DNA from: Mobula hypostoma
Lineage: Eukaryota
DNA: 64,000 nucleotides
NCBI RefSeq assembly: GCF_963921235.1
Contig: NC_086101.1
Coordinates: 31,744,001-31,808,000, forward strand
Direction of reading: 5' to 3'
Positions 1-64,000 of the stretch are shown piece by piece. The position numbers and the translations under genes are program-made. Each line of letters starts with the position of its first letter. Position 1 is the stretch's first letter. The notes beneath the pieces were generated by a model. That model was not told the DNA's origin. It searched no databases and saw only the letters and a program-made list of their open reading frames with translations.

Positions 1-448
1 TGGAAGTTGCAGAAAGGTAAGGGCTAAGACATCTTCAGGCAAGGATGGTTAGTGTGCAGTCAACCCAGGCAAAAAAGGTCTGAAGAGCCTAGCTTCTCTT
101 TGTACAGTTGGGGACTGGAGCCATTTACATATGGAGACAAGATAAGGATGTAACAGAGGGGACACACAAACTAAGGAACAATAACTTTGTTATTTTCAAA
201 GTTTCATTCATTTTTAGCTTATAGTTTCTATTGATTTTAACACCTGTATTGTGAATAGTGATTGATCATGCAAGTAAGGAATTTGAACATAGAGTATACC
301 AAATGATCAATATCCGTATATGTTAGTCAACTAAGTATAAAAATGACATTCCTCTGTTCAGAATTCAGAACAGCCTGGGTGACATGGGCCATGCTGTTCT
401 CATTATATGCAAGTAAATATAATTGAGGAATGAGTGCGAGTTTTCAAT

Positions 449-541
449 CCTGCTGAAGGGTCTCGCCCGAAATGTCGACGGTACTCTTTTCCATAGATGC
501 TGCCTGGCCTGCTGAGTTCCTCCAGTAGTTTGTGTGTGTTG
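449..541 (+). mobile_element. Penelope-like element 3' tail/pLTR fragment (degenerate hammerhead core)
   Basis: cctgctgaagggtctcgcccgaaatgtcgac...gatgctgcctggcctgctgagttcctccag matches the tail that follows the GIY-YIG remnants at 12.5 kb and 45.9 kb. Confidence 0.7.
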
Positions 542-744
542 CCGCGAGTTTTCAGAGTCCAGTTACTCGGCTGCACTGCACTTTCTCTGTCCTGTAACAT
601 TTTATTGTTTTTACTTTTATTATCTTAATGTATTTATGCATGGCAAGATCTTCAAGGATGGTACACGAACACCACAATCAATCACTGATTGCAAAGCTGG
701 ATGTTGTTCCCTGTGGGCTGGGAGTATCCACGTGACTGGCAGTC

Positions 745-870
745 GGCCAAAGGGTTTCGGACCAAAACATCGACTGTACTCGTTTCCTTGATGCTGACTG
801 GCCTGCTGAGTTCCTCCAGCATTTTGTATTTGTTGCTGGGTAATTTCCAGCATCTGCAGATACTCTCTTG
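745..870 (+). mobile_element. Penelope-like element tail fragment
   Basis: Second decayed copy of the same tail (ggcctgctgagttcctccagcattttg). Confidence 0.65.
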
Positions 871-893
871 TTTGTGATTGGCAGTCCGTCATC

Positions 894-912
894 GTGCGCC
901 CTCTAGCGGCCG
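894..912 (-). promoter_or_regulatory. CTCF-like motif
   Basis: Reverse complement CGGCCGCTAGAGGGCGCAC closely fits the CTCF core consensus; motif match only. Confidence 0.4.
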
Positions 913-1419
913 AGCCTGCGTTCCCGTGAAGTGACGCCTGATGACTGACAGCATCAGTGGTCGGGACAGGGTAAATCCTGGTCGCAGACATCAGATGTTT
1001 TCTCGACAACTCTCTGACTGCCAGGGTTACTGGGCTAGCAAATTCAGGATGGACTGAGTATCCCCGGCTGGGAGATGGAGACGTAGAGCTGGTGTATTCA
1101 CAATGCAAACCAGTTAAGCTCATGCAATATTCAACTTTCAGAGAAATCAACACGTTAACTCTTGGCGTTGCGGGATGAAGTTTTCAGGGTCAGGGGTCAA
1201 CGTGGTTCAGAACAGATACGGAAATCTGTCTTTCAACCCAACTCTTTCAGCAGGACAAAGATGTCTCTCTGAGCTAGTCCCATTTGCTTGTATTTGGCTC
1301 ATGTCTCTCTGGATTTTTTTCTATCCAAGTGCCTTCCGATTGTCATTTAAACATTGTACTTTTATTATGAATAAAGTTTGTTCTGTTAAAAAAAATAAAC
1401 ATTGTAATTGTAACCATGT

Positions 1420-1990
1420 CTCTCTACGTGGAGAAGTTGCTCCTCAGGTCTCTTTTAAATCTTCCCCTCTCATGTTAAGTCTATGCTCTCGAGTTTTAGA
1501 CTCCCCGAACCTGGGGAGAAGACTGTAACCATTAACATCGTCTATTTCCCTCATGATTTTATATATTTCTTTAAGCACATCCCTCAACATCCTATGCTCC
1601 AGGAGTACAAGTCCCAGCCTCTCCTTAACACCTTTGTGAATCTTTACTACACTCTTTCCAGCATAATGACTTCCTTCCCTTTGCTGGGGGAACCAGAACC
1701 GTACGCAGTACTCAAAAATGTGATCTAATGTATGTCTGCTATAATGATGTCCAATTCCTGTACTCAGTGCTTCAACTGATGAAGGCCAGCATATGAAACG
1801 TCTTCTTCACCACCCTGTCTACCTGTGCTGCCACTTTCAGAGAACCAGGTACCTGTACCCCCAGGTCTTTCTGTCTACAACAGTCCCCAGGGCTCTGCCA
1901 TCATCGTATAAATCTTGCCATGGTTCAATTGACCAAAGTGAATCACTTCACATTTGTCAAAGTTAAATTTCTTCAAAGGCAAACTTCTTC
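1420..1990 (-). mobile_element. CR1 LINE 3' fragment (decayed)
   Basis: Similar to the 3' part of the CR1 copies at 6.3-7.6 kb and 9.3-11.5 kb; boundaries approximate. Confidence 0.6.
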
Positions 1991-2369
1991 ACTCTCCACT
2001 AAAACCACCAATTTTGTTGTCAAATGTAGACTTACTGATCATGTTAACTGCCTTGTCAATGTGGATCTGGTGGGTTGAAGCATCTTTCTGTGCAGCACGA
2101 TTATAGCAAATGTGATCCACTGTCATTAACCGTCAGAGCGGTGAAAATAATTGGGAACCAAGTGGTGACAGAGAAGGATTCAAGACTGATGAGCGAGATC
2201 AAGATCAGAGAGTGAGGCTTCCCAGTTTGTGAGTGAGAGACACTGGGGGAGGGAAGAAGGGGAGAAGAGATCTGCCTGTCCTAATCCCAGTGCTGCACTA
2301 TGTTGGGAGACTGAGGACTCCAACATTCACAATATCGCCCCATTAAATACTATCATTTCACATTCAAAG

Positions 2370-2990
2370 TTTAATGTAAATTTAATACCAATGTATACAT
2401 ATGTCACCATATACTACTTTGAGATTAATTTTCTTGCAGATATTCACAGCAGAACAAAGAAATACAATAAAATCAATAGAAAACTACATACAAAGACTGA
2501 TGAACAACCAATGTGCAAAAGAAAACAAGCTGTTTACAGTAATTAATAAATAAATAAATCAATCAATCAACAATACTGGGCACATGAGTTGTAGAGCGTT
2601 TGAAAGTGAGTCCATAGGTTGTGTTCAGTGATCAGTTCAGAGCTGAGCTCATTCAGGAGCCTGATGGTTGAAGGGTAATAGCTGTTCCTGAACCCGGTGG
2701 TGTGGGACCTAAGACTCCCGTGCCTCCTTACCAATTGCAGCAGCAAGAAGAGAACATGGCCTGGATGGTGAGGATGCTGCTTTCTTGTGACAGTGCTCCT
2801 TGTACATGTGCTCAATGGTGGGGAGAACTTTCCCTGTGATGGGCTGGTCTGTATCCAACCAACAAATTTTATAGGCATTTCTGTTCTTGGGCATTGGTAT
2901 TTCCACACCAGGCCATGATGCAACCAGTCAGGATACTCTCCACTGTGCATCTGTAGAAGTTGGTCAAAGTTTCAGATGACCTGCTGAATC
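2370..2990 (-). mobile_element. Rex1/Babar-type LINE 3' fragment
   Basis: Minus ORF ends ...TTGFRNSYYPSTIRLLN, the same C-terminus as the copies at 49.9 kb and 51.2 kb, followed by the tail. Confidence 0.7.
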
Positions 2991-3259
2991 TACACAAACC
3001 AGCAGGTTTACATAGAGATCTGAGGAAAATCTTTCACCCGAGAGGGTGATTGAAATCTGAAACCTGAGGGGGTGATGAAGGCCAAGACTCTCACAACATT
3101 TGAAAAGCATTGGGCTGAGCACTGGATTCATTAAGGCAGAGAAGGCTCTGGACTAAGTGCTGATAAATGGAATGAATGTACATGGATATGTATTAGCCTG
3201 CATGGACATGATGGGCCGAAGGGCCTGCTTCTGTGACAAATGACCCTATGACTCCAAGC

Positions 3260-3620
3260 AATTTAAGTGCGAGTTCCCTGTTGGTCACTTTGGTCACTCT
3301 GCTATAGGAAAGATGTTACTAAACTAGAAAGAATACAGAACAGATTTGCCAGCACATTGCCTGGATTTAGGGGCCTGAGGTACAAGGAAAGGTTGCACTG
3401 ACTAGGACTTTATTCCATAGAATGTAGGAGATTGAGAGGTGACCTGATAAAGATATATAAGACCATGAGGGCACAGACAGTATGAAAGCATGTAGTCTTT
3501 TTCACAGGGAAAGAGTGCTAAAAGCAAGAAAGCAGAGGTTTAAGATTAGAGGTGACAATTTAAAAGGGACATTTGGGGTAGCTTCTTCACACAGATGGTG
3601 GTGCATATTTGGGAAGAGGA
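3260..3620 (+). mobile_element. CR1 3' fragment (decayed)
   Basis: Similar to CR1 ORF2 C-terminal DNA (gactttattccatagaatgtaggagattgagaggtgacctgata). Confidence 0.55.
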
Positions 3621-4479
3621 ATCTGGCCTACAGTAGGGGTCTGCTGGGCCATCTCTGACTTTGCCATTTCTGTGGGCTCCTCCCTGCCTTCTCCACAACT
3701 AATGGATGGGGGTGAGGTAAGGTGAGACGATGACCCAAAGCCCCAAATCCTACAGTTGTATGTTGGACCTAGCACAGGTCCCAGTGAGGTCACCCTTCAA
3801 CAGACCCACCTGACAGAGCTTTTGACAGCAGCTGATGAAGTGACCACCCTCTGACCTCAGGAGAGGAGACTCAACTTCAACTCACCTCACAGCTTCACCC
3901 ACAGACAGAAAAGTTGTGTAACTACTGGCTTTGCTGTCAGTGTTGGTTCATTATTCACAATCCTTTGACCACACCCAGGGCTGGTGAAGACACCAGATGT
4001 CAGGTTAACCAGAGAAAAGATAGAGCAATTCCAATGTAATATCCCACTGCTACCAGGACCTGTTCACACCCCAGTGTCCCAGACCGAGGCAATACGTTTA
4101 CACCGGCCAATTCATCCAACTCCATACCATCCATTTCCGCCCCGGCACAGAGAGAGGGAAAACACAGAAACAGGCCATTCGACCCTCTGAGTCTATCAGC
4201 CACCCACTGTTTCCCAATGTCAGAACATTTTCTAACTCAAATCTCACAACAGACTGGTTTTAGAGCTATTTTAACCCAATGAGTGAACACACTGAGTCTA
4301 TGGGCAGGTGAGGTGGATAGAGTTAGGAGTAGTGTCAACACTGGGCCTGCTTCCTGCTGTTCCTCTCAGTCTCACCCTCTCTCTTGTCTCCCTCTGGAAA
4401 CGTATTTGTCACCTTTCACATTCTAAGCCTTAAGAGATAAATGATTCAAAAAGGAAAGGTTCTCTCTCAATCTCGCTCT

Positions 4480-4617
4480 NNNNNNNNNNNNNNNNNNNNN
4501 NNNNNNNNNNNNNNNNNNNNNNNNNNNNNNNNNNNNNNNNNNNNNNNNNNNNNNNNNNNNNNNNNNNNNNNNNNNNNNNNNNNNNNNNNNNNNNNNNNNN
4601 NNNNNNNNNNNNNNNNN
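4480..4617. other. Assembly gap (138 N)
   Basis: Run of N. Confidence 1.
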
Positions 4618-4989
4618 GGGTTACTTTATCCATTTCCAAGGAACAAGAGTTGCTCCAGGACATGCCCCCTTCTCATTTTTACCATCAAGGAGGAGGTACA
4701 GGAGCCTAAAGACACACACTCAATGTTTTAAAAACAGCTTCTTCCAACTCCGCCGTCAGATTTCTGAATGAACAATGAACCATGAACACCACCTCACTAC
4801 CTCCATTGTTCTGTCTCTTTTTGCACTATTTGTTTAATTTATGGGCGAACAAGACACAGTCAATCAGAATTGACTGGGTGCAGGTTAATGAGATTGGGCA
4901 GATTAATGGATCAGCAAGGACTAGTTGGGCCGAAGGGCCTGTTTCTGTGCTGTGCTCTACGACAAATTAAAATCTCACATTAATAACCA

Positions 4990-5905
4990 CTCGAGAAGAT
5001 GTCTCCGCTGGCGGAGGGACGCCCCCACCCCCCTGTCCTGTCTTATCGGAGGTCGGTGTGACTCAGGTGTGTGGAGGACTCGGGCTGGGCTCACCTCCAC
5101 TCATTCGGAGTTATGAATCCCACAGAATTTGTTCCATACCTCAACGCCACTTCCAGTGTCATTCAGAGATGCGGGTAGGAAATGACTGTATGGGTTGCTA
5201 CCCCATACCCTCTAATTCCTAGCCCTTGTCACCGTCCCGACACGAATGGCCGTCGGTGTTTTCCCACCTATGAACGCTAGGGTATCCAATGTAACTCTCT
5301 TTACGAAGATGTTTTTCCCTTGTACGTGTGAACTTGGGTGGAGATGGGGGCTTCTGCATTGAGCGGTGCCCTGTAGAAATTGGTGAGTTCACACGGGATC
5401 TCCCAGCCACTTGTCACTTCTATGGGCTGGAAGAGATTGTGTACCGGATGTACATGGAGTACACGAGGCTACAGTCCTATTCGCACATCTGGGGGTGGAG
5501 GGTGGGGAGAGGGGGAAGGGACTGGTCCTCGCCTTCTGGTTGCATTTTACCTCAACCCTCTTCATAGTTTGGCCATCCAGTACGGAGGTAGGCAAGGAGA
5601 GAGCGGGATATCCTGGGACTGGGAAAAACAGTAGCTATCCGTTTATCCAGGAAGCGGGCAGCGGAGGGTTCTGTCTGGGATGACAACCAGGCGATATTCC
5701 GGGAGAGTTGGGTATCGGTGCCCGGGGAACCGTGGAGAAGGAACACGCGGTGTTCACGGGTGCAATGGAGGTGTGAACGGTAAATGTCCTCAACAGGGAT
5801 TGGAACGTTTTAATTCGGATTGTGTTAATCACTGTTATTGTCTCTGTGTATGTTGTAGTACTGTAGAATGTGATTTGCAATAAATATATTTTTGTATTTT
5901 TGTCT
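4990..5905 (+). mobile_element. Tx1-clade LINE ORF2 C-terminus and 3' UTR (decayed)
   Basis: Frames give FYGLEEIVYRMYMEYTRLQ, LAFWLHFTSTLFI and EKEHAVFTGAMEV, resembling the Xenopus Tx1 ORF2 C-terminal Cys/His region; ends in AATAAATATATTTTTG. Confidence 0.65.
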
Positions 5906-6317
5906 TTTGTAACCTGTACACGGACATGCAAAAAAATTACCGTCCCTCTACACTGTTCGGGGGGGGGGAACATATCCTAAAGGAAACATATCAAACATCC
6001 CTCGCCTTTAAACCCCAGTAAGGAACTGTCTGAACTGTGCAATCCAGCTGCTGTTCTGAGAATGCAGACCACACTCCCTCCCTCACTGGCCAGTATGTCC
6101 CCCACCCCTTCCACCGCAGTGTCTGATCTCTTCCTACTGGACTGAGACTCCGGTTTCGGGGCACACACTGCACCAGCCGTGTTCAGGACCTCCAAGTCTG
6201 TGTGATCACCTTAGTGGTCCTGTACACCGACCTCGACCACTGCCTCAATTATCACACGTTACTATTTCGTCTGTCTGGCTCCGACCTGGATATTAGTGCG
6301 TGGGCTGAACCCATCAC

Positions 6318-7620
6318 TCGGTTCGCCACATGGATTTGTGAAAGGAAAATCATGTCTGACGAATATCATAGAATTTTTTGAGGATGTAACTAGTAGAGTG
6401 GATAGGGGAGAACCAGTGGATGTGGTATATTTGGATTTTCAGAAGGCTTTTGACAAGGTCCCACACAGGAGATTAGTGTGCAAACTTAAAGCACACGGTA
6501 TTGGGGGGTAAGGTATTGATGTGGATAGAGAATTGGTTGGCAGACAGGAAGCAAAGAGTGGGAATAAACAGGACCTTTTCAGAATGGCAGGCGGTGACTA
6601 GTGGGGTACTGCAAGGCTCAATGCTGGGATCCCAGTTGTTTACAAAATATATTAATGACTTAGATGAGGGAATTAAATGCAGCATCTCCAAGTTTGCGGA
6701 TGACACGAAGCTGGGCGGCAGTGTTAGCTGTGAGGAGGATGCTAAGAGGATGCAGGGTGACTTGGATAGGTTAAGTGACTGGGAAAATTCATGGCAGATG
6801 CAATTTAATGTGGATAAAAGTGAGGTTATCCACTTTGGTGGCAAAAACAGGAAAACAGATTATTATCTGAATGGTGGCCAATTAGGAAAAGGGGAGGTGC
6901 AATGAGACCTGGGTGTCATTATACACCAGTCATTGAAAGTGGGCATGCAGGTACAGCAGGCGGTGAAAAAGGCGAATGGTATGCTGGCATTCATAGCAAG
7001 AGGATTCGAGTTCAGGGGCAGGGAGGTACTACTGCAGTTGTACAAGGCCTTGGTGAGACCACACCTGGAGTATTGTGTGCAGTTTTGGTCCCCTAATCTG
7101 AGGAAAGACATTCTTGCCATAGAGGGAGTACAAAGAAGGTTCACCAGATTGATTCCTGGGATGGCAGGACTTTCATATGATGAAAGACTGGATGGACTAG
7201 GCTTATACTCGCTGGAATTTAGAAGATTGAGGGGGGATCTGATTGAAACGTATAAAATTCTAAAGGGATTGGACAGGCTAGATGCAGGAAGATTGTTCCC
7301 GATGTTGGGGAAGTCCAGAACGAGGGGTCACAGTTTAAGGATAAAGGGGGAATCTTTTAGGATCGAGATGAGGAAAAACTTCTTCACACAGAGAGTGGTG
7401 AATCTGTGGAATTCTCTGCCACAGGAAACAGTTGAGGCCAGTTCATTGGCTATAATTAAGAGGGAGTTAGATATGGCCCTTGTGGCTAAAGGGATTGGGG
7501 TATGGAGAGAAGGCTGGTACAGGGTTCTGAGTTGGATGATCAGCCATGATCATACTGAATGGCGGTGCAGGCTCGAAAGGCCGAATGGCCTACTCCTGTA
7601 CCTATTTTCTATGTTTCTAT
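6318..7620 (+). mobile_element. CR1 LINE, 5'-truncated, frameshifted ORF2 (RT and C-terminus)
   Basis: HGFVKGKSCLTN, YLDFQKAFDKVPH, QGSMLG, KFADD and RTRGHSLRI motifs in ORFs 6296-6511, 6501-6905 and 6933-7838. Confidence 0.95.
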
Positions 7621-8130
7621 GCCCCCTTATTGCTCTAACGCCACCACACAGAGAACTCCCGCTCTGGCCGTCATGGACCCCAGAACCCAATCGACAAGCT
7701 GTAATCAGTGCCCGGGGCAGTTGGACCTTCACACCTGTCCAGCCAAGTGTCTGGCCATTATCCCAATTTCTCGTCTCCTGCCAACACTCCCCATCATCTC
7801 CATGGACTAGCTCCGGTCAACAGCAATTCCCTTCCTGAAGTTGATATGAAAACAGGCAGACCTGTCCCGTCCGCTGCCTCAGTCCCTTCTTCAGACATTC
7901 CTCCACGTTTGTCAGCGGACCCACTCTTTACAAACCCGTGCTGTTTCTCCCCAACTAACTCACAGTTTTTAACCCGCTGTCACTCTGATCTCGGCGACAG
8001 ATTGCAGACCTCTCTCAGGGAAGGATCAAGGACCAACGACTCAAATTCTCTGATCCTGAGACATAAAATATAAACTCTGTTCCCAGTTTGTCAATAGAGA
8101 TGGGCAGTAGGCTCAGGTTTATAGATAGGT

Positions 8131-8903
8131 TGTCACAGACTGCGTTCTCTTTTAAAACAAATTACAATCATCGTAGCATTGTAAGGATAAGAACATATCT
8201 TTGGCCGATACAGACATAAATACATACTCTATTATAATGCCAACTGATTTCAGGGAGTTCAAACAGTAAAATCTTTTAAATGTTATGATCAGAAAACTCA
8301 CACTCTCCAGCCTGTGCTCCACATATAAAAGCCGTCACCAACACAGAGAAGTAAACCCCAGCTCCCATATCTCCCCGGTCTCGCAAACTCGACCGCTCCT
8401 CGTCCAGCACCAATTCAGCTCAATCTGCCACCAGTTTCTCGATTACGCCTAACTTCAGTCGTTCACTGTAGTGCAGTCTGTAATTGATATGCGCCTGAGG
8501 GTAGGTGAACCAGTCAGACGCCGATCTTTTTACTCGTCATCTGTCTCCGGGTAGAATACAGACCAACTTGCTCTGAATTACACCAAAAGTTGAGTAAGAG
8601 ATGCTCCGAGAAGAGGCGCTTTCTTCAAAAGAGACTTTTGTTCTGCGTTGAATTGAACAGTCTACGCAGATAATTCTACTTCACTCTCTCACCGCTGAGT
8701 TGAAGGAGAGGACGGATCCACTCCATTCAGCGAGTCAGACCGCACCAATAAGGGAGCAACTGGGTTAAATTATCAGGTTTGAGGCTTTTCGTCAGGTCTG
8801 GTAAACCTTTACCCTTCCCTCTGCTCTACCTGACCCTCCCCTATCTTTGCTATTGAAAACGTTGACTATTGGTTTTGGACTCTCTATCTCTCCACTGAGA
8901 ACA
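8131..8903 (-). mobile_element. Probable LTR
   Basis: TG...CA termini (tgtcac at 8131, gagaaca at 8903) around about 770 bp of non-LINE sequence; no TSD seen. Confidence 0.4.
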
Positions 8904-9266
8904 CAGAACAGTACAGCACAGGAAAAGGCCTTTCAGCCTTCCATGTCTGTACTGACCATGATGTCAATTTAAACTGAACCCATCTGCCCACGCGTGGTCT
9001 ATATCCCTCCATTCGCTGACTAAATCCCTCTTAAACATTGCTATGGTATCTGCTTCCACCACCACCCCCGGTAGTCTGTTCCAGTCATCCAGCACGCTCT
9101 GCAAATATCCTTCAAACTTACCCTCATTGCCTTACACCCATGCCCTCCAGTATTTGACAATTCACTCTGGGAAAAACTCTCTATCTACCCTCTCCCCAAC
9201 CTATCTCTGTAAAACTGCTCTTCCTTTTTCTCATTTCCTTCACCTCCACTGCATCTGTTCTCAGGA

Positions 9267-11538
9267 TAACCATATAACCATATAACAATTACAGCATGGA
9301 AACAGGCCATCTCGGCCCTCCTAGTCCATGCAAAACTCTTACTCTCACCTAGCCCCACCAACCTGCACTCAGCCCATAACCCTCCATTCCTTTCCTGTCC
9401 ATATATCTATCCAATTTAAGTTTAAATGACAACATTGAACCTGCCTCAACCACTTCTGCTGGAAGCTCGTTCCACACAGCTACCACTCTCTGAGTGAAGA
9501 AGTTCCCCCTCATGTTACCCCTAAACTTTTGCCCTTTAACTCTCAACTCATGTCCTCTTGTTTGAATCTCCCTCACTCTCAATGGAAAAAACCTATCCAC
9601 GTCAACTCTATCTATCCCCCTCATAAGTTTAAATACCTCTATCAAGTCCCCCCTCAACCTTCTACAATCCAAAGAATAAAGACCTAACTTGTTCAACCTT
9701 TCTCTGTAACTTAGGAGATGAAACCCAGGCAACATTTTAATAAATCTCCTCTGTACTTTCTCAATTTTATTGACATCTTTCTTATAATTCAGTGACCAGA
9801 ACTGTACACAATACTCCAATTTAGGCCTTACCAATGCCTTATGCAATTTCAACATTACATCCCAACTCCTATACTCAATGCTCTGATTTATAAAGGCCAG
9901 CATACCAAAAGCTTTCTTCACCACCCTATCGACATGAGATTCCACCTTCAGGGAACTATGCATCATTATTCCTAGATCCCTCTGTTCTACTGCATTCTTC
10001 AATGCCCTACCATTTACCATGTATGTCCTATTTTGATTAGTCCTACCAAAATGTAGCACCTCGCATTTATCAACATTAAACTTCATCTGCCATCTTTCAG
10101 CCCACTCTTCTAAGTGGTCTAAATCTCTCTGCAAGCTTTGAAACCCTACTTCATCATCCACAACTCCACCTATCTTAGTATCATCTGCATACTTACTAAT
10201 CCAATTTACCATCCCATCATCCAGATCATTAATATATATGACAAACAACATTGGACCCAGTACAGACCCCTGAAGCACACCACTAGTCACCGTCCTCCAA
10301 TCTGACACACAGTTATCCACCACTACTCTCTGGCATCTCCCAGCCAGCCACTGATGAATCCATTTTACTATTTCGATATTAATGCCTAACCATTGAACCT
10401 TCCTAAATAACCTTCCATGTGGAACCTTGTCAAAGGCCTTACTGAAGTCCATATAGACAACATCCACCACTTTACCCTCACCAACTTTCCTAGTAACATC
10501 TTCAAAAAATTCAAAAAGATTTGTCAAACGTGACCTTCTACGCACAAATCCATGTTGACTGGTCCTAATCAGACCCTGTCTATCCAGATAATTATATATA
10601 CCATCTCTAAGAATACTTCCCATGAATGTACCCACCACTGATGTCAAACTCACAGTCCGAAAATTGCTAGGTTTACTCTTAGAACCCTTTTTAAACAATG
10701 GAACAACATGAGCAATACGCCAATCTTCTGGCACCATCCCCGTTTCTAATGACATTTGAAATATTTCTGTCAGAGCCCCTGCTATTTCCACACTAACTTC
10801 CCTCAAGGTCCTAGGGAATATCCTGTCCGGACCTGGAGACTTATCCAGTTTTATATTCCTTAAAAGCACCAGTACTTCCTCTTCTCTAATCATCATACTT
10901 CCCATAACTACTCTTCTTGTTTCCTTTACCTTACACAATTCAATATCCTTCTCCTTAGTGAATACCGAATAAAAGAAATTGTTCAAAATCTCCCCCATCT
11001 CTTTTGGCTCCACACATAGCTGTCCACTCTGATTCTCTAAGGGACCAATTTTATCCCTCACTATCCTTTTGCTATTAATATAACTGTAGAAACCCTTTGG
11101 ATTTATTTTCACCTTACTTGCCAAAGCAGCCTCATATCTTCTTTTAGCTTTTGTAATTTCTTTCTTAAGATTCTTTTTAAATTCTTTATGTTCCTCGAGC
11201 ACCTCATTTACTCCAAGCTGCCTATACTTATTGTAGATCCCTCTCTTTTTCCGAACCAAGTTTCCAATATCCCTTGAAAACCATGGCTCTCTCAAACCTT
11301 TAACCTTTCCTTTCAACCTAACTGGAACATAAAGATCCTGTACCCTCAAAATTTCACCTTTAAATGACCTCCATTTCTCTATTACATCCTTCCCATAAAA
11401 CAAATTGTCCCAATCCACTCCTTCTAAATCCTTTTCAATCTCTTCAAAGTTAGCCTTTCTCCAATCAAAAATCTCAACCCTGGGTCCAGTCCTATCCTTC
11501 TCCATAATTATATTGAAACTAATGGTATTGTGATCACC
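9267..11538 (-). mobile_element. CR1 LINE, 5'-truncated at the end of the endonuclease domain
   Basis: Uninterrupted ORF2 plus (TGGTTATA)n-like tail at 9267-9290. Confidence 0.95.
9349..11505 (-). CDS. CR1 ORF2 reverse transcriptase (718 aa open, lacks most of the endonuclease)
   Basis: KSPGPDRIFPR, YMDFSKAFDKVPH, QGSVLGP, KYADD and HLEYC-like motifs without stops. Confidence 0.9.
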   Translation of the reverse strand: MEKDRTGPRVEIFDWRKANFEEIEKDLEGVDWDNLFYGKDVIEKWRSFKGEILRVQDLYVPVRLKGKVKGLREPWFSRDIGNLVRKKRGIYNKYRQLGVNEVLEEHKEFKKNLKKEITKAKRRYEAALASKVKINPKGFYSYINSKRIVRDKIGPLENQSGQLCVEPKEMGEILNNFFYSVFTKEKDIELCKVKETRRVVMGSMMIREEEVLVLLRNIKLDKSPGPDRIFPRTLREVSVEIAGALTEIFQMSLETGMVPEDWRIAHVVPLFKKGSKSKPSNFRTVSLTSVVGTFMGSILRDGIYNYLDRQGLIRTSQHGFVRRRSRLTNLFEFFEDVTRKVGEGKVVDVVYMDFSKAFDKVPHGRLFRKVQWLGINIEIVKWIHQWLAGRCQRVVVDNCVSDWRTVTSGVLQGSVLGPMLFVIYINDLDDGMVNWISKYADDTKIGGVVDDEVGFQSLQRDLDHLEEWAERWQMKFNVDKCEVLHFGRTNQNRTYMVNGRALKNAVEQRDLGIMMHSSLKVESHVDRVVKKAFGMLAFINQSIEYRSWDVMLKLHKALVRPKLEYCVQFWSLNYKKDVNKIEKVQRRFIKMLPGFHLLSYRERLNKLGLYSLDCRRLRGDLIEVFKLMRGIDRVDVDRFFPLRVREIQTRGHELRVKGQKFRGNMRGNFFTQRVVAVWNELPAEVVEAGSMLSFKLKLDRYMDRKGMEGYGLSAGWWG

Positions 11539-11539
11539 A

Positions 11540-12612
11540 TGGATGTGGCTTTCCTTTCCAGGACATTTGAAATGCCCTTCTTCTTCAAAGAATGGGATCT
11601 CTGTCCCTCCACTATTGATACTGCGCTCACCTGCATCTCAGTATTTCCTGAAAATCTGCACTCACCCCATCTTCCCACCACCTTAACAGTGATAGAGTTC
11701 CCCTTGTCCTTACCTACCATCCCATGAGCCACCACATCCAACACATCATCATCCACAACTCCTGCCATCTCCAAAGGGATCTTACCACTGAACTCCACCC
11801 CCTTCCTGCATTCTATAGGGATCACTCCCGATGCAATTCTCTTTTTCATTCATCCCTCCCTCCCAGCACTTAACCCTGCATATGGCCAAAGTGCTACACC
11901 TGCCCAATCACCTCCTCCCTCACCTCCATTCAAAGCCCCGAACAGTCCTTCCAGGTGAAGCAATATTTCACCTGTGAATCCGCGGGAGACATCCATTATG
12001 TCTGATGCACCTGATGTGGCCTGCTCTGCATTGGTGAGACATGACATAAATTGGGGGACTGCTTCATCAAGCACCATATCCCACAAGTGTAATTTCCTGG
12101 TGGCCAAGCAATTTAATTCCAATTCTATTTTCCGTTCCAACATGTCAGTCCATGGCCTCCTCTTTTGCCAAAATAAGGCCACCCTCAGGGTGGAGGAGCA
12201 ACAACTTATATTCCGTCTGGGTAGCCTCCAATCTGATGGCATGAATATCGATTTCTCCTTCCAGTTAAAAAAAAATCCACCTCTCCTGTTCCTCTATTCC
12301 ACACTCTGGCCTTTTACCCCTTCTCTCCTTCCTATTACTTCCCCCTGGGTCCCCTCCTCCTTCCCTTTCTCCTACGGTCCTCTCTCCTCTCCTATCAGAG
12401 CCCTTCTTCACCAGCCCTTCACCTTTTCCACCCACCTGGCTTCACCTATCACCTTCCAGCTAGCCTCCTCCCCATCCTCCCACCTTTTTATTCTGACATC
12501 TTCCGCCTTCCTTCTCAGTCCTGAAGAAGGGTCTTGGCCTGAAATGTCGACTGTTATTCATTTCCATAAATGCTACCGGACTTGCTGAATTCCCTCAGCA
12601 TTTTGTGTGTGT
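11540..12612 (+). mobile_element. Penelope-like element 3' fragment (linker, GIY-YIG endonuclease end, tail)
   Basis: VAKQFNS...SVHGLL...LRVEEQQLIFRLGSLQSDGMNIDFS typical of vertebrate PLE endonuclease C-termini, then a pyrimidine-rich tail. Confidence 0.85.
12516..12553 (+). ncRNA. Minimal type I hammerhead ribozyme motif in PLE tail
   Basis: CAGTC-CTGAAGA-(stem II AGG..CCT)-GAAA-TGTC-GACTG: stem I is perfectly paired, core CUGANGA/GAAA/GUC is present. Confidence 0.6.
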
Positions 12613-13024
12613 GTGTAACTTCCTGTCTAACCTCTCTGCACCTCTCATAATTCTATAAACTTCTGTCTGGTCTCCCCTCAGCCTCTGAGACTCCAGAGAA
12701 AACAATTCAAGTTTGTCCACTTTCCCTTTATAGCTAACTTGATCAAATCCAGGCAACATCTTAATAAACACCTTCAGGCCCCACATCCTTCTGGTAATGT
12801 GGCAACCAGAACTGCACACAATTCTCCAAATGTGGCCAAAGTTCTGTACAGCTGCAACGTGACTGCCTGACTTCCACACGCAATGCCCCAACTAATAAAG
12901 GCAAATTACAATGCTCACCTTCTTTATCACCCTATCACTTGCTTCACTGTCAGGGAGCTGTGGACTGTACCTCAGGACTGATATCAATGTTCCAAATACC
13001 CTGCTATTTACTATTAATGTCTTT

Positions 13025-13268
13025 TCATTTGATCTCTGGGCCGTACCCTCTAAATATCCGGACCTGCCTCTCGGTTTTTTTGCACTACCTTACTTTCCAT
13101 TTTTCTATTTTATATTTATGATTTATAATTTAAATTTTTAATATTTTAACTATTTTTAGTATTTAATATTTGTAATCCAGGGAGTGTGAAGCGCAGAGTC
13201 AAATATCGCTGTGATTATTGTACATTCTAGTAACAATTGTTTGGCGACAATAAAGTATAAAGTATAAA
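13025..13268 (+). mobile_element. Rex1/Babar young-family 3' tail
   Basis: Near-identical to the tails at 21890-22110 (-) and 51235-51447 (+); ends in (AAGTATA)n. Confidence 0.85.
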
Positions 13269-13689
13269 ATGCAACATCTTACATTTGCCTGGATTAAACA
13301 CTATCTACATTTTCATCTGTATCAGTTATATATATCACAAGCAACAGAGCCCCTCCCCAGCACTGCTCCCTGCAGAACAGATGGACAGAGTTCATAGAAT
13401 TACATGATTCAGAAACAGGCCTATTGGCCTAAATGATCCATGCCGGTAAAGATTCCCATTTAAGCCAGTCCCATTTGCCCACGTTTGTCCCATATCCTTC
13501 TAAGACTTACTATCCATGTACCTGACCAAGTGTCTTTTAAATGTCTACATATCCGTTCTGTTATCTCCTGCTGGCTATCGGAAGGTTTTTAGTATTATAC
13601 TGGTTTCAGCTTTCTTGTTTCTGAGATAAACCATTCAGGTTGTTCTTTCTAGGTGCTGCTGTGACATTCTTTCTGATTAATATTGCAAA

Positions 13690-14380
13690 TCCCCCATCTC
13701 TTTTACATCACTCCCTAAAGTATCTAAACTCTGAAACTGTCAGCTGCCAGCCTTGCCCTTCTCTCAACCATGTTTCTGTAATGGCCACAACATCACAGTT
13801 CCACCTTTAATCCAGATTCTAGATTAATTTGCCTTTCCTGTAATAATCCTTGCATTAAAATAAAAAATAAGACTTCGGACTGTAAACTCCACACTGTTCA
13901 TTAACTTGACTCATCTGCCTGTCCTTCCTATTAGACTTACCTAATCGAATTCCTACCTTTCCCTCAATCCCTCTACTTGCTGACCTATTGTTCTGGTCCT
14001 CATCTCCTGCCATATTAGTACAATATAAACATTCCTGAGCAGTGTGACCAAACCTTCCTGTTTCAAAACTCGTTCCCCTCCAGTTTATCTGCAACCTATC
14101 CTTCTTGTAGAGGTCCCATCTGCCCTGACAGACTCCAATGCTATGTATCTGAAATCCTCCCTTCTACAGCAGATCCTTAGGCAGGTATTAAAGCTTTCCT
14201 GTTCCTACTGTAACTTGCAAGTGGCACAAGGATTAATTTTGAGATTACAACTATACAGGTCCTTTTTTTTCCAATGTTAGCTAATTTCTTAAATTCACTT
14301 CGCAGAATGTCATCTCTCTTCCTGTCTATGTACCAATGTGGACCATTAGTACCAACGTGGACCACCACTTTCAAAATGTC
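13690..14380 (-). mobile_element. CR1 ORF1 esterase / ORF2 start remnant
   Basis: VVVHVGTN SGNH-type motif in ORF 14177-14374. Confidence 0.55.
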
Positions 14381-14589
14381 CTACACTCACTCAGAAATTG
14401 TTGCCCCAGGCAATAGGGATGCAACATACCTGATATAGAGTATTGACCCAAGACATTGGCAATTCCTTTCCTCCCACAGATGCTGCTGAACCCACTGATT
14501 TAGCCCAGCAGATTTTTTTGGAGCTCCAGATTCCTGCATCCCTGCATCTGCAGTTCCTTATATCTCCAGGCGGCATACTTCCCTGGAAG

Positions 14590-15090
14590 CCCCTTGACTA
14601 TACAGTCTCCAATCAAACATAGAATGGTACAATAAAAAAGTTTCATCCTGGAAAAATATAGAACAAGAGCTAATAGCACCAATAAGGTTGAAGGACTTTC
14701 TCCTTATAGGTATGTCTACCAAAAAATGTGATTTGTATTACGGTCCAATTTTAACTCATACGCTACAAGTGTTTAGAGCAGCAGAAAAATTCCTAAAATT
14801 TAAAAGCATATGGTGCAAATCATCTCCATTATTGAACAATAATCATCTTCTATCCGGGGGGAATCCATTCACTAACAGAACTTAGGAGGATAAAGATATT
14901 ACTACTCTTCAAGATATTATTGGGGCAGATACTATCCTTAGCTTTCAAGAACTGGTATCTTAATTATAATATTGATAAACACTCTCTTTTCTTCTACTTT
15001 AGAGTAAGATCAGCTTGTAAAGCCTACAGGGTTCCCTGGGGGTCAGATTTAAAGGACCATCCCATTTTAAGTTGGATACAAAGTGCTCTA
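14590..15090 (+). mobile_element. L1-clade ORF2 post-RT fragment
   Basis: YGPILTHTLQVF...SPLLNN and SFQEL...YFRVRS resemble fish L1 ORF2 C-terminal region. Confidence 0.55.
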
Positions 15091-15627
15091 AGACAGATAG
15101 ATATAGATATAGATATATATGTGTATATATATATTTACTTATTTTTTCTTTGATTTGTAAGTCTTTAACATTAGTTGTAGTATATTAGCTTGGTTGGATT
15201 TATCATTTTTTGAATACATAGTTACGTATTTTAAATGGATTTAAGATGGCTGTTGTTAGTTAGGTGTTAACTATTGTTAGACATAATATGAAGATATTCG
15301 GAATCTATTTATTTCTTTATGTACTCTTTGTTATGTCTTTTTGGTGGTGGTAATGTATTACTTTGTAAGCAGGGGCTGCTATCTGGAGACAGGGGTCAAG
15401 GGTTATTAGAGTAGCATGCTGTGTTCCTATTGGATGGTTTTCCGGCTTTCGGAGAAGGAAGTGGGTTTATTAGATTAGTTTTTTTTTCCAACTGGGCAGT
15501 CCTGAGAGGTTTTTTTGTCAATTATCTTGCTTTTCTTTCTGATCGAGTCATGTTTTGTCCTTTCTTCGGATTTATTTTGGGCCTGTGCATTAGCTTACTT
15601 TATAAAATTTTAAATTAAATTTTAAAT

Positions 15628-16891
15628 ATGGATGTTAATAAAATTAATATAATATCTTGGAATTTGAATGGTATGAACCAACCTATTAAGTGCAGAAATA
15701 TTTTTAAGAAATTAAAAACACCTCATGCAGATATTATTTTTGCGCAGGAGACTCATATCCGTACGCAGGATGAAAATCTTTTTTTTTAATTTTGGAAGAA
15801 ATTAAGGAACCCTTATTTCATTCTTTATCAGTAAATAAAATAAGAGGGGTATCTATTTTTATTAAGTCTAAAATCCCTTTTGTACTTTTTAATACTGTTA
15901 CTGATTTAATTGGAAGGTATTTAATTGTTACTGGTCTGTTATGTGGACAAAAGGTGGCTTTGGTATGTGTCTATGCACCTAATATAGATAGCCCTGATTT
16001 TTTTAAGAACCTGTTTTCTGTGCTGCCGAATTTAAATGAATATAAGTTGATTATGGGCGGTGACTTCAACTGCTGTCTCAATCCATCGATTGACAGATCG
16101 TATGCCAATCCGTCACTTCCTAATAAAGCTGCGACTTGTAGTAATTCTTTTTTATTAGAATACGGTCTGGTTGATATTTGGAGATTTAGGTATCCTAAAG
16201 ATAAGGATTTTTCTTTTTTTCACATGTATACCATAAATATTCAAGAATTGATTATTTTTTGCTGGACACGCGATTGGTGCCCTCTGTTGCCGATTGTGAG
16301 TATGATGTGATTGCGTTGTCGGATCATGCACCTATGAAAGTAACTTTGAAGTTCTGTGATAATATTCTGAAGATACCTCAGTGGAGACTTAATGTTTTAT
16401 TGCTACAAGAGTCAACCTTTGTAAATTTTATTAAAGAGCAAATTTCTCTATTTTTTTGAATTAAATACAACTGAGGGAATGTCAAATTTGGGTATTTGGG
16501 ATACGATGAAATCTTTTCTTAGAGGACAGATAATTTCATATAGAGTAGGTTTAAGAAGGAAAACTAAGGCAGAACTTTTAGTGATTACTAATAAGATTAA
16601 GGAAATAAATAAAGTTTATTCAGTAATGCCTAGTGAAGTTCTCTTTAAGGAAAGGGTGGAACTCCAAGCACAGCATGATTTGCTTTTGACTTTTCCCATT
16701 GAGCAGCAACTTCTTAAATCTAAAAGTCAATTTTAGAGTTGTCTATGTGTCCACCCTCGTCTGGGTGATAGCTCCACCACAGAAGACCGGTCCCCCTGGT
16801 TAAAGTCACAGTCGGTGATTTGTGAAGGATTTCGGAGGACGACGAGAAGATCGACGGCATCAGCTCACCTGAAGACTCAACTCACTCTCTC

Positions 16892-16946
<55 letters not shown>

Positions 16947-18840
16947 CCATCCATCACTACTCAACTAAATACCACGAACTGAACTGAACTTTACTCAATA
17001 TTGTAAGACTGTATCTTTTTACCCCTAGACTTAAAGAAGCTTGGTTTTTTTCATACATATATATTCTACACTTACTTTTATACATAATCATTGCTAACCT
17101 GTTTGATTTATCTACATTTATATTACTGTATTGCATAGTTACTAATAAATATTAGTAGTTCATAGCAATACTGGACTCCAAAGTGTTTTCTATCTCTGCT
17201 GGTTCTTTATCCCCATCACGGGGTCCGTGACACCTTTATAAATCTGAATTTTCAGATAATATTACTTTCATTAATAGATTTTTGCAAAAATTGAATATAT
17301 GTAAGATTTCTATCCAAGATATGGATACATTAGATGCACCTATTAAACAAGAGGAAATAGAAAGGGCTATATCTTCTCTCCAATCAGCTAAGGCTCCAGG
17401 ACCGGACGGATATACAGTGGAATTTTATAAGACTTTTACTGAAATACTTACATCTCTTTTATGTCAAATTTTCACTGATTCTATATCCTCTGGGATTCTC
17501 CCTAGAACATTTTTATGAAGCATCAATCTCATTAATTCCCCAAAAAAAAAAGATTTATCTGAATGTGCTTCCTATAGACCAATCTCCCTACTGAATGTGG
17601 ATCTTAAAATTCTTTCTAAGATTTTGGCTAATAAACTTGAGAGTATTTTACTTAGTGTTATTTCCAATGATCAAACTGGATTTATTAAAAATAGATATTC
17701 ACATTTTAACATTCAAAGATTATTAAACATTATTCACTCTTCTCCATCTGAAGAATCTGAATGTGTTGTTTCTCTTGGTGCAGAGAAAGCCTTTGATAGG
17801 GTGGAGTGGTCTGACTTATTTGAGGTTTTGGAAAGATTTAATTTTGGTCCTGGATTTATTTCCTGGATCAGATTGATCTATCAAGCTCCTACGGCTGTGG
17901 TTATAACTAATAATCAAAAATCTCCTTACTTGAGATTATACAGAGGTACTCAGCAGGGATGTCCTTTTAGCCCTTTATTATTGAACTTGGCTTTAGAACC
18001 CCTTGCTATTGCTCTTAGAGATTCTAATACTGTTCAGGGTATTAAGAGAGGGGGCAAAGTACACAAGGTTTCATTGTATGCAGAGGACGTGTTAGTTTAT
18101 ATTTCAGATCCTAGGAAATCTATTCCTTCTATGTTATCTATATTTTCTGAATTCAGTAGTTTTTCTGGATATAAATTAAATTTACATAAAAGTGAGTTAT
18201 TTCCCATTAATAATTACTCAGATCAATATTATCAAGTACCTTTTAGTATTGCTAATAATTACTTTACTTATCTTGGTATTAAAATTACTAAAAACTTTAA
18301 GGACCTGTATAAATATAATTTTCTCCCATTAATTGATTACACTCAACAAATGCTATCTAAATGGTCACTATTATCATTAATAGGTCGAATTAATGCTATT
18401 CTACAGAAATTCTTAAATATATATATATATAAATATAAATATATATAAATACAAATATATATATATCAGACAGTTCCTTCCTTTGCTTCTAAAACATTTT
18501 TGACAGAATAGACTCTATAATCTTATCTTATATTTGGAATAATAAAAATCCTACATAGAGTAAACCCTTATTGCAGAAATTAAAAAAGGACGGTGGTATG
18601 GCTTTGACAAATTTTAGAAAAAAATTATTTTAAAAAATTATTTGGCAATTAATATTTGATATATTACTTTTTGGATTCATTATTCAGACATACATGAATG
18701 TCCTTTACGGTTGGATTTGGAGGAAAACTCGGTGAAAGGATTCTCTTTGGCCTCTTTACTGGGAGCTCCTCTTCCCTTTTTGTTTTCTAAGATTAGTGGA
18801 CAAGACTTTAATCCCATTATTAAACATACATTAAGAATCC
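15628..18840 (+). mobile_element. L1-clade LINE ORF2 (endonuclease and RT), frameshifted pseudogene
   Basis: MDVNKINIISWN...AQETH, GGDFN, SDHAP, KAPGPDG, AEKAFDRVEW, RGTQQGCPFSP and YAED motifs; interrupted at 16737-17232. Confidence 0.9.
16737..17232 (+). mobile_element. LTR fragment nested in L1 ORF2
   Basis: Non-L1 sequence with (CT)n, AATAAA at about 17145 and a 3' end gtgaca; L1 frame resumes at LYKSEF. Confidence 0.6.
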
Positions 18841-19199
18841 ACCACCACCAAGCCCGAGGCCGTTCTCGATCTTTACAAATCGGCTCGGAGCTTTGATCAA
18901 TCTATCCTTGCTCCTGGTTTAGGTGGACAGGCATCGAAACTCCTCCGCCTCGACTCCACTCCAAATTGCTTGCTCCAACAGCGACGCCATCACTGTCTGT
19001 GACCCTGTCTTTGCAACACACCAGCACGGCTCATCTCGCAAGTCAGCTTTACCCCTGCTCACCTTTTCATTGTTTGCGGTAATAGTTTACCACAATTTAC
19101 CTCACAAAAAGTGTTATTAATGATGTTTTAGTCGTATTTCTTGCCTTTTGAGCTACCGGTAAGCTGTTGCACAACTTCAGTAGCACTATCATAAACCGG

Positions 19200-19530
19200 A
19201 AGTTGGTAGGCTCAAAGATCCGGTCTCACTAGCAAGCTATGGAACATTTGTTTGATGTCTGCCATCACTACCACAGACTCAGTTCTGAAATGCACGAGGA
19301 CCCCAGACAGACTGTTATGGAGGTCTGAACCCCACAAGAACACATTGTCCAGTGATATGCCTTTGAACTGCACACCTGAATCAAAGAAGATTCATATTTG
19401 TGCAGATTTCTGGGGTTGGTAAACACCAAGGTTTGGCAAATACTAGTTTTGTTTGGTGGGATCTGGTGGAGGAGCTTGCTTAGCATGATGGTTCCTGAAC
19501 AGTCTGCACAATGATCTTTCATTTCTGATT
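19200..19530 (-). mobile_element. BEL/Pao retrotransposon RT fragment
   Basis: Minus frame with stops: YLPNLGVYQPQK..IFFDS..FKGISLDNVFLWGSDLHNSLSGVLVHFRTESVVVMADIKQMFH. Confidence 0.75.
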
Positions 19531-19670
19531 TCTTTTGCAATATGTGACTGAGTTGTATGAGTCAACTCAGAACCTGCCCTCTGTTGTTTGGTAAGAGTTG
19601 TCGTAGAGTGTGGAAAGGAAGGGGAGTTGAATTGAATTGAATTGACTTCATTACTTACATCCTTCATATA

Positions 19671-20310
19671 TGTAACCCTCACTTCACCTAGTGGCATGAT
19701 CGCGGGGTGATAACCCCCTGCCCGGCCAAACCTTAGAATTCCCGTTTGGGTGGATGCTGCGCGATATGTCCCCTGTTTCAAATCAGTCCCCTGAAATGAC
19801 AAGCTCTACACAGTATGCAGTTAAACAATTAAGATTTTATAACTCTTATTTGAACTATAGAATTAGTAGAGAACCAAAATATAAACTAAGAGACGCCAAG
19901 AATAATAATTAGACAGTTTGTGCACAACGTTGGAGCTCATGCAATATCCTCAGACCACCATTCGATTTCCTCCAAACTCCGGTGGGTTCCGAGCCCCCGC
20001 TTGGGATCCACTCCGCTAGCCGGCTCACAGCATCTCTCCATGTGTGTCTTCTCTCTTCATCCCCATGGCGCGTTCTCCCCAAATCCCGAGCAAAACAACA
20101 GCTTACAGACACACAAGAAAGAATAACATCTATCCCATTGGTTAGCAAATGAATACAAGTCCTGTTATCAGTAATTATAACCCAAAACGCTACTATAGAG
20201 ACCACCTTACCTCAGCAATTAACATTACAAAGAAGCCATTTTATTATAACACTACAGGGAAGCCATTTTATTAGCCTTAGCAAGTAATATGAAAGAAGAA
20301 ACCCCTTACA
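19671..20310. mobile_element. Solo LTR (640 bp) with 4-bp TSD TATA
   Basis: TGTAAC...TTACA termini flanked by tata on both sides; removing it restores the host repeat ccttcatatacatgagg; related to LTRs at 46.6 kb and 61.4 kb. Confidence 0.8.
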
Positions 20311-21490
20311 TATACATGAGGAATTAAAATCTTTATGTTACGTTTTCATTCAAATGTGCAATGTGCAATTATAGAAATTTATAATAAATATTCTGTACAA
20401 CAGGATAGTCAATGTAACATAGAAATACAGTTGTGCCACCATGAATTAAGCAGTCTGATAGTCTGGTGTAAGAAGCCACCAGGCCACCACAAGTTTGATG
20501 TATTGTTGTTAAACTTTTTTGTTCATGATTCAAAGAAAGACCTCATCTTCGATGGAAGATACCAGCTTGCAATCATCTTCTGAGTGACAGAATTCCAGCT
20601 TGCCTCAGTCTGGTTGAGCAGAGGGAAGTGTGTCAGGGTGCTTGGTTTGCCTGCCTATAACCTTCCGCTTTACATAAATTCTACTCTCACGGGGTCTGAA
20701 ATGACCTGGGCACCCATTCTCCAAGAATCAATCTTAAATGTACTGACTGTGGGCCAATGGGCACCATCGAGGCAAACTTCAAAGTTCAAAGTAAATTAAT
20801 TATACAACCCTGAGATTCATCTTCTTGCAAGCATATTCAGTAAATCCAAGAAACACAGCAGAATCAATGAAAGACCACACCCAACAGTATGAACAGCAAA
20901 CAATGTGCAAAAGAGGAAAAGCTGTGCAGACACAAAAGAGAAATAATAATAATAACCACTTACAACTGAGAGCACTCAGCAGTTAAGAGGAGAAAGACAT
21001 GCACGAAATGGTCATTAGAAGTAAACACATTAATAATCTGTGTACTGTATATTATCGAGTCATGGAACATGAGACTAACATTACAGCGTACAGGGAAAAC
21101 TGCGCCAACAGTCACACAGTAATATCTGTGTAAATCTTCAGCAAGGCACTATAATAAACACCAGTAAGACAATACAAAAATCCCCAACAATTGGCAAATG
21201 AGCGTGCCTGGCTGTCCCCGACCCTCAGGTTTTACTAGCTCGAGCTGAGAGAAAAAAAAATAGTAATAATGATGATAATATACGTTTATTTAAGTTTAGA
21301 GATGCGTATTCCTTATCAGATTTCCATATGCTTTTGTTGATGAAAGTTGTCCTCAGAAGCTTTTTCTGACTGTTGTGTAAATGCTTTTATATCTGCTATT
21401 CCTCTTCCTCCTTCTGTCCTAGGTAGTGTTAATCGAAGTGTGTTTGAGTGTACATAGTGTTTTGTTATTTCAGATTTTTCTTTGTCACAG

Positions 21491-21611
21491 GATGCTGACT
21501 GTCAGGTACCAATCAGGCCCATCCTGCCCATGGAGAGCACACCTGATGTCCCCAGGCCCGGGAGTTTCCCTGCTGCCAGTCAGGAGCAGGGAAGGACGGA
21601 CAGTGAAGCAG
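21491..21611 (+). CDS. Candidate isolated coding exon (DADCQVPIRPILPMESTPDVPRPGSFPAASQEQGRTDSEA), product unknown
   Basis: tttttctttgtcacag acceptor, gtatac donor, open frame, non-repetitive sequence. Confidence 0.3.
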
Positions 21612-21889
21612 GTATACTTCCTGATATCCCGCTTCATCAGAGGTCCCATCACAGCCAGTTTATGTGTGTGAGGCAGACCCACAGCTGGGAGAGTGGGCAG
21701 CTCCTCATAATGTTCCCTAGAGCTACCAATTTAAATTCAAATTTAAAATTTCAAGGTCAAAGTATATTTATGATCAAAGTATATATAAATTATATAACCC
21801 TTAAGGTTTGTCTACGTACAGGCAGCCACAAAACAAGGAACGCAAAAGAACCCAATTATACTTTATACTTTATTGTCACCAAACAATTG

Positions 21890-22560
21890 GTACTAGAAAG
21901 TACAATCATCACAGCGATATTTGATTCTGCGCTTCACACTCCCTGGGTTACAAATATTAAATATTAAAAATACTAAAAATAGTTATACTTTGTAAATATT
22001 AAAAATTTAAATTATAAATCATAAAAAGAAAATAGAAAAATGGGAAGTAAGGTAGTGCAAAAAAACCGAGAGGCAGGTCCGGATATTTGGAGGGTACGGC
22101 CCAGATCCAGGTCAGGATCCGTTCAGCAGTCTTATCACAGTTGGAAAGAAGCTGTTCCCAAATCTGGCCGTACGAGCCTTCAAGCTCCTGAACCTTCTCC
22201 CGGAGGGAAGAGGGACAAAAAGTGTGTTGGCTGGGTGGGTCATGTCCTTGATTATCCTGGCAGCACTGCTCCGACAGCGTGCGGTGTAAAGTGAGTCCAA
22301 GGACAGAAGATTGGTTTGTGTGATGTGCTGCACCGTGTTCACAATCTTCTGCAGTTTCTCTCGGTCTTGGACAGGACAACTTCCATACCAGGTTGTGATG
22401 CACACTAGAAAAATGCTTTCTACGATGCATCTATAAAAATTAGTGAGGGTTTTAGGGGACAGGCCAACTTCCTTTAGTTTTCTCAGGAAGTAAAGGCGCT
22501 GGTGGGCCTTCTTGGCAGTGAACTCTGCTTGGTTGGTCCAAGTCAGGTCATTTGTGATAT
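21890..22560 (-). mobile_element. Rex1/Babar LINE 3' fragment, young family
   Basis: High identity to 50780-51447; [20 protein letters not shown] in the sense frame. Confidence 0.9.
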
Positions 22561-23462
22561 TAAAATTTTAAAAAAAGACCAATACCCAATGCACAGAGAG
22601 AAAAAAAAAACAAATCATGCAAACAATAAAGCAAGCATTAGTATTCAGATCGAAATTGAGTCCATAAACCCGAAGCCCAGAGCAGGCCCATAGCCTCAGT
22701 GTCAGTTCATCACAGAACAGGGCAAATCACACAACATCAGAAGGAGCCCATGAGTACACTGTGTGGGTGAAGCAGAGCACAAATCCTCCCATTGCTCTCA
22801 GAGTCCCTGGCAATGAAACCACATCACTCAGCTCAGCACTGAAGGCAGAGAGAAGGAAGCGCTCAGGGAGAAGTGAAACTTGCCTCATGGTTTTAACTGG
22901 GAATTAAAAACTAGTGGAAAACAACAAACTGAATGATTAGAAAACTTTGACATTGGACTGGGAGATGCAGAACACTGATTGTACACACTCCTGCATTAGG
23001 AAACCCTATCCCTGAAATGGACACATTAATCCCTCGGTCACACAATCCACAGAATGGAATCCCTGTGAAAGGCAGCAACCTTGGCCAGGGGGTCTGTCAT
23101 CCCCGGCCCACTGGCGTCAGTGAGACAGTCACAGGTTCAAGGTCTGCTCTTGATGCTTGAGTTCATAAGAGGTCTGGTCCCAGTGTAGGAAGCAAAGAGC
23201 CTCACCAGCATATCCAAGATCAGCAGGTATATATTTATGGTCAAGGAACAAGAGCTTTAGAGGGAATCAGGGTAGCCTGTTTTGTAAACCAAAAAGTGAC
23301 TGGAATCCCATTGAGATCTGTACACTTCCTGGTTGTTTGGTAGTGGGCTGAGGTGGAAGCAGAGAATTTCACAAAACTTATGAAGTATATAGGCAGGCAC
23401 TTGAATTGGCAGGTCGTAACTGGCTATGGACCAAGTGTCAGTAATGGGATGGTACTTGATGG

Positions 23463-23955
23463 TGTCATAAGGGCGGTGGCTGGGAACGGACCCAAGTGCC
23501 AGACACAGACACTGAAGTACTAGGGACAGGACTAGGATACAGGGCGATGGCAAGGACATGGACAGGAAAACCAGGAACCTGGAACAGGACTGAACAAGGG
23601 AGCTAGGAGCCCGGGCTTGGACTCCGAGCCAGAGACTGGACAGGGACCCAGTACCTGGGTCATGCCTCTGGCTCGGACCCCAGAACTAGGCAAGGATGAG
23701 GCTTGGCTGGCAGGCAGGACAAGGCAGAAATCTACAGGCTTGAAGCTTGAGGCCGGAGGCAGGAGACCTGGCTTGGCGAGGCAAGGCCGGAGGCAGGAGA
23801 CCTGGCTTGGCGAGGCAAGGCCGGAGGCAGGAGACCTGGCTTGGCGAGGCGAGGCCGGAGGCAGGAGACTTGAGGCGAGGCGAGGTCGGAGGCAGGAGAC
23901 TTGAGGCGAGGCGAGGTCGGAGGCAGGAGACTTGGAGACGGACTGGACTATGACA
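23463..23955. mobile_element. Solo LTR-like element with internal 27-30 bp tandem repeats
   Basis: TGTCA...TGACA termini; repeats ggaggcaggagac(ctgg)cttggcgaggc at about 23750-23935. Confidence 0.6.
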
Positions 23956-24399
23956 TTTGGTCACAGAACCTGCAGCACTGGGAAAAAATTCCTACTAACT
24001 ACCTCATCTATTCCTCATAATTTCCATGTACTGTACCTCTTTCTGGTTCCAACCCCCTCCCAGCCTTCTCTGTTCCAAGCAAAGCAACCCCAGTTAATCC
24101 AGCCCATCTACATAATGGAGACATCCTGTGAATGATCTCTGCACCCTCTCCAGTGCAATCACACCCTTCCTATTATGTAACAACCAGAACTGTTCACAGT
24201 ACTCCCGCTGTGAGCTCTCCAATGCTTAATAAAGATATGGTATACCATAACCTCCATGCTGTTATACTCTATGTCACAAGCAAAATCCTATACAGCACCT
24301 ATCCAACTTAGCTACATTGACGGGATCTGCATCAATAATAATTAGATTGTAAAACTCTGGGATATCTCCCTGTCAGCACAGCTGTGCAACCAGATCCTG

Positions 24400-24590
24400 A
24401 ACTCCGGTGCTGTCCGCGTGGGCTTTACATTCTCTCCCTGTTGGCCCCTGGGGTTGCCCCGTGTGCTCTGGTTTCCCCCCACATCCCAATGACGTGCGGG
24501 TCAGTAGGGTAATGGCCACTGTGAATTGCCTTTGTGGTGTGGGTGAGTGTTAGAATCTGGAGGGAATTGCTGGGAATGTGGAGAGCATAA
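24400..24590 (+). mobile_element. V-SINE (HE1-like) remnant
   Basis: Degenerate V-domain gtgctgtccgcgtgggctttacattctc...gctctggtttcccccacatccc. Confidence 0.55.
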
Positions 24591-25227
24591 AACGGGGTGA
24601 GTATAAACGAGTGGTCAGTGGTTGGTACAGACTCAGTGGGCTTAAGGGTCTGTAGGACTTCTGACTGTCTGGAATTGGGTTTGATCCAAACCAACATTTC
24701 CCTCCCTGCCTGCTCCAGCTGAACCCAGGGACCAGGCTCAGTGAATAAATGTATAATCAGTGAAAGATTATACCTGCTCTAATGTGATGAGGTGAATTTC
24801 CTGGTGAAGGGGTGCCTGGAAGGGAAATCTGTGATAACACTGTGCACTGGCTGTCAGCCCGCTGCTGTCTGCAGAATCCTCTCCACTGGAGTCTGGGTTC
24901 AGTCAGGGGCAGAGTACTGTTGTGGAGATGGTGAATGTCAGCTCTCATAGTCAGGGTGAGTGATCTGTGACACAGAAGAGTTACTCCTGCAGACTCAGCC
25001 AATAATAGTTTCTGAAAGCAACTGGTCTGGGTGTGACAGCTTTGCTTGCTGGGACAGGGTCCTGATCGTAATATGGTCAATCTGCTCCAAACAAGAACAA
25101 GAACTGCAACGGGAGATTGTGAACAGAGCCAGCAAACTTTCTGCATACTGTGTGTATGTGAGACATTTGTTTTCTTTTGTCACTGTAATCCCTGCATAGA
25201 GGGGACTGTGTTTTCTCTCCATGAATC

Positions 25228-25232
25228 TGTGT

Positions 25233-25270
<38 letters not shown>
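25228..25270. repeat. (TG)n microsatellite
   Basis: Direct reading. Confidence 0.95.
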
Positions 25271-25273
<3 letters not shown>

Positions 25274-25399
25274 CTGTGTTACTCAATCTGACTGCATGGG
25301 AGGAGGTGTAGCAGCATCTGCTACCCATTTTAATCCAACCTACATTTTCAAGGTAGCTTATTGTTCAAGACTGATCCTCTACCTCCTTCCTTATCATCA

Positions 25400-26000
25400 C
25401 TGAGGGCCCCAAACTCCATTCAGGTGAGGGGACACTTCATCTGCGAGTCTTTCAGGCGTCATCTATTGTGCTCCCAGTGTGGCCTCCTCTACATCAGTGG
25501 GACCGGATGCAGGCTGGTCTGCAGATTGAACACCTTCACCCTGTCCACTGCAAAAGGCAGGATCTCCCATTTCAATTCAATTTCACATTCCCATTTTGAC
25601 ATGTCTGTCCACAGCCTCCTTTACTGCCATGATGAGGCCAAACTCATGTTGCAGGAACAAAACCTCATATTCTGTTTCCATAGCTACCAATATGAATGCA
25701 TATGAACATTGATTTCTCTAAAATCTGGTCATTTCTCCCCTTCTCCCCTTCTCTCTGTTTCTATTCACCATTCTGGTTACCAATCTTCTCTCACCTGGCC
25801 ATCACCTCCTTCTGTTTCTCCATCTTTTCCTTTCCTCTCCTCCATTGTCATCTCTTATCAAACTGCTTCTTCAGCCCTTTACCACTTCCAAATATCCTCT
25901 TCCAGCTTCCCCCACCCCAGCACCTTCCCTCTCACTCAGTCTCACCTATCACCTACCAGCTTGTATTCCATCTCCTCTCTCCACTTTTTTATTGTTACCA
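25400..26000 (+). mobile_element. Penelope-like element GIY-YIG fragment
   Basis: HFNSISHSHFDMSVHSLLYCHDEAKL..QEQNLIF. Confidence 0.75.
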
Positions 26001-27552
26001 TCATTGCTCTTTTCTCACCGTTATCATCAGATAAAAGGTACAGAAACCTGAAGGCACACACTCAGTAATTCAGGAACAGCTTCTTCCCCTCCGCCATCCG
26101 ATTCCTAAATGGGCATTGAACCCATGAACACTACCTGACTTTTTTAAATATATATTATTTCTGTTTTGCACGATCTTTTAATCTATTCAATATACATATA
26201 CTGTAATTAATTTACTTATTTATTTATACTTTTTTCTATATTATGTATTGCATTGAACTGCTGCTACTAAATTATCTAATTTCACGACACATGCCGACTT
26301 GACTCTGACTCTGATTCCTCCACTTTCTTATTCTTGCTTCTTACCTTTTCCAGTCTTGATGAAGGGTCTCAGCCTTCCATAGATTCTACCTGATTTACTG
26401 AGATAATCCAGCTTTTTGTGAGTTCCTAGAAGGAAATTTTGGGGCCAGTTTCGATCTCTATGGTACCAAGGTTCCAGGCGCCCTCTAGAGGAGACAGGGC
26501 CAGCTGCACGTTAACACGTCGCCAGTGAGTGGGGCACACGACGCAGCTCTGTCCAATGGTAAAATGAATCTGTGCTTCGTCATTGGTTGCCATGCAGAAA
26601 CAGCAGAGAAACAATCAGTGGTGGGTTGATGGTGGGTTGAGGGTGGGAAGGACCCAAGGAATAAGAAACATTCTGGAATTAAAATTCATTTATTGTTACG
26701 GAAGAAGTTTTTATTTATTGTGTGCAGAGAGAAATTTAAAAGAGACTTGAGGGGCAACCTCATCTCACAGAGGAAAATACAAACATGGAATGAGCTACCA
26801 GAGGAAGTGTTGTGGCACTTCCAATGGGTCAACAGGTTGAGAAGGATATGGGCCAAACGTGGGAAATGGCGGTGGTTTAGATGGGCATGTTGGATGGAAT
26901 AGGCCAAATGGGCCGAAGAGCCTGTCTCTGTGCTGTACAAATATATGAATATATGATTCAGAAAGGGAAAGGGGCGGCTGGAAAATCTCAACTACAATCA
27001 GAAAAACTGCAACCTCTCAAACCGCAGTCATTAACATGAGGAGAGAAGCCAATGAAAGAGCACGGCTGCGGTTTGTCACCTGTTGCTGGGTAGATTTGTT
27101 TTTGAATTTGTGGGCTGGCGGAGGCACCCCTGGGTGATTGGACTTGGCTAAATGGAGGAGTTGAAGGACAGCAGAGGAAAGGGATAAATTACCATGTTGG
27201 AACTCACTTTCAAGGACTCTTCATCTTGATATTTATCGAAATGTTTAAATTTATTATTATTTCCTTTATTTCTTTTTGTATTTACAGTTTGTTGTCTTCA
27301 GCACATCAGTTGTTTGTCTGTCCTGTTGGATACAGTCTTTCATTGTGTTTCTTGTATTACTGAGAATGCCAGCAAGAAGATGAATCTCAGAGTTGTATTT
27401 GATGATAAATATCTTCCTTGATACTTTCAACTTTTAACTTTGTGAGTTAACCTGAACTCATATGACAGTTGGTAATATTGCATGACAACCAGTCAGTCCC
27501 AGCACAAACTGAGTGGCTGGTTATCTGAAATTGTCACAGGCAATGTTAAGGA

Positions 27553-28545
27553 CTTTTCTCCACACTTCTAGTCAGCATGGATTGCCTCGGCAGATCCAGG
27601 ACAAGAGTTCATCCCAGCTCCCAAGGATTCTGACTGGATGTCCACCATCCCGTACTCTCTGCCCCTGGTTCCCAGCTCTGGTTCAAACATTGTATTGGTG
27701 TTGCTGAAGTCACTTTGTTCTCCTGGCGCACCCCTCCCACTGACTCTCCCCCGGTTACCCTGGTTACCCTGGGCACTGGTGAGACCACACAGGGAGTGCT
27801 GTGCGCTACTGGTCTCCTTGGTTTAGGAAGCTGGAGCAGTTCGAGGAAAGTTTGTGTGACAAATACCTGGGACGGGCAAGTGTCTGATCTACAAGGTCCG
27901 ACAGAAGGGGTTTGTGCTCACTGGGATTTGAGAGAGTGGCTTGTGGTGAGGCGATAACTCGACTGAAACATCCTGAAGGGTCTGGCTGTGGGGAGATGTT
28001 TTCCTTTGTGGGAGAATCAAGAAACGAGGGGCAGTGTTCACAAGTAAAAGTCACCCCTTTAAGGCAGAGGGGCACAAGGTAATTTCTCTGCAGCCAAAAT
28101 TGTTGGAACTCACTCCCTTAAAGAACCATGACACCAAAGCTTTAGGTATTGTTTTAGGATGGACTGTCACGGGGGGAGGCAGAAAGTTACCAAGATGACA
28201 AGTTATGAGGGAAACTGAATTTGGGGATATAACTGACCCACAGCTCTATCACCAGCTCCTGGGACCATAGCTGAGTGATTAAGGTGCTTACTACACACAA
28301 GAGAAAATCTGCAGATGCTGAGTTTCTCCATCATTTTGAGGGTGCTTACTACAGCCGCTTTAGACAGAGCCAATAACAGGACTCTGAAATGGAGCAACTC
28401 TGCACATATCACGATCCCATGAACAGCCATGTGATCACGGGGGACTGTCCTGCTCTCTCTGATACTGGCCGCAGGACTTTTCTGTTGAGACCCCCAGACC
28501 CAAACTCCCAGGAATACAGCACTACCTGTCTCTCCCTTTGGACCT
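27553..28545 (-). pseudogene. Probable decayed collagenous (Gly-X-Y) coding sequence, split by CR1/PLE fragments
   Basis: 27786-27553: GLT SAQ GNQ GNR GRV SGR GAP GEQ SDF SNT ... GMV ... GMN .. GSA ... GEK; 28545-28410: GPK GET GSA VFL GVW ... SRT VPR DHM AVH GIV; in-frame stop. Confidence 0.45.
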
Positions 28546-28799
28546 GTGATGTGGGGCCAGACCAGGCCATGGCACAGGGAACCACAGTCTGGTGACAGGT
28601 AGAGAGCTGCTTATTATCCTCACTCTGTGCCCCACCAGAAAGACAGACGGACAGGCACACACACACACATCTCCCTGGGATCCAGGGCAAGCTGGCTAAT
28701 TGGACACACAACTAAAATGGCGCTGTAGAGCAGGTGGAAAGTTGTTTCTCAGCCTGGAGGCCTGTGACCAATGGTTTCGCCAGGAGTCAGTGGTGGGAC

Positions 28800-30512
28800 C
28801 AGGGCCGGACTTTAGGCAGGGCTAGGCTGGGCTGCAGCCCGGGTCCTGAGCTGCAGAGGGGCCCAAAATAGGCAGCAATCATCATAGTGGAGAAAAGAAA
28901 CACGAAAGTGGAGCACAGAAAAGAAAAGAAACAAGAAAAAGAGGACCGTGAGAAAGAAGCATTAAAAAAGACATTGAAATTGACAGAATATTTTAAATCT
29001 GTTCTCGATGATGCAGCAGTACCATCGCTCTTGTCACAGTCTGAGACCGGTGGACAAACCGAGACTTGTTCCACAGCTAGCGCTAGCACCAGCGTTAGCA
29101 CAGGACCACCGTCCTTGCCACAGTCAGCAGCTAACGTTGAAGAGGCAGAGAGCATGACTTTGGGATTCCCAACCGCAGAGGCTTCCAGACAACCAAGTCG
29201 GGCCACCATTAATGTTAATATTACCGCTACTGAGGATCCTTACAGCACTGATCCTGCTCGCTGGGGAAAGGAAACGTTAGATGATTCGGTCCGAGCGTAC
29301 TGGGCTAAGAAAAGCTCGTAAATGGTGAGTACATATCAAGGCAATAGCTCTTATATTCCCCTTCCACTGCCTGTGTGTTTTGTTTTGCATGCTGCATCTT
29401 CAGTGATGGTAGCTGCCAGTCCATCTTCAAAACTGGCTTTAGTGACTGGAAACATGCCACTGAGCGCATAGGACAGCATGAAAATAGCGAACACCACAGG
29501 AAAACGATACTGACCTACGTTACACTAGCGTCTGACAGTGCAAGAATAGATACAGAACTGCAAAAACAGTTCAAGTCAGAGTATGTCTACCTGACCGACG
29601 TATTGAGAAGAGTGTTGGTGGTTGTGAAGTTTTTGGTCGAGAGGGGACTGGCTATCCGAGGCTCCAGTGACATATTTGGCAGGCCTGAGAACGGGAACTA
29701 CATAGGCTCAGATCCACAATGGGACAGGACAGGCTGAATCATCTTACTCTGATGTCATTTGAAAGTGATCTTGTTCAGAAACTGGAATTTAGTGATCTGA
29801 TCAAGGACTTTGCTGCGAAGAAATCCAGAAGAACTAGGCTTTAATTTTGAAAAACAAGCATCTGACTTTGTAAATACCTCGGCTTGTGTGTCAGTGCTGT
29901 TCGTGTTTTTGTGGCAATAGGCTGATAGTTGACTGTTTACAAACTTAGTAAGCAATAAGTGGTCTTTACTCTGCAAGCCACACGGTACAGCAATAGGTTA
30001 GTATGTGCTAGATCTCATTTTTCAAAAAGATTGTTGGAGTATTGTCAAGTTTCCTAGTTTGCCATAGTGCCACCTCTCTTGGCCTTTTTGTCTCTCATTT
30101 CCATTTTACTTTGTCAGAACACACGGTTGAGAAAAATACCTAGATAAAAATGCTTTGGCATTGTTTGAGAAATAAAGCCTATGGTATGTGCAGCAATAGC
30201 TAAATACAGATTCAAGATTGGATACATCATACTTCATCTCCCGCATAACTTTACTAAGCCAACTAAGCCTAGGTCAATTTTTGAATGCTGTAGATGCTGT
30301 CCTTCAAACTAAGAATCTGCATAACTTTCTGTCCTCCCTCTTAAGGCCTGTAAGTTTATAGCCTACGTATTGTACTAAACCAATGCCTTGGTCCACAGCT
30401 TTGATATTTAGACCTTTGCTCTTGTTCTCGCCTTTTTTTGCTTGGTACAGCAGCATTTTACGGTGTCGGCAGGGGTCCCATCAGGACTTCCAGCCCAGGG
30501 GCCCCGGCCCTG
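28800..30512 (+). mobile_element. hAT DNA transposon, internally deleted (ZMYM1-like/TTF and DUF4371-type N-terminus joined to the dimerisation-domain end)
   Basis: TIR CAGGGCCGG / CCGGCCCTG; perfect 8-bp TSD GGTGGGAC (28792-28799, 30513-30520); FCFACCIF, FSDWKH, RGLAIRG, GNYIG and LMSFESDLVQKLEFSDLIKDFAAKKSRR*. Confidence 0.92.
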
Positions 30513-31000
30513 GGTGGGACAACCATTAATTGTCATCTATATCAATGATTTAGATGAGAATGTACAGGCATGGTTAGTAAGTTTTTCAGTGACTCTAAAA
30601 TAGGTGGTGTCATTAATAGTCTGGAGGTTTATCAGGAATTACACAGGAATCAGGATTAGCTGGGTAATTGGACTGAGGAATAGCAAATATATTTTAATTC
30701 GGATTAGTGTGCAATATTGCATTTTGAAAGGTCAGGTGAGGGTAGGGCTTTCACAGTGAAAGTAGGTACTTGGGCAGTGTTGTAGAACAAAAGGAGTGAA
30801 AGTACATGGTTCCTGCAAGTGACTCACAGGCAGACAGGGTGGTGAAGGAAGCTTTTGGCACACTGGCCTTCATCAGCCACGGCTTTGAGTACAGGGGCTG
30901 TGTTGTGTTGAAGCTGTACCAGACATTGGTGACACTGTATTTGGAGTATCGTGTTCAGGTTTAGCCACCCTCTGTACAAAGACGTCAGTAAACTGGAAAG
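30513..31000 (+). mobile_element. CR1 RT fragment, host of the hAT insertion (left part about 28735-28799)
   Basis: caggagtcagtggtgggac joins aaccattaattgtcatctatatcaatgatttagatg, giving QxSVVG...VIYINDLDE. Confidence 0.75.
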
Positions 31001-31139
31001 AGTTCCAGAGGCCCAGTCAGCGGCGGGAACAGAGCACTTTGACAGGTCACTCGCAGGTCAGCGAAGCTTGTGTAAAAGGAGACCTTCGCGGGTGTTCGAA
31101 CATTCCAGAGGAGGGAGCAGAGCACTGAAAATTAAATAA

Positions 31140-32660
31140 AAGTACAGAAGGGACAAGTGGGGAGGCCATTATCAGGACAGCCATTGTTGGGAGAAGGCCA
31201 GCGGTGAGAGTAGGAACGTCAGGCTTTGAATCACGAGGCTTCGATGAGAAGAAGCTGAGGCCAAAGACACAGGTTAGAAGAGTTCATTTTTCCTTTTCGT
31301 TATTGCTGATTTGGACTTGGTTGCCCACTGTACAGAGCAGGCAGGATGGCAGATATGGCAGTGGAATGCTCCTCCTGTAGGATGTGGGAATTCATGGAAC
31401 CTGATGGTCTCCCTGGCAACCACACCTGTGGGAAGTACAGCCAACTCCAGCTTCTGAAAGACGCATTAGGGAGCTGGAGCTGGAGTTGGCTGAATTAAGG
31501 ATCATCGGGGAGGCAGAGAAATTGACAGATATGACTTTCAAGCAGCTGGTTATACCCAGTGTGCAGGGAGTAGGTGGGTGAACACCGAGAGAGAGGTAAA
31601 GGAGAAAGAAGGCAGTACAGGGTCCCCATGTGGCCATACCCCTTTGGATACTGCTGTGGGGGATGATCTGTCTGGGCAGGGCAGCAGCAGCCAGACCAAT
31701 AGCACTGTGGTCGGCTCTGAGCCTCAAAAGGGTAGAGTGAAGTTAAGAGGAACAATAGTCACAGGGGACTCGATAGTTAGGGGACAGGTAGGAGCTCCTG
31801 CGGCAGCAAAAGAGAGACCAGGGTAGTGTGTTGTCTCCCAGGAGCTCGGGTCCAGGATGTCTCTGAGTGGTTGCAGAATATTCTTGAAGGGGAAGGTGAT
31901 CAACTGAAGGTCGTGGTACATGTTGGTACCAATGACGTAGGCAGGAGAGGGGTAGAGGTCCTGCACAGTAAGTGAGGGTGTTAGGAAGGAGAATGAAGAG
32001 CAGGACCTCCAGGGTCGTAATCTCTGGGTTACTCCCGGTGCCACGAGGTACAGAAGGTCAGAACAGGAAGATAGCGCAGATGAATGAGTAGCTGAGGAGA
32101 TGGTGCAGGGGGCAGGGTTTCAAGTTCCTGGATCATTGGAACCTTTTCTGGGGAAGGGTGACCTGTACAAGTGGGACGGGTTACACCTGAACTGGAGGGG
32201 AACCAATATCCTGGGAGGAAGGTTTACTAATGCTATTGGGAGGGTTTAAACTAGATTTGCAGGGAGGTGGGAGCCGAAGTGAAGAGGCAGAGGATGGGGT
32301 GGTTGGCACACAATTAGAGACAGCTTGCAGAGAGTTTGTGAGGAAGGATAAGCAGATGATAGAGCAAAGATGTACTCAGCAAGATGGTTTGAGATCTGTC
32401 TATTTTAATGCAATGAGCATCATGAGCAAGGCTGATGAATTTAGAGCGTGGATCAATACGTGGAACTATGACGCTCTGGCCATTACAGAGACTTGGATGT
32501 CTCAGGAGCAGGAATGGCTGCTGAGTGTGCCGGGCTTTAGATGTTTCAAGAAGGTCAGGGAGGGAGACAAAAGAGGTGGGAGAGTGGCATTGCTAATCAG
32601 GAATAGTATCATGGCTGTAGAAGAGGAAGAAGTCATGGAGGGATTGTCTGTTGATGCATG
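31140..32660 (+). mobile_element. CR1 5' portion (5' UTR, ORF1 zinc finger/leucine zipper/esterase, start of ORF2 endonuclease)
   Basis: MAVECSSCRMWEF...ELELELAEL, GDSIVRG, VVVHVGTND, D..HLNWRG, YFNAMSI, AITETW. Confidence 0.85.
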
Positions 32661-32829
32661 CCCTGAGCTCAAGTGCCTTTCGTACAAGACTTCTTGCATT
32701 GAAATATACACAGCTCTGGAAACTAGTCATACCACACTCAACCTTTTGATCCTGACTTTCTCTGAGGACCTACCAACATCTGTCTCCACAACTTCTCCAC
32801 TAACTGCTCTGGCACTCTGGTTCCCATCC

Positions 32830-34090
32830 CCCTGCAACTTTAGTTTAAACCCACCCACTTCCCTGTGCAGCACCCAGCAAACTTTCCCGCTAGGATATTA
32901 GTCCCCTTCCAGTTTAGGTACAAACAGTCTCTTCTGTACAGGTCCCACCTTCCCTGGAAAAGAGCCCAATGATCCAAAACTCTATGCCTTTCCTCCTGCA
33001 CCAACTCCTTAACCATTTGTTGAATTGTATAAATTCCTATTTCTAGCCTCATTAGTACGTGGCATGGATAAAAATTTTAAGATCACAACTCTGGAGGTCC
33101 TGCCCTTTCACTTAGTACCTAACTCCCTGAACTCCAGCACATTTTTTGCTGAACCTCATCACTCCTCCTACCCAGGTCGTGGATACCTACCTGGACCACG
33201 ACTTCCGGCTGTTCACCCTCCCCCTTAAGAATGCTGAGGAGTCGATCCGTGATGTCCCAGACCCTGGCACCCGGGAGGCAACATATAGAACCTTTCTGTT
33301 CCCCTGACTAACAAATCCCCTTTCACCACAGCTCGCTTCTTCTCCCCTCTTCCTTTCAGAGTTACAGATCCAGACCCAGTGCCAAAGATCCAACCACTGC
33401 GACTTTTCTGTGCTAGGTCATCTGCACCAATAATATCCAAAGTGATATACCTGTTGTTGAGGGGTGGCCATAGGGGTACTCTGCACTGGTAGTTTAACTC
33501 CTTTCCCTCTCCTGACTGTCACCCCGTCTCCTGTGTCCTGTACCTTCTCTCTACATCCCATCTATCACACCCTCAGCCTCCCAAATGATCTAGAGTTTAT
33601 CCAGTCCCAGCTCCAACTCCTGAACGTGGTTTGATAGAAGCCGTAGCTGAACACATTTTTCACAGGTGTAGTCATCAGGGACACTGGAGGTCTCCCTGCC
33701 TTCCCACATCCAACAAAAGGAACATTCCACTATCCTGCCTGGCATTTCTACTGTTTTAAGCAAGTATAAAGAAGGGGGCAAAAAAAAGAATTCTACCTAC
33801 AGCTTTTCATTTTTGCCTTCTCTGACTGAAGCCTCAAAGAGATAAAACCTCAGAATCTTCACTCTGACCCTATCCACTCCAAAGTTGAATGCCCGGGCAA
33901 TGGGCACTCCACCTGCCCCTGCCTTACTTTAATCTGTTCTTGCTAATCAATCCCAAACTATGATTGGCCGCTGCTCAAAGCCGCCAAAAACTGCCGTGAG
34001 TCGCAGCCTTTAATACTCAATCAGTAAACCTGGGTGAATCACCTCCTCTCAAGCTTCTGCTGGCTCCAGCTGGCTGCTGCTCCAAGTTGT
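32830..34090 (-). mobile_element. Second CR1 5' portion in opposite orientation
   Basis: IVECSFCWMWE...CEKCVQLRLL..ELELGLDKL, esterase remnants and LNWKGTNILAG. Confidence 0.8.
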
Positions 34091-34734
34091 ATCTATTTAA
34101 GAAAGGCAACAGGGAGCGAACAGCTGCAGAGCTTTACATCTGTGTAGGAACATTCTTAGATCATAGGCAAAGGAGCAGAATTAGGCCATTTGACCCATTC
34201 AGTACTTCCTGCCATTCCATCACGGCTGATTTATTATCCCACTCAACCCCATTCTCCCACCTTCTCTCCATAACCTTTGGTTTCCTGACTAATCAAGAAC
34301 CTATCGAACTCCATTTTAATTAAATCCCAGGATCAGAATCAAGCTTCATATCACTGACTTATGTTGTGAAATTCCTTGTTTTATCACAGCATTACATTGC
34401 AATACATAATAATAAAAAACTATACATTACAGACAGATGTATATATAGAAAATTTTAAAAAATTTAAAAAGTTGTCCAAAAGAGAGGAAAAATACTAATG
34501 TAGTGTACATGGGTTCATTGCCCGTACAAAACCCTTATGGCGGAGGGGATGAAGCTGTTCCTGAAATGTTGAGTGTGTTTCTTCAGGCTCCTGAGCCTTC
34601 TCTTTCTTAGTAGCAATGACTTGACCTGCAAAAACATCCTTGGCAACGAATTCTGCAGTCAGCTTCCTTTGGCTAAAGAAATTCTTCCTCATCTCTGTTC
34701 TAAATGGTCCTGCCCCCTGGCCCTGCATGCCTCT

Positions 34735-37700
34735 GTCACTTCACTCCACTTCACTCCACTCCCCGTCACTTCACTCCACCTCACTCCCCTCCCTGTCACT
34801 TCACTCCACTTCACTCCCCTCCCTGTCACTACACTCCACCTCACTCCCTTCCCCGTCACTTCACTCCACCTCACTCCCATTCCCGTCCCTTCACTCCACC
34901 TCACTCCCCTCCCCGTCACTTCACTCCCCTCCCCCCCTCCCGTCACTTCACTCCACTACACTCCCCCGTCCCTTTACTCCACTACACTCCTATTCCCCGT
35001 CACTTCACTCCACCTCACTCCCCTCCCCGTCCCTTCACTCCACTACACTCCTATTCCCCATCCCTTCACTCCACCTCACTCCCCTCCCCGTCACTTCACT
35101 CCACCTCACTCCACTCCCCGTCCCTTCACTCCACTACACTCCTATTCCCCATCCCTTCACTCCACCTCACTCCCCTCCCCGTCACTTCACTCCACCTCAC
35201 TCCCCTCCCTGTCACTTCACTCCACTACACTCCCCTCCCCATCCCTTCACTCCACTATACTCCCATTCCCGTCACTTCACTCCACCTCACTCCCCTCCCC
35301 ATCACTTCACTCCACTACACTCCCCTTCCCGTCCCTTCACTCCACTACACTCCCCTCCCCGTCCCTTCACTCCACCTCACTCCCCTCCCCGTCCCTTCAC
35401 TCCACCTCACTCCCCTCCCCGTCACTTCACTCCACCTCACTCCCCTCCCTGTCACTTCACTCCACTACACTCCCCTCCCCATCCCTTCACTCCACTATAC
35501 TCCCATTCCCGTCACTTCACTCCACCTCACTCCCCTCCCCATCACTTCACTCCACTACACTCCCCTTCCCGTCCCTTCACTCCACTACACTCCCCTCCCC
35601 GTCCCTTCACTCCACCTCACTCCCCTCCCCGTCACTTCACTCCACCTCACTCCCCTCCCCGTCCCTTCACTCCACCTCACTCCCCTCCGTCTCTTCACTC
35701 CACCTCACTCCCCTCCCCGTCACTCCCCTCCACCTCACCCCCCGTCCCTTCACTCCACCTCACTCCCCTCCCCGTCACTTCACTCCACCTCACTCCCCTC
35801 CCCGTCCCTTCAGTCCACTTCACTCCCCTCCCCGTCCCTTCACTCCACCTCACTCCCCTCCATCTCTTCACTCCACCTCACTCCCCTCCCCGTCACTCCC
35901 CTCCACCTCACCCCCCGTCCCTTCACTCCACCTCACTCCCCTCCCCGTCACTTCACTCCACCTCACTCCCCTCCCCGTCAGTTCACTCCACTTCACTCCC
36001 CTCCCCGTCCCTTCAGTCCACTTCACTCCCCTCCCCGTCACTTCACTCCACCTCACCCCCATTCCCGTCACTTCACTCCACTACACTCCTATTCCCGTCA
36101 CTTCACTCCACCTCACTCCCCTCCCCGTCAGTTCACTCCACCTCACTCCCCTCCCCGTCACTTCACTCCACTTCACTCCCCTCCCCGTCCCTTCAGTCCA
36201 CCTCACTCCCCTCCCCGTCACTTCACTCCACCTCACTCCCCTCCCCATCACTTAACTCCACCTGACTCCCCTACCCGTCCCTTCACTCCACGACACTCCC
36301 CTCCCCGTCACTTCACTCCACCTCACTCCCATTCCCGTCACTTCACTCCACCTCACTCCCCTCCCTGTCACTTCACTCCACCTCACTCCCCTCCCCGTCA
36401 CTCCCCTCCACCTCACCCCCCGTCCCTTCACTCCACCTCACTCCCCTCCCTGTCACTTCACTCCACCTCACTCCCCCGTCACTTCACTCCACCTCACTCC
36501 CCTCCCTGTCACTTCACTCCACCTCACTCCCCTCCCTGTCACTTCACTCCACCTCACTCCCCTCCCCGTCACTCCCCTCCACCTCACTCCCCCGTCACTT
36601 CACTCCACCTCACTCCCCTCCCCGTCACTTCACTCCACCTCACTCCCCTCCCTGTCACTTCACTCCACCTCACTCCCCTCCCCGTCACTTCACTCCACTA
36701 CACTCCTATTCCCGTCACTTCACTCCAACTCACTCCCCTCCCTGTCCCTTCACTCCACCTCACTCCCCTCCCCGTCACTTCACTCCACCTCACTCCCCTC
36801 CCCGTCACTTCACTCCACCTCACCCCCATTCCCGTCACTTCACTCCACTACACTCCTATTCCCGTCACTTCACTCCACTTCACTCCCCTCCCCGTCCTTC
36901 ACTCCACCTCACTCCCCTCCCCGTCACTTCACTCCACTACACTCCTATTCCCGTCAGTTCACTCCACCTCACTCCCCTCCCCGTCACTTCACTCCACTTC
37001 ACTCCCCTCCCCGTCCTTCACTCCACCTCACTCCCCTCCCCGTCACTTCACTCCACTACACTCCTATTCCCGTCAGTTCACTCCACCTCACTCCCCTCCC
37101 CGTCACTTCACTCCACTTCACTCCCCTCCCCGTCCTTCACTCCACCTCACTCCCCTCCCCATCCCTTCACTCCACTACACTCCTATTCCCGTCAGTTCAC
37201 TCCACCTCACTCCCCTCCCCGTCACTTCACTCCACTTCACTCCCCTCCCCGTCCCTTCAGTCCACCTCACTCCCCTCCCCGTCACTTCACTCCACCTCAC
37301 TCCCCTCCCCGTCCCTTCACTCCACTTCACTCCCCTCCCCGTCCCTTCAGTCCACCTCACTCCCCTCCCCGTCACTTCACTCCACCTCACTCCCCTCCCC
37401 GTCACTTCACTCCACCTCACTCCCCTCCCCGTCACTCCCCTCCACCTCACCCCCCCGTCCCTTCACTCCACCACCCTCCCCTCCCCGTCACTTCACTCCA
37501 CCTCACTCCCCTCCCCGTCACTTCACTCCACCTCTCTCCCCTCCCCGTCACTTCACTCCACTCCACTACACTCCTATCCCCGTCAATTCACTCCACTACA
37601 CTCCCCCGTCCCTTCACTCCACCTCACTCCCCTCCCCGTCACTTCACTCCACTACACTCCCCTCCCCATCCCTTCACTCCACCTCACTCCCCTCCCCGTC

Positions 37701-39857
37701 ACTTCACTCCCCTCCCCCTCCCCGTCCCTTCACTCCACTACACTCCTATTCCCCGTCCCTTCACTCCACCTCACTCCCCTCCCCGTCACTTCACTCCACC
37801 TCACTCCCCTCCCCGTCACTTCACTCCACCTCACTCCCATTCCCATCCCTTCACTCCACCTCACTCCCCTTCCCGTCCCTTCACTCCACCTCACTCCCCT
37901 CCCCGTCCCTTCACTCCACCTCACTCCCCTCCGTCTCTTCACTCCACCTCACTCCCCTCCCCGTCACTTCACTCCACCTCACTCCCATTCCCATCCCTTC
38001 ACTCCACCTCACTCCCCTTCCCGTCCCTTCACTCCACCTCACTCCCCTCCCCGTCCCTTCACTCCACCTCACTCCCCTCCGTCTCTTCACTCCACCTCAC
38101 TCCCATTCCCGTCACTTCACTCCACCTCACTCCCCTCCCCGTCACTTCACTCCACTACACTCCTATTCCCGTCACTTCACTCCACCTCACTCCCCTCCCC
38201 GTCACTTCACTCCACTTCACTCCCCTCCCCGTCCCTTCAGTCCACCTCACTCCCCTCCCCGTCACTTCACTCCACCTCACTCCCCTCCCCATCACTTCAC
38301 TCCACCTGACTCCCCTACCCGTCCCTTCACTCCACGACACTCCCCTCCCCGTCACTTCACTCCACCTCACTCCCATTCCCGTCACTTCACTCCACCTCAC
38401 TCCCCTCCGTCTCTTCACTCCACCTCACTCCCATTCCCGTCACTTCACTCCACCTCACTCCCCTCCCCATCACTTCACTCCACCTGACTCCCCTACCCGT
38501 CCCTTCACTCCACCTCACTCCCCTCCCTGTCACTTCACTCCACCTCACTCCCCCCGTCACTTCACTCCACCTCACTCCCCTCCCTGTCACTTCACTCCAC
38601 CTCACTCCCCTCCCCGTCACTTCACTCCACCTCACTCCCCTCCCTGTCACTTCACTCCACCTCACTCCCCTCCCCGTCACTTCACTCCACTACACTCCTA
38701 TTCCCGTCACTTCAGTCCAACTCACTCCCCTCCCCGTCCCTTCACTCCACCTCACTCCCCTCCCCGTCCCTTCACTCCACCTCACTCCCCTCCCCGTCAC
38801 TTCACTCCACCTCACCCCCATTCCCGTCACTTCACTCCACTACACTCCTATTCCCGTCACTTCACTCCACCTCACTCCCCTCCCCGTCACTTCACTCCAC
38901 TTCACTCCCCTCCCCGTCCCTTCAGTCCACCTCACTCCCCTCCCCGTCACTTCACTCCACCTCACTCCCCTCCCCGTCCCTTCACTCCACTTCACTCCCC
39001 TCCCCGTCCCTTCAGTCCACCTCACTCCCCTCCCCGTCACTTCACTCCACCTCACTCCCCTCCCCGTCACTTCACTCCACCTCACTCCCATTCCCCGTCA
39101 CTTCACTCCACCTCACTCCCCTCCCCGTCACTCCCCTCCACCTCACCCCCCCGTCCCTTCACTCCACCTCACTCCCCTCCCCGTCACTTCACTCCACCTC
39201 ACTCCCCTCCCCGTCACTTCACTCCACCTCTCTCCCCTCCCCGTCACTTCACTCCACTCCACTACACTCCTATCCCCGTCAATTCACTCCACTACACTCC
39301 CCTGTCCCTTCACTCCACCTCACTCCCCTCCCCGTCACTTCACTCCACCTCACTCCCCTCCCCGTCACTTCACTCCACTACACTCCCCCGTCCCTTCACT
39401 CCACCTCACTCCCCTCCCCGTCACTTCACTCCACCTCACTCCCCTCCTCGTCCTTTCACTCCACCTCACTCTCCTCCCCGTCACTTCACTGCACCTCACT
39501 CCCCTCCCCGTCACTTCACTCCACCTCACTCCCCTCCCCGTCACTTCACTCCACTACACTCCTATTCCCGTCACTTCACTCCACCTCACTCCCCTCCCCG
39601 TCACTTCACTCCACCTCACTCCCCTCCCCGTCCCTTCACTCCACCTCACTCCCCTCCCCGTCTCTTCACTCCACCTCACTCCCCTCCCCGTCACTTCACT
39701 CCACTACACTCCCCTCCCCATCCCTTCACTCCACTACACTCTTATTCCCCGTCCCTTCACTCCACCTCACTCCCCTCCCCGTCCCTTCACTCCACCTCAC
39801 TCCCATTCCTGTCCCTTCACTCCACCTCACTCCCGTTCCCCGTCACTTCATTCCACT
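34735..39857. repeat. 30-bp satellite/minisatellite array (about 170 units), consensus CACTCCACCTCACTCCCCTCCCCGTCACTT
   Basis: Direct reading; the long P/S/T/H/L ORFs over it are artefacts of a stop-free 30-mer. Confidence 0.98.
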
Positions 39858-40199
39858 CATTAATATGTACACACAAGTCCATAGCTGCCTCAGCTTGGTG
39901 ACACAGGTGGTTATGTTGGTGAACAAGGTGTTTCACTTGCTTGCCTAAACATGGATATTCAGTATGAGAGTTGGGACATTTTGTTGTAGATATGCAAGAC
40001 ATTGGTTAGTTAACACTTAAAATATTGTGTGGTAGTGCAAGAAAAAAATGCACATGAGATCCATTGGGATGTTGCCTGGAGTGGAGGGCTTGAGATATGG
40101 GAGAGACAGGACAAGCTAGGAGTGTTTTCCCTGGAGTTAGGAGGATGAGAGGTAATCTACTAGGAGTTTTTTAATTCATGCGGGCACAGATCAGGTGCC

Positions 40200-40520
40200 T
40201 CCAAGAGGACTACAACCATGTTATGGTTTGGGGGCTTGCGTGTCTCAATGATCCAGAGAGCTATGTTGGCTGGAGTCAGGGTTTTATTCTTTGGCTCTTG
40301 GTATGGGCACCCATGCCATACAGACTAATGGGCAGAGGCCAGACTAAGAGTAGTCTACCGGTCCTCCAGGTTTGGGGGTTCAGCACAGGGCTAACAACCC
40401 TGACTGGTAAAACAAAACTGTTCGGGAAATAGCAATAAAGAATCCTTCTACCTCTGAATGGCCAAGGACAGGCAGGGATGGAGGGCCTGCATTCCTGCCC
40501 TAAACACCAGCGGCATAACC
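40200..40520 (+). mobile_element. Possible RTE-clade LINE 5' UTR fragment
   Basis: ggccagactaagag...cctccaggtttgggggttcagc..gggctaacaaccctgactggtaaaac resembles RTE 5' ends; recognised by eye. Confidence 0.4.
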
Positions 40521-41263
40521 ATCAGTAAGTATAGATCAAGTGAATGGTCACAGACTTTTTCCGAGGGTGGGGGAGCCTAAAGCTAGAGGGAACCCTGTAA
40601 AATGAAAGGGAAAAGATTTGAAGGGGATGTGATGGGCGAATCTTTCACACAGAAGGTGGTAGGTATGTGGAATGAACTACCAGAGGAAGTGGATTGAGCA
40701 GCTACAATTCCATCTAAAAGACATTTGGAATGATTCATAGATAAGAACATTTAAAGTGATATGGTCCAAGTGCAGGCAAATGGGACTAGATCAGAGTACA
40801 CCGAGGTTGACATGGACTAGAACTGAAAGATGGTCTCCAAGTTCTGTTATCTCCGGGCTCCATATCCGTGGTAACCATAGGAATGCGGACAAGACCCATG
40901 ATGCACTACACTCAGTTCACCGTTCTCCATTCTGTAATGTAATGCATGCAATGATCTGTGGTTCTGTCTCATGCCTCTGACATAGCCCCCATCATTCTCC
41001 CCATCCCTCCTCCAATGAAGGTGTCAGGGACCCTGTCTCTCCAGGAAGGTGGACACATTCTGATGTGGAGTATCATTGCTGCCCCTCCCACACCCCAAAC
41101 CCACAGACCTGATTTTCAGATGAATGCAATGCTGTTCCTGGAAAGAAAGACATTGTCAAACTAATGGATTCATCACAGGCTCAACACCAGCCCCGAAAAC
41201 TAGCAGGCTGCCTTCTGATTGGCTCACAGTGTCAGAGGGACCTTGTGTTCACTCAGCAACTCA

Positions 41264-41600
41264 GTGATGGGACAATGTAAAGGGAGTTTCACTCTGTGTC
41301 TGACCCCAGAAGTGTGTGATGGGACGGTTAGAGAGAGCTTCACTCTGTGTCTGCCCACGGGAGTATGTGATGGGATAGTGTAAAGGGAGCTTCACTCTGT
41401 GTCTGACCCCATAAGTGTGTGATGGGACAGTATAGAGGGAGCTTCACTCTGTGTCTGACCCCAAGGGCGTGTGATGGGACAGTACAGAGGGAGCTTCGCT
41501 CTGTGTCTGACCCCGAGAGTGTGTGATGCGACAGTATAGAGGGAGCTTCACTCCATGTCTGACCATGGGATAGTGTGAAGTGACAGTACAGAGAGAGCTT
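41264..41600. repeat. About 52-bp minisatellite (about 6.5 units)
   Basis: gtgatggga(c) recurs at 41264, 41316, 41367, 41419, 41471 and 41523. Confidence 0.9.
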
Positions 41601-41754
41601 CATTCTCTGTCAATTTAAAGATTGTGTCCACCTTGTTGTTTTCTTTCTTCAAAATAACTTATAACAACATTTAGAATGAGATACAATCCAGCATTTACAA
41701 TAAGATATGATCCTCATCTTCTAGTTTAGGCTCCAGCTCTTGTTCCTTCCACAG

Positions 41755-41953
41755 GTACTGGATGGTCTTCAGAGAGCCTGTGGACACAGTGTGTTCCCTC
41801 TCCAGGGACGCTCGGGCATGGATGTACTCTCAGAAGAGGGGAGGCCTCGGCTTGGACAGAACATTCGTAGCTGCTGGCTACTCCTACAAAGGGCCACACT
41901 GGCCAGACCCAAGAGTAGATGTGAATCCAAGATCTGACATGTCAACACCATGA
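41755..41953 (+). CDS. Candidate terminal coding exon (YWMVFREPVDTVCSLSRDARAWMYSQKRGGLGLDRTFVAAGYSYKGPHWPDPRVDVNPRSDMSTP*), unknown product
   Basis: Good acceptor ctcttgttccttccacag; complex open frame to TGA; not a repeat I recognise. Confidence 0.3.
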
Positions 41954-42994
41954 ATGTCACTAAAGAGATACAGGGATTCAGCAGAGGGAGGCAAGAAGCC
42001 AGAGATCATGGTCTGCACAGGTAATCACGGTCTGAGATCCTTCATCAAGGATTTAGGGAGCTTGGCTACAAAATAAAGAGCAGAACACATGAGGCTATGA
42101 ATTCCGAATGACATTGGATATATATGTCATGAGTGTAGGGCAGATCCAATGAATGTCTGGCTAAAGGAATGGTGTTGGGGGGAGGGCTTTAGATTTATGG
42201 ATCACTGGGACTGCTCCTAGGGACAGTGCGACCTGTGTAAGATTCTCCTCAACAGGACTGGGTCCAGTGTCTTTGCAGGGAGGGTTGCTGTTGCTGTTGG
42301 ACAGGGTTCATCCTAAGCTAGCAGGGCAATGAGACAAAGGGTGGGCATACAGTTGGAGTAGGAGGTGCAGTCAAGTGGAGAAGGCAAGAAGCCAATGCCT
42401 TGGACAGAGCAGACATGACTATGATTTGGCACATGCGAGGAATGCAAAGCTAATGTGCACTTATTTTAGAGCAAGGGGTTCGGACTGTAAGGCAGACGAA
42501 TTTAAAGCAATAATCAGGATAGATTTTTGTTGCAGTCTCAGAGACATGGTTGAAGGGAGGGCAGGACGGGCAGTCCAACATCCTAGGGTGAATGGCAGAG
42601 CAGACTTGATGGCCAGTTGACCTAATTCTGCTCCTATGTCTTATGGTCTTATGGTGAAGAATCTTCATCCATGATCGGGGATGTAAAGAGAAGGTGTGAC
42701 TGCAATATCTATCACAGATCCATTCCCGCAATAAGAGGGAGGATATCCCAGAAGGACCTCAAATGAAGCAATTTGGCAGAGTTTGAGAATATAAAGAGGA
42801 CAGCCCCTTTGCTGGTGCAGTACCTTAGGCCTCCTGAATTTCAACAGGAGACAGAGGAGCAGATATGTGGACTGAGAAGGAACTTTGATATCAGGAGATG
42901 TTGAGAACTGAAGGAAGAAGCATATGCTAGGTAAGGAAGCTGTATCCACTGTTGGCTATATACACTATACTGTGTGTATGTGTATATATATATA

Positions 42995-43260
42995 TACACA
43001 CACTTTATTAGGTACTCCTGTACATTAATGCAAATATCTAATCAGCCAGTCACGTGGCAGCAACTCAATGTATAAAAGCATGCAGACGTGGTCAAGAGGT
43101 TCAGCATTGTTCACGAGTGTACCTAACAAAAGTAACTTATAAGGTGGCCACTGAGTCTGCTGTTGTAGCCCGTCCGTTTCAAGGTTCGACATCTTCTGCA
43201 TTCAGAGATGCTCTTCTGCCCATCACTGTTGTAACGTGGGGTTATTTGAGTTACAACTGG
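42995..43260. mobile_element. Tc1/mariner-like non-autonomous remnants
   Basis: cactttattaggtac...aatgcaaatatctaatcagcc...gcagcaactcaatg and gtggccactgag terminal-type sequences. Confidence 0.55.
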
Positions 43261-45209
43261 ATGTAATCGGTAAAAGTCAGAGATCTGTTAATAGTAAAGA
43301 GGTTTGTCAAGATGGACAGAGTAATGTCAGATAGAATTTAATCTAGATAATTATGAAATGGTGTATTTTGGTACTTTGGGAGGAATAACAAGGGTTGGAC
43401 ACACGCAGTGAGGAATGGAGGGACCTGGATATACAAATCCAAAGATGCCTGAAGAGGGCAGCACAGAGGAGTAGAGTGGTGAAGAAGCCATTTGTCACAC
43501 TTGTCTTCATTAGCTTGGGGACAAAATACGAAAGCATGAGGGGTTAAGCTACAACTTTATAAAAGTCTTCTTCAGTCACAGCAGTTCTGGTCACCATACT
43601 GTAAACTTACAAAGTTTCAAATTACATTTATTATCAAAGAATGTATAAGTTATATAACCTTGAGATTTGTCTGCTTAAGCCAGCCACAAAGCAAGAAACC
43701 TGAAAGAACCCAATTTAAAAGAATAAAATAAAGCCCAACACCCAATACGCAAAAAAAGGGGGGAAAATACAAATCATGCAAACAATTTAAGTGAGCAACA
43801 ACATTCCCGAACCAAGTAAATCCTTAGATCTGACCCCAGAGCAGACTGAAGTAGACCAAAGCCTCGGTATCAGTTCATCATATTGGCGGGTATGGAGTAC
43901 AGCAGCTGGGGCAGTCTTCATAGCCTCAGCACCATGGAGAGAGAGGAGTAAACATCGCGGGAGAGCGATCAAAACTGGTTCTCACCTCCAATCCCGACAC
44001 CCTGCCTTTCACATCTATCTGGGCCGGTGTTTAAGTTGCCCAAACAGCGTAGCAAGGAAGAAACGTTTATATAGGACCTTTCCCAGCCTCTGTCCATCCC
44101 AATCCTCTCCAGCTAAAGATGTGCTTAGACAAATTGGTGACCTGGGAAGACACGGGGTGGGTGAAATTCAACCCAGTGGGTGTGAGATGATGTGCTTTTG
44201 GTAACTGAAAGACACAAATGTAAACATAAGAAATAGGAAGAGGCCATCGATATTGCCTGACATCTAACAAGTTAATGATTGAACTTTGGCATCAGCACCA
44301 TTTTCCTGCACTTTCTCCAAGAGGGACATAACGCTCTTGGGAAGAATGGTGCATGAAACCACTGTGGGAAGGTTTCTGGAGATAACAAAGTTCGAAGTTC
44401 AAAATATAGTTATTATTGAAGTATGCATACTGCATACAACCTTGAGATTTGTCTCCTTACAGGCAGTCACAAAATAAGGAAACCCAACAGAATCAATTTA
44501 AAAAAAGACCATCAAGCACTCAATGTGCAAAACAAAGTCAAACCATGTCATCAATAAAAGTGAGCAAATAACATTTAGAGCTGAAGTTCACAAAAGTGAG
44601 TCCACAGCCACAAAGTGATTCAGGGACAATTGAGGAGCCCCTTAGTTGTAGCCCAGAGCCTCAGATCAGCACAGAGATGAGTAAAACTTGCAAGCAGCCT
44701 GTAACTCTCCTCCAGCCCTGACACCCTGACCTTTACAATCCTCCCCAGGACTTAAATCAGCCAAACAGTGGGTTGCTCTTCTCTCTCTGGCCCGAACTCT
44801 GCCACCTCGACTCTGTCTTGCCTCTGCCCACTCCACAATGGCCATACATCCCTCCCTCTCAGGCCTGGGCCCTGCTGCCTCTATTCAGCCCGTACATGAT
44901 CCACGCCACAACCATCCTGCACCTCCAAGACATCAGTTCACACCACAAAAATACCAAGTTGTTCAGGTGGTTCAAAAGCTCAACTCTGAAAGTGAAGTTA
45001 CAGGCTATTGTTTGCAGCTGTCATTTTCGATCAATAACTGAGCTAACTCCAGAATTGTCTCCATGGTAGGGGAGAAAGTTCCAAGGTACCCACAAGACTG
45101 GTCTCTATGGCAATCGGATGTAGATTAAGGACAAATTTGAATGATGCGGGATCTCACCAAGGCCCAGTATAATACTGTTTCTACATCCAATTCTCTTGCA
45201 ATAATGACC

Positions 45210-45955
45210 AATGTATGATTTCCATCAAGTGCTACACCTGTCCATTCACTTCCTCCCTCACCTCCATTCAGGGCCGCAAGCAGATCTACCAGGTGAGGCA
45301 ACACTTCACCTGTGAATCTGCTGGGGTTGTCTATTGTATCTGGTGCTCCCAATGCAGCCTCCTCTACATTGGTTAGACCTGTCGTAAATTAGGGGACCAC
45401 TTCATCGAGCCCCTCCACATCATCTGCCAAAAGCAGAACTTCCCGGTGGAAAAACATTTTAATTCTGATTCCCATTCCCATTCTGACATGTCAGTCCATG
45501 GCCTCCTCTTGCACGAAGATGAGACCACCCTCAGGGTGGAGGAGCAACATCTTATATTCTGTCTGGGTAGCCTCCAACCTGATGGTACGAATATCAATTT
45601 CTCCTACCGGTGCTTATTTTCCCTCCCTCTTCTTCTATCCCCACTTTTGTCTTTTTACCTCTTCTTACCTGCCTATCACCTCCCCCTGGGTCCCCTCCTC
45701 CTTCCCTTTCTCCTGTGGTCCATTCTCCTCTCCTCTCAGATTCGTTCCTCTCCAGCCCTTTGACCTTTTCTACCCTCCTGGCTTCACCTATCAGATTCTA
45801 GCTATCCTCCTTCCCCTCTCTCTATCTTTTTATTCTGATGTCTTCCCCTTTCCTTTTCAGCCCTGAAGAAGAGTCTCGACCGGAAACGTCGACTGTTTAT
45901 TCATTTTGATGGATGCTGCCTGACCTGCTGCGATTTTCCGGCATTTTGTGCGTGT
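45210..45955 (+). mobile_element. Penelope-like element 3' fragment with tail
   Basis: HFNSDSHSHSDMSVHGLL...LRVEEQHLIFCLGSLQPDG and tail cctgaagaagagtctcgaccggaaacgtcgactg. Confidence 0.85.
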
Positions 45956-46034
45956 AGCCTCTGCAACTGCTTGCGATACCTGCACATTTGCATTCAGAGA
46001 CTGGTGTGCTGAAACTGAACTGAAGCTCTGAGCT

Positions 46035-46108
46035 GGCACCATGGCTTAGTTGGTTAAAGCGCCTGTCTAGTAAACAGGAGATCCTGAGTTCAAGTCTCAG
46101 TGGTGCCT
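46035..46108 (+). tRNA. tRNA-Thr (anticodon AGT)
   Basis: GGCACCATGGCTTAGTTGGTTAAAGCGCCTGTCTAGTAAACAGGAGATCCTGAGTTCAAGTCTCAGTGGTGCCT; 74 nt; all stems pair (GGCACCA/TGGTGCC, CTGAG/CTCAG); A and B boxes intact. Confidence 0.9.
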
Positions 46109-46123
46109 GCAAGATGTGAAATG

Positions 46124-46127
46124 TTTT
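46124..46127 (+). terminator. Pol III T4 terminator candidate
   Basis: TTTT 16 nt after the tRNA 3' end. Confidence 0.5.
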
Positions 46128-46187
46128 GTTACTAATCCACAACAGTACCATCATGGGCTGTTTTCAATTCGCAGACCAAACTGCACT

Positions 46188-46420
46188 GGGTGGCACAATG
46201 GTGCAGCGTGTAGACCCATCAGCACCAGCGACCCACGTTCACTCTGACCCACAGTGCTGTCTGTGTGGAGTTTGCACGTTCTCTCTGTGACCATGTGAGT
46301 TTCCCCCGGATGCTCCAGCTTCCTCAGAACATCTCAAAAGACGCGTGTATCGGTGGCTGTAAAATGTGCATAGTGGTAGAATCGTGCCATTAGGTGGGTG
46401 GTAGGATCTGGGGAGCTGTG
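46188..46420 (+). mobile_element. V-SINE (HE1-like)
   Basis: tRNA-like head ggtggcacaatggtgcagc plus V-domain gtctgtgtggagtttgcacgttctc. Confidence 0.75.
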
Positions 46421-46628
46421 AAAATGGGTACCACTGGATCCCTTTATACAGCAGCACTTTGTAATCCTTCACTATTTAAATGATCCTCACCTCCCTGCCT
46501 TTCCTACTAAATATATTCTACACTGCACCACATCTACTACCCGTTCAACTTTAAAGTTATGTTGAAGCATCTTTGCTTCCTCCTTACGATTCAGCAGTTG
46601 TGTGGTGCTGTCAAATTTAGAAACATTG

Positions 46629-47440
46629 TGTAACTCTCAGGTCTGACCAGCATGCCTTTGTCTAGGGGAAGGCAGCCTCTGGCCCCGCCGAACTGAGATA
46701 TCTCGTTGGTGTGGATGCTGCATGATGTGTTACCTGGTTACAAATCCGAACCTCAAAGTATCAGACAGTACACCATCTGCAATTATACGATTGAACTTTA
46801 TAAATCTTAATCTGACTATAGGGTTACTAAAGAAAATAAAAATAAAAAGGGCCCAGTTTAATGAAACAGTCTGATGTGCACGCTGGAGCTCATGGTTCCA
46901 TCCTTTCGTTCCCCATCGACCTCCCCCAAGTGTCAACGACCCTCGGACCCTCTCTCCAAACCCACTCCGTCCGCCGGACTACCAAATCTCTCCACTCACA
47001 TCTTCTCTCTTCGTCTCTCGCCAACAAAAGACCGTGAAATCCCTGCTCTCAGACCCACAAGAGAAAACAACATGCCTCTCATTCGGTGGCACACATTCCA
47101 AAGCCCCGTTATCTCTAGTCCATAAGACCATAAGACAAAGGAGCAGAAGTCGGCCATTCGGCCCATCGAGTCTGCTGCACCATTTTATCATGAGCTGATC
47201 CATTCTCCCATTTAGTCCCACTCCCCCGCCTTCTCACCATAACCTTTGATGCCCTGGCTACTCAGATACCTATAAAATCTCTGCCTTAAATACACCCAAT
47301 GACTTGGCCTCCACTGCTGCCCATGGCAACAAATTCCATAGATTCACCACCCTCTGGCTAAAAATATAACCCAAACATTGCTGCTACATTAGCAGGGAAA
47401 CATTACAGGGAGGCCATTACATTAACAGTGAAACCTTACA
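46629..47440. mobile_element. LTR of the 19671 family, interrupted by a CR1 tail (about 47120-47365)
   Basis: TGTAAC...CCTTACA termini; shared blocks gtggatgctgc and ggagctcatg. Confidence 0.65.
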
Positions 47441-47596
47441 GCGCATTACAATTGCATTTAGTCCCTTGCATCCAATCCCTGACGTACTTTGTGACATCCA
47501 CGGCCCAAGGACTGGCAATTGTGGGGCCCACCCTGTGAAGACCCCATTTATTACTGTTGTCACCTTTGCATCCTTATGATATCTCAGAGCCCCAGC

Positions 47597-48649
47597 TGTC
47601 ACGGTCCAGCCTGTAAAGTCCGCATTCCAGTTCACAGTCCCATCTGTGGATTCCATATTCCAGCTATTCCTTTTTTCCCTTATTCCGTTGGGCACCTTAA
47701 TTTGAGGCACATGGTTCTTGTTTCGGGCTGGCAACATAAATAGCTCTGAGATCCAGTGACTCCTTGCTGGACCATCCTTGTCAGTAACCCCATCGGAACT
47801 CACACCCAGAGGCTTGGCTCTGTGTCCGGTGTCTAAGGAAGAGTCCCGGCTCTGTGTTCTGTATCCAAGGAAGAGTCCCGACTCTGTGTCTTGTATCCGA
47901 GGAAGAATCCTGGCTCCATGTCCTGTGTCCAGGAAGAGTCCCAGTTCTGTATCCTGTATCCAAGAAGAGTCCCAGCTCCGAGTCGAGTCCAATCATATAT
48001 CCAAGTCCCGAGTCCCGGCCACGACCCAGGTTCCGAGTCCCGGCCACGACCCAGGTTCAGAGTCCCGGCCACGACCCAGGTTCCGAGTCCCGGCCACGAC
48101 CCAGGTTCAGAGTCCCGGCCACGACCCCGGTTCAGAGTCCCGGCCACGACCCAGGTTCCGAGTCCCGGCCACGACCCAGGTTCAGAGTCCTGGCCACGAC
48201 CCAGATTCCGAGTCCCGGCCACGACCCAGGTTCAGAGTCCCGGCCACGACCCAGGTTCCGAGTCCCGGCCACGACCCAAGTTCCGAGTCCCGGCCACGAC
48301 CCAGGTTTTGAGTCGCAATCAAGACCCCAGTTCCGAGTCCCAGTCAAGACCCAGCTTCTGAGTCCCAATCTAGGTCCAGGTTCCTAGTTCCAAGTTCCAC
48401 GTCCGGGTCCCGTGTTCCTAGTCCTAAGTCCAAGTCCTAGCCCAGGCCCTGAGTCCCAGTCTAGTCCAGGGCCTAAGTCCGAGTCCAGATACGCTCATTC
48501 CCGCTGCTGCTTTGCTTACTCCTTGATTTCCCTCTGAACAATCCTTGATTCTTGGCTTTCCTTGTAACCATTAATAAACATGGTCCAGTTCCTACTACTT
48601 CAGTAACTGTGTCTCGTGTTTGGGTCCTCCCGTGCTCCGCCCCATGACA
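47597..48649. mobile_element. Solo LTR with 5-bp TSD CCAGC and internal 24-bp tandem array
   Basis: TGTCA...TGACA; ccagc at 47592-47596 and 48650-48654; unit agtcccggccacgacccaggttc(c/a)g about 13 times at 48005-48310. Confidence 0.8.
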
Positions 48650-48689
48650 CCAGCAGGTTCTGTGTCAGCAAATGTGGGATTTATCTAAA

Positions 48690-49985
48690 TCACCTGGCCG
48701 AGTACTGAGGACCTATGCTGACCGACTGGCTGGTGTATTCACGGATACCTTCAACCTCTCGCTCGTTCTGGCAATGTGTGGTACCCACTTGCTTTAAGCA
48801 AGCTTCAATCATACTGATGCCCAAGAAGAGCCTGGTAACCTGTCTCAATGACATTCGCCCGGTGGCACCTACATCCACAACGATAATGTGATTTAAGAGG
48901 CTGGTGTTGAAGCATATCGGCTCCTGTCTGAGTGACGACTTGGATCTGCTCCAATTCACCAACCAAAGCAACAGGTCTTCAGCAGATGCCATCTCATTGG
49001 CTCTTCACACAACCCTGGATCATCTGAACAATACAGATGTATACATCAGGATGCTCTTTATTGATTACACCTCAGTTTTTAACACCATCACCCCCTCAAA
49101 ACTGATCAGTAAACTCCAAGACCTGGGCTTCAATACCCCTTTGTGCAATTGGATCCTGGATTCCTTTACTTGTAGACCCCCAGTCAGTTCAGATTGGCAA
49201 AAACATCTCCTCCACAATCTCCATCAGCACAGGAGCACCGCAGGGATGTGTACTCAGCCCTTTACACCTGTGACTGTGTGGCTAAGAACAGCTCCAACAC
49301 CATATACAAGTTTGCTGATGACACCACTGTTGTGGGCTGTATCAAAGGGGGTGATGAATCAGCAAACAGGAGGGAGATTGAAAACTTGGCTGAGTGGTGT
49401 CATAACAACAACCTCTCACTCAATGTCAGTAAGACCAAGAAACTGATTGTGGGCTTCGGGAGAGGGAAACCAGAGGTCCATGAGTCAGTAATCACTGGAA
49501 GATCAGAGGTGGAGAGGGACAGTAACTTTAAATTCCTGGGTGTCACTATCTCAAAGGACCTGTCCTGGATCTACCATATAAATATAATTGTGAAGAAAGC
49601 ATGACAGTGCCTCTGTTTCCTCAGGAGTCTGCGGAGAGTCGGCATGTCATCCAAAACCTTGGCAAACTTCTATAGATGTGTGGTGACAAGTGTGCTGACT
49701 GGCTGCTATGGGAACACCAATGCCCTTTTAGCAAAAAATCCTGCAAAAGGTAGTGGATTCAGCCCAGTATATCATGGATAAAACCCTCCCAACCATTGAG
49801 CACATCTACATGAAACGTTGTCAGAGAAACGTTGCCCATCATCAAAGATCCTCATCATCCAGGCCATGCTCCTTTCTCACCGCTGCCATCAGGTAGAAGG
49901 TACAAGAGCCTCAGAATTTGTATCACCAGGTTCAAGAACAGTTACTACCCCTCAACCATCAGGCTCTTGAACAAAAGGGGATAAC
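48690..49985 (+). mobile_element. Rex1/Babar LINE RT region, frameshifted
   Basis: STADAI-like, [22 protein letters not shown] and LPSGRR motifs. Confidence 0.9.
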
Positions 49986-50309
49986 CACATTCATTCTACT
50001 TCCTGTGTTCCCACAAACAATTATCTCACTTTAAGGACTCTTTATCTTGTTATTTCAAGCTCTCGTTAATTATTGCTACTTATTTACATCTGCATTTGCA
50101 CAGTTTGTTGTTCATTGATCCTGTTTACAGTTACTGTTCTATAGATTTGCTAAGTATACCTGCAGAAAAAGAATCGTAGGGTTGTATGTGGTGACATGCA
50201 TGCACTCTGATAATAAATTTTACTTTGAACTTTGAAATCAGTGTAAATTTACTGTCATAGTCCCAGGGAAGTGAGGAGAAGCTGTTTAGAAAGAGATGAA
50301 GAGATGAAG

Positions 50310-51447
50310 AGCTTTGTTGAAGATACTGAATCATGAGCTCTGGAATCTGGGCCTTAGCACTCAGATCTGCAGCTGGATCTTCAACTTCCTCACAAACAGG
50401 ACCCAGGCTGTAAAAATAGGGGACAAGCTCTCCTCTACAATCACTCTGAGCACCGGTGCCCCACAAGGCTGTGTACTCAGCCCCCTGCTGTACTCACTGT
50501 ACATCCATGATTGTGTAGCCAAGTTTCCATCAAACTCAATATATAAGTTTGCTGATGATACCACAGCTGTAGGCCGTATCTCGGGTAATAATAAGTTTGA
50601 GTACAGAGAGGAAATTAAGAACCTGGTGGCATGGTGCAAAGACAATAACCTATCCTTCAACGTCAGCAAGACGAAGGAATTGGTTGTTGACTTCAGAAGG
50701 AGTAGTGGACCGCACGACCCCACTTACATCGGTGGTGCGCAAGTGGAACAGGTCAAAAGCTTTAAGTTCCTTGGGGTCAATATCACAAATGACCTGACTT
50801 GGTCCAACCAAACAGAGTCCACTGCCAAGAAGGCCCACCAGTGCCTTTACTTCCTGAGAAAACTAAAGAAATTTGGCCTATCCCCTAAAACCCTCACTAA
50901 TTTTTATAGATGCACTGTAGAAAGCATTCTTCTCAGGTGCATCACAACCTGGTATGGAAGTTGTCCTGTCCAGGATCGGAAGAAGCTGCAGAAGATCGTG
51001 AACACGATGCAGCACATCACACAAACCAATCTTCCATCCTTGGACTCACTTTACACCGCACGTTGTCGGAGCAGTGCTGCCAGGATAATCAAGAACATGA
51101 CCCACCCAGCCAACACACTTTTCATCCCTCTTCCCTGCGGGAGAAGGCTCAGGAGTTTGAAGACTAGTATGGCCAGATTTGGGAACAGCTTCTTTCCAAC
51201 TGTGATAAGACTGCTGAACGGATCCTGACCCGGATCTGGGCCGTACCCTCCAAATATCCGGACCTGCCTCTCGGTTTTTTTGCACTACCTTACTTTCCCT
51301 TTTCTATTTTCTATTTATGATTTACAATTTAAATTTTTAATATTTACTATGGATTTGTACTCCAGGGAGCGCGAAGTGCAGAAACAAATATCGCTGTGAT
51401 GATTGTACACTCTAGTATCAATTGTTTGGCGACAATAAAGTATAAAG
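50310..51447 (+). mobile_element. Rex1/Babar LINE, 5'-truncated, young (304-aa open RT C-half)
   Basis: [24 protein letters not shown]; tail near-identical to those at 13.0 kb and 21.9 kb. Confidence 0.93.
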
Positions 51448-52369
51448 CATGCTTGACAAGGTAACTAAGGAGAAAGGGTTTCCAGCAGCAATGGAGTCAG
51501 TTTCCAGAGGTCAATCTTGGAAATCAAAACACACAAATCTGCAGAAAACACCAGCGATATTTAAAGGTATGACTTCATCACTGGAACTGAAACATTAACT
51601 GTCTTATTCCTCTCTGATGCTGTCTGACCTGCTGAGTATTTCCTGCTGTAACATGACACAGTTAGGTTACTGGAAATTGAACCAATACAGATACAAGGTA
51701 ACATTTTCTTTCAAAAAGTAATTGAACATCTGCCTGGAGAGATAAGTAGGGGAAACAATGAATTGATAACCTCAATGGAGGGCCGAGGCTCCTCCAGCAC
51801 TACCTCTTCCATCCCCTACCTGCCTCACTCACAGTCATGCCCTCTTGTCCCCGACCATAAACTGCATTTGAGAAAGTTAATTTAATCTTTGGATTAAATA
51901 GATCTGAGAAAGTTAATAAAATGGGTGTAACTGCCTCCGGAGACACAGTGTACAGGTAACTCTCCCCCTCTCTGAAGTGTCAAGAGTGTTTGCAGCTTAG
52001 ATTCCAGGTCACTGACATTGGGCCTCGAGAAACCAACACTTGCTGTAGATGCGGTCACCAGAAACCACGTATGTCTACAGCCAGAGCAGATGACTGTTCC
52101 TGTCAGCCGTAAGTTTAAGTGAGCTGTCTTATGTTGTATCCCAGGGGTGGTGTGAAGGAAACTGGGTGAGAGAAACACAAGACGCAGAGCTGGAAGACTG
52201 CAGGGATCTGAAGTTTCAAGGCATTGACCCTTCTACCTTGATCGAGTGTCCTTGATGTGATGGACAAAGGGCAGTTGAACTAAGCTTAATGCAACTCAGT
52301 GTGTGTAGTATTTTCCCACAGTTGGCAGCGTTTTACAGCTGATTTCATTCATTTTATACAGTTGCCTCT

Positions 52370-54290
52370 CTTCAGTCTGCGAGAACTTCTCGGGAGGACG
52401 CGCGACACGCCCTTTTCGGGAGGAAACGCGCCACAGGCTCTTTCATCTTTCTCCACGCATTCTTCGCAGACCCACCGTCCACAACGAGGTGAGCTAGCCA
52501 TCCCGCGGGCTGCCGGTTGTGGGAGTGATGCGCCGGGTATGCAAGAAGGATTTCACTTGGGGGGTGAGGAGCTCTCATCGGCAGCCAGGCGAGGTCCTGG
52601 TGCCTGTTGGTGAGGCCTGGCGATGAGTCATTCCGCCAGACAGTCTGTTCGGGAGAACCCTGCCCTACAGTGTCCATGCAGTTGTCCTACAGTTTCGGCA
52701 GGACGTTCCGTGATGACCATTGTATGATGGGCTTCTGGTCAAAGTGTATTGGTCTGGAAGAAAATTTCAGCGTAGGACAGGTGGTGCATCATCGTCCAGC
52801 TGACTGGGATGTTGCGCGACAACGGGACCAAAACCATCATCCTTCGCAAAACCGGTGACTGGTAGAGACTCGGCAGGCCGTGACACTTAGTGCCCGTGTA
52901 TTCAAATTCCACGCACAGCCTGAGGCCACCACACACATCAAAGTGTGGGCAACATCGGGTATTTTTTGTCCTCATTGTCTAGGGATATGCATTGCGGCCC
53001 GCCTGTCTATCCCATCTTGAATCACTGGATGAAACTGAAGACAGTTCGTGTCTTTCCCAAGCTGGAGGATTGGGGAATGGGGCACACCTGCGCCAAGCAC
53101 AGCAGCTCTGAGAGCACCTCACACCCGAGGAATAGGTTCTTCCCGGTTATGGATAGAGAGCGCCCTCCCCACAGTCCAAATTTCGGTTTTACCTGCCCAG
53201 TGCACTCCAGCCAATTCTTGTTGCACGCCTCGGCCACTGCGAAAACCATACCAAGCACCTTCAGGTAACCGGAGCTGCTGGTGAATGGGGACACTGGATC
53301 GGTCAGGTCATTAGACGAAGACCACGCGGTTAACCCTGGCCCTTGATGCCAACTCATACTGGGATCAATCTGGGAACTGGCCGGATCTGAACAGAAAATG
53401 ATTAAGCTGTCCATGTAGAGGGAGGTTTTCACTTGAGTCCTTCCACTGATCGGCAGCGTCACCGCTCCTACGCTCTCGTCCTCCGTGACAGCCTCGGCGA
53501 ATCGTTCTGTACAGCACACAGACAAGACGGGGATTGGGTAACCCTGCCTGACTCCAGACTTGATGGAGAAGCTATTTATTCCCTGCCCATTGCTTTGGAC
53601 TGGGCTACAGATGTCTGTGTTGAGCAATTGGATCCAGTTCCTGATTTCCTCCCCAGATCCCATTTTGGAGTGTGCGTCCATCACGTCATAGTCATACTTT
53701 AATGATCCCGGGGGAAATTGGTTTTCGTTACAGTTGCACCATTAATAATAAATAGTAATAAAACCATAAATAGTTAAATAGTAATACGTAAATTATGCCA
53801 GGAAATAAGTCCAGGACCAGCGTATTGGTGTAAGTGTGTGACATCCCGTAGAAGACTTTCTGCTGGCCCAAGCTGACCAGGCAGGCGTCCACCCCGCTGC
53901 CTTGCACGTAGGTGACGGTGACCCCCAGCAGGGCGAGGCTGCCAAAGATTTTCCGGCCAGGTACAGCACAGGTTTGTTCCGGGAGCATCACCTTTCCCAG
54001 AACAGGCTTGACTCTGTTGGCGATGGTCCTGCACAGGATCTTCGAGTCCACATTCAGGAACGAAATTGGGTCCCAATGATTGATGTCATCCCTTTCCCCT
54101 TTCTGTCTGTAGATGAGGGGTAATGGTGCCTTTCCTCGTGGGAGAGTCCTTCGGTCTGGCAGCTAAAAGCATAGTATTGTACATTTCCTGCAGGTCTGGA
54201 CCCACCCTGTCCCAGCGAGCCGATACAACTCAGCCGGTGAGCTGTCGCGTCCGGGACTTTTAAACGCATCGAAGGAACGGATTGAGCCAT
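52370..54290 (-). mobile_element. Tx1-clade LINE ORF2 remnant (RT to post-RT), decayed
   Basis: DSKILCRTIANRVK..EQTCAVPGRKI, SGVRQGYP, SLYMD, LKVLG and LTNRHQDLAWL. Confidence 0.85.
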
Positions 54291-54963
54291 TCTATCTTTA
54301 TTCTTTGTAACAGACGAGAATGAGCGGAGACCTTATAGAAGTGCAGCGCCTTATGTGAAGCATGGATAAGGTGTATGGTGACTTTACCTTAAGGGTAAGA
54401 GAGTCCAAAATTAAGGGGCATAGGATCGGGTGTGAGAGGAAAGACACCTGAGAGGAAATATTTTCACGCAAAAGGTGATTAGTAAATCGGTTCGGGAAGT
54501 TGCAATAGCATACTATAGGAAGCATTTTCTTAGTTACATGAAGAGGTGAGGCTTGGCGGGATGCGAGCGTAACACAGGAAATTAGGGCCAGCTGCAATGC
54601 CACTGAGATTGGCTGTGCAGAAGGGTGTGTATCCATTCTGTATTGCCTCGCTCCCTCTCCCCAGAATCAACCGCTTTACCCACCCAGTCCGCTCATGGAG
54701 CACTGGCACGGACTCACAGGGTCGAGACCTTCGGCACCTCAGACTCAGCCCGGCCCTTGTGGACCCAACGAAGGCTCACTCTGCGGATTTTCTCACTCCC
54801 CCTCTCTGCATCCTGTACGCCGAGAACGCAGTGTGAAGTAGGATGAGGAACGGAAGAAACACATCGAATGCTGGAGCAATTCAGCAGGTCGGGCAGCATG
54901 TAGGGGATCGCAGCTGGAGAGTTATCGCTCTCAGACGTTCCTCACTCCAGAGACCGCACTCAT

Positions 54964-54982
54964 TCTAATTTCCGTTTAAAAA
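54964..54982 (-). promoter_or_regulatory. U1 3'-box-like element
   Basis: TTTTTAAACGGAAATTAGA downstream of the U1 3' end; A-rich...AGA also follows the other two copies (58177-58193, 63609-63629). Confidence 0.5.
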
Positions 54983-54985
54983 TGT

Positions 54986-55149
54986 CAGGGGAGAGCGCGA
55001 ACGCAGTCCCCCACTACCACAAATTTTGCAGTCGAGTATCCCGCATTTGGGGACATCGCAGGCGTCAGCACACCCGGAGTGCAATGGGATAGCCTCGTCC
55101 TGGAACCTCGGCCTTCCGGATCACCGACGGTTCCCTGCCAGGTAAGTAT
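54986..55149 (-). ncRNA. RNU1: U1 snRNA gene, full length (164 nt), variant stem-loop I
   Basis: ATACTTACCTG 5' end, ATTGCACTCC loop II, AATTTGTGG Sm site, terminal stem GGGGACTGCGTTCGCGCTCTCCCCTG. Confidence 0.97.
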
Positions 55150-55188
55150 GATCTCCCAGTCTCCTCACCCCCGGCCAATCATGCTCAT

Positions 55189-55212
55189 CACTCCTTAACA
55201 TCCTCACGACCA
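55189..55212 (-). promoter_or_regulatory. snRNA proximal sequence element (PSE) candidate
   Basis: TGGTCGTGAGGATGTTAAGGAGTG at -63 to -40, aligning with human U1 PSE TGACCGTGTGTGTAAAGAGTG. Confidence 0.6.
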
Positions 55213-55304
55213 GCAATTTCAAACCTTACATTGCAGTTCCTCAACACAAATAGCCCACACACACAAATGTACTGCCATGGATTATAATTCGCATCTTGTA
55301 AATT

Positions 55305-55347
55305 ACTACAACTTCCAAAGATTTCGCATCCATTGCTTCTTTGCATA
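55305..55347. promoter_or_regulatory. Distal sequence element candidate (ZNF143/SPH-like site plus near-octamer)
   Basis: ACTACAACTTCCAAAG resembles the ACTACAnnTCCCA motif; ATGCAAAG (7/8 octamer) on minus at about -190 to -198. Confidence 0.45.
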
Positions 55348-55394
55348 TTTACCAAAAAAGGAAAGGGCCTGACACCCGCCTGCAGTTCTCAGGC

Positions 55395-55411
55395 TGGCCA
55401 CTAGGTGTCAC
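55395..55411 (+). promoter_or_regulatory. CTCF-like motif upstream of U1
   Basis: TGGCCACTAGGTGTCAC fits the CTCF core. Confidence 0.4.
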
Positions 55412-56419
55412 ATTACCTCCGCCCGCGCCGCTTCATTCATCAGCTGCAGGCGTGAGACTGGTGAAGGTCCGCGGCTCCAGTCCAGTCTCGGCCTCGTCCC
55501 CTTCAACAAGGAATTTTGGGCTGTCACTATGTGCACGCAGTCTTAGTTGGCGCTCCTGGAGGACAGCTGGGGCAAAGCCGGGGGCTAGAGTATGTCGGAG
55601 TATTGAGGATTCAATGAGGGAACGGATCATTTGCATATGCCATTCTGTCAGCGGGAAGGGTTGATTTCAGGATTGAGGAATTGAAGATCAGTGACCATAA
55701 CATTACTGAATTATATATACCCCGCTTCGACTCCGTTCCGTCTAAATCTGAATAAGGACCGTGATAGGAATCAGATGTACGAGAGGGGTCAGATCGGTGC
55801 CCGGAGGGAAGGATCAGACCCTCAGACCCTGAAGCGGGTGGGAGTGGTGTAGGAAGCGCCTTCCTGAAGGCAGAGCAGTGAGTGACTGCAGAGGAAGATG
55901 TGATCGGAGCGCCACGCGGTCCTGGGCCTGGTCTGCATCAGGTCCCGGGGTGAAGTGAGGAGAATCACTTCTAGAGGATCTGTGGGTGGGAGTGGGCGAT
56001 TGACCGGGACCAGCCACACGGAAGCTTGTAACATTGAACCAGTGAGCTGCTGGTCTCCCGCTCTTGGTTGTTGCAGGAACGACCTCGCTCTCCCTCAAGT
56101 ACGAGAGAGCCTGTCTGATACCAAAATGCTGCGACCAGCTGTGGTTTTTCACGGACTCAAGGTCTCTTTGGGGGGCTTTGCTATTGATTGCATGGTGGGG
56201 GGAAAGGGTCGTTGCTTTTGCTGGTGCAAGTGGGGGGGGGAGGGTCGATGTTTCTGCTGTTGTTTTGCGTGAGAGGGCCGAGTTGTTTTTTGAGTCATCG
56301 CTCCTTGAAGATGTCCTGGATACTGCAGAGGCTAGAACCCACGATGGAGCTGACTGTTTACAATTCTCTGCACCTTACTCCGATCTAATGCTGTAGCCCC
56401 CCCCCCCCACACACACACA

Positions 56420-56780
56420 CACACCAGACGGTGATGCAGCCAGTTAGAATGCTCTCCACGGTACATCTGTAGAGACTTGCGAGTGGTTTGTTGACATATG
56501 AAATCTCCTCAAACTCCTAATGAAATACAGACGCTCTTGCCTTCTTTGTAGCTGCATCGATGTGTTGTGTCCAGGTCAGATCCTCAGAGATATTGACGCC
56601 CAGGATCTTGAAATTGTTCACTCTTTCCACCTCTGATCCCTCTATGAGGTTCTTGCTTCGACACCACTCAATTAGCTGATATATCTCACTCCTGTATGCC
56701 CTCTTGTCACCATCTGAAATACTGCCAACAAAGGTTGTGTCGACAGTAAATTTATAGATGGCATTTGAGCTGTGTCTACA
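56420..56780 (-). mobile_element. Rex1/Babar RT fragment
   Basis: YKFTVDTT...FKILGVNISEDLTW. Confidence 0.7.
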
Positions 56781-57640
56781 ACAATGCTTTTCCATTTTAC
56801 ATGCATGCTCAAAGTTTTACGTACTGTTATAGCACTGCACCCACTCACGTGGCACTAGTTTTAAATCAAACACAATAATTGAGGGCCTTCCTCTCCCTAC
56901 CGAACCCTCCCTCTCCAATAGGAGGAGAACTCTGCACCGTGGTCCTTCCCCAACGAGCCCTTGCGGAGGCTGCACCAAGCTTCAATGCGTCCCTCTGCTG
57001 TAGATGTGCTTCCGCAGACCGGGATAAGCCAGTCGGCACAGTCCTTCTTGATGTTCCTGCTCAATATGCATGTGGCAGACTATGTAACAGTTTCTTCCCC
57101 CAAGCCATCAGACTCCTCAATACCCAGAGCTTGGGCTGACACCAGCCTACTGCCCGCTACTCTGCTATTGTCTTGTTTATTATTTATTGTAATGCCTGCA
57201 CTGATTTGTTCACTTTATGCAGTCCCGGGTAGGTCTGTAGTCTAGTGTAGTTTCTGTGTTTTTTACATAGTTCCGTGTAGTTTTTGTATTGTTTCATACA
57301 AAACATACCATGGTCCTGAAAAACGTTGTCTCGTTTTTACTGTGTACTGTACCAGCAGTTATGGTCGAAATGACAATAAAAAGTGACGTGACTTGAATAA
57401 TTTTCAAGCCGACCAATGAGCGTCTTTCACCGAGTTGGTAATCCACCAGAAGCAATTTATGTTCGTCCCCGGGAACAGCCGGTAGATCCGAGTCCACCTT
57501 CACTCAGCTGCTGCTGGGATGAGATGTGCCAGAGGATCTTTCAACATTCTTCACACGCTCTTCGCAAACCCAGTCTCCAACGAAGTGAGGCACAGTCATC
57601 CCGCCGGCAGTCAGTTGTCAGAATGATGTTCCGGATATAG
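56780..57640 (-). mobile_element. Older Tx1 C-terminus and 3' UTR, split by a Rex-type tail (about 57060-57410)
   Basis: ..RDALKLGAASARARWGRTTV and NSVKDA..; 3' UTR blocks match those at 58615-58720. Confidence 0.75.
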
Positions 57641-58078
57641 AAACATAGAAAACCTACAGCACAATACAGGCCCTTCGGCCCACGAAGTTGTGCCCAACAT
57701 GTCCCTACCTTAGAAATTACTAGGCTTACCTATAGCCCTCTATTTTACTAAGCTCCATGAACCTATCTAAAAGTCTCTTAAAATATTGTATCCGCCTCCA
57801 CCACCGTTGCCGGCACTCACTACTCTCTGAGTAAAAAACTTACCCTGACATCTCCTCTGTACCTACTCCCCAGCACCTTAAACCTGTGTCCTCTTGTGGC
57901 AACCATTTCAGCCCTGGGAAAAAGCCTCTGACTATCCACATGATCAATGCCTCTCATCATCTTATACACCTCTATCAGGTCACCTCTCATCCTCCGTCGC
58001 TCCAAGGAGAAAAGGCTGAGTTCACGCAACCTATTCTCATAAGTCATGCTCCCCAATCCAGGCAACATCCTTGTAAAT
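57637..58078 (-). mobile_element. CR1 3' fragment
   Basis: LFSLERRRMRGDLIEVYK..TRGHRFKV; tail (TTCTATG)n. Confidence 0.9.
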
Positions 58079-58193
58079 AGGAAGGGCTGTGATTTCGGTG
58101 GGGGAAGGGGCTCTCAGCGCTATCCAGAAGCTTCCCGTGCTGACCACTGCCTGATTGATGTCATTCAAACCATCAATCTTTTTTCTCAGATGT

Positions 58194-58320
58194 CAGGGGA
58201 GAGCGCGAACGCAGTCCCCCACTACCACAAATTCCGCAGTCGAGTATCCCGCATTTGGGGACATCGCAGGCGCCAGCACACCCGGAGTGCAATGGGATAG
58301 CCTCGTCCTGGAACCTCGGC
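58194..58320 (-). pseudogene. RNU1: U1 snRNA 3' part (nt 38-164), interrupted in loop I
   Basis: 3 differences from 54986-55112; abuts the polyA end of a Tx1 element. Confidence 0.95.
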
Positions 58321-59430
58321 TCTTTTTTTTTTCAAAAATATGCTTTATTCAGAAATATTACAAAATAAACTTACTTACAAAAACTAATCGTTGACTCTGT
58401 CCGTATTCAATAAATAAAATTATTTACAATAAGTCATGCGTTGACTCAGTCGTTATTCGAAATAAAGATGTTTACAATAAATCATTCGTTGATTCTCAAA
58501 CCTTAGTCAAGAATAAACTTACTTACAATTTAAAAAATTACAATAAAAACCAGACGTTTATTCTCATTTCTTTACCGAAGTTCCTTTACGGTCCATACCT
58601 TTCCACGTTTCCAGCCACCCGTGTGGCACTATGTTGATTCATCTGTCCACACCGCTGATGAGGGGCATCTCCTCCCCACCCGACCCCTCCCACTCCCGCA
58701 GGTGACGAGCCCTAAACCGTGGTCCTTCCCCAACGGGCCTTCGTGCTGGCTGCTCCGAGTCTGAGTGCGTCCCTCAGCACGAATTCCTGCGGGCAAGAAT
58801 GTGCCGTCCGACAGCATTCAGTCACCGACATCTCCATGTGCTGGAAGACCACCAAGTTTCGGGCCGACCAAAGAGCGTCTTTCAGAGTTGATGATCTGCC
58901 TCCGGGAGTCCTATTCGATCCAAAGGAACGAACGGAGCCGTTCAGCTCGTCCAGGGTCAGCGGCTGATCCAGACTCTCCCGCTTGCCGTCATCTAAAACC
59001 TGCTTGATAGGCGACAGGAAGCTGCGGTGTCTATGGCCTTTCTGTCGTACAGACCGGCGCATAGCAGGACCTGCAGATCTCCTCAATATGTCGGTCTGCG
59101 AGGACGCGACTGAGCCGTCCTCTTCCATAAGGCTGTGGATCACAGACAGCGCGCGTGGGATGATGCTCCAGGAATACAGGAAGAGTTTAACTGGGAGCGT
59201 CCGTCTCGCCGCCAGTCAGGCAACGTCCTGGTCCCAGTCAGTGAGATCTGCCGGATGGTCGGCTCAGGGAACCACCCCACTGTGTGTGTAGGACACCGTC
59301 TGATGGACTTGTGGTCAGAGTTGTTGGTCCGGAAGAACTTCCACGGGAGACAGGTAGCGCGGCAAAGTCCAGTTGGGCGGGAATTTGAGCTACAACGGGG
59401 CCAGTCCCCTCCAGCAAGTCACCCAGCCGT
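58321..59430 (-). mobile_element. Tx1-derived RT-less rearranged element inserted in U1
   Basis: A10 tail, AATAAA, repeat-bearing 3' UTR; KDALWSARN...WGRTTV*, VIHSLMEEDG...LDQPLTLDEL..RTPG and WTLPRYL..KFFRTNN..VGWFPE..QDVA. Confidence 0.9.
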
Positions 59431-60134
59431 CTGTACACCAGCGTCCTAAGTTCCAGACTTAGAACGCATGGTAAGATACTTAAAGTTCAAAATAAAATTT
59501 ATACAAATTTAAGGCATATTTGTAAATATTGTTAAATTCACAAACAAGGCGATGAATAGTGCTTAATTACATTTCTTTAAAAATTGGGTGGGCGGTGGGT
59601 TTTGATGGCGATTGGGGAATGAAACGGTCGATAAGACGTACCTGAAACAGCCCTTTTAATTATTCTTTCTTCCCCCTCCCCCGCTCACTCTCTTTCTGTT
59701 TCCCGTTTGAACGAATTTTCGTCTCGGGTTCCGTTGCCGGGTCCGCACTCGGGTTACCAGATCCACTCGGGATCTTCCGCCGCCTCCCCGCTTTCCTCGG
59801 GGCGGGGCGGTACGGGGTTGGCATTCTCTTCACTCTGCTTGTTCAACCTGATCATGCTTCACCCGACCTGGTGAAGTGACTTGTCGCCCTGTTCGTCTCC
59901 ATGTTGCCCCATACACGTGGAGTTAGAACTGGGCTTGGTGTAACATTGTCACACGTACCGAGATGCATTGGAAAACTCATAGAAACTGTTCTTCAGCCTG
60001 GTGGTAGGTACGGTCAGGCAGGGTTTTGCATCATCTGCCCGATGGGAGGGGGGGGATTCTGAAATGGGTGGGGTCTTTGGCTAGTTTGGCTGCTTTACCG
60101 AGGCAGTGAGAAGTGTAGGCTGGGTCCATGGCGG

Positions 60135-60245
60135 AGTCCTGACGAAGGGTTCCGGCCCGAAACGTTGTCTGTTCTTTTCCACGGGTGCTGCGCGGCCTGC
60201 TGAGCTCCTCCAGCGTGTTGCGAGTGTTGCTTTGACCCCAGCATC
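60135..60245 (+). mobile_element. PLE tail with hammerhead core (AGTC-CTGACGA-A-GGG..CCC-GAAAC-GTT)
   Basis: Core nucleotides intact; one mismatch in stem I. Confidence 0.6.
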
Positions 60246-61404
60246 CGCAGAGTATTTTGTGTCCATGGCGGAGGGGCGCGCTTCCATGAGCAGCTGAGCA
60301 GTTTCTTCCGCGCATTCCGCTTCACTCTGCGCCCTTTACACTGGCGCGTTCTCGGCTGGCAGCCGCTCTGCTCTCTCCTCTTTATTCTTCTTTCTGCTCT
60401 GAGGGGCGAAGGATGCTGAGCGTGTCGATGGTCGCTCAGTCGCTGCGACTCCGTACGGTCTCGCTCTCTTGGTGTGACTGTCCACATTCTGCTCCTGTTT
60501 TTGTCGAGAGCCGAGTCCCCGGCTCTAGCTGAACCCCCGCCCCTCGGATCAACACTACGGACTTATCCAGGGCCGTCTGGAGTAGACTGGAATCCTCACC
60601 CTACAGGTGCGCCCACTGACTCGGATGACCACTGTGTGGGGCCTCTCTGACAACGCACCTGCGGTTCTGACAATAGCCACTAGGCGTCTCCACTGCAGAT
60701 TTTAATCAACCGATAGCGGGCTTGTGACCGGGATCCCGCCACGGATCCTGCCCGCATTCAACTCCCGGCCACAGCCTCATGCTTTTCGTCTCGGACCACC
60801 AGGCTCTCACCGTGAGCAGACAGTCTCAGCTGGCGTTCTCCGGAGCTCATAGCCAGCGTCTTAGCGTGTCACAGAGACAGGGAATTTATTTAGGGGACGG
60901 GCAATCTGCATGTGCTGTTTTGTCACAGGAATGAGTGAATTGAGGAACCGTGACCATGATATTACAAATTGATAAATCAATATGTATCCAATATGATTCA
61001 GTTCCACCTAAAGCTGAGGACTTAAAGATAAATAAAGGTTGATGCGGGACTAAGAAGTGAACACGACCATTCGCGCACTGTAATGCAGGTAGACTCACTA
61101 AGGTAGCACGCTTTATAGTAGAGTAAAAATATTATGAAAATACGTATACATTATCATACACTGCCATGGGATTCAGTATCTTGCGGGAATTAAAGGAAAA
61201 CAATGAAATACTGTACAATAAAATAAACGGAAAAAACTGCACATAAACCAAGACTGACAACCAATGTGCGAAAGAAGAGAAATTGTGCAAATGAAAAATA
61301 ATACTGAGAATATATGAAACACTCTGGTTTCCTCGACTGCGTGAATCTAGGGCAGTCAATCTCCGGCCCTGCCAAATGTGTGAGATTGAGCCGCGAGCCC
61401 ACCC

Positions 61405-61923
61405 CAAAACCCCTGTTTACGTGAATACTGTGTCATTTGCCACGAAATAACAGACAGTACTCTGCATACGATTAAAGGAATTACATTTATGAATCTTAAC
61501 TAAAGGGTTAGTAAAGAATAACAAAAGGAAAAGGGCCCATTCTAATTAAACAGTCAAATCCGCACAAGTGGGAGCTCATCTTCAACTTCTGTCACTCACG
61601 CGTTGGGCCCCCGGTCAACGCCACCTCCTGAACGTCACTCACAACCCACCTCGAACAAACGGGTCTCCCACTGGATCGTATGTTACGACCGGTTCTCCCC
61701 AGCCCCTTCTCTCTTCATCTCCTCTCGAACAGAAGCCCAGGACCAACCTTATTCTCCCTCACCAGGAAATCCTCCCGCTAATTGGATGGCACATATTCCA
61801 CATCATCCCGTATCTTCAACAGTAACCCAAACATAAGCGGAAAACACGCAGCTCGCACAGAACAGCACAAAATGAAATACGTACAGCATTACAGTAAAAA
61901 AATATATGAACCAGGACATTACA
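61405..61923. mobile_element. 5'-truncated LTR related to the 19671/46629 LTRs
   Basis: Shared aaaagggccca, ggagctcat, tggcacatattcc and aacccaaacat blocks; ends ...attaca. Confidence 0.6.
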
Positions 61924-62984
61924 TATAAGAAGTAAGAGCCCTTCAAAGAGAGGCTGTAGAATCAGTTGACAGTGAAGTTATTCACAGTGGTTCGGGGGGG
62001 AGCCTGATGGCTGGTGTCGATGATGTGCTGTTCTTTCTCCAGAATCTCTGACCACGACAGACCAGTTCTATCCTACATCTTTCCAACAACTCCGCATTGC
62101 AATGTCGGCCGACCCAAAACCTGCGGCTGAGAAACAATCCCCATCAGTGACTGGGTCAGAGCTGTACGTGCCAGGAACACTCAGCAGATCGGTCAGCATC
62201 TGCAGAAAGAGAAACAGTTGATGGTTCTGGTGCAAGACCTTTGTCAGATCGGACGCTAGTTGGAGATCCTCAATGTGTGGAAAGTTGTGGGGAGGGATGT
62301 CGTGTAAAATTGTGTTCCGTCACGGAGCGTGGTAAAACTCCTCGGGGTATATCAATATATAAATATGGCTTGGAGCAAATTGCGTTTTGAGACTCTGGGG
62401 AACCCGAACAGAGGCGGTGGATGAGCGATGATCAGATTTAAGGCCAATTGGCCTGATTCTCTACGCCTCGTATTTACAGTCCCTCCACCTCAGTCCACCC
62501 TCCTCTCTATTTTTTATTCATTTAGAACTATAACCCATCTGCCTTTACCCCCTAACTCCCTAATATTCCCCCTCCCTCCAACCCTTCCCCTCCCCTAGCT
62601 TAACCTGTCGGTAATCCTTAACCTCTCCTCAGTTCACCACTTACTTCGCCTCAACCCTCCCCTTCTCTTCTTTATACTGGAGATTTTCGCTCTTCACTCG
62701 GTCCTGATGCCGGCCTGATCCTGAAGGTCTACAAATTGCTGAACAATCACCCATTCCCCCCCCCCGCCCCCACCTGTACTGCTCAATCCGAATCCGAATC
62801 GGAATTAGAATCAAATGCAAGTTTAATATCACTGGTATATGTCATCAAATGCCTTGTTTTGCGACAGCAGTACGGTGCAATACTTTATAAAAACTATGAA
62901 TTACTTTAAAGAATACAGATTGTGGGATGATGCTGCGGATATACGGGACGGATTTGATTGGGGCAGAGTGGGATAGGGTGGGGG

Positions 62985-63205
62985 GGGGGATCTCTCGCCG
63001 CCGGCCAGGCGGAGTCTTTGCGCCTGTTGGTGAGGCGTGGGGATGAGGGATACCGCCGGATACCGCTGGGCAGTGTGCTCCGGAAACCCCTACCCCATTG
63101 TGCCCATTGAGTCGTTCTGCGGTTTCTGCAGCACATTGCGTGCTGACCTCTGCCTTCTGGTCAAAGGTGTTGGCGAGGATAGCGAACATTGTGCCAAAGA
63201 CCAAA
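62985..63205 (-). mobile_element. Old Tx1 post-RT fragment
   Basis: ANTFDQK..SARNVLQK..FPEHT..LTNRRKDSAWPAAR, homologous to 52590-52770 and 59200-59340. Confidence 0.7.
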
Positions 63206-63629
63206 AAAAAACATAGAACGCTGGGTTAATTCAGCAGGTCAGTCCGTTGACCTCAACTAGGCCTAAAAACGTCCCACTCCCCACGTGGTCAAAATAAAAC
63301 TAAATAACGTGGTCTAAAATACCCTAACCATCGAAGTGGCGCGTCTTTCATTATCTTGGTCCATGGGGAGAAAACACATGCCGGGTGATCGACCCTGGCT
63401 CGGTCGCCTGGGCGAGCGTGCCTAATGTTCGAAGACCCGAGGCTGCTACCAGGATAATGGAGCCAAGTGGTTTTGGGCCAGGTTAATGAAAGACGTGGTG
63501 CAGGTCGAAGTGCCAGGGTTAAGTGACACAGAATTGCCTGTAATTAGATCTCAGTCCGTTCTTCAGCATTTGAGAACACGAAACACAGTTTACTTCTAAA
63601 AACCACGTTCTATTTTTTGTTTACAAGGT

Positions 63630-63759
63630 CAGCGGAGAGCGCGAACGCAGTCCCCCACTACCACAAATTCCGCAGTCGAGTATCCCGCATTTGGGGACAT
63701 CGCAGGCGTCAGCACACCCGGAGTGCAATGGGATAGCCTCGTCCTGGAACCTCGGCCTT
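63630..63759 (-). pseudogene. RNU1: U1 snRNA 3' part (nt about 35/37-164), interrupted in loop I
   Basis: 3 differences from the intact copy; joined to a Tx1 polyA end. Confidence 0.95.
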
Positions 63760-64000
63760 TTTTTCCAAAAATACTTTATTCAGAAATATTACAAAATAAA
63801 AATAATTACATACAAGAAAAGAAAACCATTCGTTGACTGTAAGTCCTTATTCAATACAGTTATTAACAATAAAATTTTGCGTTGACTCTCTGTTCATTTA
63901 CAAATGAAAGATGTTTACAGTAAATCATGCGTTTACTCTCAACCCTTGGTCAAGAGTTAAAACTTATTAACAATCAAAATTTTCAACAATAAAGGCAGGC
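63758..64000 (-). mobile_element. 3' end of a second Tx1-family element inserted in U1 (continues beyond the window)
   Basis: A7 tail and AATAAA; 27-nt identity (ctttattcagaaatattacaaaataaa) with 58342-58368, then clearly diverged but homologous repeat units. Confidence 0.85.

What the first reader, a model, noticed from the sequence alone, without database searches (positions are those of the whole stretch)
58194..64000. Candidate U1-snRNA-targeting Tx1 retrotransposon: two U1 genes broken at the same loop-I site
Seen: two U1 3' halves (58194-58320, 63630-63759) each join the polyA/AATAAA end of a Tx1-type element, in the same orientation and at the same point (U1 ...GGAA|GGCCGAGG). The two U1 halves are almost identical (2 differences), their downstream flanks are unrelated, and the two elements' 3' UTRs are clearly diverged. 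That argues for independent insertions rather than one duplicated event. On the antisense strand the junction is 5'-CTCGGCCTT^CCGG, leaving a TT 3' end that could pair with the polyA tail, as expected for target-primed reverse transcription. Established: Tx1-clade elements can be sequence-specific (Keno in U2 snRNA, Mutsu in 5S rRNA genes), and Dada DNA transposons target U1. Inference: this is a U1-specific Tx1 lineage. I do not recall one described in chondrichthyans, but I could not search.
Basis: partly seen in the sequence, partly recalled or inferred. Interest (0 to 1): 0.9.

Follow-up and report, generated by a model that had tools for sequence, protein, structure and literature searches.

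The report
Keno-type LINE inserted in U1 genes
Two U1 spliceosomal RNA genes in a ray genome were each cut at the same nucleotide by separate insertions of a Keno-type (Tx1) jumping gene. This points to a U1 target not found in the searchable literature for this class of element, although the same family also lands outside U1 genes.

Summary
On the minus strand, two U1 3' parts (58194-58320 and 63630-63759) each follow directly after the AATAAA signal and polyA tail of homologous LINE 3' ends. Both joints lie at U1 nt 36/37 in loop I. The two insertions are independent. Element 2's 3' UTR is 99.2% identical to a full-length element at a different locus in Mobula hypostoma (L007), but only about 75% identical to element 1. 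The U1 parts differ at 2 bases, and the flanks are unrelated beyond a 3'-box-like motif.

The element belongs to the Keno group of the Tx1 clade. It has ORF1 with RNA-binding domains and CCHC, and ORF2 with endonuclease and reverse transcriptase. In a tree it sits among elements that I verified to lie in U2 genes.

"U1-specific" is only partly supported. The L007 copy sits outside any snRNA gene, between 6-bp target-site duplications (TSDs). It carries a compound head made of U2 nt 1-29 plus U1-like nt 30-66. Two skate relatives are also outside U1. Read depth suggests roughly 100-1000 copies of this group in the genome.

All five pieces of this group in the 64-kb window lie within 12 kb around the three U1 loci, in the same orientation as the U1 genes.

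Verdict: a real, recurrent U1 target site for a Keno-type lineage, a preference rather than exclusive specificity. The scan's own unchecked notes report similar U1 junctions elsewhere in this genome.

The parts
54986..55149 (-). Complete, uninterrupted U1 snRNA gene. It serves as the reference for the target site (nt 36/37 = GGAA|GGCC in loop I).
   Evidence: Rfam RF00003, 152.5 bits, full model. It holds the only copy of U1 nt 1-36 in the window.
58194..58320 (-). U1 3' part (nt 38-164, or nt 37-164 if G 58322 is the target's) with a 3'-box-like motif just downstream. This is the target remnant of insertion 1.
   Evidence: Rfam 81.1 bits. It is 97.6% identical to the complete U1. Alignment A1.
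58321..59428 (-). Element 1, an old, rearranged, RT-less copy. The 3' segment, matching positions 4899-5466 of the L007 reference element, lies at 58900-58324 (74.5%) and includes A10 at 58323-58332 and the AATAAA signal. The pre-RT segment (positions 2819-3073) lies at 59146-58898 (85%). A post-RT segment (about positions 4400-4685) lies at 59428-59167.
   Evidence: BLASTN against the full-length Mobula element. TBLASTN alignments. Repeat depth falls to single copy at about 59383. An in-frame 143-aa fusion ORF lies at 58712-59143.
58362..58529 (-). 48-bp tandem units (3.4 copies) inside the 3' UTR. The same UTR type occurs in element 2 and in L007.
   Evidence: Tandem Repeats Finder. Alignments.
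63630..63759 (-). U1 3' part (nt 35/37-164) followed by a 3'-box-like motif that is homologous to the complete gene's flank. This is the target remnant of insertion 2.
   Evidence: Rfam 80.6 bits. 97.7% identical to the complete U1. The homology runs 22 nt past the U1 3' end.
63758..64000 (-). Element 2, the 3' UTR and A7 tail of a young copy that runs off the window's end.
   Evidence: 99.2% identical over 243 nt to the 3' end of the full-length element in L007 (Mobula hypostoma).
52408..54288 (-). Piece A, an old 5'- and 3'-truncated copy (positions 3032 to about 4890 of the L007 reference element, covering RT and part of the C-terminal domain). It lies 700 bp downstream of the complete U1 and has a 150-bp foreign insert at 53680-53829.
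   Evidence: BLASTN at 72-80%. Weak Pfam RVT_1 hit on ORF 53025-53684 (E 0.0068, 16.6 bits, below the 29.6-bit cut-off). TBLASTN.
56893..57513 (-). Piece B, an old fragment of the ORF2 C-terminus (positions 4819-5129 of the L007 reference element) interrupted by foreign sequence.
   Evidence: BLASTN at 73-74%. Similarity to element 1.
62992..63155 (-). Piece C, an old fragment (positions 4487-4649 of the L007 reference element), 475 bp downstream of the second U1 remnant.
   Evidence: BLASTN at 74%. 69% identical to piece A.

Best explanation
Two separate target-primed reverse transcription events placed Keno-group (Tx1-clade) LINEs into two different U1 snRNA genes of one U1 cluster. Both went in the sense orientation at the same position, between U1 nt 36 and 37 in the loop of stem-loop I. 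The element's endonuclease nicks the antisense strand at 5'-CTCGGCC(TT)^CCGG-3'. The T-ended 3' OH pairs with the polyA tail and primes cDNA synthesis, so the finished insertion reads element, polyA, then U1 nt 37-164. Element 1 is an old, rearranged copy. Element 2 is a young copy of a family that is still nearly identical between loci. The lineage descends from U2-targeting Keno elements and keeps a U2 nt 1-29 head. It has a real preference for the U1 loop-I site, but it also integrates at ordinary sites with short TSDs. Shown here: the junctions, the independence of the two events, the family placement, and the copy outside any snRNA gene. Inferred: the nick position, cleavage by the element's own endonuclease, and co-transcription from the snRNA promoter.
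For: The junction is the same in both copies. Independence rests on three results: element 2's UTR is 99.2% identical to L007 but about 75% to element 1; the flanks are unrelated; and the U1 parts are about 98% alike while the adjoining UTRs are 75% alike. The targets look like real genes rather than U1 retrocopies, because a 3'-box-like motif lies 8-15 nt after each U1 end, and copy 2 shares 22 nt of flank with the complete gene at lower identity than the coding part. Family placement: L007 has ORF1 with ZCCHC3-type RNA-binding domains and CCHC, and ORF2 with Exo_endo_phos and RVT_1. In the tree, the Mobula and skate elements fall inside a clade (support 100) with P0151. P0151's contigs start with U2 nt 1-28 and end with polyA followed by TCTGTTCTTATCAG, which is the published Keno 3' target (PMC6136364). 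Local enrichment: all five pieces of this group in the 64-kb window lie within 52.4-64.0 kb around the three U1 loci, all co-oriented with U1. Group copy number is only about 100-1000, which in a genome of a few Gb would put far less than one piece in 12 kb by chance. The scan's unchecked notes list two more Tx1-U1 junctions elsewhere in this genome.
Against: Only 3' junctions are seen. No U1 nt 1-36 adjoins either element inside the window, so TSDs and 5' joints are untested. The one other copy of the young family I could fetch (L007) is not in U1. Skate relatives L008 and L009 are not in U1 either. The U1 site shows no sequence similarity to the Keno U2 site, so how one lineage would recognise it is unexplained.
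Confidence: 0.7

Rival explanations
1. The lineage is strictly U1-specific. Essentially all active copies live in U1 genes, and copies elsewhere are rare accidents.
For: Two of two 3' ends in the window are in U1 at one nucleotide. All group pieces in the window cluster around U1 genes. Unchecked scan notes report further U1 junctions.
Against: L007, 99% identical to element 2 in its UTR, lies outside snRNA genes with clean 6-bp TSDs that begin exactly at U2 nt 1 of its head. Its parent was therefore transcribed from a U2 promoter, not a U1 promoter. Depth suggests 100-190 copies' worth of 3' UTRs and about 1000 of ORF2 ends. Unchecked scan notes list several U2-headed copies away from U2.
Confidence: 0.15
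2. The U1 part is a carried tail (3' transduction or template switching). A master copy sitting in a U1 gene is transcribed through into U1 nt 37-164, and the whole unit retrotransposes. The U1 parts would then be cargo, not targets.
For: Both U1 parts share two bases that the neighbouring complete U1 lacks. The flanks become unrelated within about 25 nt. Short A-rich runs follow both U1 ends.
Against: L007 ends at its polyA with no U1 tail. The two junctions differ (A10+GA versus A7), and the UTRs are 25% diverged while the U1 parts are 98% alike. That pattern is not expected for one inherited unit. The A-rich runs fit the snRNA 3'-box consensus at the right distance, and copy 2's run aligns with the complete gene's 3' flank.
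Confidence: 0.1
3. There was one ancestral insertion, copied by tandem or segmental duplication of the U1 unit. Gene conversion then kept the U1 parts alike.
For: U1 genes are often tandemly arrayed, and the three U1 loci here are co-oriented within 9 kb.
Against: Element 2 is 99.2% identical to a copy at a different locus but only 75% to element 1. No flank homology exists between the two units. The polyA length and junction bases differ.
Confidence: 0.04

Closest known systems
Keno (Tx1 clade; U2 snRNA gene-specific non-LTR retrotransposon; Kojima and Fujiwara 2004, cited in PMC4494074, PMC4640811 and PMC6136364)
   Same: It has the same architecture: ORF1 with RNA-binding domains and CCHC, ORF2 with apurinic-like endonuclease and RT, and a polyA tail. 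It inserts in the sense orientation into an snRNA gene about 37 nt from the RNA's 5' end. The 5' end carries U2 nt 1-29, ending at the Keno 5' junction. It is nested phylogenetically among U2-verified Keno elements.
   Different: The two window copies interrupt U1 (nt 36/37, loop I), not U2 (3' target TCTGTTCTTATCAG). The family also inserts at ordinary sites with TSDs.
Tx1-Mar families and SINEU of crocodilians (Keno-group Tx1 with U1- or U2-derived 5' heads; PMC4494074)
   Same: These are Keno-group elements whose 5' ends carry snRNA-derived sequences, including stacked U1 and U2 pieces, and which sit away from snRNA genes. The L007 copy, with its U2(1-29)+U1(30-66) head, is like this.
   Different: Tx1-Mar targets a Mariner transposon. 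No U1 gene insertion is described for it. The host here is a ray, not a crocodilian.
Dada-U1 (DNA transposons inserted specifically in U1 snRNA genes of zebrafish; PMC8869645)
   Same: It uses the same target gene family and the same logic of hiding in a multicopy small RNA gene.
   Different: It is a cut-and-paste DNA transposon with 6-7 bp TSDs, and is unrelated in protein and mechanism.
Utopia (restriction-like-endonuclease non-LTR elements in U2 genes; PMC4640811)
   Same: It is an snRNA gene-targeting non-LTR retrotransposon.
   Different: It has a different endonuclease type and clade, and its target is U2.

Membership tests
Tx1 clade, Keno group | ORF2 with an apurinic-like endonuclease followed by reverse transcriptase, and a polyA tail | tested here: met
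   In the full-length L007 copy, precomputed Pfam hits are Exo_endo_phos and RVT_1. The polyA is visible. The window copies keep only RT or C-terminal fragments.
Tx1 clade, Keno group | ORF1 of the RNA-binding-domain plus CCHC zinc-knuckle type | tested here: met
   L007 ORF1 (483 aa) has RBD_ZCCHC3_1st, RBD_ZCCHC3_2nd and zf-CCHC. The U2-verified element L006 has the same.
Tx1 clade, Keno group | RT/ORF2 phylogeny groups it with Keno | tested here: met
   In the IQ-TREE run, Mobula plus skate lie in a clade (support 100) with P0151. The second U2-verified element, P0156, lies in the sister clade, and the joint node has support 93. The references were verified by their U2 flanks, not taken from Repbase, which was not available.
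Keno proper | Specific insertion in U2 snRNA genes, with 3' flank TCTGTTCTTATCAG about 37 nt into U2 | tested here: not met
   Both window copies are followed by U1 nt 37-164. L007 is followed by non-snRNA DNA. Only the U2 nt 1-29 head recalls a U2 residence.
U1-specific non-LTR family (Kojima's rule: more than 20% of flanks are one target type, PMC4494074) | A large share of independent copies flanked by U1 at one site | tested here: inconclusive
   Two of the three 3' junctions of the Mobula lineage that I examined are in U1, but the window was chosen for that reason.
U1-specific non-LTR family | 5' junction adjoining U1 nt 1-36, with or without a TSD | not testable with these tools
   Element 2's 5' end lies beyond the window. 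Element 1 has no U1 5' part upstream.

The most novel reading that the evidence does not exclude
One Keno-type lineage shuttles between U1 and U2 genes. It picks its site by position in an snRNA transcription unit (about +37 from the start in both U1 and U2) rather than by DNA sequence. The compound head U2(1-29)+U1(30-66) would then be a fossil record of serial residence. First came a stay in a U1 gene with a 30-bp TSD (nt 37-66). Next came a stay in a U2 gene, joined through the shared GATCA. Finally came escape to ordinary sites.
Probability: 0.15. Interest if true: 0.85.

Novelty: new variant of a known kind. Interest (0 to 1): 0.58.

Why it matters
Site-specific LINEs are the natural models for programmable, RNA-templated DNA insertion. 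In the papers I could search, snRNA gene targeting by non-LTR elements is reported only for U2 (Keno, Utopia) and U5 (one Tx1 family), and U1 is reported as a target only of Dada DNA transposons. A Keno-derived lineage that hits U1 loop I would show a recent target switch inside one endonuclease family. That makes the determinants of target choice testable by comparing close relatives. The U2+U1 compound head also links target-specific Keno elements to the snRNA-headed Tx1-Mar and SINEU elements, and suggests how such heads arise. For the host, the insertions inactivate copies of an essential spliceosomal RNA gene within a cluster.

Tried and rejected
I did not resend any U1 sequence.
- A word-based protein search with element 1's 143-aa ORF found nothing.
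- The closest library proteins (whale shark, EukProt) have no DNA on record.
- Basking shark and epaulette shark loci were listed but no DNA was served.
- A second Mobula look-up returned the same place without DNA.
- The skate-type Logan contig L010 stops in its polyA, so it gives no junction.
- A permissive Rfam scan of 51-64 kb found no further U1 or U2 fragments next to pieces A, B or C.
- I first read element 1 as a simple internal deletion. BLAST against the full-length element shows three non-collinear segments instead.
- The idea that the 3' UTR depth alone could settle U1 specificity was dropped, because U1 copy number could not be measured.
- A weak RT-19 hit at 53204-53293 lies inside RT-coding sequence and is taken as chance.
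Full report
**What is in the sequence.** Rfam finds three U1 matches on the minus strand. One is a complete gene at 54986-55149 (152 bits). Two are partial, at 58194-58331 and 63630-63789 (81 bits each). Aligning the three shows both partial copies are collinear with the complete gene from about nt 37 (GGCCGAGGTTCC) to nt 164. They differ from each other at two positions. Each differs from the complete gene at three positions, two of which they share. Read on the minus strand, each partial U1 follows directly after a polyA run and an AATAAA-containing 3' UTR. In copy 1 the polyA is A10, followed by GA and then GCCGAGG. In copy 2 it is A7, followed directly by GGCCGAGG. The two UTRs are homologous over about 240 bp at about 75% identity and contain 48-bp tandem units. 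The first 36 nt of U1 occur only in the complete gene, and a permissive Rfam scan of 51-64 kb adds nothing. Only the 3' junctions can therefore be seen in this window.

**Are the two junctions independent?** Self-comparison of 52-64 kb finds no shared flank between the two units. The only extra homology is 22-23 nt just after the U1 3' end, shared by copy 2 and the complete gene. The strongest evidence came from outside the window. A protein search with an RT fragment of a neighbouring piece led through a profile search to a Mobula hypostoma protein, P0182. Its locus L007 (GCA_963921235.1, OY992599.1) holds a full-length 5.5-kb element. Element 2's visible 243 nt are 99.2% identical to that element's 3' end. 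Element 1's 3' segment is only 74.5% identical. So one insertion is young and the other is old or from a diverged subfamily. A single duplicated insertion cannot give that pattern.

**Real U1 genes or carried U1 tails?** Each U1 end is followed 8-15 nt later by an A-rich motif close to the vertebrate snRNA 3'-box consensus (GTTT N0-3 AAARNNAGA, recalled from my own knowledge). Copy 2 has AAAAATAGA, copy 1 has GAAAAAAGA, and the complete gene has AAATTAGA. Copy 2's motif aligns with the complete gene's flank, but at clearly lower identity than the 98% of the coding part. That is the pattern expected of paralogous genes, not of one transduced unit. The L007 copy ends at its polyA with no U1 tail. 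I keep the carried-tail model as a minor rival, because both U1 parts share two variant bases.

**What the element is.** L007 has ORF1 (483 aa, ZCCHC3-type RNA-binding domains plus CCHC) and ORF2 (Exo_endo_phos plus RVT_1, with one frameshift). Shark relatives carry a zf-RVT C-terminal region. The nearest full-length library proteins are P0151 and P0156. Their contigs begin with U2 snRNA nt 1-28 or nt 12-31. One contig (L005) ends with polyA followed by TCTGTTCTTATCAGTTTAATA, which is exactly the published Keno 3' target (PMC6136364). They are therefore bona fide Keno elements. In a maximum-likelihood tree of 36 ORF2 proteins rooted on plant L1s, the Mobula element pairs with a skate element (support 100). 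That pair lies in a clade (support 100) with P0151. P0156 lies in the sister clade, and the joint node has support 93. The lineage is thus nested among U2-targeting Keno elements of the Tx1 clade.

**The head of the full-length copy.** L007's element begins with U2 nt 1-29, which Rfam recognises (E 9e-5). A U1-like stretch follows, matching U1 nt 28-66 at 79%. The two overlap in GATCA. The whole element, from U2 nt 1 to the polyA, is bounded by the direct repeat TAATTG and lies outside any snRNA gene. Its parent was therefore transcribed from a U2 promoter, and the copy then landed at an ordinary site. Keno-group elements with U1 or U2 heads at non-snRNA sites are already described in crocodilians as Tx1-Mar and SINEU (PMC4494074), so this part is a new member of a known kind. 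The scan's unchecked notes also report U2-headed Tx1 copies away from U2, and a U1-like hairpin at element 2's 5' end just beyond my window. The first of these agrees with L007. I could not check the second.

**How specific is the U1 targeting?**
- For it:
  - Two independent hits at one nucleotide of a 164-nt gene are essentially impossible for a random integrator.
  - All five pieces of this group in the 64-kb window lie within 12 kb around the three U1 loci. All are co-oriented with U1, and their identities to the young element range from 72% to 99%. This suggests repeated arrivals over a long time.
- Against exclusivity:
  - L007 is not in U1.
  - Two skate relatives (L008, L009) end in ordinary DNA, one with a 15-bp TSD.
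  - Summed contig depth at 80% likeness or more is about 100-190 times single copy over element 1's UTR and about 1000-1270 times over its ORF2 ends.
- Not measurable: the share of copies in U1.

My reading is a strong preference, not exclusive specificity.

**Mechanism.** What is shown: sense-orientation insertion, and a polyA joined to U1 nt 37. What is inferred: the element's endonuclease nicks the antisense strand at CTCGGCC(TT)^CCGG. The T-ended 3' OH pairs with the polyA tail and primes reverse transcription. Resident copies are transcribed from the snRNA promoter, as the U2-started head of L007 implies. Element 1 consists of three non-collinear segments of the L007 reference element (positions about 4400-4685, 2819-3073 and 4899-5466). 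Most other genomic copies do not share its internal joint (loose ends at 58884). Template jumps during a single insertion, or later rearrangement, would explain this.

**An open puzzle.** The U1 site and the Keno U2 site share no sequence, yet both lie about 37 nt from the snRNA 5' end. The head's U1 stretch (nt 30-66) spans the insertion site uninterrupted. It would be produced by a U1 insertion with a 30-bp TSD, followed by a 5'-truncated insertion into U2. This is the basis of the novel reading, and I rate it at 0.15.

**Novelty.** In the searchable literature, non-LTR elements targeting snRNA genes are Keno and Utopia for U2 (PMC4640811) and one Tx1 family for U5 (PMC4494074, Fig. 3 legend). 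U1 is listed only as a target of Dada-U1 DNA transposons (PMC4640811, PMC8869645). My searches found no U1-inserting LINE. Repbase and Dfam could not be consulted. I file this as a new variant of a known kind.

Noticed in passing
L007:8307-8375 (Mobula hypostoma OY992599.1): The full-length element's 5' end is a compound head. U2 snRNA nt 1-29 is joined through a shared GATCA to a U1-like stretch (nt 30-66) that has the canonical loop CACGAAGG. This differs from the window's own U1 genes, which have CCGGAAGG. The whole element is bounded by TAATTG direct repeats.
   Followed up: partly
window 54986-55149: The complete U1 has a non-canonical loop I (GAUCCGGAAGG instead of the usual AUCACGAAGG) and an altered stem I. 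The two interrupted U1 copies differ from it at two bases beside the Sm site (GCGGAAUUUG versus GCAAAAUUUG).
   Followed up: no
window 60091-60267: This short repeat has an enormous summed contig depth, about 6.7e5 against about 11 for single copy. That implies tens of thousands of copies, so it is probably a SINE. Other high-copy stretches lie at 61330-61860 (about 3000 times single copy) and 62746-62922 (about 1500 times).
   Followed up: no
window 34573-38309: A 1201-aa ORF overlaps 540-560-aa ORFs in the other two forward frames and has no Pfam hit. It looks like stop-free repetitive or low-complexity DNA rather than a gene.
   Followed up: no
window 46035-46108: A tRNA match on the plus strand (Rfam, 70 bits). 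I did not check whether it is a gene or a SINE head.
   Followed up: no
window 9352-11505, 6074-7496, 50314-51228, 56344-56777, 57781-58077: Many fragments of an unrelated LINE type (RVT_1, some with the ALKBH8_N-like motif) fill the window. One lies directly downstream of the first U1 remnant and another interrupts piece B.
   Followed up: no
L009:7900-8080 and 11620-11660 (Leucoraja erinacea): The skate relative sits, with a 15-bp TSD (ATGGATCTCATTTAC), inside a locally repeated unit of about 120 bp. I did not examine whether that repeat is a preferred target.
   Followed up: no
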